Source: Promethearchaeota archaeon (lineage in GTDB: Archaea > Asgardarchaeota > Lokiarchaeia > Sigyniarchaeales > Promethearchaeaceae). From it: a DNA stretch of 32,000 nt. Under the pieces are notes generated by a model that worked only from the letters and a program-made list of their open reading frames with translations, was not told the origin of the DNA and did no database searches. The stretch spans positions 1-32,000 of the forward strand of contig JAFGBS010000036.1 in the NCBI GenBank assembly GCA_016933055.1, in the 5' to 3' direction. The position numbers were made by a program, and so were the translations under genes. Below are positions 1 through 32,000 of the stretch, in pieces. Positions within the stretch are counted from its first letter, which is position 1. Every line of letters starts with the position of its first letter.

Positions 1-210
1 TTAATTTGTTCTATCTTATCTTGTAAGAATAATTGCTTCAACTTGTCAATATCTGCTGATTGTTTGCAGAAGACCTTGATGAACATGGTGGGATACTTCT
101 CAATGACCTCATATTGATTTCCCGGATCTAATCTGTTCTTTATTCAAGTATTAATTCCCCTTTCTTCAGGAAAATTAAATACATCAAATAGTCATTGTTT
201 TCATTAACTC

Positions 211-990
211 ATGGAGTTATCAAAAAGTACATTATTGTTGTCATTACAATATAAGGGTACATTTAATATCCTGGATTTGATGGGTTATGTGCCCATTAAA
301 TATAATGAATTGAAACTTAGACTGAAGGAGCAGATTTCAGCGCGCACTCTCGACCATCGTTTAAGTGATCTCGTAGAAGTAGGTCTTCTGGCGCGAACGA
401 CAATATTTTATGGACAAAACCAATTATTGAAGGAATATGAACTAACTACCCAAGGAATTCTAGTAAAAGCATTACTAAACGGAATCGCTCTTCAAGATCG
501 AAATACAATAGCTATAACATTGAAATCTGTCAGTAAAACCACACCACTATCTCAAATCCCTCAAACTACACAAATTGAAAAATCCATTCTCCAAAAAACC
601 CTCACAGACGTGTCGCGAATATATCGTATTTATCAAAAATTTAATTGGAAAGAGACATGGAATAGTTTAAAACGGATTTGTAAAAGAAACGGTGAGATTA
701 TGACTCTTTCCGCGCACCCACAAAAAAACGTGATAATCGATGTTTCCGATATGGGGATCGAAGTGGAAACAACCAAAGGAAAAAGGTTAGTTGAAACAGG
801 GAAAATAAAACAAGCTTATTCATGGTTGTTAAAAGATGGAAAACTTGATCGGGATGATCATAAAAAAGCTAGTTATCGGAGTTCTTTCATTTGTGCATTA
901 CTAAGTAAGTTGGAATGGGTGGATTATCAGAAGAAACCAAAAATAACAATCTTTCTGAAGGAAAATAGTACTAATTCGATTAGAATCTGA
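211..990 (+). CDS. HxlR-type winged-helix protein fused to an unnamed C-terminal 'SYRSSF' domain
   Basis: N-terminal ISARTLDHRLSDLVEVGLLART...EYELTTQG matches the HxlR wHTH pattern. The last ~115 aa align with the C-terminus of ORF 11014..12672 (SYRSSFICALLSKL vs SYRSSFVCSLLSQL). Confidence 0.7.
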   Translation: MELSKSTLLLSLQYKGTFNILDLMGYVPIKYNELKLRLKEQISARTLDHRLSDLVEVGLLARTTIFYGQNQLLKEYELTTQGILVKALLNGIALQDRNTIAITLKSVSKTTPLSQIPQTTQIEKSILQKTLTDVSRIYRIYQKFNWKETWNSLKRICKRNGEIMTLSAHPQKNVIIDVSDMGIEVETTKGKRLVETGKIKQAYSWLLKDGKLDRDDHKKASYRSSFICALLSKLEWVDYQKKPKITIFLKENSTNSIRI

Positions 991-1101
991 TTGAAACTAC
1001 CTTATATCAATATCTATCCTTTCAAAAAATCACTCCCGCTATGTATTAAGCGAAAAGTTTTGCGCTTAGAACCATTTAACCTGTAACTCACTTTCAGATT
1101 C

Positions 1102-2508
1102 ATGGGTTCATCACATGAATCTCCCCGTATTTCAACTGGAATGTTCCGAGCACTGGGAATTACTTCTGATATTTCAATTCTTTTGCAACTCCAAACAGTA
1201 AATCTTGAAGTACATAACTGGGATAAGATATTGAATGATTTACAATCCGTATGGAAAAATCAGAATTATCTCTATATGTTAATTAAAGAGGATGAACAAC
1301 AGATTTATGCATTTTATATCGGAAAATCCACACAAAAGAAATTTCGACGCCTAATTGATCATTTTGAAGGATTGAAAAAAGCAGAACAGGCATATGAAAA
1401 TGATCAACTCGATATGGCTTTTTTTCATCATCGTATGTATCACCAACTATTCACAACAAAATCATCCATACCATTAAGATTGGATATAATTGAGTGGAAG
1501 GAAAACAAAACGATGCTGGGGATCTTTCCTTTTCCTATTGAATGTAATGTTAGTAATGCAGAAGCTCTCCTGATCTCCCATTTATCATCCCATTTCCCTG
1601 AAGCAAATATTAACCACGATTTTATCACTAGGTTGCGATGGAATCATCTCAACCTCTCAAATTTACAAATATCTTCTAATGTTCAAGTAATTATTGAGGG
1701 AAACTCCCCAGTACAATTATGGAATAATTGGTGTGACCAGTGGTTTTTGCAACCAAAATTACTAATCTCAACGAAATCGAAAAAGGCTAATAATTTCCTT
1801 GAGTCTTCAATTGAACATATTCCTTTATTCTCAACTATTTCTTTAGAAGATGGAAAACAAGAAGTCCAAACACACCTGAGTAAAAATGGAACCCTTCTAT
1901 TCATACGGTCTCCCTCAATGGAAAAACAGGTAATCAATGCGGTGAAAATTGTGAAAGATTCCTATGATTACTACGTAAAAAATCAAGCATCAATCCACAA
2001 ACCATTTTTTAGTGATGGTTTGGTCTATATGGTATATTTATTGCGAGATGACGCGAAAAAAATAGGATTACCGTTAGAAATTGAGCAACAAACAGAGATC
2101 ATTCCTATTTATATAGGCCAAACGCAAGCTGTAGGACGATCAAGTGGAGGATTTTCCAAAAATTTGAAAGGTGTTGCTAAAGGGAAAAACAAGCAATATT
2201 TTGCACGATGGGGGAACGACAGAGCACGCCATATCGGAGGTTTATCCCTCCGATTTTATGATCTTCCTAATAATTATAAAAGTACGAATTATGAACAGTG
2301 GGTTGAAACAATATTTGATAATCTATGCCGGGTACAAAAACGCCCAATTCTTAAGTGTCCTGTTTATTTCCAGATGAAACCTACTTATCCATATAATGTG
2401 GTATTTGGTGGAAAATTGGGACTTTTTACTCCCGAATTGGAAACAATCCTGATTGCTTTAGGTCGTCAGTTATTCCCAGAGATTCTAATTAATAAGGCAA
2501 AACGTTAA
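1102..2508 (+). CDS. Protein with two tandem GIY-YIG-like nuclease domains
   Basis: Domain 1: YLYM...FYIGKS...RRLIDH...EALLI...FPEANIN. Domain 2: LVYMVY...IYIGQT...ARWGNDRARH...ETILI...FPEILIN. Confidence 0.65.
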   Translation: MGSSHESPRISTGMFRALGITSDISILLQLQTVNLEVHNWDKILNDLQSVWKNQNYLYMLIKEDEQQIYAFYIGKSTQKKFRRLIDHFEGLKKAEQAYENDQLDMAFFHHRMYHQLFTTKSSIPLRLDIIEWKENKTMLGIFPFPIECNVSNAEALLISHLSSHFPEANINHDFITRLRWNHLNLSNLQISSNVQVIIEGNSPVQLWNNWCDQWFLQPKLLISTKSKKANNFLESSIEHIPLFSTISLEDGKQEVQTHLSKNGTLLFIRSPSMEKQVINAVKIVKDSYDYYVKNQASIHKPFFSDGLVYMVYLLRDDAKKIGLPLEIEQQTEIIPIYIGQTQAVGRSSGGFSKNLKGVAKGKNKQYFARWGNDRARHIGGLSLRFYDLPNNYKSTNYEQWVETIFDNLCRVQKRPILKCPVYFQMKPTYPYNVVFGGKLGLFTPELETILIALGRQLFPEILINKAKR

Positions 2509-2538
2509 TTTCTTTCGAGCCACCTACCTCTTTTAGAT

Positions 2539-2835
2539 TTAATTGTTGTATTTTCCTCCTTCATTAAATACAGAATGAAATGCTTCACTATAACACTTAA
2601 TACACACATTTATTATTTTTGAACCATCGTTAGATAAGTGGAAATATTGCTCTATGAGGGGCTTTTTGGATGATTTAGATGAATTTAAGTAGTCTAAAAG
2701 ATACTCCTGATCTTCAGAATTTATGCATGATAACTCAAAATCAACTTTTTGATACTCTGATATATTTATAGGAGAATTACAGTAATAACAGAACGTTATC
2801 GATGAGTTCTTCATTTTATCAAACTGTGAGTTCAT
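2539..2835 (-). CDS. Small putative zinc-binding protein
   Basis: 98-aa ORF with CYYC and CIKC pairs, and a TATA-like sequence about 20-30 nt upstream. Confidence 0.5.
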   Translation of the reverse strand: MNSQFDKMKNSSITFCYYCNSPINISEYQKVDFELSCINSEDQEYLLDYLNSSKSSKKPLIEQYFHLSNDGSKIINVCIKCYSEAFHSVFNEGGKYNN

Positions 2836-2920
2836 GTTGATTAGGAAAATCCTTTATATTTAAATCCAAAAATGGATATAAACAACACAAAACATCGCAT
2901 TAAAAAAAAAAACAAATGAT

Positions 2921-3400
2921 TCAGGTTGGTAATTCAATTACTTTTTGTTTAGAGATTATTTCAATTAATCTTTTAGGTTCTTTTTTTAATAGTGTGGAAA
3001 TCAGTTGTAAATATCCCCCGATTCCTCGTTTATCAATAGCAATCACTACTTTTGGATGGTCTAAGTAGTCTTCAACAACCTTACGATATTTTTTTCCCAT
3101 GATAACCAAAATCTTATCGTAATTCTGTAAATATTTTTCAAATTGGTCATTTGTTGCCGATTTTAATCTCAGAATATCTTGCATCGTCTCGATCCTTTTC
3201 TCATATGGTTCTATAACATCATCTGAGTCAATAAGTCCGTATTTTGCACTCAGAATCTTAAGCTTTGCATCTATTTTTCGAGATAACTTCACAATCATCT
3301 TGAACAGTTGACCTTGATATAATTCGATTGCTTTACTCGATCTGTCAAGTTTAGATTTAGAGCAACTTGTTAATATCATTATTTTGGGTTTCAAATGCAA
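2921..3400 (-). CDS. DUF6884/YaaA-like family protein (start probably TTG at 3394)
   Basis: ILTSCSKSK...AIELYQGQLF...ILSAKYGLI...IEPYE pattern. An AGGAG SD lies 7 nt before the TTG at 3394. Confidence 0.65.
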   Translation of the reverse strand: MHLKPKIMILTSCSKSKLDRSSKAIELYQGQLFKMIVKLSRKIDAKLKILSAKYGLIDSDDVIEPYEKRIETMQDILRLKSATNDQFEKYLQNYDKILVIMGKKYRKVVEDYLDHPKVVIAIDKRGIGGYLQLISTLLKKEPKRLIEIISKQKVIELPT

Positions 3401-3476
3401 TCTCCTTTACACCAAATGATGATTCAATGGTCAATTCTAGTATTGTTTTTAGCACTTATGTACATTATTTACTCAA

Positions 3477-4565
3477 ATGTCATCAATACCCACCGATTCA
3501 TTTGAAGACATTTCCACAGAATTCTCCCACTACTTCCAGGTCGGTTCGCTGACTTCCAGTTATAAGCCCGTTCTCCTAAAGTCGATTTTATTTTGTATAA
3601 AGCGAGGCAAAACTCAACGTATGAGGGATATTCACTTCATATCCATGGATAACATTGCCATCTATTTCCTTAAATTCTACTTCTCGCTATATCGGCGCTT
3701 TAATATTAAGCAATTGACCTCGAAAAATAACAAAATCACGATCTATCGGATAATCGACCGTTATATCGATGAAGAAACCACGAAATTATACGATCGGGAC
3801 ATCTCGGATGAGATTGTTGATAAGATAAAAAAAGCCCTTTATAGAAATGTCATTTATCTGCTGAGACAAGATTCATATTTTTATGAATTCTACGATTCCC
3901 ATCACGATGTGATCGCTTTACCCCGTGAGATAAAGGATGAGCAAGATTTCAACCATCTGCTTAAGAAACTTGACGTACACCGCAGAGAAATCGCTTTCAT
4001 CGGCATCCCGGATAAAATTGTTTTATTCATCGAAATGAATCGCCCAATTCTGGATGCCGCGATTAATGCGAATCTTGCTCTATTTCTGGAAAAGATTAAC
4101 ACAGTTCCAAATTTGAACATCAAAATTCTTGCAGCGGATGGTAGTTTCGATGAGATCCGAAACATCTCTCCATTATTAAAAGAGAAATTATGTGCGTATC
4201 AGAACGACTGTTGTTTTTATTGCGGGAAAAACATGAGTGATACTGCCGAAGCGGATCATTTTGTACCGTATAATTATCTTTTTGACTCTCAGATTTGGAA
4301 CATCGTCGGTGCGTGTGAGAAATGCAACGGGAAAAAGTCGAATCATGTGGTTCAGGAAGAATATTTGAGGAAAATACAGGAACGGAATTTGGAAGAGGAA
4401 TTTAGGCACGTATTTTTCCAAGATAGACTGGATTCGTTGGAATTTGCGCAAAATATGAATAAAATCTTGGAACAGCACTATCGGAATTGTTTATTAAATT
4501 TCAAATTGCTAAAAAAGCGAAATCTTTCAGTTGATTTTGGAAAAGAAATATCTCATATGTACTAA
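3477..4565 (+). CDS. HNH endonuclease with a 'SYKPVLL' N-terminal putative DNA-recognition domain
   Basis: CCFYCG...EADHFVP...WNIVGACEKCNGKKSN is a zinc-binding HNH motif. N-terminal TSSYKPVLLKSIL is typical of this HNH family. Confidence 0.85.
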   Translation: MSSIPTDSFEDISTEFSHYFQVGSLTSSYKPVLLKSILFCIKRGKTQRMRDIHFISMDNIAIYFLKFYFSLYRRFNIKQLTSKNNKITIYRIIDRYIDEETTKLYDRDISDEIVDKIKKALYRNVIYLLRQDSYFYEFYDSHHDVIALPREIKDEQDFNHLLKKLDVHRREIAFIGIPDKIVLFIEMNRPILDAAINANLALFLEKINTVPNLNIKILAADGSFDEIRNISPLLKEKLCAYQNDCCFYCGKNMSDTAEADHFVPYNYLFDSQIWNIVGACEKCNGKKSNHVVQEEYLRKIQERNLEEEFRHVFFQDRLDSLEFAQNMNKILEQHYRNCLLNFKLLKKRNLSVDFGKEISHMY

Positions 4566-4652
4566 TTCCCAATTTATCTGATCTTCTTTAATTCTGAATC
4601 CATGGTAGGTAATAATATAACATTCAATGATTCCTCATTGAAATAAAATGAT

Positions 4653-6626
4653 CTAAGGATCTTTTTTCGCTGAGTTGGTATCTATTCGATCTAAATATTC
4701 TTGATAAGCTTGGAATTTCTGTGTTATGATATTGTTAATGAAATTCCCAATCTTTATTTCAAAGTCATATTTAGTTCTATCTCTTTTTTGGAGTTGCTCT
4801 ACCATAACTTTAGATAGGTATTCTGAAAACTCTTTCTTGTTTATTCCAAAGAGTATCTCATCTGTAACAATATCTTCAACTTTTTCCTCATCTTTCATTT
4901 CTGATAGTCTTTTTCTAGCTTGATCATAAATTTCCTCTTCTTTTCCTTCATAACTTTCTTCATTGTCTGATATGTATTTTTTTATTGCACGAATGATTTC
5001 TTCATGGGAAAAATTAACTGTAGCAAAATCGGGATATGGTAAGTAATAGTTTTCTTCAGGTATGCCCTTATCTTTGAGATTTGCTACTTTACCTGGCAGA
5101 GATTCTTTTTTATCCAAATCTAAAACAAGGAAGGATCTCTTGCTAATAACTTTGAAATAGTATTCAATGAAAAGGAAGTCTCTACTTTTACCATTTAAAG
5201 GAACTGCGATAACTGGTACTCCAATTATATAATAAACCATATATAACCATTCTCTTAAGAAAATATAATCTGTTGAGCCTTCTACAAAAATAATTACAGA
5301 ATTTTTTGGGGTTAATCCGTAATCTAGAAGTAGATTATCGAGGTGTTCATAGAATTCTTCTTCTGTATCAAAATAAAAATTTGGTTTCCAAAAATCTGTT
5401 GCTTTTTCTTTTTCTGCAGGAAATTGCAATCCATTTTTTTCCCAAATTTTCGTAAATGCCTCTAAGTATCGGGATATTTGAATGAGGTTCATGAGGTAAT
5501 TGAGAAATCCTTTAAGTTTTTTTTTTTTGCTTGGTTTGATGATAGACAATATGTCAACAATTTTCTCTAAACCATCGAAATTTCCGACCAAAAGACATTC
5601 TATCTTTTTATAGAGATCTCGAAGAGTCTTTAAGTCATCAGTTGAAAAATCAGAGGATAGAGATTTTAGCTTTTTATCATACCAATTATTATACTCCGAA
5701 ATCCCATCTTGAACATTTTTATTATCATCCCTTACCCAAGGATCGTATTTCCTCCAACTCATATTAACGCGTGGATTACTTCCTAGAGTGTAAAAAAAAG
5801 GACGTGTAAAGGATTCCACTCTAATCCATAATCTCAAAATATCAGGTTTTAGCCAACAATACTGGACGTAAAATATTTCTCTGAGAAGATTATAATTTTT
5901 CGCCGAATCGACTTTCATTTGAATAAATTCTTCTATGGAATTGTTTTTAGATTTCAATGATTCTTTTATTCGATTTATTACGTAGTCATCAAATCGAAAT
6001 CTGCGTATCCAATAGAATTTCTCAAAATGACTCCTATTACTTAATAATGATAAAGAATCACCTCTCATTAGGGTCATAGCTTGAATGAACTGGATTGGAT
6101 GGTAATAATATCGAGTTTCTTCAATAGAAATTTTTATATATTTCTCTTCAGTAGTTTCAGATATTTCAGTTTTTTTTTCCTCGGGAACCTCAAGGGTATG
6201 CTCAATTTTCTGATGATTCCAAAAATCTGTTTCAATAAAGTTATTTAATTTACTCTCTTCCGTGGTATCAATATTATAAATTTCCTCCGGAAAATCTATA
6301 ATTCCAAAATCGTCCATTTTTTTCCATGAATTTAGAGTAACCCTATTAATCAGAACCTCCTTATCGTTGATACATTGAAGGAATGGATGGTTTTTTGGGA
6401 ATTTTGCAACACAAAAGGGCTTGATCAATCCAATAAAGTTATACCATTCCATTAGTATACAAAAATCCTCAAATCTCTCAAATCCTCTTTTTATTTTCAG
6501 TTTTGAATACCATATAAACATATCTTTCAAATCTATTAACTCTCGAGCATATATGGGGCAGTAATTTAAATATTCTTCGAAAATCTCTCGATAATTGTTA
6601 GATTTGGTTTCAGAATCAGCCATCAA
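4653..6626 (-). CDS. Protein with a C-terminal OLD-type TOPRIM domain and a large unassigned N-terminus
   Basis: IIFVEGSTDY and FLVLDLD (DxD) TOPRIM motifs in the last third. No Walker A motif was seen in the N-terminal ~440 aa. Confidence 0.65.
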   Translation of the reverse strand: MMADSETKSNNYREIFEEYLNYCPIYARELIDLKDMFIWYSKLKIKRGFERFEDFCILMEWYNFIGLIKPFCVAKFPKNHPFLQCINDKEVLINRVTLNSWKKMDDFGIIDFPEEIYNIDTTEESKLNNFIETDFWNHQKIEHTLEVPEEKKTEISETTEEKYIKISIEETRYYYHPIQFIQAMTLMRGDSLSLLSNRSHFEKFYWIRRFRFDDYVINRIKESLKSKNNSIEEFIQMKVDSAKNYNLLREIFYVQYCWLKPDILRLWIRVESFTRPFFYTLGSNPRVNMSWRKYDPWVRDDNKNVQDGISEYNNWYDKKLKSLSSDFSTDDLKTLRDLYKKIECLLVGNFDGLEKIVDILSIIKPSKKKKLKGFLNYLMNLIQISRYLEAFTKIWEKNGLQFPAEKEKATDFWKPNFYFDTEEEFYEHLDNLLLDYGLTPKNSVIIFVEGSTDYIFLREWLYMVYYIIGVPVIAVPLNGKSRDFLFIEYYFKVISKRSFLVLDLDKKESLPGKVANLKDKGIPEENYYLPYPDFATVNFSHEEIIRAIKKYISDNEESYEGKEEEIYDQARKRLSEMKDEEKVEDIVTDEILFGINKKEFSEYLSKVMVEQLQKRDRTKYDFEIKIGNFINNIITQKFQAYQEYLDRIDTNSAKKDP

Positions 6627-6668
6627 TATCCCTATATGATTCTCTTTAAAAATAATTACTGTATCCCG

Positions 6669-6676
6669 TTTATAAA
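6669..6676 (-). promoter_or_regulatory. TATA box candidate for ORF 4653..6626
   Basis: TTTATAAA about 43 nt upstream of the ATG. Confidence 0.4.
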
Positions 6677-6739
6677 GGTTTGAAGTCTAAAGAACTTTCA
6701 TTATCAGGGGATTAATATTTATTATTTCAAATTTGTGAC

Positions 6740-6922
6740 GTGATAGTACGATTTTGATTCTATTTAGATTCTGTGGACCCGAACCTTTATCCGTCTCACC
6801 TACCCGCATGAACTGTTTAAAACTACGTTGTTAACTATTCAGACAATACTGTTACCTCTTCTACATGTGTTGAGAGAGGAAAAATGGATGAAAAATTATT
6901 TAAATCACTAGATAGATGTTGA
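6740..6922. repeat. Copy 1 of a diverged ~180-bp non-coding direct repeat (copy 2 at 13607-13779)
   Basis: Shared blocks: TTCTGTGGA, CCTTTATCCGT, CACCTACCCGCA, TACTGTTACCTCTT, ACATGTGT, GAGGAAAAATG and ATTTAwATCAC..GA.AGAT.TTGA. Confidence 0.85.
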
Positions 6923-7372
6923 CTGGTTATACTGGATTTGGAGGTGGGTTGGGATCATGCATAATTTCAACCACATCTGATTGAGAACTCTCTTCTTGCT
7001 CTCCAAACCACTCATTATCATTGTTTTGAGCAATAACTTCGAGTGTGGAAGTTTCTATCGAGTCTGGAGTGTCAATGCTATAAACATGGGATGTTTGTCC
7101 ACACATTATTTCTCTCTTGTTGCAGAAATTTATACAATTCTCTTGAAGAACATGATTTAGAAGAAAGAGAACACGAAGAGGATGGGAGGGTGTTCGTCAT
7201 GAAATTGACAAGATTGGGGTAATCTGTTGCCATTTTGTTCGTTTAGGTATTCTTTAAAGATATTTTATTGGAATTTTATCGAAAACGAACAATCAGCACT
7301 TAAATTCAACAGTAAAATTATATACGAAATTTTAGATATACAGAATGAGTTCATTTTATTGAGGAGGTTTTT

Positions 7373-8317
7373 TTGGATAAAAATAATCAAGATTACCTAT
7401 ATTTACGTAAATTAGGATTATCACATGAAGAAATCATAAATCGAATAAAACGGTACAGTAATCAGGGATTAACCGAAAGCGATGCATTAAAGACTCTAAA
7501 AACAGATGAAGAGAGAATCATTGAAATTCATATCGAAATCGAAGGATTAAAAGTTTATTTTCTTAAGGTTCTTGCAGAGATTTTAGAGTTTCAAGTGATC
7601 CCAAATTTTCGTCAAGAACCTATTGATCTTGAACTCTATGGTATAAACAATCAAAAACTGTATGAAATTAATTCATTACCTGTGTTGTTGGCAGTATTAG
7701 AAGAGATTAAAGCAGAAAATGAAAAACGAATACCTGCAAAATATCCAGATTGGAATGATTATGGATATTTTCCTTATCATCGAAATCAAGCTATATCCAA
7801 ATTATTAGAAAGTCGTGATTGGTATGTAGGAAGGTTAAAAACATATAAAAAACAAGGAATTTCAATAGATTTTCCATTCCAATCAGTAAAACCCACGTTT
7901 TTTAAAATTCCTGATAAAATCCAAAATACAAACTTAATCTCGGTTATGATGCCTTTCAGAGAAGAATTTGATCCTATTTTTCAGGAAATCATGAAAGTTT
8001 GTGAAAACTTATCTATGGAATGCAAACGAGCTGATCAGATATTCGATAACTATATTGCAATTCAAGATGTGTTTGATTTAATATATCTCGCTCGTTGTAT
8101 TATTGTGGAACTTACAGGAAAAAATCCGAATGTATTCTATGAGTTAGGGATTTCTCATGCTTTTGGGAAAAAAGTCATTCCGATTATCCGAAAAAGTGGA
8201 GAAAAAATTCCATTCGATGTGCAACATCACAAGGCTATCGAATATGAGGGTGATAAAATGGATGATTTCCGAGAGAAACTGGATAAACGACTAAAAATCA
8301 TATTGAGTATTGCTTAG
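7373..8317 (+). CDS. Protein with a C-terminal nucleoside 2-deoxyribosyltransferase-like / TIR-like domain
   Basis: VMMPF...CKRAD...IIVELTGKNPNVFYELGISHAFGK...IPFDV...IEY is the signature of this family. TTG start with a GAGGAGG SD. Confidence 0.75.
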   Translation: MDKNNQDYLYLRKLGLSHEEIINRIKRYSNQGLTESDALKTLKTDEERIIEIHIEIEGLKVYFLKVLAEILEFQVIPNFRQEPIDLELYGINNQKLYEINSLPVLLAVLEEIKAENEKRIPAKYPDWNDYGYFPYHRNQAISKLLESRDWYVGRLKTYKKQGISIDFPFQSVKPTFFKIPDKIQNTNLISVMMPFREEFDPIFQEIMKVCENLSMECKRADQIFDNYIAIQDVFDLIYLARCIIVELTGKNPNVFYELGISHAFGKKVIPIIRKSGEKIPFDVQHHKAIEYEGDKMDDFREKLDKRLKIILSIA

Positions 8318-8440
8318 TTGAATGAGATTTCATTCAAACTATCATAATCTTAATGGAATCGAATTTTACGTGAAAAAGGATTTTCAGGTAATTATTTAAG
8401 TCTCAATGTTAAAGGAATTCAATGGTATTATTACTTTTTA

Positions 8441-11017
8441 ATGGGTCTAGGGGTAAAGATGAGTACGTTAACCAAAATGGGTGTGGAATTATATAATCTG
8501 ATCAGCAACGTATTACGTTCTTATTCAAATGAAATCTCACCTTATGAAGCATTTGTCGATGAAATTGCTCAAAATTTCTTTGATTCTGCTAAAAAATATT
8601 ATAGGTATTGCGTCAAGGAAAATGTAAAACCAATAAATTCATCAATGAAAGTTCTTTTTATCGAAGATTATAATGGAAAACCAGCAATTGTAATTAAACA
8701 AACCGGTACAACAGGTATTATCCATAGAAAAGAATATGTCACATATTCTTTAACTCAAAAGGATAAGGATGAAGACGCTGCAGGAAGTCAAGGAGTTGGC
8801 TGGAAAATATGGTTTATGATATGCGATGAAGTGCATACAGAGACTATAGTCGATGGGAGATATTATCAAACTCTCCAAAGGGTAGAAAATAGAGATATAA
8901 AGGTCGCCCATAATGACGATAATTGGAGTACATATTTTGAACATTTTCAAGACACATTAATAAGTGAAAATGGAGAAACTTCAATAAAGTTCTTGAATGT
9001 GAACAATTCACACGGTTTTAACGAAGATGAATCAACAACATATTTTCAAGAATTATGGAAATGTTGTGAAAAAGTAATTCAGGAAAGATATTATTGGGCT
9101 CTGAAAAAATATCCTACATTTAGTGTTGATTTGATTTATACAAATTCAAAAAAAACTCAACCATCTCAGAAAGTCACTATCTCCCTTAATGAATACCCTC
9201 CTTTATATCCAGGATTAAATGATTCCGATTGCAGAACCTCAAATAAATTCATTCGTAACAAGACCAAAAATTACGGTGTGGTCAAAGATATCTTTGTTGG
9301 ATTTACAAATGAAATTCATTCAAAAATAAATGATGGAGTAGCAATTATTGTCAGAGATAGGGTAGTTGAATGGTATAATCCTAGGTCACAATGGGTTGGA
9401 ACGCCTGGTGCTAATGGAAAATTAATTGGTCATGTTTGTTGTGATTTTCTATATAAAAAAGACAATATGACTCATGATAAATTAAATGATATTTTTCCCG
9501 AAGTAAAACTGACTAGGCATTTCATAAGAACGTTGATACAGAAACTATACGTAAAAATAAATGAACTTCATGTTGTTGATGTGCCTAAAGTTTCACACGG
9601 AAATACAATTTTAACAACAATAAACAACGCAATTGCTGAATTTATTGATAGTGAGGATTTGTTTTCAGAAGCAAAATCAGATATTGACTATGAACCTTTG
9701 GGAGAAGAACCATTTAATAAAACTCCTAAACCTGAGAAATTCATTTATATCAAAGGAATTTTATTAACTGAAAAAATTGAAGATGGAATTCCCCAAAAAA
9801 TGAATGATACTGATCCATTAACTCCGAGTAATGAATATAGCGCGTTAGTGGAAATTTTAAACACAAAAGATGAATGTGAAGCTATTGTCAATTACTCTTC
9901 ATTTCCAAAATATTTTGAAATTAAAAGAGCGATAAAAATATCCCCAGGAACCACTAAGGACATTTTTAAATTCCAGATACCCGAAGATGCAATGAGAGGA
10001 GCATTTCATTTAAAAAGTATTGTTAGATCTCAAGATGAAAAACTATTGGAAAAAAGGATCATTTCAAGAGAAATCCTACCTATAATTTCAAAGGTAGAAT
10101 TATCTGAAAGAAATTTTGAGAGAGGGAATGAATATCAAATTTCCTATAAGGTTTGTAGATCCTCTTTGAGGGGAAACAGAGAATTCTCGTGCAAAATATA
10201 TGACAATGAAAATTTTGAAATTCATGAAGAAGGACCTATAACTTTAAAACGGGCTGAAACAGATAAAATTGAATCTTTTTATTTTAAAATTCCCCCTCAA
10301 GCACTAAGAGGGAGATATACTTTTGAGTATCAGGTAAAAAATGGACCAAATATCATACAAAAAGGAAGAGAATACTTCTTTGTGGAGTTATTCATCAATA
10401 GAATAAAATCATCAAAACGAATTGTAAAGTACAATGAAAAATTTGATATTACCGTCGATCTTGAAAATAAAAGACAGATCCCTGTAGAAGATGCAGAATT
10501 AACAATAAGAATTGAAAATTCTAATCATTTTGAAATGAAAAAAGAATTTACAAACATTTCTATTCAGAAAAATTCAGACTTCGCAATAAAACTTGGAGAT
10601 TTAGAATTTGATGAAGATTGTGATACAGGAAAATATAGTGTTATTGTTGAATTCAAGCTAGAAGATGATTTTGCTCCAGAAGTGAAAACAACAAAAATTT
10701 TCCTCGAAACAGAAACTAGTACCAAAGATTCGAAGGGAGCTCTTAGTCATTTTGATTATAATAAGAGCATTAAAGGATATGAGGATAAAAATCTGGCAGT
10801 TTCTGTTGAAGGCACAATAATGATCAATACTTTTCATTATTTATTTAGGCGAATTGAAACTCCTACTGGGATTGATCTCAATCTATTCAAACAATGCATC
10901 ATTCAAGCATTATGGTTTGCGTTTCGAGATCAGATAACAAAGGATAATAGATTTGAAGAAATGTGGGAATTTGAGAAATATATACTAGAGGATAAAAAAT
11001 TGGGGGAGATTTTATGA
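8441..11017 (+). CDS. GHKL (MORC/Hsp90-like) ATPase with three Ig-like repeats (start possibly 8459)
   Basis: N-box DEIAQNFFDS, G1-like KQTGTTGI, G2 GSQGVGWK. Repeats FQIPEDAMRGAF, FKIPPQALRGRY and FDEDCDTGKY. C-terminal IMINTFHYLF resembles MORC tails. Confidence 0.7.
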   Translation: MGLGVKMSTLTKMGVELYNLISNVLRSYSNEISPYEAFVDEIAQNFFDSAKKYYRYCVKENVKPINSSMKVLFIEDYNGKPAIVIKQTGTTGIIHRKEYVTYSLTQKDKDEDAAGSQGVGWKIWFMICDEVHTETIVDGRYYQTLQRVENRDIKVAHNDDNWSTYFEHFQDTLISENGETSIKFLNVNNSHGFNEDESTTYFQELWKCCEKVIQERYYWALKKYPTFSVDLIYTNSKKTQPSQKVTISLNEYPPLYPGLNDSDCRTSNKFIRNKTKNYGVVKDIFVGFTNEIHSKINDGVAIIVRDRVVEWYNPRSQWVGTPGANGKLIGHVCCDFLYKKDNMTHDKLNDIFPEVKLTRHFIRTLIQKLYVKINELHVVDVPKVSHGNTILTTINNAIAEFIDSEDLFSEAKSDIDYEPLGEEPFNKTPKPEKFIYIKGILLTEKIEDGIPQKMNDTDPLTPSNEYSALVEILNTKDECEAIVNYSSFPKYFEIKRAIKISPGTTKDIFKFQIPEDAMRGAFHLKSIVRSQDEKLLEKRIISREILPIISKVELSERNFERGNEYQISYKVCRSSLRGNREFSCKIYDNENFEIHEEGPITLKRAETDKIESFYFKIPPQALRGRYTFEYQVKNGPNIIQKGREYFFVELFINRIKSSKRIVKYNEKFDITVDLENKRQIPVEDAELTIRIENSNHFEMKKEFTNISIQKNSDFAIKLGDLEFDEDCDTGKYSVIVEFKLEDDFAPEVKTTKIFLETETSTKDSKGALSHFDYNKSIKGYEDKNLAVSVEGTIMINTFHYLFRRIETPTGIDLNLFKQCIIQALWFAFRDQITKDNRFEEMWEFEKYILEDKKLGEIL

Positions 11018-12672
11018 CAGAGAAATTATTAGACACCGATAAAGGAAAACAAGATTATATAGATCCTATTGTAGGTGAAGATCCACTACTAAATACAGAA
11101 AAATCAGGTAGAGTATCTCAGATAGCTCAAAAGTTGCACCAAGCTTTGAATTTCAATGATAATGAATGGATTCAACTTGCGTTAGACTTACTCGTTGGGA
11201 AGATGATTATGGATTATAAATATCTAGTTATGGTAAAATATTCAGAGTATATAGGATTAGGAAAACAGAATATTTTTCTGGTTCATGATATCGGGACACT
11301 TGTTAATGATTTTGTGTCAAAACGAGAAATAGATTTAGAAAATAAAGAGTTTCGAAAGAGCTCAGGATTTACATTTAATCGAGGAAGTGTGATAAATCAT
11401 CTAACCTCTCTAATAGATTTTTCGTCCAAAAATGAAAAAAAATACAATTTCAATCAAACATATCTTCGAAATTTTTCAACTATTGCATATGAGTTTGACA
11501 AAAATGAATTGGATCCTGAAATCCCTGTATACATATATAAAGAATTAGTAGAACGAGTTCCAGTAGATATGTTTGAAACCCCTAATCAAAGAAAAAGGTT
11601 TCAAAATAATATATTAGAATTGCGTAGAGAAGAAACTTTCACAGACAGACACTTGAGGATTATAATAAATTTAGTAAGGGAAGATCCTATAAATAGAGCA
11701 AAAATTGAGTACATACGTCGAATTTTGCCTGATGTAAAAGAAATTAAAACTTCTATGAGTTTTCCTGATGCTTTAAATTATGTCAAATCTATTGAAAAAT
11801 CTGGTAAGCAGAAAAAAGAACAAGTACTTCCCAGTTTGGAACAGAATGGAGTGCTTCGTTTACCACAAGCTAATGATGTTTCAAAATTCATCAAAATTGT
11901 CCAAGATGTTTCTCATGGAATAACAAAACCAGAACAATTAGCCGATAATATAGAAATTTCTGAACGCCAGATACATTATTATAAGGATGCAGCTCAAATT
12001 CTAAATTTATTAACAGAGAATGGGAGAAATTATACATTCACACTCACCTCTATTGGTCAAAAACTTGCTGAGACTAAAGACGAAAACGAACAGAATGAAA
12101 TTTTATATCACCAAATAATGAAAACCGAAGTTATTAAGCACATTTTCTTAATGTTAAAAGAAAGTCAAGAAGATTATATCCTCGTTGAAGAATACTTGAA
12201 TGATTTAAAGCATAGGAGTGCTCTATCTGATTCTACGATCGCAAGAAGAACAGCAGCTATAATAAGCTGGATTAGATGGATTGAAAGTTACAATGAATTA
12301 TTACGGATTGTCGAAGAAAAAATAATAGTTAAGAACGAATTCTCTTGGAATTGCGTTAAAAAACAAATTCTTGAAATTATCAATAAATATCGAACAATCA
12401 ATACACTAGCTAATGGAAAACCAAATATTATCGAAGTATTTGATGATACAGGATTAATGGTAAAGACTGATCACGACTCAGAAGCAAAAAAAGTTTCATT
12501 TAACACAATTAAAGATGTATGGTTCAATTTAGTAGAATATGGAGAATTAGAACTGGATAATCATGAGCTGACCTCTTATAGAAGTTCGTTTGTTTGCTCT
12601 TTATTGTCTCAATTACCAATTGTCAATGTTTTAAAAGAGGGAAAAATCTCGATAAAATTGGTTGGGATTTAA
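11014..12672 (+). CDS. Multidomain protein: unassigned N-terminus, DUF7226-like winged-helix region, C-terminal 'SYRSSF' domain
   Basis: LPQAND...RQIHYYKDAAQILNLL...LTSIG...SDSTIARRTAAIISWIRWI resembles wHTH domains of restriction-associated proteins. ATGA overlap with the GHKL gene and a GGGGAG SD. Confidence 0.6.
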   Translation: MTEKLLDTDKGKQDYIDPIVGEDPLLNTEKSGRVSQIAQKLHQALNFNDNEWIQLALDLLVGKMIMDYKYLVMVKYSEYIGLGKQNIFLVHDIGTLVNDFVSKREIDLENKEFRKSSGFTFNRGSVINHLTSLIDFSSKNEKKYNFNQTYLRNFSTIAYEFDKNELDPEIPVYIYKELVERVPVDMFETPNQRKRFQNNILELRREETFTDRHLRIIINLVREDPINRAKIEYIRRILPDVKEIKTSMSFPDALNYVKSIEKSGKQKKEQVLPSLEQNGVLRLPQANDVSKFIKIVQDVSHGITKPEQLADNIEISERQIHYYKDAAQILNLLTENGRNYTFTLTSIGQKLAETKDENEQNEILYHQIMKTEVIKHIFLMLKESQEDYILVEEYLNDLKHRSALSDSTIARRTAAIISWIRWIESYNELLRIVEEKIIVKNEFSWNCVKKQILEIINKYRTINTLANGKPNIIEVFDDTGLMVKTDHDSEAKKVSFNTIKDVWFNLVEYGELELDNHELTSYRSSFVCSLLSQLPIVNVLKEGKISIKLVGI

Positions 12673-13364
12673 TGAATTCACATGATGCTATTGCTCGGAA
12701 ATTTGAGAATTATTTCCAAAACGCACGTATGACTTCAAGCTATAAACCTGTGATGTTATTGTCAATTTTGTATCATATTAAACAAAGAAAATCCACGTAT
12801 CTTCCTTCTGCGAATATTTATTTTATTTCATTGAATGATATCGCACTATTTTTTCTGAAATTCTATTTTTATACGCTTAAGTATTATGATCTTAACCATT
12901 TGACCAATAAAAATAACAAAATTGGGATTTACAGAATAATTGAGAAATATTTCCGTGATTTCAATACATTCCCAGAGTACTTAAATCATAAAATTATCAC
13001 AAAAACAATCAACCAATTATTTCGAAATGTTATCTTCTTGCTACTGAATGATATATATTTATATGATTTTTACGATGAGCAATTTCAAGAATTTCGATTA
13101 CCTCACGAGTTTATTGGTAAAGATGATTTTCGAGTTGTTATCAAAAATAAAAAAATTCGAGTCGAAGAAATTAAGTACTTAGGAATTAAAGAATCAGCAT
13201 ACCTTTATCTTAGTTTAAATTATACGAATCTTAAAAAGAAGATAAACCTAAATTTGATTCAATTTCTAAAAAAAGTAAATTACTCTTTTGATTCCTTTGA
13301 TGAAATAGATAGATTTTATGATAATTTATCAAATTTGAAAAATATGATGTCAGATTCTAATTAG
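12672..13364 (+). CDS. Paralog of the N-terminal domain of HNH 3477..4565, lacking the HNH domain (truncated or repurposed)
   Basis: TSSYKPVMLLSIL...FISLNDIALFFLKFY...KNNKIGIYRII aligns with 3477..4565. The true start is the ATG at 12672 (TAATG overlap), not 12594. No CxxC/HNH motif. Confidence 0.8.
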   Translation: MNSHDAIARKFENYFQNARMTSSYKPVMLLSILYHIKQRKSTYLPSANIYFISLNDIALFFLKFYFYTLKYYDLNHLTNKNNKIGIYRIIEKYFRDFNTFPEYLNHKIITKTINQLFRNVIFLLLNDIYLYDFYDEQFQEFRLPHEFIGKDDFRVVIKNKKIRVEEIKYLGIKESAYLYLSLNYTNLKKKINLNLIQFLKKVNYSFDSFDEIDRFYDNLSNLKNMMSDSN

Positions 13365-13422
13365 CTCAGAAATTCTATTTCTAAAGATATGGTAATTTGT
13401 CGTCTTGGACTCTCTGGAAAGA

Positions 13423-13551
13423 ATGGAAACTACCGAAAAAGTATTTTTTCAAATTAGGATTAATTCGGTAGAATTTGCTAAAAATATGAATATAATCTTG
13501 GAACAGCACTATCGAAATTTTTTATTGTATTTTAAATCAGTAAAAATGTAA
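13423..13551 (+). pseudogene. Detached C-terminal tail of the HNH paralog
   Basis: Translates to VFFQIRINSVEFAKNMNIILEQHYRNFLLYFK, versus VFFQDRLDSLEFAQNMNKILEQHYRNCLLNFK in 3477..4565. It is in a different frame from 12672..13364. Confidence 0.85.
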
Positions 13552-13606
13552 AATGCAAAGTCCAAAGTGTAAACAATAGGAATTGCTATTGGTCCACATC
13601 TTTAAT

Positions 13607-13779
13607 GTGATAACATATTTTTGATTCCATTTTTGGTTCTGTGGATACGAGCCTTTATCCGTGCCACCTACCCGCACGAACCGTTTAACACTATATTGTT
13701 ACCTATTCGGACTATACTGTTACCTCTTTAACATGTGTCAAGTGAGGAAAAATGATTTATATCACACGACAGATATTGA
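13607..13779. repeat. Copy 2 of the ~180-bp non-coding direct repeat
   Basis: See copy 1. Contains ACTATATTGTTACCT (13690) and ACTATACTGTTACCT (13711) at 21-bp period. Confidence 0.85.
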
Positions 13780-14582
13780 TAAATAGTGTTTAACCAAATT
13801 TCTATTTTTATTTTTTGTGTGTAATGATTATGGCATCACAAACAAAAACTGCTAAAAACGGTAATTAAGTATGGTGAATTATTCGGTGCTCCCCGTCTTT
13901 TGGATATTACCCACAATGCTCACTTCGTAATGTCGATGGGGGTAGTATTATTTAAGAGATTTTTTGATTTAGTGGAAAACATCGTAGATGCGGGTTTCCC
14001 GTAATTATACCACCCTTTACAATTGATCCATATCCCATTGATTATAAGAATGTGAAATCGAACAATCAACAAAAAATTGTTGAAAGATCTTGTATAAGAA
14101 ACAAGATTACCTTGAGAAGATATATAAAAAATGGGATTTCAAGGGAAGAATGGATATTCCTGTGTATGTTATCTATCTGAAGTAGGAAATATCCCAAAAA
14201 GGGGAGATTTTCTCGTATGGTCCGATTCCACTGCGATAGTTTATATACATGGAAGATATGACTCGTTTTGGTAAAATATTTAGTTTTTCATATTTTCCCT
14301 AACTTAACTTTTGATTTTTTCAGGTACTGAGTGGTTAATAGGTACTCTATTAAATAAATGATTTATTTTGCTTGCCAGCCTATCTCTTTGATCTTTTCCT
14401 TAGATTTTGCGATTCTTCTTAAATTTTTGATCCCATATTGGATAAGCTCATTTACCTAGGCAGTCATTAAAAGTCACACACTCTTCTACTAATTTGTACT
14501 AAGTTGTTGAAAAAGTACATTTCATAATAAACTTAACAAATGAATAGTAATCCTGAGATGCAGAATAATTCCATATCCGGAT

Positions 14583-15617
14583 ATGAACCCAATGAAAAGT
14601 GTAAAAAATAGTTCCAAGCTCCAACGAATGCAAGATTTAATTAAATTGACTCCAAAACTCATTCAGCATTTCGATGAAATCATGGAAATTCTTATCGAAC
14701 AGAATACTGTGTTCGAAAAAACGATTCATCAGGAAATTCTCGGAGGATTTCAATCAGTATTCAATGAAATGTTGAACCATCTCGAATATTGGGCAGAATT
14801 GACTCAACTAATCATGTTTTTATCCAACACATTTAAAATTCTTCAAAAAACCCTCATTTATTTCGATTATTTACGCTATATTGAAAAGGAATTCAATGAT
14901 CCAAGTTTCAAAATACTCAAAGAGTACACCAGCAATAAAATAAGCGAATTTGATGTCGCTTCTGTTGAAAAACAGATGAAACAGAGCTTAGATTTTCTCC
15001 AACATCAAAGTGACTTGGACTTATTTGCACAAGTAAAGAGTGATCCAAACTATCTTGAATATATCAGAGGCAGGGAGCTCTTTTATCTAAAGGATATCTG
15101 CTTCAATTTTTGTCACGCATATGAAAGTCTAGTGGTAATTTTGACGTTTTTTCTAGTCTTGATTCGGTTTCTGCTAAAGGAACCGTCGAATTTAATAGAA
15201 AATGCGTTAAAAACTCATAAAAAAATTCCGGTTTGGCAATTATATGAAGAAAATGGGCAATATCCCTCGGCAGATGTCTTATTAAAGGATGGTCTCAACC
15301 GAATATTTGCTACTCCGCCCTCAGCTCTTATGAATTTTTTGGAAGAGATATTCGGACCGCATGGGTATCGGGAAATTCGGAATCGAATAGTGCATAATAT
15401 GGAAGAAGAAGGATTTTGTGAAATTCTAAAAGAATCAAAACTAAAAATTACATTTCCTGATCACATATCGCAGGTTTTTTCCATAGACGATCTCAAACGA
15501 CTCTATGCGAGATTGTTTTCTATTACAGTTGAAGTGTTTGTAATGAATGAACGCGGAATTTTCGTTGGAGTGTTTAAGAAAATCCAAGACATTTTGCGAA
15601 AAAATAAGGTAGACTAA
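14583..15617 (+). CDS. Putative HEPN-domain protein
   Basis: Helical protein with C-terminal REIRNRIVHN (Rx4H, RNxxxH type, nt 15378-15395) and an upstream conserved-looking YESL helix. Confidence 0.55.
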   Translation: MNPMKSVKNSSKLQRMQDLIKLTPKLIQHFDEIMEILIEQNTVFEKTIHQEILGGFQSVFNEMLNHLEYWAELTQLIMFLSNTFKILQKTLIYFDYLRYIEKEFNDPSFKILKEYTSNKISEFDVASVEKQMKQSLDFLQHQSDLDLFAQVKSDPNYLEYIRGRELFYLKDICFNFCHAYESLVVILTFFLVLIRFLLKEPSNLIENALKTHKKIPVWQLYEENGQYPSADVLLKDGLNRIFATPPSALMNFLEEIFGPHGYREIRNRIVHNMEEEGFCEILKESKLKITFPDHISQVFSIDDLKRLYARLFSITVEVFVMNERGIFVGVFKKIQDILRKNKVD

Positions 15618-15679
15618 TAACAATTCCAAATTTTCCATCAAAAAAAATATCATAAAGTAGTTCTATATATTAGATGTAA

Positions 15680-16591
15680 ATGAACTTCAATCCCCAATTA
15701 CACTTGACAGAAATTAAGGAACATTACCTTAATGATTTAAAAACTGCATATTTAGCTTCACGCCAAGCAACCTATGATAATTACGATAATTCTCAGTTTT
15801 ATAACGAATTGATGAAAGAATGCATTTTAAATCCCTCAATTCACGAAATTGTTCGAACTTATTTGTCAAAGTTTCAGATTCCTGGTGTGCAGATTATTTT
15901 TGGTTCTGATCCTAAAAAACGAATGGAGGAGAATTTGAAAAAAATAGAACCAGATGAAATGATGAGTCAAGAGGACTTAGAGAGGGATGCAGAACAAATT
16001 GATCAAGTAATTGAAGATTATAAAAAAGAAGAAATATCTTGTGTAGTCATGAATTATCTCATAGGGGCTGTAGAAGTAGGAGTACACGAACGTGAAATGA
16101 AGTATTATTATGCTCCCACAGAGATTCGAGTTTCTGAAAGGTTGTTTGTATACTGGGCTTCTAGGCATTTTTATAAAATGCTACACCCATTGAACGATCA
16201 CTATCTGAAAATGGCAGTTGTCTATCAATTCTCGTTTTTTGAAGCGTGTTTGAAAGACATGTTGCAACTAGTTGTTGATCATACTGATCACATGGACTTT
16301 CTACGATGGGGGGGAGAAATGAACCTTTTACATCGTATATTCCTTCGAATGAATATCAATTTAGAAGATTTTCCCAAATGGGAGTTACTTAAGAAATTAT
16401 ACACTAAACGAGTAGTTTTTATTCATTGTTCAGGAATTTTGGATAAGAACACAGTTAATAATTTGGATTTGGATGAAAAATTGATTGGAGAGCCTTTAAA
16501 AGTAGATTTATATGATTTAATGACTCAGCATGAAACATTGAAAGAATTTTTACAATGGATTCCAGAACGAATTATCCCCTTATTCAATTAA
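15680..16591 (+). CDS. Putative HEPN-like protein (degenerate motif)
   Basis: FSFFEACLKD helix followed by KRVVFIHCSGILD (Rx4H; resembles RNxxxHxxGxVD). Confidence 0.45.
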   Translation: MNFNPQLHLTEIKEHYLNDLKTAYLASRQATYDNYDNSQFYNELMKECILNPSIHEIVRTYLSKFQIPGVQIIFGSDPKKRMEENLKKIEPDEMMSQEDLERDAEQIDQVIEDYKKEEISCVVMNYLIGAVEVGVHEREMKYYYAPTEIRVSERLFVYWASRHFYKMLHPLNDHYLKMAVVYQFSFFEACLKDMLQLVVDHTDHMDFLRWGGEMNLLHRIFLRMNINLEDFPKWELLKKLYTKRVVFIHCSGILDKNTVNNLDLDEKLIGEPLKVDLYDLMTQHETLKEFLQWIPERIIPLFN

Positions 16592-16617
16592 TTAGAGAAA
16601 CTGGAGAGTATGGTATT

Positions 16618-16860
16618 ATGTCAAAGAGAATAAAAAATATAAAAGAAAGGATAGAAAATGCACTACCTTATTTTGGGGAAATTTTTGAGAATCCCTTTGA
16701 TCTGAATGTCGATGAACTCGCAAAAAATCCTCATAAAATCGAGGATCATGGTAAAACACTTTTTTTGACCAAGAACTTCGTAACTAAATGTCTTAAATTG
16801 TTCAAATCCCATAACTCAGAATCCTCAATTTGCCGTCGATTTGTCAATATCAGATGTTGA
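16618..16860 (+). CDS. Hypothetical protein, possibly truncated
   Basis: ORF with a GGAGAG SD; ATG at 16618 is more plausible than the track start at 16555. No motif recognised. Confidence 0.35.
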   Translation: MSKRIKNIKERIENALPYFGEIFENPFDLNVDELAKNPHKIEDHGKTLFLTKNFVTKCLKLFKSHNSESSICRRFVNIRC

Positions 16861-17054
16861 ATTTTACTTTTTATGCATGAAATCTTGATCTGTAGAACTT
16901 ATTGAAAAAATTTTTGTCCTTTAAGCATCATGAGCTTAATCGATTTTATCCATAAATGAGTTATTAAGACAATTAAGTTCTCAATAGTTAAATGTGCTAG
17001 TCGGTTGATCAAGGTCAATTAAGCACCGATATGTAAATATTGAGGGAAAAAAAC

Positions 17055-17261
17055 ATGGATGAGGATAAATCACTGGAAGAACGTGAAAGAGAGCTACGAG
17101 AACGTGAATTGGAGTTAAAAAAGCGAGAACTTAAACTTAGGGAAAAGCAGAATACTGTTTTAGAGAAATCTACGAATATGTCAACGTGCATATGGGTAAT
17201 TGTTGGAATTTCCACGGTGATTTCCATAATATGGATGCTGATTAGCTGGATTCAATGGTGA
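17055..17261 (+). CDS. Small coiled-coil protein with a single C-terminal transmembrane helix
   Basis: ERERELRERELELKKRELKLREK followed by ~25 hydrophobic residues. GAGGG SD before the ATG at 17055. Confidence 0.6.
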   Translation: MDEDKSLEERERELRERELELKKRELKLREKQNTVLEKSTNMSTCIWVIVGISTVISIIWMLISWIQW

Positions 17262-17371
17262 TATCCATTAAAATAAAATAGGACAGTTATACTGGACACT
17301 GAAGAATTTGAGTAATCGACATGCGCAGAACAATATAAATACCACATAAGTGGATCTTTAATAGGAGAAAA

Positions 17372-18718
17372 ATGAGTATGTTGAGTCAAAACCTTAAGAA
17401 AACCATCCAAAACATGCATACAATCCCTTGGAAACTATATCTTTCTGTGTTATTGACACATCTTTTACCAACAATTTACGTTACCATTCGCATTTACTTC
17501 CTCGGTGATTTACCCAGCGATTGGGGTGTAAACATTGCTTCGCAACTAGTTTGGATAAGTTTAGTTTTAGAAGTCATACAGGAAGGTCTCATCCTACCAC
17601 TTTTTTACATTATTGGTAAGACTTCTAAAGATCGGAACGAAACAATCAATAAGGTAAAGACTGGTTTACTAATTACGATTGGAATTCATGTTCTCATTCT
17701 CGCAATTGTTGGGATATTCACTCCCGCTTTCGTACGGGCAATGGCTCAAAATCCCGCATTACAAGACGCTACTGTAGTCTATATTCGCTTAGAACTAATT
17801 TCACTACTCATTCAAAGTGTTTTCAAATTTCTCTTTATCTTATTCATAATTTATGACCAAAGAGTAACCATTTATCTGCTTTTACTCGTGCAGATGATTG
17901 GAACGGTGATTTTGGATACATTTTTTGTTAGTTCGTTTTCATTTTCGCTTAATCTAGGAGTTAATGGCATCGCTTATTCAAATATCATTATCTATTCCCT
18001 CTTAGTAGGGATGAGCATTTATCGGGCTATTAGAACTTTTAAGCTAACGAAAAAAGATTGGCGGGTGCATACCAGCTTTACATGGCTGAAGGAATGGGGA
18101 CGTGTCGGAGGGTATTCAGCTATGGATTCCTTCATTCGCAACCTCTTCTATATGGTATTTATTATTCGAATGATGAATATAATAGCCGAACAAGGCACGT
18201 ATTGGGTTGCGAACGGATTTATTTGGAGTTGGTTATTACTACTCGTTTATCCGTTGACCGATATCATTAAGCAAAAAATTGCTACAACCCTTCCCGAAAA
18301 ACTCAAAGGATTTTTAAATCCATATTATCTATTTTCAACGATTATTGTTCTTCTTTGGTTTCTGACGATGCCAGGATGGATGTGGTTCATCACAAAAGTT
18401 CTCAATGCTGCGGAACCACAAACAGTATTTCGATTAGTGCTTTTATTGTTACCAGCCTATATTTCTTTTGTGTATAATACCGTAGCGGATGCCCTTTTCT
18501 ATGCCATTGGCAAAACTGAATCTCTTGCTATTCAAACGATTCTAACTAATATTTCTGTGTACGGAATTGCCTTTATCCTCTTTATTACTGGTAATTTCAT
18601 CCCCACGTTATATTCTATCGCAATTTTGTTTAGTATAGGCATAGTAATTGACGGGATCTTGACTTTCATACTGCTACGTTATTATATTCGCAAATATGAA
18701 ATGAATTCCACGCACTGA
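17372..18718 (+). CDS. MATE-family (Na+-driven multidrug efflux-type) transporter
   Basis: 448 aa with about 12 TM segments, LPTIYVTIRIYFLGDLPSDWGVNIASQL...EVIQEGLILPLFY pattern, and an AGGAG SD. Confidence 0.8.
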   Translation: MSMLSQNLKKTIQNMHTIPWKLYLSVLLTHLLPTIYVTIRIYFLGDLPSDWGVNIASQLVWISLVLEVIQEGLILPLFYIIGKTSKDRNETINKVKTGLLITIGIHVLILAIVGIFTPAFVRAMAQNPALQDATVVYIRLELISLLIQSVFKFLFILFIIYDQRVTIYLLLLVQMIGTVILDTFFVSSFSFSLNLGVNGIAYSNIIIYSLLVGMSIYRAIRTFKLTKKDWRVHTSFTWLKEWGRVGGYSAMDSFIRNLFYMVFIIRMMNIIAEQGTYWVANGFIWSWLLLLVYPLTDIIKQKIATTLPEKLKGFLNPYYLFSTIIVLLWFLTMPGWMWFITKVLNAAEPQTVFRLVLLLLPAYISFVYNTVADALFYAIGKTESLAIQTILTNISVYGIAFILFITGNFIPTLYSIAILFSIGIVIDGILTFILLRYYIRKYEMNSTH

Positions 18719-18995
18719 TCCCAAATTTGAGTCTAATATGTAAAACTAACGAAATTTTGTTAGGAATATATAATTCAACATTTGCTATAGGTTTTTGAGT
18801 AGAAACTTAAAGATGAATGTAGGATATTTATATTTACGTATTATTCCACTCCAATCAGTAAAGAGAAATCACGTGAATGATTTTCATCAATTGGTATAAA
18901 TCTCCAAAAATGCCAATATTTCTAATAACAAAAAAGATACAGAATAAGGGAAAAAATAATCGTCGGTTGTATTTCACACTAATATATCAATAAAA

Positions 18996-19829
18996 TTAAG
19001 AGCATGAATCACACAAAGGATTTTCACGTGATACATTACTCTCCTCTCCACATTTCAAACAAAACTTTCCTTTTTCATGTTTATAATAGCAAACTGTACA
19101 AAATGGAGTTTTTACGTTAAAAAAAACGAATTTTCTACAACCTATACAAAATCCACGTTCTTCAATTGGGCGTAGACTTAGTTTACCACATTCTGGACAA
19201 ATTAGAGTTTTATTACTATCTGTATTATGCATTAACTCAAAACCGCACAATTTACAAAGCCATATTCCTGATCGCTGTTCTTTAAAATTTTCAGGTTTAA
19301 CTTTTATTTCTTGACTTGAATTCATTATCGTCCAATCAATTGCAGGTAACAATTTTTCGTCGTATTCATCTGCAGTTTCGTGAATTGGTGTTGTATCTCC
19401 TGACCTCCTCATGGTTTCGACGTTTTCTATAACCTTGTCATATAAATTCTTATCCTTTATCGAAGTTTCTGGTTCTATTAAGAATCCCATTTCCCAATTT
19501 TTTTTCCAGGAAGATTTAAGAAGGTTTAGAGATGAAACAACCATTTTATTCTCATTATAATAACATTTCGAATGTAAATTAGCAACACAATAAAGATTAA
19601 CATATTTCAACTCTTCCGCTACACGCTTTGCTTCTTGGATAGTCGCTTTTTTCTTACGATAATATATTTCGACTAAAATACCTCTCTCCTTAGATGCATA
19701 TTTAAGATGAGAGTAGATTTTTTCCGGAAAGTCCAGAAAAGGACTGATTATAATTATGAACTTCCTCGCATCAATTATAACTTTAACAATCTCACCGCAT
19801 GCTGCTTCCATAGGTAGAAATTCGACCAT
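18996..19829 (-). CDS. Phospholipase D-like (single HKD) nuclease-type protein with six CxxC pairs
   Basis: IIISPFL...LHSKCYYNE...SSLNL...NWEMG, followed by CKLC, CPEC, CIGC, CTVC, CLKC and CDSC. Confidence 0.75.
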   Translation of the reverse strand: MVEFLPMEAACGEIVKVIIDARKFIIIISPFLDFPEKIYSHLKYASKERGILVEIYYRKKKATIQEAKRVAEELKYVNLYCVANLHSKCYYNENKMVVSSLNLLKSSWKKNWEMGFLIEPETSIKDKNLYDKVIENVETMRRSGDTTPIHETADEYDEKLLPAIDWTIMNSSQEIKVKPENFKEQRSGIWLCKLCGFELMHNTDSNKTLICPECGKLSLRPIEERGFCIGCRKFVFFNVKTPFCTVCYYKHEKGKFCLKCGEESNVSRENPLCDSCS

Positions 19830-20146
19830 AATTTTTAGCCTTTGTTTGTGAAATTTAATAATGATCCACTGGTGTGCAAAATATATATTTAAATTCTGTT
19901 AAACAACATTATCGGAAGATTTTGTGCAAATTAGATGATTAATTACATATACTAAATATGCAAATTTCATCAGAATAATAACGTTAGATAAGCAACAATA
20001 GAGGTATCTTCAAACGATAAAAACTTATTATTATCAACAATTAAATTCGGTAGTGTAGAGAAATAATACTGATTTGGTTTCTTATTTCATTGGGCTACAC
20101 TATTATTGTATTTATCTTCATTTATGCAGTAAAAAAGGAATTTAAT

Positions 20147-20434
20147 CTAAAAATATTCCAATAATTCATCAAAACACGCCATAACTTCCTTACGCGATTT
20201 AAAATTTATTTTTTGCACCTGACTAACTTCCTTTTTGTATAGAACATCAACATCTACATCAATCCACCGAAAATAATCTTCTTCGTCCAGCTCGAAATAT
20301 GACTTTAATTTGCATTTTGCCAGACGGACTTTCGTGGTGTTATTATCATCCACAATTTCCATGATAGCATACCCCCATAAACCACCAATTGATAGGAACT
20401 TCATACTCTTATACTCTGTTGTATAACTCATCAT
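20147..20434 (-). CDS. Hypothetical small protein
   Basis: 95-aa ORF with a GAGGA SD on the minus strand; no family recognised. Confidence 0.5.
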   Translation of the reverse strand: MMSYTTEYKSMKFLSIGGLWGYAIMEIVDDNNTTKVRLAKCKLKSYFELDEEDYFRWIDVDVDVLYKKEVSQVQKINFKSRKEVMACFDELLEYF

Positions 20435-20998
20435 TCAATCCTCTTTTTTATTTTAAATTGTTTGTTTTTACTAGTAGTTAAAAATTAAGAAATGATAATC
20501 CCCAGTAATCATTTCAGAATACCATAAATTGAGGAAAATCCCTATAAAAGTGTTCTGTTGAATATGATTTTTCATCACATTGGTCTGTCGACAGATTTTA
20601 GCATTCCAAAAAGGAGACATATACAAAAATTTGATATGGAGTAAGCTACAAAGCGAAATTTGAAGAGTAATTTTTATAATAAATCCAGAAACTAAAAGAT
20701 GGGACTGTCCCTGATGACATTTTTGAAGAAATTACTACATAATCAGGATGAAAAAGTAGCTAATACAGCACAAGAAATCGGGCAAAATGCGAAATTTCCA
20801 CGAAAAAATTTACACTTACATAAAATTTTTGACGCAGAATGATAGAATACGGCTACTGCACTTTTTTCTCATTTTCGGTCTTTTTTTTATGTGGGAATCG
20901 GGTTAAGTCAGTTTATCCTTTCTCATGGATGGTTTACTCGATTATGACCAGTAAATATAAATCCTCATGGATGTAAATGATATAGTGAGGGATTAAAA

Positions 20999-21370
20999 AT
21001 GGAAACAAACGGGAAAGAAAGGGCAAGAAAAATCACTATAATTCGCGCATTCCTCATACTAGTTGGAATTTTTTTGGGAGGAATTGGTATGGGTTTTCTT
21101 TTTGAAGTAGGCATATTCCTTATCCCAATCGGTCTTTTATTGATGATAATCGGTAGTTTCATGAAACCACCAGATTTTTGTCCACATTGTTATAAGATAA
21201 TCGAAAAATATGAGTATCGGATAGATCCTGAAGATGAGAATAAGAGGATCCTCTCATGCCCATTTTGTAAAGAATATATAAAATGTGAAAGAATTGTTAC
21301 CGAGGATGAGGCGTCTAGAGGACCATGTGGATTACCATGGTGGTGTTGGTGTATAATTTGTTGCGGGTAA
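20999..21370 (+). CDS. Small membrane protein with a zinc ribbon and Cys-rich C-terminus
   Basis: Two N-terminal TM helices, CPHC and CPFC, tail GPCGLPWWCWCIICCG, and a GAGGG SD. Confidence 0.6.
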   Translation: METNGKERARKITIIRAFLILVGIFLGGIGMGFLFEVGIFLIPIGLLLMIIGSFMKPPDFCPHCYKIIEKYEYRIDPEDENKRILSCPFCKEYIKCERIVTEDEASRGPCGLPWWCWCIICCG

Positions 21371-21482
21371 TGGTATTAGGGATCCTTTAAACCCAATAAT
21401 CCATCGAATCAAAAATTTTAGTCACATAAACCATTTCGATAAAGTGGGCAATAAATAAGACAGATATCCTAAGAAGAATTTG

Positions 21483-21870
21483 GATTTTTTAATACACATA
21501 GTCTAATGATGCTAGGATGAATGTGATTCTTCACAAATGTTCTGAATGCTGCGGAACCAAAGGTAGTATTTCAATTAGTGCTTCTGTTATTACCAGCTTA
21601 TATTTCCTTTGTGTATAATACCGTAGCGGATGCCTTGTTCTATGCTATAGGCAAAACCGAATCTCTTGCAATTCAGACAATTGTAACTAATATTTCAGTC
21701 TATGGAACAGCCTTTGTTCTCTTCATCACGGGTAATTTCATCCCTACGGTATATTCCATCGCAATACTGTTTAGTATCGGCATAATTATCGATAGGACTT
21801 GACTTTTCTATTATTACGCCATTTTGTTCATAAACATAAACTTAATTCCAAGATCTTAGATTCCAGATAG
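21483..21870 (+). pseudogene. Decayed second copy of the MATE transporter 3' end
   Basis: Aligns to 18307-18718. Two TGG>TGA nonsense changes, a ~33-nt deletion near 21505 and a frameshift near 21798. The central part has mostly synonymous differences. Confidence 0.9.
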
Positions 21871-21957
21871 CTAGGTTCACTGCAATTCAGAAAAAATAAT
21901 ATGTGATACATGGTGATTAAATAAATTTATAACTCTCAATTTTGAATATTTCTTCAA

Positions 21958-22472
21958 GTGGTGGGTGTGGGTAACGAAAATCCTTTTGAGGATTTGCCGG
22001 ATGCTCTTGTGCATGATATGCTTGAAAGATCCGACAAAATTAGTAATACTCTAACGAAATCATTTAGCTCAATAATGGAAAAAAAGGATGAAATTCGAAA
22101 TTTGTTTAAAGGGATGAATTTACTTCATAATTTTAGTGAACTTAAGGAACGGGTAGACTATCCATTTTATCCATTATCTTGCGGAGTGGATGGTGCTAAT
22201 GCTATTGATAAATTAGTTTCATCAGACATTTTTGCAGTTGCGGCAGTAACAGTTCATGGATTTGATCCAAAGGAACGAATTATTGAAAATTTGGAGAAAT
22301 CTCAGCATAAATTTGAGATTGAACCAATAAAGCATGAACCAATACAGAATTATTTTGCAAAGCAATCAGGTTCTGTATGGAACTTGTACTAGGAAACAAA
22401 TCAAAAGAGCATGCTGTTTCTCTAACCATTTCTATCATACCCATTCTTTTAGTTCCATGCTCTTTGGTGTGA
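21958..22472 (+). pseudogene. nurA: NurA-family nuclease, N-terminal fragment with frameshift
   Basis: NPFEDLPDALVHDML...SCGVDGANAIDKLVSSDIFAVAAVTVHG. After a -1 shift at ~22340 it continues as NTELFCKAIRFCMELVLGNKSKEH, then similarity is lost. Confidence 0.7.
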
Positions 22473-22503
22473 TATAAGTTCGATTAATTAATGATGTTAA
22501 GAT

Positions 22504-23214
22504 TTGAATCGATATGTCAATCTTTTCTTTGGAAATTCCCCTGGAGCAAGAATATGTAGCCAATCATTAACTCTTTGCCTATATTCTAATACAATATCTA
22601 TTAATATTTTTGCTTCATTAGGAATAAAGGCATCAGGTCGGACGAAAAAACTTCCAAATTCCTATCGAAATTCCAAAAGAGTAGGCGAATTCGCACAATT
22701 TATCATGCCCAAAAAATTGAAAGAATTATCAAAATCACAAGATGAATTTAGATTTCCCGAAAAATATATCGGAATGCATGGAAGTATCAATTATGTAATT
22801 GCAAAATCAAAAATTGAGGAATATGATGAAATCTTAAAGATAATTCAAGAAGAATTGAAGAATTCGACTAAAGGAAAATCATTTTTAGTTTTATTCCAAA
22901 GAAATCCATGGAACGACCGAAATAATAAGTTCTTTTCACAAGCTATGAAATACGATTTATTTGAAAATTTCCTGGATACTTGTACTTCCAGTGGATATGG
23001 GATTGTTGTGACTAGTTTGAGGAAAGCTAAAGGTTTAGAAGCTGACATCGTGTTCATTCCTGACCTGGAACAATATTATTATCAAGATCGACAACTCCTA
23101 TATGTAGGAATGACTCGGACGAAAAATAAGTTGATATTATCATCGACTGAACCGAGCCAACCTAAGTCACTGGTGGAAGAAATCCAAAAATATCCCGATT
23201 GGCAAGAAGAATAG
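22504..23214 (+). pseudogene. C-terminal half of a superfamily 1 (UvrD-like) helicase
   Basis: Motifs IV (NSYRNS), V (SLRKAKGLEAD) and VI (LLYVGMTRTK) are present. Walker A and B are absent. Confidence 0.7.
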
Positions 23215-23356
23215 GTAGGAAAATAAAATCATGAGTGATAATTTTTCCTCGTATGACTAAACTATACCTATCACAATAACTAATGTTTCTATAAGACAAA
23301 TAAAAAACCAGCATAAGTAATCCGGAACGTATATATTTCTGGAATACGAGAATGCA

Positions 23357-24589
23357 ATGTGTGTGAATGTGGAGTTACAAAATCAAATTAGAATAAAATT
23401 TGAAGATCTTCCAAGAGCAGAATTAGTCTACGATGCAATTTATGAGGGAGGCAGCACCGGAAATATTTCAGACGACGTTCTAAGTAATTTGTTTGAGGGT
23501 ATCGGTAATTCGGGAGGTTTTCGCATATGCAAAAAAGTCGCTGACCCAGATGAAATTGCATATGTTATTCTCTATACAACAGGTTCTGAAATTGAATGGC
23601 CCGATATTTTCGACATATATCTCGGCACATTTCGTTATTGGGGCGACAATCGCACACCTGGAAAGGATATTCATGATACGCCCAAAGGTGGAAATAAACT
23701 CTTATTGGAAGTATTCGAAAAAATTGATAAGAGTGCTGAGGAGAGAAAATCAATTCCACCGTTTTTAGTCTTTCAAAAGATAGGAATGAAAAGAAATGTC
23801 AAATTCCTAGGATTGGCATGTCCTGGAAGAGAAAACTCGTCGTTAGTCGAGGATCTTCAAGCGGTATGGAAACATACTAATAATCAGAGATTTCAGAATT
23901 ATCGTGCTTATTTTACAATTCTAAATATTGGTCCTGATAAAATTCGCAGAGACTGGCTCCAAGCACTGAGAAACGGAACAGATCCCGTACTATATCTAGC
24001 ACCTAAAGCATGGAAAAATTTTGTGTTAAATGGACGAAAGGGAATTCATCCTCTAAAATCAGAACGTTTAACAAAATATCGAAATAAAGAAGAACAGCTT
24101 CCAAATAAACGAGAAAAATTACCCTTAGTAAATGCGATATATAATTATTTTAAAGAGGATCCTTATGCTTTCGAACCTTGTGGCGCAGAACTTGCACAAA
24201 TGATGGATGAAAACATAATTGATGTAGACATTACTCGAACTCATCGTGACGGTGGAAGAGATGCTCTAGCAAAATACAAGATTGGCATTAAGGATAATAA
24301 CTTACTGGTGGAATGCGCTATGGAAATGAAGTGCTATTCTCTCGAAAATTCTTGCGGAGTCAAAGAAACTTCAAGATTAATATCTCGTATTCGACATCGA
24401 CAGTTTGGGATTTTGGTTACAACTAGTTACATTGCAGGTCAAGCCTACAAGGAAATTGTGGAAGATGAACACCCCATATTGATTATATCCGCAGGAGATA
24501 TAGCGGAGATACTTATTAAACATGGATATAACAGCGTAGAGAAAGTAAAAGAATGGTTGAAAAAATTCCCACAAATAAGAAATGCATAA
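23357..24589 (+). CDS. AspBHI/MspJI-family modification-dependent restriction endonuclease (SRA-like N-domain plus Mrr-like catalytic domain)
   Basis: DAIYEGG...GNSGGFR...YWGDNRTPG...PPFLVF...GLACPG...RFQNYRAYFT, then RDGGRDA...MEMKCY...SRLISRIRHRQFGILVTTSY. Confidence 0.85.
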   Translation: MCVNVELQNQIRIKFEDLPRAELVYDAIYEGGSTGNISDDVLSNLFEGIGNSGGFRICKKVADPDEIAYVILYTTGSEIEWPDIFDIYLGTFRYWGDNRTPGKDIHDTPKGGNKLLLEVFEKIDKSAEERKSIPPFLVFQKIGMKRNVKFLGLACPGRENSSLVEDLQAVWKHTNNQRFQNYRAYFTILNIGPDKIRRDWLQALRNGTDPVLYLAPKAWKNFVLNGRKGIHPLKSERLTKYRNKEEQLPNKREKLPLVNAIYNYFKEDPYAFEPCGAELAQMMDENIIDVDITRTHRDGGRDALAKYKIGIKDNNLLVECAMEMKCYSLENSCGVKETSRLISRIRHRQFGILVTTSYIAGQAYKEIVEDEHPILIISAGDIAEILIKHGYNSVEKVKEWLKKFPQIRNA

Positions 24590-24785
24590 TTATGAAAAGA
24601 TACCCATTTTACTCCTAATACACTCATTAAAAGAACGAGAAAATCAAAATGAATGATATTTATTCCTTTAAAGATATTTACGATAAAATTGAGAAAGAAA
24701 ATAAGAAATTCTTCAAGAATCAATACAACAAAGTAGAAAAAAAATAGCATTTAGCTATTGAAAATTTTAGAGAAGATAAATTTTT

Positions 24786-27632
24786 TCAGTCTTCATAACG
24801 CATCCCACCATATTTCTTATAATCTTCCAAAAATCGCTCTGCTTTCTTTTTCTCTTTCGCATACCTATTATCTAATTCCCTTTTCCGATGTAAATCTTCC
24901 TGCTCATTCTTTACAAACCACTCTTGTATATAGAAAGTTTGTTCTTCTCCATATTCGAATCCATAACTTGGACGGGTAACACTTTTAGGAAGCCAGATTT
25001 CGATGTTCTCTTGAAAATCATTTTTTACCTCACAACAAATCGCATCCATAGATGTTCGAATAATTTTACCCTTAATTCTATAGGTTCCAGTATTGGATGT
25101 TAAGTTCGCAAAGAATTCCTCTCTAGTGGTCGGTATTTGGTCTAAGAATTCGGATAAGTTGGGTAGTTGGGCGAAAATGTGCACTTGTTTTTTAGCCCGA
25201 GTCAATGCAACATAAAATAGTCTTCTCTCTTCATCTAAGTCATCGGGCAGGTCGGGATTGATGAGTTTGTGGTCAAAAGAGGATGTCAATTCCGAGGGTA
25301 ATCCGTATAAACCTTTATACACATTCATTAAAATCACGTATTCAGCTTCCAATCCTTTCGCTTTATGGATAGAATGGAATCGAATCCCGTTTCTGACCAT
25401 TTCACCTTCCTTCATTAGCGCTACTGGAATTTCCTTGTCTTTAAGGCAATAATCAAACAGATCTGAGTACCCGAAATTAAATCGGGAGAGAATCATAATT
25501 TCCTTGGGATCTACTCCCTCTCGAATCCATTTCTTAATCAAATCCACAATTAGGTCGTGCTGTTCTTGGGTAAAACTACGTTTACCGCCATACATTCGCT
25601 TTAAGAACATCGATGGTTCGTCAGTTCTATTCACTGGAACTAAATCTTTCGGAATATAATCTGAACAGGCATTTATATGCGTAGAACTAAAATTAACTAT
25701 AGGAGGGGGATTACGATAATTCAACTGTAATATCGTTTGAGCCACGGGGAAAAAAAATTGATCTAATTTGACCATGTATTTATTAGATGCTCCTGAAAAT
25801 CCATAAATTGACTGCCAATCATCTCCTACGAAAAACATATGGCATTCCTTTCCTCTTTTGCGTAATTCTTGGAGTAATCGTAAACGCTGAAACGAAATGT
25901 CCTGAAACTCATCGATGAAGATCATGGTATAGCTACAAAATTCTTTCGCTTCTTCATTCGTTACTGGCCGTTCCAGATATTGTACGGCATGGTTTATCAT
26001 ATCTTGATAATCAATTTTCCCTTGTGCAGCAAGATAATCCTCATATGCTTCAAATATGGGGAAAACAAGAGTTAAAAAAGCGTGATCTTTCCGATGTAGT
26101 TTCTTATTGCGCAGATGGGTAGAAAGAGTCGTTGAATTATATCCATAAATTTTAGCATCCATGATCGTAGTATGAATCATATCCGAAAGGATCTTCAGAC
26201 GATGGGGTAAATTGTCTATACGTTTAATAATTTCTTGATGAGATAGGGGTGCTGCCTCTCGATTTTGGATTTTCCATAATTGCCGAACAAAATCCAATAG
26301 TTTTTTCGATAATTTCCCGGTTTTCCAATCCCAATAATCCGTTTCCAGTAAATTCTTGCCATATTTTCTAAACTGAGCCTTTTTCCATTCCATTTCTTTA
26401 AAATATTTAGGCACATCCTCAATAACGGGATTATACACGTTTGGAAAATCTTTCGAAATACCCCAGTGCTCAAGATAGGTATCGAATTCTGGTAAATAGA
26501 AATCGGGGTGATATTCACGCCCGGACTCATCCTTATCACACCAATCTACTTTCATTTCATACACAAAATTTATCCCGTGAGTGATAAAGAAGTTCGCAAT
26601 TTCTTTCTCAGCAACGCTTTTTACTCGACTTCCATCCAATGCCTCATAGGGTTTATTTTCTTGGTAACTATACATCTTTCGAAGTCTTTCTTCATTTTCT
26701 TCCTCCTCAGCGATAAATTCGGAAATATTGCTATAGTATTGGATGTATAAATGCTGGTAAATCGGATCATCAGCTTTTTTGATTTCAATTAATTCTCGGA
26801 TTACATGGGTTGTATTCTCCTCTACCCTAATCTCTTCTTCCCTATCTTTAAAACGATTAACAATTTTAAATCCCAGACTATGAAAAGTGCGTACTTCCAC
26901 ATCTTGAATTCCATAAATATTCTTCAAGCGTTCAATTATCTCAGCAACAGCTGTTCGATTGTATGCCATAACCAAAATGCCTTCAGCAGGAATTTCCTTT
27001 TTTAATACATAAAAAGCAACTCGATCTACTAATACTCGAGTTTTTCCAGACCCAGGTCCTGCTACAACGAGGTTATTGTCATCGTTAACCAAGATTGCCC
27101 GAATTTGGTTTTCATTTAATTGAACGGATTGATTAAACTCCGTACCATCAAAAAAGGAATGATATTTCTGCCTATGTTTTTTTAAGTAAACTGTATTATA
27201 TTCTCGGACAAAATTTTCCAAACGGTTAATCTTTTCTTCAATATGTCTTGTTTCCTCCCTCCATATTCTTCCGAATCCCCTTAATTGGTTTTTATAAGAT
27301 TTCAAAGTCTTATCTATTGCGTTCTTTTTCGAAGTAGTGAGATAATTGGAATACTCCTCTAAAAGAGAAAAAATTCCACGATGAAATTCATCATATTCAG
27401 TTTCAAATTGTGCAATTTTTTGTATACTCTCTCGTTCGCGATAGAATTTCCAAACAGACAAGTAAGTATCTCGTAAGAATAGAGCAACAATGCCAATAGA
27501 TGCAAACAGTGCGAGAATAAACCAAGGATTAACTACTATAGTCAGAATAAAGAAACTGATCGTAATTATAACACTCGAGATAACAATCATCCATTCTTTA
27601 AGAGGGATATTTAGTTCATTCTCCATGCGCAA
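24786..27632 (-). CDS. UvrD/helicase IV-like SF1 helicase with N-terminal TM segments and an internal PD-(D/E)xK-like insert (start probably ATG at 27626)
   Basis: AGPGSGKT, IDEFQD, VGDDWQSIY, LNYR, SIHKAKGLEA and EERRLFYVALTRAK. Insert VKSVAEKEIANF...YHPDFYL...LEHWG. Hydrophobic N-terminus. Confidence 0.85.
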   Translation of the reverse strand: MRMENELNIPLKEWMIVISSVIITISFFILTIVVNPWFILALFASIGIVALFLRDTYLSVWKFYRERESIQKIAQFETEYDEFHRGIFSLLEEYSNYLTTSKKNAIDKTLKSYKNQLRGFGRIWREETRHIEEKINRLENFVREYNTVYLKKHRQKYHSFFDGTEFNQSVQLNENQIRAILVNDDNNLVVAGPGSGKTRVLVDRVAFYVLKKEIPAEGILVMAYNRTAVAEIIERLKNIYGIQDVEVRTFHSLGFKIVNRFKDREEEIRVEENTTHVIRELIEIKKADDPIYQHLYIQYYSNISEFIAEEEENEERLRKMYSYQENKPYEALDGSRVKSVAEKEIANFFITHGINFVYEMKVDWCDKDESGREYHPDFYLPEFDTYLEHWGISKDFPNVYNPVIEDVPKYFKEMEWKKAQFRKYGKNLLETDYWDWKTGKLSKKLLDFVRQLWKIQNREAAPLSHQEIIKRIDNLPHRLKILSDMIHTTIMDAKIYGYNSTTLSTHLRNKKLHRKDHAFLTLVFPIFEAYEDYLAAQGKIDYQDMINHAVQYLERPVTNEEAKEFCSYTMIFIDEFQDISFQRLRLLQELRKRGKECHMFFVGDDWQSIYGFSGASNKYMVKLDQFFFPVAQTILQLNYRNPPPIVNFSSTHINACSDYIPKDLVPVNRTDEPSMFLKRMYGGKRSFTQEQHDLIVDLIKKWIREGVDPKEIMILSRFNFGYSDLFDYCLKDKEIPVALMKEGEMVRNGIRFHSIHKAKGLEAEYVILMNVYKGLYGLPSELTSSFDHKLINPDLPDDLDEERRLFYVALTRAKKQVHIFAQLPNLSEFLDQIPTTREEFFANLTSNTGTYRIKGKIIRTSMDAICCEVKNDFQENIEIWLPKSVTRPSYGFEYGEEQTFYIQEWFVKNEQEDLHRKRELDNRYAKEKKKAERFLEDYKKYGGMRYED

Positions 27633-27658
27633 TCAAGCCACTATCTCAAATAAGATTC

Positions 27659-27676
27659 CTTATATAAGCATTTTCG
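27659..27676 (-). promoter_or_regulatory. Archaeal BRE+TATA promoter of the helicase gene (probably leaderless)
   Basis: Minus strand reads CGAAAATG-CTTATATAAG, about 30 nt before the start. Confidence 0.6.
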
Positions 27677-28005
27677 AGGATAAAGTATAAAATTGTTTTC
27701 TAGACGAGTGTGAACGGATATCTAACTTAATATCCTTAAGAACTCCTTTCTTTTCTATTAGCAAAAATTCACGGTAACCCCCTCCCAAAAACTCTGCTAA
27801 AAAGCCAAAAATTGCCTTTCTCTCTGTTTCCCGTGCATTACCCGTAATGGCAATTTTTGGTTTTTTCGCATAGGCAAGCCTTTAACCCATGTGGAAGCGT
27901 ATGTTCCTAAAACTCTGCCGATTTTTAGAATTGGGTGCTATATGCCGTTAAAAGGGCAGTATAGATGTTGATTAGAGAAAAAAAATCAATTATCCAATGA
28001 TTGTG

Positions 28006-28320
28006 TTAAGGACTTAGAGAATATCCACTAAACCGTTCGTGTGTTCTCTTCTGATAATCACAGTTAGTGCAATCAACAAAATGGATCTCCAAAGTTCTAT
28101 TCCCTTCTGTTAATACAGCAGATTCCCCTAGAAGACCCATTCCAAAAAATGTTTCTCCTATAACTCCACCAAATCCTCGCACTCGAAATTCTCTTAATAC
28201 TAATTCCGCTCCACATTGAGGGCATGTTTTTGAGTGACCTCCCCAACATTTTTCTTCGTAAGCATTCCGCTTTTCTTCCCGTTCTTTTTTCCGTTTTTCT
28301 CGTGCTTCGCTTCTAAACAT
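28006..28320 (-). CDS. Small zinc-ribbon protein
   Basis: CPQC and CTNC pairs flanking a Gly-rich segment; has its own BRE-TATA. Confidence 0.6.
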   Translation of the reverse strand: MFRSEAREKRKKEREEKRNAYEEKCWGGHSKTCPQCGAELVLREFRVRGFGGVIGETFFGMGLLGESAVLTEGNRTLEIHFVDCTNCDYQKRTHERFSGYSLSP

Positions 28321-28342
28321 GAAATAGAAGGACTCATTGGAT

Positions 28343-28357
28343 TTATTAAATGTTTCG
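28343..28357 (-). promoter_or_regulatory. Archaeal BRE+TATA promoter of ORF 28006..28320
   Basis: Minus strand reads CGAAACA-TTTAATAA, 23 nt before the ATG. Confidence 0.55.
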
Positions 28358-28844
28358 CCTTAAATCGCGAATTTTACTAAACTCACCTAACTGAGATTTT
28401 GTAATTTCAACAAGATTAGAAATTTGGGATAAATCGAAATTTAAATTACTCAAAATGAATCCTTCATATTATTGTCGGAATGAATGTACCCACACAACAC
28501 ACTACATTAGATTGAATAATGATATTTTAGTGGTTTCAGATTATTTAATTACGCAATAGTCTAGCGATAAAAAAGAGTGAACTTAAATAATCTTCAAGTA
28601 ATCCTCTCGCATTCATTAATCCCAAAGTTAATTTAAATCCAATTAAGTTTTATAGAGATATATGAAAATATTAACACCAACGAAAAATATTACGGAATTT
28701 ATTGAATATTGGTCAAATTTCTACACATCAACATCTATACGGCTTAACATAATTAAAAATTGATCCATTTAATGCTTGACTATCGTAAAACACCGTCAAA
28801 CTCGTATAATAGAATCAATTTACGAATTTACACCAAATTTAATA

Positions 28845-28965
28845 CCGTCCAGATGTAGAATACTTAAGTCCGAAGTGCGGGTCCTTGGGCGGAGGAATAA
28901 ACACCTATCTCGGATAGGTCAAAAGCCGAATGCGAAGCATGAGGCTTATTCATGTTAAAATGAAT
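28845..28965. other. GC-rich non-coding element with four consecutive hairpins (candidate structured RNA or ssDNA signal)
   Basis: Stems: CCGTCCA/TGGGCGG, ACCTATC/GATAGGT, AAGCC/GGCTT enclosing ATGC-GAA-GCAT, and ATTCA/TGAAT. 52 of 106 nt are G+C over 28845-28950 by manual count. Confidence 0.45.
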
Positions 28966-29029
28966 CTAAATCCACTCCAAATTGACAGAAGTTCGTACTA
29001 TATACCCCCTATTCCCCTAACGTGGGTAT

Positions 29030-29560
29030 CACGGAATAGAATTTTACTAATCAAAATACAGTAACATAGATATTGAATATGATCAGAACATCAGAATTCA
29101 AAACAACACATATCAGCCTTTATCAAAGGCTAATCTAAAACATCTTCTACATTGGAAAATGGATTGGAAAGGAAATCTGCTCAATAAATGGACAAATAAT
29201 GTCTCTCAACATCTTTCAGAAATTAATAATCTACGAAATGCAAATTCAATCAATGAAATTGTAATTATGAACTTCATAAATACCATTCCAAAGAAAATTG
29301 TGAAAAGTGGTAATGTGCTGAGGGTATTTATGATGCATTTAGCCCGTCCTTTGGAAGTACCAATCCTTGACCGCTTTGCTATACTCACATATGATGTTGT
29401 AACTGGTCAAAACATTTCTTTATTAATAAACAGAACTAACTTCATATCTTATCATTATCTGGATTATCGTGATTACATATTAAAACTCCAAAATCAAACA
29501 GGATCTTCAATTCGAGAAATTGATAGAGCATTTTGGGTGTATGGAAAGCATATTTTATGA
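29030..29560 (+). pseudogene. HhH/8-oxoguanine-glycosylase-like fold protein; intact 3' ORF (29159..29560) with an in-frame stop in its 5' extension
   Basis: VPILDRF...YLDY...IREIDRAFWVYGK. The same frame extends upstream as IEFY*SKYSNIDIEYDQNI (TAA at 29048). Confidence 0.4.
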
Positions 29561-30080
29561 AATAATATTGGTATTATTTACTCGATTCATGAGAATACTA
29601 GTAATTTTTCTTTCAATTAACTCACATCCATCATTGAATAAGCCTTTAACAGAGCTTCTTTAAAAATTAGATTTACATATTTGAAAATTAGACAAGAAAA
29701 TGAATGAGATCAGAATTGAAGATGTTTTTAGTGTAATCAATATCTATCTGAGTTCTTAAGGTTTGGTAGGTATAAGAAAACATGTATTTTTAACGTATTT
29801 TAGCGTAAAACGTCAAGCCCGTTATCTAAAGCAAATTCAGTGGGTTTAGGTGTTCCGTTTTCCAAAAGTGCAATAGTTTGCAGATAGGATACGAAAGCAG
29901 ATATTCCATTTACTATTAAGTACAATGAGCGTGAAGAATCAAGTTATGAGAACTTACTGGAATTATGTACCCCTTAATGGAATGAAAAATGGGAACTTGT
30001 TAAAAACTGACGATTTGGATAATACTTCATATCTTCGTTTCACGATCTTTTCATTATTATTTTTAAATTTTCTGAGTTTT

Positions 30081-30650
30081 TTAAGCGCTTGGATACAACG
30101 GTATAAATAAATCCCTTTTTTTCGGGTTTTCTATTCTGTCGATACGAGTTTTAAATTGAGGGATGAAAGATCTATAACTGCAAATTGTCTTAAATGAACC
30201 ATCCGTCAATAATTCCATCGTGTAAGGAGCAAATATGTTCCTCTTATTGATTAATCCATGATATGCAAAAACAACCTTAGGAGGATGTTGAAATCTAATG
30301 CAAGCTATTTTTATGAGATTTACTTTCGTTTCGATATATTTTTTTAGGTTTTTTCTGATTTCATTACGGTTACCACGCTTTCGTTTGGGAAATAAATCTA
30401 CTGTGATAATTTGAGAATTAATATGCTCTTCATCCAGAGGATGAGATTTTTCGAATTTAGGATTATATATGAATTTCTTCCAAGATTGTGGATATTCACC
30501 AATAATTAAAATCTTGATAGGTTTATTTTTTTCCTTAATTTTTTCCAAAACTTCAATCCATTTTGCTTCTATCCTAATTATGTCTTCATACTCTATCGTT
30601 GTGCAATCTTTGATTAAATTAGCCAAATATTCTCCAGTGATTTTTTCCAA
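30081..30650 (-). CDS. Hypothetical protein, weakly uracil-DNA-glycosylase-superfamily-like
   Basis: KILIIGEYP...FIYNP...VDLFP resembles the UDG motif A (GExP); this is a weak match only. Confidence 0.35.
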   Translation of the reverse strand: MEKITGEYLANLIKDCTTIEYEDIIRIEAKWIEVLEKIKEKNKPIKILIIGEYPQSWKKFIYNPKFEKSHPLDEEHINSQIITVDLFPKRKRGNRNEIRKNLKKYIETKVNLIKIACIRFQHPPKVVFAYHGLINKRNIFAPYTMELLTDGSFKTICSYRSFIPQFKTRIDRIENPKKRDLFIPLYPSA

Positions 30651-30687
30651 CTCGTATCATCGACCTTATATTCTCTTTATTTATTTT

Positions 30688-31401
30688 TTAATGATAAATA
30701 ATCTCTCCATTTTCTACCACAATCAACTGCCCTGGCTTGAAACTCACCCAATTTTCATCCGTCAACGGGCTGGTTGCGATGATCACCCCTTGCTCGTCCG
30801 GTTCTTTCTCATCGCTCAAATCTATCCAGAAATCATCGTCCATTAATCTGATAGAGCCGAACGGGGATTTTCGAATCAAAAACATTAATGAATTGTATTT
30901 TCTCTTGTCAAAATATGAAAATAATCGTACTCCATCACTCATTAAGCAATTTAAATCCCCATACTCATTGATATCATGGAGTTTCGTTTGCAGCCAATCA
31001 AAATCTTCAGAAGACCACACATCAGTCGAATCCTCGTCGGTTCCAAAACGTTTCTTAATTTGCCCCATTAACCAACAGAACGCCCATTCTGAGTCAGTAT
31101 CCCCCACGGGTTTAAAATCTCCTAAATCTAATCCTCCTTTTTTATCATACCAGAGAAGAGTTTTATTATGAGCAAATACATACTGTTTTCCTCCTAATTC
31201 TCTGCAAAAGGGGTGAGTATTCCGATAACAGACATCGCTACCGCTTGTTAATCGAATATGCGAAATGAAAATTTGGGAACGAATCTCTTGATATTCACGA
31301 ATGAATTCCCCCAATTGACTTTTATTGACTTTTCATCTTTCATATATTTGAAAATCTGAAGAGAAGTTATATGATTTCCATTGGCTAACTGTTAGCAATT
31401 C
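30688..31401 (-). pseudogene. Class II glutamine amidotransferase (YafJ-like) lacking its N-terminal catalytic Cys region
   Basis: SHIR...NTHPF...FAHN...GDTDSE...NCLMSDG...VIIATSPLT. No MC start is present. The same frame upstream reads IELLTVS... and then hits TGA. Confidence 0.7.
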
Positions 31402-31495
31402 AATATAGAAGGCAAAAAAAAGGAGCCACTACTGCTCGAATTTATTAATAATATCTTTCATTTGTTTTAATTTTGTCAGATTTCCTAGAACCATA

Positions 31496-32000
31496 CTAAA
31501 TCAGCATGAAACAACTATCTTGGCGCACGATAAGTAGAATCTGTCCTGCAGAATCAAGTAAGCACCGTTCGTATATAGTACATCTAGTTGCAAACAAATC
31601 ACGTGTACTAGTATACACTATAAACTCACAATAAAATAATGGGCCAGTTAAAAAAACAGATGATTCTACTTGTAAAGAGAAATTTATCCCAGGATTGATC
31701 CAATAGGAATCTTCATCATCATAAACATACCAATTTATCCAAGATTGTTCTGCACTAGTGATCCGTGATTGATTATACGGAAATATTGTGGAATTTAAAG
31801 TAAAATTTGTCTGAAGAACCGTAATACGAGAAATATAGGAGATATAATCCACTGATACTACAATGAAGCTGGGGATACCCTTATTAGATAACTGCTTTTC
31901 AGTAATCACATCCGAAACGTAACTACCTACACTCCCGTTATAGAACCAGGAATTATTGAGAGAAAACGAACTGGCATTATCTAAAACCTGTCTTTGGATT
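31496..32000 (-). CDS. Partial secreted/surface glycoprotein, possibly archaeal pilin-like C-terminal domain (5' end outside the window)
   Basis: The frame is open to the window edge (IQRQVLDNASSFSLNNSWFYNGS...). It has many N-x-S/T sequons and an INPG...F...Y..IVYT..DLF pattern. Confidence 0.5.
   Translation of the reverse strand, partial: IQRQVLDNASSFSLNNSWFYNGSVGSYVSDVITEKQLSNKGIPSFIVVSVDYISYISRITVLQTNFTLNSTIFPYNQSRITSAEQSWINWYVYDDEDSYWINPGINFSLQVESSVFLTGPLFYCEFIVYTSTRDLFATRCTIYERCLLDSAGQILLIVRQDSCFMLI

Follow-up and report, generated by a model that had tools for sequence, protein, structure and literature searches.

A ~190-bp inverted-repeat element of a Promethearchaeota genome as a probable subfamily of a genus-restricted, TA-flanked MITE superfamily

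The window, a 32,000-nt stretch of DNA from the genome of a Promethearchaeota archaeon, contains a non-coding element of ~190 bp in two copies on the same strand, designated E1 and E2. The element is likely a ~190-bp subfamily of an orphan, TA-flanked superfamily of MITEs that is restricted to the genus. Each repeat would accordingly be a non-autonomous transposable element (MITE) with terminal inverted repeats of ~20 nt, and E1 and E2 would most likely be separate insertions into a variable region rich in defence genes. The element is short and without coding sequence, has terminal inverted repeats, occurs in dispersed copies and shows presence and absence between genomes in one case that involves two copies. 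An autonomous insertion sequence (IS) with the same ends and a transposase was found neither in the source assembly (G000; a 91% complete MAG with an archaeal 16S, comprising 36 contigs and 3.76 Mb) nor in the sister species (G001), the only other genome of the genus and a MAG that is 76% complete.

A preliminary description of the window had reported a diverged, non-coding direct repeat of ~180 bp. The repeat was confirmed, and its true extent was slightly longer with the boundaries set by alignment of the genomic copies and by the inverted repeats (Table 1). A repeat search of the window aligned 6763-6886 with 13631-13754 at 84% identity over 124 nt without gaps. Comparison of the E1 and E2 regions with BLASTN gave E = 5e-35, the mean column identity in the MAFFT alignment was 81% and the identity over the full element was 79.6%. 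The same description had listed two boxes exactly 21 nt apart in each copy, GC-rich blocks CCTTTATCCGT and CACCTACCCGCA, and a shared GAGGAAAAATG followed by an indel, all of which were recovered in the alignment, with GAGGAAAAATG at 6876 and 13744 and an indel length of 11 nt. Its statement that most reading frames are broken by stop codons extends to all frames of all copies, every one of the six frames having 1-8 stops in each copy. Results beyond that description are the terminal inverted repeats, four more genomic copies and a larger family with the same ends.

Table 1. Coordinates of the element copies, their parts and related features. Positions without a contig prefix are those of the window; positions with a contig prefix are those of G000.
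Feature	Coordinates	Strand	Basis or remark
Element copy E1, 196 bp, non-coding, MITE-like	6727..6922	+	Six-copy alignment, inverted-repeat ends, stops in six frames
Element copy E2, 187 bp, oriented as E1	13593..13779	+	Alignment of copies, inverted-repeat ends
Other copies in G000	C11:3989-4175; C17:30461-30647; C6:420166-420363; C36:~103571-103775		C36 copy diverged
Left terminal inverted repeat of E1	6727..6745	+	Decayed, 1-nt deletion, TA-T before it
Right terminal inverted repeat of E1	6903..6922	+	Ends ...ATAGATGTTGA
Left terminal inverted repeat of E2	13593..13612	+	
Right terminal inverted repeat of E2	13760..13779	+	Ends ...ACAGATATTGA
Internal direct copy of terminal motif, E2	13730..13745	+	AACATGTGTCAAGTGA; E1 counterpart 6862-6877
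Two 15-nt boxes of E2, 21 nt apart	13690..13725	+	13690-13704 and 13711-13725
Two 15-nt boxes of E1, 21 nt apart	6822..6857	+	6822-6836 and 6843-6857
Conserved GC-richer block CCTTTATCCGT...CACCTACCCGCA	E2 13652..13676; E1 6784-6808	+	Parts at 13652/13665 (E2) and 6784/6797 (E1)
Segment between E1 and E2, 6.7 kb	6923..13592	+	Four ORFs: 7373-8317, 8441-11017, 11014-12672, 12594-13364
Larger-family member, 349 bp	28728..29076	+	Same terminal core

The first nucleotides of each copy read approximately TCAACATCTGTGAAGTGATA, and nearly the same 20 nt recur in reverse complement at its right end. The terminal inverted repeats have the core (R)TCAACATCTRT, and the terminal arms are complementary at 96 of 120 positions in the six copies. 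A third copy of the terminal motif is located ~50 nt from the right end and forms an imperfect palindrome with the right terminus. The core of box 2, TATACTGTTA, is invariant in all six copies of the source genome including the 64%-identical copy on C36, and the CCTACCCGCAC part of the GC-richer block recurs in two larger elements with the same ends. All copies contain a TTTAWAT box ~20 nt inside the right end, which presumably resembles an archaeal TATA element. The alignment of copies revealed that the internal blocks are conserved better than the terminal repeats, a pattern unusual for plain neutral decay to which a host-level function could contribute with small probability. A transposase supplied in trans would most likely bind the two boxes spaced by 21 nt, the internal repeat of the terminal motif and the CCTACCCGCA block as its cis sites. 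Protein-binding sites on DNA had been proposed earlier; the non-coding array of sites stands and the repeated boxes fit the binding sites of a mobile element, while binding itself we infer.

A search of the whole source assembly identified six copies on five contigs, with lengths of 187-198 bp and pairwise identities of 64-86%. All six are intergenic and adjacent to unrelated genes, the neighbors of the four copies outside the window being a malate/lactate dehydrogenase-like gene, surface proteins and an aminotransferase. The location of these four copies beside unrelated genes on other contigs lends no support to the suggestion in the preliminary description of operators or iterons for the local wHTH proteins, nor to that of an island-specific structure. 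E2 is 85.6% identical to the C11 copy, 82.9% to that on C6 and 82.4% to that on C17, each value greater than its identity to E1. Support in the tree of copies is weak and its shape star-like; E1 and E2 are not each other's closest relatives and were thus probably inserted separately. The star-like tree would fit separate insertions from a burst better than duplication in place. The TA flanks of the six copies are incomplete, most having TA on one side only.

The 11-nt core TCAACATCTRT has 60 exact matches in the source genome, where inverted pairs of the core bound many non-coding elements of 240-420 bp. The terminal core of these larger elements (...AATCAACATCTAT...) is that of the ~190-bp element, and the CCTACCCGCAC block or TTGTTAC boxes with a 21-nt spacing are found in some of them. 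Outside the ends, the ~190-bp copies and the larger members have only short internal blocks in common, and the ~190-bp element appears to be a distinct six-copy subfamily of a larger family with the same ends. The sequence just outside the core is typically TA-R, with TA at -3/-2 in 38 of the 60 ends compared to a genome TA background of 8%; at these ends a 2-nt duplication is indistinguishable from an extension of the inverted repeat. Two larger elements arranged back to back (C27:107256-107595 and 107600-108024) share one TA. The preliminary description had proposed a search of the genome and its relatives with the flanks recorded. The flanks of the six source copies are those given above and, among 14 genomes of the taxonomic family searched, the 20-nt end motif was detected only in the source genome (16 sites) and in the sister species of the same genus (7 sites). 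A reversed control of the 20-nt end pattern produced zero matches in both. None of the 120 loci returned by a metagenome-wide scan with this pattern fits the element profile, and the end pairs are attributable to chance, the pattern being too short for the collection. End-like motifs also occur at 29206 and 29737 of the window, where the region 28.7-30 kb is a cluster of such relics. Contigs C18, C9 and C35 of the source assembly end inside copies of the larger family and overlap by 87 identical nt, from which it follows that these repeats cause assembly breaks.

The inverted ends could also be the closing helix of a structured non-coding RNA family, with the right palindrome as a hairpin or terminator. 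A 16-bp hairpin at the right end is among the 40 pairs predicted by RNAalifold from five copies, and both the minus strand of the C11 copy (z = -3.45) and the copy from the sister species (z = -5.6) fold far below shuffled sequences. The stronger conservation of internal blocks relative to the ends and the TTTAWAT box near the right end of every copy are likewise compatible with an RNA. However, none of the 40 pairs has a double-sided change, and variants in the terminal arms (positions 3, 5, 8 and 10) result in mismatches, not compensations. The fold z-scores of the source-genome copies lie between +0.5 and -3.5 and favor neither strand consistently, and the minimum free energy approximates that of shuffles on both strands for three of the five (C13a, C17 and C6, z about 0). 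Low fold energy was obtained only where the inverted repeats are intact. Rfam yielded no match on the window at the gathering threshold and nothing relevant on six loci at E <= 1, and the TA flank preference of the ends is typical of transposition. On this evidence an RNA gene is very unlikely. The preliminary description had also named a decayed fragment of a protein-coding gene as an outcome contrary to its reading; this was not seen, the frames being broken by stops and the translated fragments of the element having no match elsewhere in the genome. Since there is no covariation, the folds are inconsistent and neither Rfam nor translated searches gave a match, the repeat appears to behave as a DNA-level inverted-repeat element and not as an RNA gene or gene remnant. 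Two candidate coding starts were rejected. The frame of a small conserved minus-strand ORF (MRVG.TDKGS start, common to E1 and E2) stops in the C11 copy after ~12 codons, as judged by eye, and an indel shifts the frame; the frame of a plus-strand ATG after GAGGAAAAATG is changed by the 11-nt indel that comes next. Two metatranscriptome runs gave essentially nothing and have no bearing on expression.

Comparison with the sister species identified a site that is filled in one genome and empty in the other. At G001:C65, two directly oriented copies of 186 bp are separated by 3.2 kb; they differ at about six positions (~97% identity by direct count) and enclose two VIT-family genes and a 184-aa ORF. 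The genes flanking this unit are syntenic with G000:C15:159-167 kb, where the sequence at ~165680 is continuous with a single TA (...CCTTTAGCTTCTCGC...). In G001 the junction is ...CCCTTA-G(element...3.36 kb...element)C-TAGACTCTCGC..., across which the flanking sequence on either side aligns to G000. TA is present on both sides of the unit in G001, compared to one TA in the empty site of G000. The unit, whose limits are the outer ends of the two copies, is thus present at TA in G001 and precisely missing from G000; this is the sole clean comparison of a filled with an empty site and concerns a two-copy unit, not a single element. Genes of the two species are ~70% identical and most intergenic DNA is unalignable. 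Empty sites for the single copies on C11, C17, C6 and C36 were sought in G001, where the flanks were missing or the intergenic sequence was too diverged.

Two element-like pieces in the same orientation are present 3.65 kb apart at G001:C144:16976-17190 and 20627-20733, one of them a deletion derivative of ~105 bp that retains both ends. The locus was not alignable with G000, where the orthologues of the genes between the pieces are at a different locus (C17:133-134 kb); the arrangement is a second hint of copies bracketing relocated genes. Identity between the species is 88% in two stretches that follow element copies at a distance of a few hundred nt downstream, G000:C11:3286-3807 with G001:C63:7748-8270 and G000:C6:418663-419357 with G001:C36:734-1427, as compared to ~70% for orthologous genes, which suggests recently exchanged DNA or strongly constrained sequence.

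A source of transposase was sought in both genomes of the genus and in related genera. No ORF-bearing element was found between matching ends, and the ORFs between distant pairs of ends encode transporters, surface proteins and enzymes. Clustering of ORFs of at least 120 aa in the source genome revealed no multi-copy transposase, the multi-copy families being transporters and enzymes. The TA flanks are consistent with an origin from IS630/Tc1-mariner elements, and the DDE_3 domain of IS630-type transposases was absent from both G000 and G001, which are incomplete to the extent given above. DDE_3 was detected in 14 of 61 genomes of the order, and the IS630 ends that could be identified there are unrelated to the element. 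The DDE_Tnp_1 domain is represented by a single intact IS of G001 and a single decayed copy of G000; these IS4/IS5-type copies, the only ones in the two genomes, have ends unrelated to the element. The family is an orphan in the available data because no transposase with matching ends was found, and an unassembled partner is possible given that both genomes are incomplete. As an orphan with no cognate transposase in either genome of the genus, it would probably now be immobile. In the neighborhood of the C11 copy, at a distance of 1.6 kb, a 553-aa ORF (G000:C11:705-2366) has primase/helicase-like motifs as judged by eye and a paralogue at C31:712-3105, and the region may be an integrated plasmid- or virus-like element.

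The origin of the pair in the window was evaluated from its surroundings. The four genes between E1 and E2 constitute a candidate defence block, and no counterpart in G001 was found for the window from 1 to ~17400; thus, this region is accessory DNA, without an empty site for the segment between E1 and E2. Across both copies, within 5521-17740, collinearity of the source contig was observed. No contig skipping E1, E2 or the interval was found over 1-20000, where the only joints were short-sided (<=22 nt) and were treated as noise. An independent hot-spring metagenome from 2017 contains the right junction of E1 and contains E2 with two SNPs, indicating that the arrangement is stable in two populations. 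An HNH-family gene at 3477-4565 and the ORF at 12594-13364 with an out-of-frame tail extending to 13554 are paralogues with 39% amino-acid identity, and the tails of these genes (4410-4523 and 13441-13554) are 80% identical. The paralogue at 12594-13554 has lost the region of the Cys/His HNH motif through deletions of ~105 nt and ~25 nt, and the 256-aa ORF and the conserved C-terminal tail (13405-13551) are in different frames; the paralogue appears to be an N-domain-only protein or a pseudogene. The C-terminal parts of the wHTH proteins encoded at 211-990 and 11014-12672 are also paralogous.

An alternative to separate insertion is that E1, E2 and the 6.7 kb between them form or formed one mobile unit that delivered the four-gene candidate defence block, either as a composite transposon bounded by the left end of E1 and the right end of E2, or as circular cargo with one copy that recombined into a resident copy. 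The unit at G001:C65 is a precedent, with two direct copies bracketing 3 kb and absent at a single TA in G000. E1 and E2 are also both full-length and oriented alike, E1 has TA-T-TCAA at its left outer flank, and the surrounding DNA is accessory. Nevertheless, the identity of the two copies is only ~80% and they do not group as sisters, a match to TA at the right outer flank of E2 requires a one-base shift, and neither an empty site nor a skipping contig is at hand, the source contig being collinear and G001 without a counterpart. Moreover, the HNH-family gene at 12594-13554 inside the interval is a paralogue of that at 3477-4565 outside, which favors local duplication over import. Delivery as one unit is therefore regarded as unlikely. 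The pair could instead be the residue of a single segmental duplication of an ancestral cassette composed of a wHTH protein gene, an HNH-family gene and the element. Both copies are downstream of HNH-family paralogues, the tails of which are as similar to each other as the elements are, and the paralogy of the wHTH C-terminal parts is in agreement with such an event. Against it, copies on other contigs are more similar to E2 than E1 is, and the bodies of the HNH genes are far more diverged than the elements. In addition, E2 begins 39 nt past the tail of its HNH gene, whereas E1 is 2.2 kb past its own with an opposite-strand 657-aa gene between. A segmental origin is extremely unlikely on these grounds.

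It has also been considered that the element is more than transposon debris and serves Loki-type Asgard archaea as a recombination module for the capture and shuffling of blocks of accessory and defence genes, the conserved internal boxes being bound by an unrecognised recombinase outside the known transposase families. Integration of circular cargo with one copy would then take place at a resident copy, or the DNA between two copies would be moved by them. This we judge quite improbable. The preliminary description had likewise suggested a cassette end that builds the island. That idea receives indirect support only, from the two-copy, 3-kb unit of G001 that is precisely absent from G000; the window pair itself has no empty site, is ~80% identical and is non-sister. 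Most likely, E1 and E2 are not markers of a dedicated cassette system.

TA-flanked prokaryotic MITEs derived from IS630/Tc1-mariner elements include SM1 of Sulfolobus, cyanobacterial elements and Correia-type elements of Neisseria. Compared with these in general features, the ~190-bp element is similar in being small and non-coding, with inverted ends, TA outside and dispersed, diverged, intergenic copies. It differs in that no matching transposase was found in the genomes of the genus and the IS630 ends of related genera are unrelated, and in containing a further, internal copy of the terminal motif as well as two boxes spaced by 21 nt. Units that move cargo include composite transposons and the MITE-flanked integron mobilization units of Acinetobacter and Enterobacter. 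The G001 pair resembles these in bracketing 3 kb that is absent at a single TA in G000, and the window pair has the same geometry; unlike such units, the window copies are old (~80% identical) and movement of the pair is only conjectural. Integron attC sites and the repeats of Vibrio cholerae are also imperfect inverted repeats located just downstream of unrelated genes, in the orientation of the gene and in several copies. In contrast to attC sites, no integron integrase is nearby and the copies do not form an array, two of the six being 6.9 kb apart and the rest on other contigs. The ends also do not fit the GTTRRRY/RYYYAAC cores as judged by eye, and a TA flank preference is not a feature of attC. 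The pair is equally unlike the attL and attR sites of an integrated element in that the copies are ~80% identical, the window contains no tRNA, and the ORFs between the copies gave no integrase match. No match to an integrase family was found among the ten main ORFs of the window, which include those between E1 and E2, and no tRNA was found in the window or in seven loci searched; thus, there is no tRNA-linked att site.

MITEs are an ordinary kind of element, of which the ~190-bp subfamily is a further member under the reading preferred here. To our knowledge, MITE families have been little described in Asgard archaea. In annotation, the repeats should be masked as relics of mobile elements; their interpretation as operators, iterons or RNA genes of the neighboring candidate defence system should be avoided, as should their use as its boundaries. 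A genus-restricted family with sharp ends, no recognisable transposase and one clear case of a gene block that two copies bracket in one species and that the other species lacks is a usable marker that could help trace the assembly of accessory islands.

A further direct repeat in the window, 18361-18656 and 21502-21797, extends over 296 nt with 84% identity and a spacing of 3.1 kb. The former copy is in the 3' part of a 448-aa membrane-protein ORF (17372-18718) and the latter overlaps a short ORF; the repeat looks like a duplicated gene end.

Follow-up and report, generated by a model that had tools for sequence, protein, structure and literature searches.

Introduction

In eukaryotes, GHL ATPases such as MORC, SMCHD1 and Hsp90 play a central part in genome silencing and in antiviral responses. 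Predictions of prokaryotic relatives, encoded in restriction-type loci, date from 2008, and these proteins are almost wholly uncharacterised by experiment. Iyer, Abhiman and Aravind (2008, PMC2292703) predicted the paraMORC GHKL ATPases of prokaryotes, among which paraMORC1 co-occurs with HNH nucleases and paraMORC4 has a fused or neighbouring TIR domain. The function of the paraMORCs, a prediction in that study (PMC2292703), was still called "proposed" in 2026. A second relevant system is Tiamat (TmtA), an antiphage GHL ATPase-nuclease of defence islands that is often encoded beside methylases, nucleases and helicases and is described as stand-alone (bioRxiv 10.64898/2026.09.30.754977).

Here we analyse four genes within a 32,000-nucleotide stretch of an archaeal contig (the window). 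On balance, we read the locus as a mosaic of three units in an archaeal defence island, in which gene 2 and the N-terminal half of gene 3 form a core pair, a putative restriction-like module in the style of the paraMORCs.

Results

Layout of the locus

The four genes run in the same direction on the forward strand, as the original prediction had stated: gene 1 (7373-8317, 314 aa, with a TTG start preceded by GGAGG), gene 2 (8441-11017, 858 aa), gene 3 (11014-12672, 552 aa) and gene 4 (12672-13364, 230 aa, with an alternative start at 12594). The couplings described for the last three genes are also present in the sequence. The ATG of gene 3 (11014) overlaps the TGA of gene 2 in an ATGA at 11014-11017, with GGGGAG upstream, and in the TAATG at 12670-12674 the TAA of gene 3 and the ATG of gene 4 (12672) have one base in common. 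Gene 2 more likely starts at the ATG at 8459, which has AGGGGT upstream and agrees with the 852-aa database form.

No such coupling joins gene 1 to gene 2. The 141-bp spacer between them contains a perfect 8-bp hairpin directly 3′ of the gene 1 stop (8318-8337, forward strand, arms 8318-8325 and 8330-8337, a sequence reading), T-runs at 8364 and 8381 and, 3′ of the hairpin and ahead of gene 2, a TATA-like ATTATTTAA at 8391. The hairpin is probably a terminator-like element of gene 1, and a separate promoter for gene 2 is likewise probable.

The genes had been placed between two copies of a 180-bp repeat. These flanking copies of a dispersed, ~180-bp repeat are real (6740-6922, intergenic, and 13607-13779; ~84% identical, neither assigned to a strand), but they are not a private pair. 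Six copies occur in the genome, and the four outside the pair, on contigs C6, C11, C17 and C36, adjoin unrelated genes. Other genes of the defence island within the window encode AspBHI/Mrr-like, GajB-like UvrD, DrmC-like PLD and DUF6884/PDC-M57A proteins.

Gene 2 encodes a GHL ATPase with Ig-like domains

Gene 2, which opens the core pair, had been read as a GHKL fold followed by Ig repeats, and structural matches of its model support that reading. The AF2 model (me5408f15b4e3) has a mean pLDDT of 71, which is only moderate in the ATPase part and averages ~80-93 per 10 residues over most of the length of the Ig-like stretch. The ATPase module (8471-9625, forward strand, residues ~11-395) consists of a Bergerat ATP-binding fold and then a transducer (S5-like/middle) domain, and carries the motifs DExxQNFFD, QTGTTGI and GSQGVGWK. 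In VIA-align it matches the N and M domains of Hsp90 with a Z of 17.1 (model residues 11-392, 298 aligned, rmsd 4.5), followed by SMCHD1 (Z 16.2), MORC3 (Z 15.6) and Topo VI-B (Z 14.0). Foldseek places it with Hsp90/TRAP1 at E ~1e-9 to 1e-10. Three tandem Ig/MG-like beta-sandwich domains follow (9743-10708, forward strand, residues ~435-756), which match the MG domains of TEP1, CD109 and alpha-2-macroglobulin at Foldseek E values of 5e-11 and below; AFDB matches include CARDB and PKD proteins. The protein ends in a helical domain (10787-11014, forward strand) with the motifs INTxHYLF and WEFEE. This domain is conserved family-wide in A1, one of two alignments of the gene 2 family (A1 and A2), and a separate 85-aa database fragment has 59% identity to it.

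Two of the ATPase motifs are well preserved. Motif I (ExxxNxxD) reads DEIAQNFFD in gene 2, with E41, N45 and D48 nearly invariant in A1 and invariant in A2, and motif III (GxxGxG) reads GSQGVGWK, with G115, G118, G120 and K122 nearly invariant in both alignments. Motif II (DxGxG) of GHKL ATPases normally provides an adenine-binding Asp. This Asp is absent from the gene 2 family, where the motif reads QTGTTGI with Q87 in all members (equivalence by motif order). Because an invariant Gln replaces the usual Asp, ATP use by the family is not assured.

Neither Pfam HATPase_c nor HATPase_c_3 matched any of 11 family members at E<=1, and one member matched the Pfam Sacsin domain at E 0.02. An hhalign comparison of the family with MutL-type proteins of related genomes was not significant (E 0.09, very low probability). 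The family has 14 representatives in 1.84 billion clustered proteins, and its distribution is patchy, with full-length copies in 2 of 400 genomes of the phylum.

Gene 2 is consistently paired with the N-terminal half of gene 3

Gene 3 encodes a fusion protein. Its N-terminal half is an all-helical partner domain (11113-11808, forward strand, residues ~34-265) that is modelled at pLDDT 80-92 and had no convincing fold match in structure comparisons. Seven other loci contain a gene 2 homologue (L001, L002/L003, L004, L005, L006, L057 and G251/L036), so that the sample is small, at 8 loci, mostly on short metagenome contigs. In L001, L002/L003, L004, L005 and L057, the gene immediately 3′ of the gene 2 homologue shares 22-48% identity with the N-terminal half of gene 3; the L036 partner is detectably homologous to gene 3 residues ~34-265, and the L006 partner is linked via L036. 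The pair members are adjacent in all seven, at spacings that range from an overlap to a gap of 14 nt.

None of these seven loci yielded a homologue of gene 1 or of gene 4. The original prediction had proposed that all four genes form one sensor-ATPase-reader-effector system, and had named a failure of their homologues to co-occur elsewhere as grounds for refutation. This comparison points that way: in a search of gene neighbourhoods, homologues of the four genes never co-occurred, and the association was limited to gene 2 with the first ~265 residues of gene 3.

The enzymes encoded near the pair vary. Methylases occur in 3 of the 8 loci: L004 has two C5 methylases and EcoRII-N, L036 a C5 methylase in the same operon as the pair, and L001 an N6_N4 methylase together with TIR_2. 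A Z1-domain protein and DNA glycosylase genes (HhH-GPD, AGOG) neighbour the pair in L005, a reader-HNH gene lies upstream of it in L057, and a weak NERD/PD-(D/E)XK-like protein is encoded near it in L002. No recognisable nuclease is present in L001, L006 or L036, and in the window neither a methylase nor an SF2 helicase adjoins the pair. A predicted defence role of the pair is not universal, because in L006 its neighbours look ordinary (ABC2 membrane protein, PAP2, peptidase) and include no defence genes.

TIR-like genes adjoin the pair in two of the eight loci, and a SYRSSF protein is encoded beside it in G251. Together with the tight coupling of genes 3 and 4, these observations may leave room for functional links of a secondary kind.

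Gene 4 and the gene 3 extension have paralogues in a neighbouring cassette

The C-terminal half of gene 3 contains a DUF7226/AAA_assoc_C-type domain (11890-12288, forward strand, residues 293-425), called from Pfam profiles (PF23871, 1.1e-17; PF09821, 1.3e-6) in a region with a poor structure model. The "SYRSSF" domain follows (12343-12660, forward strand, residues 444-549). It belongs to no named family, and is 37% identical to the C-terminus of the ORF at 211-990. Of 400 genomes of the phylum, 10 others contain relatives of this domain.

Gene 4 had been described as the N-domain of an HNH-family enzyme without its nuclease, and this description holds. It has no Pfam match, and aligns at 39% identity to residues 7-227 of the HNH protein at 3477-4565, a paralogue that matches HNH_4 at 3.5e-6. 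The alignment covers the whole ~225-aa N-domain of such enzymes; the motif-bearing residues 228-311 of the paralogue have no counterpart. Gene 4 cannot be a nuclease of the HNH_4 family because the HNH motif is missing. A remnant of the C-terminal tail lies out of frame at 13441-13545 on the forward strand (tblastn frame +2, 71% identity to paralogue residues 312-346), and is also seen as DNA repeat D3, 80% identical. The full-length N-domain-HNH family is widespread in bacteria (Atlas clusters).

Both paralogues belong to a neighbouring cassette, cassette A (211-4565). It encodes a wHTH-SYRSSF protein (211-990), related to the C-terminal domain of gene 3, a 468-aa protein with two GIY-YIG-like motifs (1102-2508), a 98-aa ORF, a DUF6884 protein on the reverse strand (2921-3400; PADLOC PDC-M57A match, 8e-21) and the N-domain-HNH protein (3477-4565). 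Cassette A recurs in related archaeal genomes (L033, L034, L035, L037, L038 and L040).

Gene 1 belongs to a widespread family of predicted effectors

The N-terminal ~180 residues of gene 1 are unique, and the C-terminal ~135 residues are NDT/TIR-like, with the motifs MPF and NPNVFYELG. The effector assignment of the original prediction is upheld by several lines of evidence. Residues 221-303 partially match the generic PADLOC "Effector TIR" model PDLC00733 (1.6e-8), and an Atlas search points to proteins of the NDT, CAP12-TIR and AbiJ_NTD5 types. Gene 1 itself has no Pfam match at threshold, and PF05014 is matched by 4 of 15 aligned homologues (best 1.6e-9). In NDT enzymes, the Glu of the YELG-type loop is the nucleophile; the Glu of NPNVFYELG (residue ~257) is invariant in the 15 aligned relatives.

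Among 724 homologues only the C-terminal domain is common, and it is mostly fused to AbiJ_NTD5. In those AbiJ_NTD5-linked proteins (~257 aa) it is 38-54% identical to that of gene 1, but the N-terminal 180 residues of gene 1 are unrelated to AbiJ_NTD5. These proteins, nucleoside 2-deoxyribosyltransferase (PF05014) and the CAP12/Pycsar TIR effectors are the nearest known counterparts of gene 1, and the MPF and NPNVxYExG motifs are invariant in gene 1 and its aligned relatives. Two sampled relatives lie in defence islands beside type I R-M, Kiwa and DUF4062 genes, without a gene 2-type ATPase. Judged by its family, gene 1 may be an abortive-infection toxin that breaks the N-glycosidic bonds of nucleotides.

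Discussion

In the mosaic reading, gene 2 and the N-terminal half of gene 3 would be a rare, laterally scattered two-gene module, in which the start codon of the partner overlaps the ATPase gene. If it behaves as other GHL proteins do, the ATPase may dimerise to form an ATP-operated clamp, and the helical partner may supply a contact to nucleic acid or to another target. The pair would direct an enzyme encoded nearby, for which the other loci offer C5 or N6/N4 DNA methylases and TIR, HNH, Z1 and PD-(D/E)XK-like proteins. Such a pair would act as a paraMORC-style, restriction-like module that separates self from non-self.

The second unit would be an addition to the first. The partner appears to have gained a C-terminal DUF7226 and SYRSSF extension here, and the gene for a nuclease-less HNH N-domain lies next to it; the SYRSSF and HNH N-domains are paralogues of parts of the neighbouring GIY-YIG-like/HNH cassette. 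Gene 4 may be a decaying effector or a retained reader domain. The third unit, gene 1, would be a separate NDT/TIR-like effector gene from a large mobile family.

Genes 2 to 4 could instead be a dead or dying restriction-like operon, once an ATPase-adaptor-HNH nuclease system and now a relic inactivated by deletion of the HNH motif. The HNH segment is gone and its old tail persists out of frame, the unit has no other nuclease or methylase, the L057 pair has a reader-HNH gene upstream, and paraMORC1 keeps company with HNH nucleases (PMC2292703). We consider this explanation unlikely. The reading frames of genes 2, 3 and 4 (the last of 230 aa) are intact, ribosome-binding sites and overlaps are preserved, three other loci also lack a recognisable nuclease, and the intact paralogous HNH enzyme 8 kb upstream could act in trans.

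There is still less to recommend a single four-gene system, in which invading DNA would be detected by the GHKL-Ig ATPase together with the wHTH/SYRSSF protein and read by gene 4, with the NDT/TIR-like domain of gene 1 as the effector. The shared direction of the four genes, the overlapping start and stop codons of genes 2 to 4, the TIR_2 gene of L001, the glycosylase genes of L005 and the TIR association of paraMORC4 (PMC2292703) are all consistent with it. However, the seven other loci lack genes 1 and 4, the gene 1 family is widespread without a gene 2-type ATPase, the hairpin, T-runs and 141-bp spacer separate genes 1 and 2, and the TIR protein of L001 lacks homology to gene 1, its gene being convergent with the pair.

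A role for the pair outside defence, for instance in Hsp90-like protein remodelling or in organising chromosome or plasmid DNA while riding in variable regions, is improbable: Hsp90 chaperones are the best structural matches of gene 2, Ig-like domains often bind proteins or glycans, motif II is atypical and the L006 neighbourhood has no defence genes, but the gene 2 family is patchy and rare, the pair recurs beside DNA methylase, TIR, HNH, Z1 and EcoRII-N genes, and the window is a dense defence island.

The mosaic reading could be extended, though only as a long shot, to a defence chassis of an undescribed, nuclease-independent kind. The GHL-Ig ATPase and its helical partner would be the core that plugs into interchangeable methylases, TIR/NDT glycosidases and HNH or PD-(D/E)XK nucleases, and a DNA-reader module (DUF7226 and SYRSSF, with the N-domain of an HNH enzyme) would have been captured here from the neighbouring restriction cassette for retargeting. 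The Gln of motif II might then confer an unusual nucleotide specificity.

The gene 2 family offers a compact experimental handle on the mosaic's core pair: only two genes are involved, one of them an obligate partner, the catalytic residues are clear targets for mutation, and the attached enzymes vary naturally. The locus is also a readable example of how a defence island is rebuilt, with one trace in a partner fused to a domain paralogous to that of a neighbouring cassette and a second in a nuclease gene reduced to its recognition domain. Until a phenotype is shown, the practical gain will be modest.

Among known proteins, the nearest structures are those of Hsp90, MORC3 and SMCHD1, which match the fold of residues ~11-395 (Z 15.6-17.1, ~290-310 aligned) at only 11-13% identity, whereas the Ig repeats and C-terminal helical domain, the C-terminal two thirds of gene 2, have no counterpart in them. 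On the evidence of the model, this resemblance is at the level of the fold only.

Tiamat resembles the core pair in class and in setting, and a distant gene 2 family member, P0018, matches TmtA locally (3.3e-5) in the motif II-III region. Gene 2 differs in lacking the DUF3684 middle region and the C-terminal PD-(D/E)xK (NOV_C/DUF3883) nuclease of Tiamat, and, unlike that stand-alone protein (bioRxiv 10.64898/2026.09.30.754977), it always occurs with a partner gene. Pfam and PADLOC profiles gave no TmtA, DUF3684 or nuclease match to gene 2, whose C-terminal part is Ig repeats and a short helical domain. Apart from the weak local match of P0018, five more family members and two partners found no model in PADLOC-DB v2, and genes 2, 3 and 4 had none at E<=1. 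To say that the combination resembles nothing known is too strong in view of the paraMORCs (PMC2292703).

The paraMORC1-5 GHKL-S5 ATPases of R-M loci have, like gene 2, an N-terminal GHKL and transducer module with family-specific C-terminal extensions (PMC2292703). Their distribution is likewise sporadic and laterally mobile. Cytosine or adenine methylase, HNH, TIR, Z1-type and restriction-fold genes neighbour them, and genes of these kinds occur in some of the pair loci, methylases in 3 of 8. Compared by description only, the three Ig-like domains and obligate helical partner of gene 2 are not in the 2008 accounts. Gene 2 also differs in having no Pfam HATPase_c_3 match and a Gln for the Asp of motif II, and SF2 helicases are absent from the window and from most pair loci. 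The pair would fit the paraMORC class of restriction-linked ATPases, a class whose function is a prediction, as a new and rare form of this known, uncharacterised kind of system.

A conserved gene pair within a defence island

The original prediction proposed that four co-directional genes (genes 1-4; plus-strand ORFs 7373-8317, 8441-11017, 11014-12672 and 12672-13364) form one undescribed defence system, composed of an NDT/TIR effector, a GHKL-Ig ATPase, a wHTH/SYRSSF protein and an HNH N-domain. The four ORFs are present as described, and the reading of their domains is largely right. A single four-gene system is not supported by the comparison of neighbourhoods, as none of the seven other loci recovered, a small sample drawn mostly from short contigs, has a homologue of gene 1 or gene 4. 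The analysis leaves a very rare and undescribed paraMORC-like module, in which a GHL-Ig ATPase (gene 2) is paired with a helical partner (the N-terminal half of gene 3, residues ~34-265), inside a rearranged defence island.

The source genome (3.76 Mb, ~32% GC, 36 contigs, with the window at positions 1-32000 of contig C13) has a small-subunit rRNA whose best match is the archaeal model. The window is a dense defence island. It carries an AspBHI-N/Mrr-type restriction enzyme (23357-24589), a GajB-like UvrD helicase (24786-27632), a PLD/DrmC-like nuclease (18996-19829), a DUF6884 protein matching the PADLOC candidate PDC-M57A (2921-3400) and an HNH_4 enzyme (3477-4565). A search of the window for Rfam families and tRNA found none. 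A 296-nt direct repeat (84% identity) occupies 18361-18656 and 21502-21797, one copy overlapping the 3′ end of ORF 17372-18718. ORF 22504-23214 ends in a peptide of ~20 residues identical to that of an ORF on another contig of the genome (C4:1-890), and has weak similarity to the UvrD-like helicase near the latter's C-terminus; contig C4 also bears a remnant of the HNH tail. As judged from these sequences, the three observations on ORF 22504-23214 and C4 may be recombination scars between defence islands.

Genes 2 to 4 are tightly arranged. The ATGA overlap (11014-11017) and the TAATG junction (12670-12674) are real, with purine-rich ribosome-binding sites upstream of both, and the probable start of gene 2 is 8459, not 8441. 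The 141-bp spacer between genes 1 and 2 contains a perfect 8-bp hairpin right after the gene 1 stop, two T-runs and a TATA-like box, so the sequence does not by itself imply a shared transcript for gene 1 and genes 2-4. A sigma-70 promoter and terminator scan, a model inapplicable to archaea, found sites no more numerous than in shuffled sequence.

The GHL-Ig ATPase

Gene 2 has no match in Pfam, NCBIfam, PADLOC or PDB sequences; PDB sequence searches with genes 1-3 and with alignment profiles A1, A6 and A7 likewise gave nothing significant. Searched exhaustively with HMMER, a set of 1.84 billion cluster representatives yielded a family of only 14 proteins, whose alignment conserves DExxQNFFD (motif I), QTGTTGI (at the motif II position) and GSxGxGWK (motif III). 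Alignment by hhalign of the family's N-terminal region with MutL-type proteins was not significant.

The predicted GHKL-Ig ATPase proved correct at the level of fold. In an AlphaFold2 model (mean pLDDT 71), residues ~11-395 match Hsp90 over its N and M domains (Z 17.1) and also match SMCHD1 (16.2), MORC3 (15.6) and Topo VI-B (14.0), in agreement with Foldseek. Residues ~435-756 form three beta-sandwich domains which, by Foldseek, resemble the MG domains of alpha-2-macroglobulin/TEP1, and the C-terminal end is a conserved helical domain. Uncharacterised bacterial proteins in AFDB share this overall layout (for example, a 778-aa entry, E 6e-20), and the Atlas features search agrees. GHKL ATPases normally carry an adenine-binding Asp at motif II. 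The GHL-Ig family has an invariant Gln at this site (QTGTTGI; window 8699-8719, gene 2 residues 87-93), possibly a sign of altered nucleotide use.

The partner protein

Genomic context was recovered for family members at L001, L002/L003 (one protein on two contigs), L004, L005, L006, L057 (from a metagenome scan) and G251/L036 (a genome of the same order). At all seven, the next downstream gene starts between an overlap and 14 nt from the ATPase gene. Its product is 22-48% identical to gene 3 residues ~34-265 in L001, L002, L004, L005 and L057, and the L036 partner provides a link to both the L006 and L001 partners. Partner length ranges from 229 to 456 aa across the loci, and the DUF7226 and SYRSSF extension is found only on the window's copy.

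The N-terminal half of the partner is modelled as a confident all-helical domain (pLDDT 80-92). No convincing structural relative was found for it, the DNA-binding domains of ParB/Spo0J and KorB scoring no better than Z 5-6, which for helical proteins is under the noise threshold; AFDB and the Atlas added little beyond a 199-aa archaeal cluster (TM 0.58 by hit). A complex prediction combining residues 8-432 and 650-858 of gene 2 with residues 30-268 of gene 3 scored 0.74, close to the 0.68 of a control with chain 1 swapped, and speaks neither for nor against an association.

Full-length copies occur in 2 of 400 genomes of the phylum. Such patchy distribution is typical of mobile defence genes. 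Scans of genome contigs and viral contigs for related loci found no relative, and the metagenome scan gave one new locus, L057.

Neighbours of the pair at other loci

Elsewhere the pair has varied neighbours. L004 has two C5 methylases, an EcoRII-N protein and a reverse transcriptase; L001 has an N6_N4 methylase and a TIR_2 protein; at L005 the gene immediately upstream encodes a Z1-domain protein, and two genes of the DNA glycosylase family are present; L002 has a weakly NERD/PD-(D/E)XK-like protein. At L036 (G251:C5:8000-24000; about 7355-13825), genes for a distant GHL-Ig ATPase (863 aa), its partner (407 aa) and a C5 DNA methylase (349 aa) run in one direction, the methylase gene lying directly downstream on the pair's strand, 108 nt past the partner gene. 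Close by are a HerA/DUF87 ATPase and another C5 methylase, which is truncated. In L057, which holds the closest relative of the GHL-Ig/partner pair, a gene upstream of it (1643-2548) encodes 302 aa that comprise an N-terminal domain and a clear HNH motif. A ‘YQPVII’ helix in that domain is reminiscent of the ‘SSYKPVLL’ helix found in both gene 4 and its paralogue; BLAST was not significant. Finally, another genome (L046 = G006:C42:1-4663) has, in a row, a Z1-domain protein, a DUF4420 PD-(D/E)XK protein and a 782-aa protein, a more distant relative that matches the middle of the GHL-Ig family profile (1.2e-11).

Gene 1 as a probable separate effector

The C-terminal ~135 residues of gene 1 belong to a large family (724 matches), most members of which are ~257 aa long with an AbiJ_NTD5 N-domain. 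PF05014 (nucleoside 2-deoxyribosyltransferase) is matched by 4 of 15 aligned relatives, the MPF and NPNVxYExG motifs are invariant among all 15, and gene 1 itself partially matches the PADLOC TIR-effector model. The settings of two sampled relatives are the tail end of a type I R-M operon and the vicinity of Kiwa and DUF4062 genes; a GHL-Ig ATPase lies near neither relative. Two further paralogues of the domain are present in this genome on small contigs, with different domain partners (C29:3404-4426, 45% identity; C26:3936-4703, 35%). The preferred reading of gene 1 is an effector gene that is independent and mobile.

A probable cassette remnant at the right-hand end

The C-terminal half of gene 3 and gene 4 both match proteins of a neighbouring cassette (cassette A, 211-4565), making the right-hand end of the four-gene stretch paralogous to parts of it. 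Gene 3 residues 444-549 share 37% identity with the C-terminal end of ORF 211-990, an HxlR-type wHTH protein, and gene 4 aligns at 39% identity with the N-terminal 227 residues of the HNH enzyme 3477-4565. Gene 4 lacks the segment expected to hold the HNH motif; the enzyme's C-terminal tail persists downstream in another frame, at 71% amino-acid identity. Among shorter proteins, a word-based search gave no homologue of gene 3 residues 285-552, and no literature on ‘DUF7226’ was found. We read the right-hand end, from these alignments, as a probable reduced second copy of the cassette, fused in frame to the ATPase partner.

Cassettes of this type recur in six related archaeal genomes (L033, L034, L035, L037, L038, L040). 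They comprise a wHTH-SYRSSF protein, a protein of ~460-468 aa, one of ~90 aa, often DUF6884 (DpdC-like; PADLOC PDC-M57A) and, in some cases, an N-domain-HNH_4 enzyme. Two YIGK-type motifs occur in the 468-aa protein, which also matches Eco29kI/GIY-YIG weakly. The whole looks like an undescribed restriction-like cassette. In cassette A, the ~2.2 kb between the end of the HNH gene and the repeat described below is filled by a 657-aa minus-strand ORF (4653-6626) with no Pfam or PADLOC match. Since the second copy has just 77 bp in the corresponding place, the ORF has the look of an insertion.

The SYRSSF-domain protein could be a cassette regulator. In G251, a SYRSSF-domain protein (DUF1802 + SYRSSF, 289 aa) is convergent with the ATPase-partner-methylase operon and 350 bp from it, so this domain and the pair may be functionally tied.

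A repeat of ~180 bp does flank the four-gene stretch (6740-6922 and 13607-13779), as first noted. The genome holds six copies of this intergenic repeat, 73-90% identical and with a strongly conserved core of ~90 nt; the other four are at C6:420166-420349, C11:3989-4161, C17:30461-30633 and C36:103577-103708. Each of the three copies checked (C6, C11 and C17) lies just 3′ of an unrelated gene, on the same strand. The four further copies beside unrelated genes make the repeat a dispersed element and not a pair of cassette ends, and the idea that the two window copies are ends of a mobile element was rejected on this ground. The repeat has no Rfam match and no convincing consensus fold.

A possible mechanism

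Beyond the demonstrated fold, motifs, conservation of the pair and neighbourhood pattern, a mode of action can be suggested. By analogy with MutL, MORC and Hsp90, gene 2 would dimerise and close on its substrate upon nucleotide binding. The partner, here with DUF7226 and SYRSSF, would provide contact with the target, and the pair might then license or position a neighbouring enzyme. Candidate effectors close to the pair in this genome are limited to gene 1, which is a separate unit; gene 4, which lacks its nuclease; and two kinds of intact gene in the cassette next to it, HNH and GIY-YIG-like.

Relation to known systems

One distant member of the gene 2 family has weak local matches to the Tiamat ATPase model (3.3e-5), and one member matches the Sacsin domain (0.02). 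Membership of gene 2 in Tiamat was rejected, as there is no match to TmtA, DUF3684 or a nuclease. Prokaryotic MORC/paraMORC ATPases, whose roles are still called proposed in the 2026 Tiamat preprint (bioRxiv 10.64898/2026.09.30.754977), were described by Iyer, Abhiman and Aravind, with fused or neighbouring TIR for paraMORC4 and HNH nucleases for paraMORC1 (PMC2292703). The G006 row resembles the Z1-linked neighbourhoods of Iyer 2008, and the neighbour pattern of the pair resembles the one described for these ATPases (PMC2292703).
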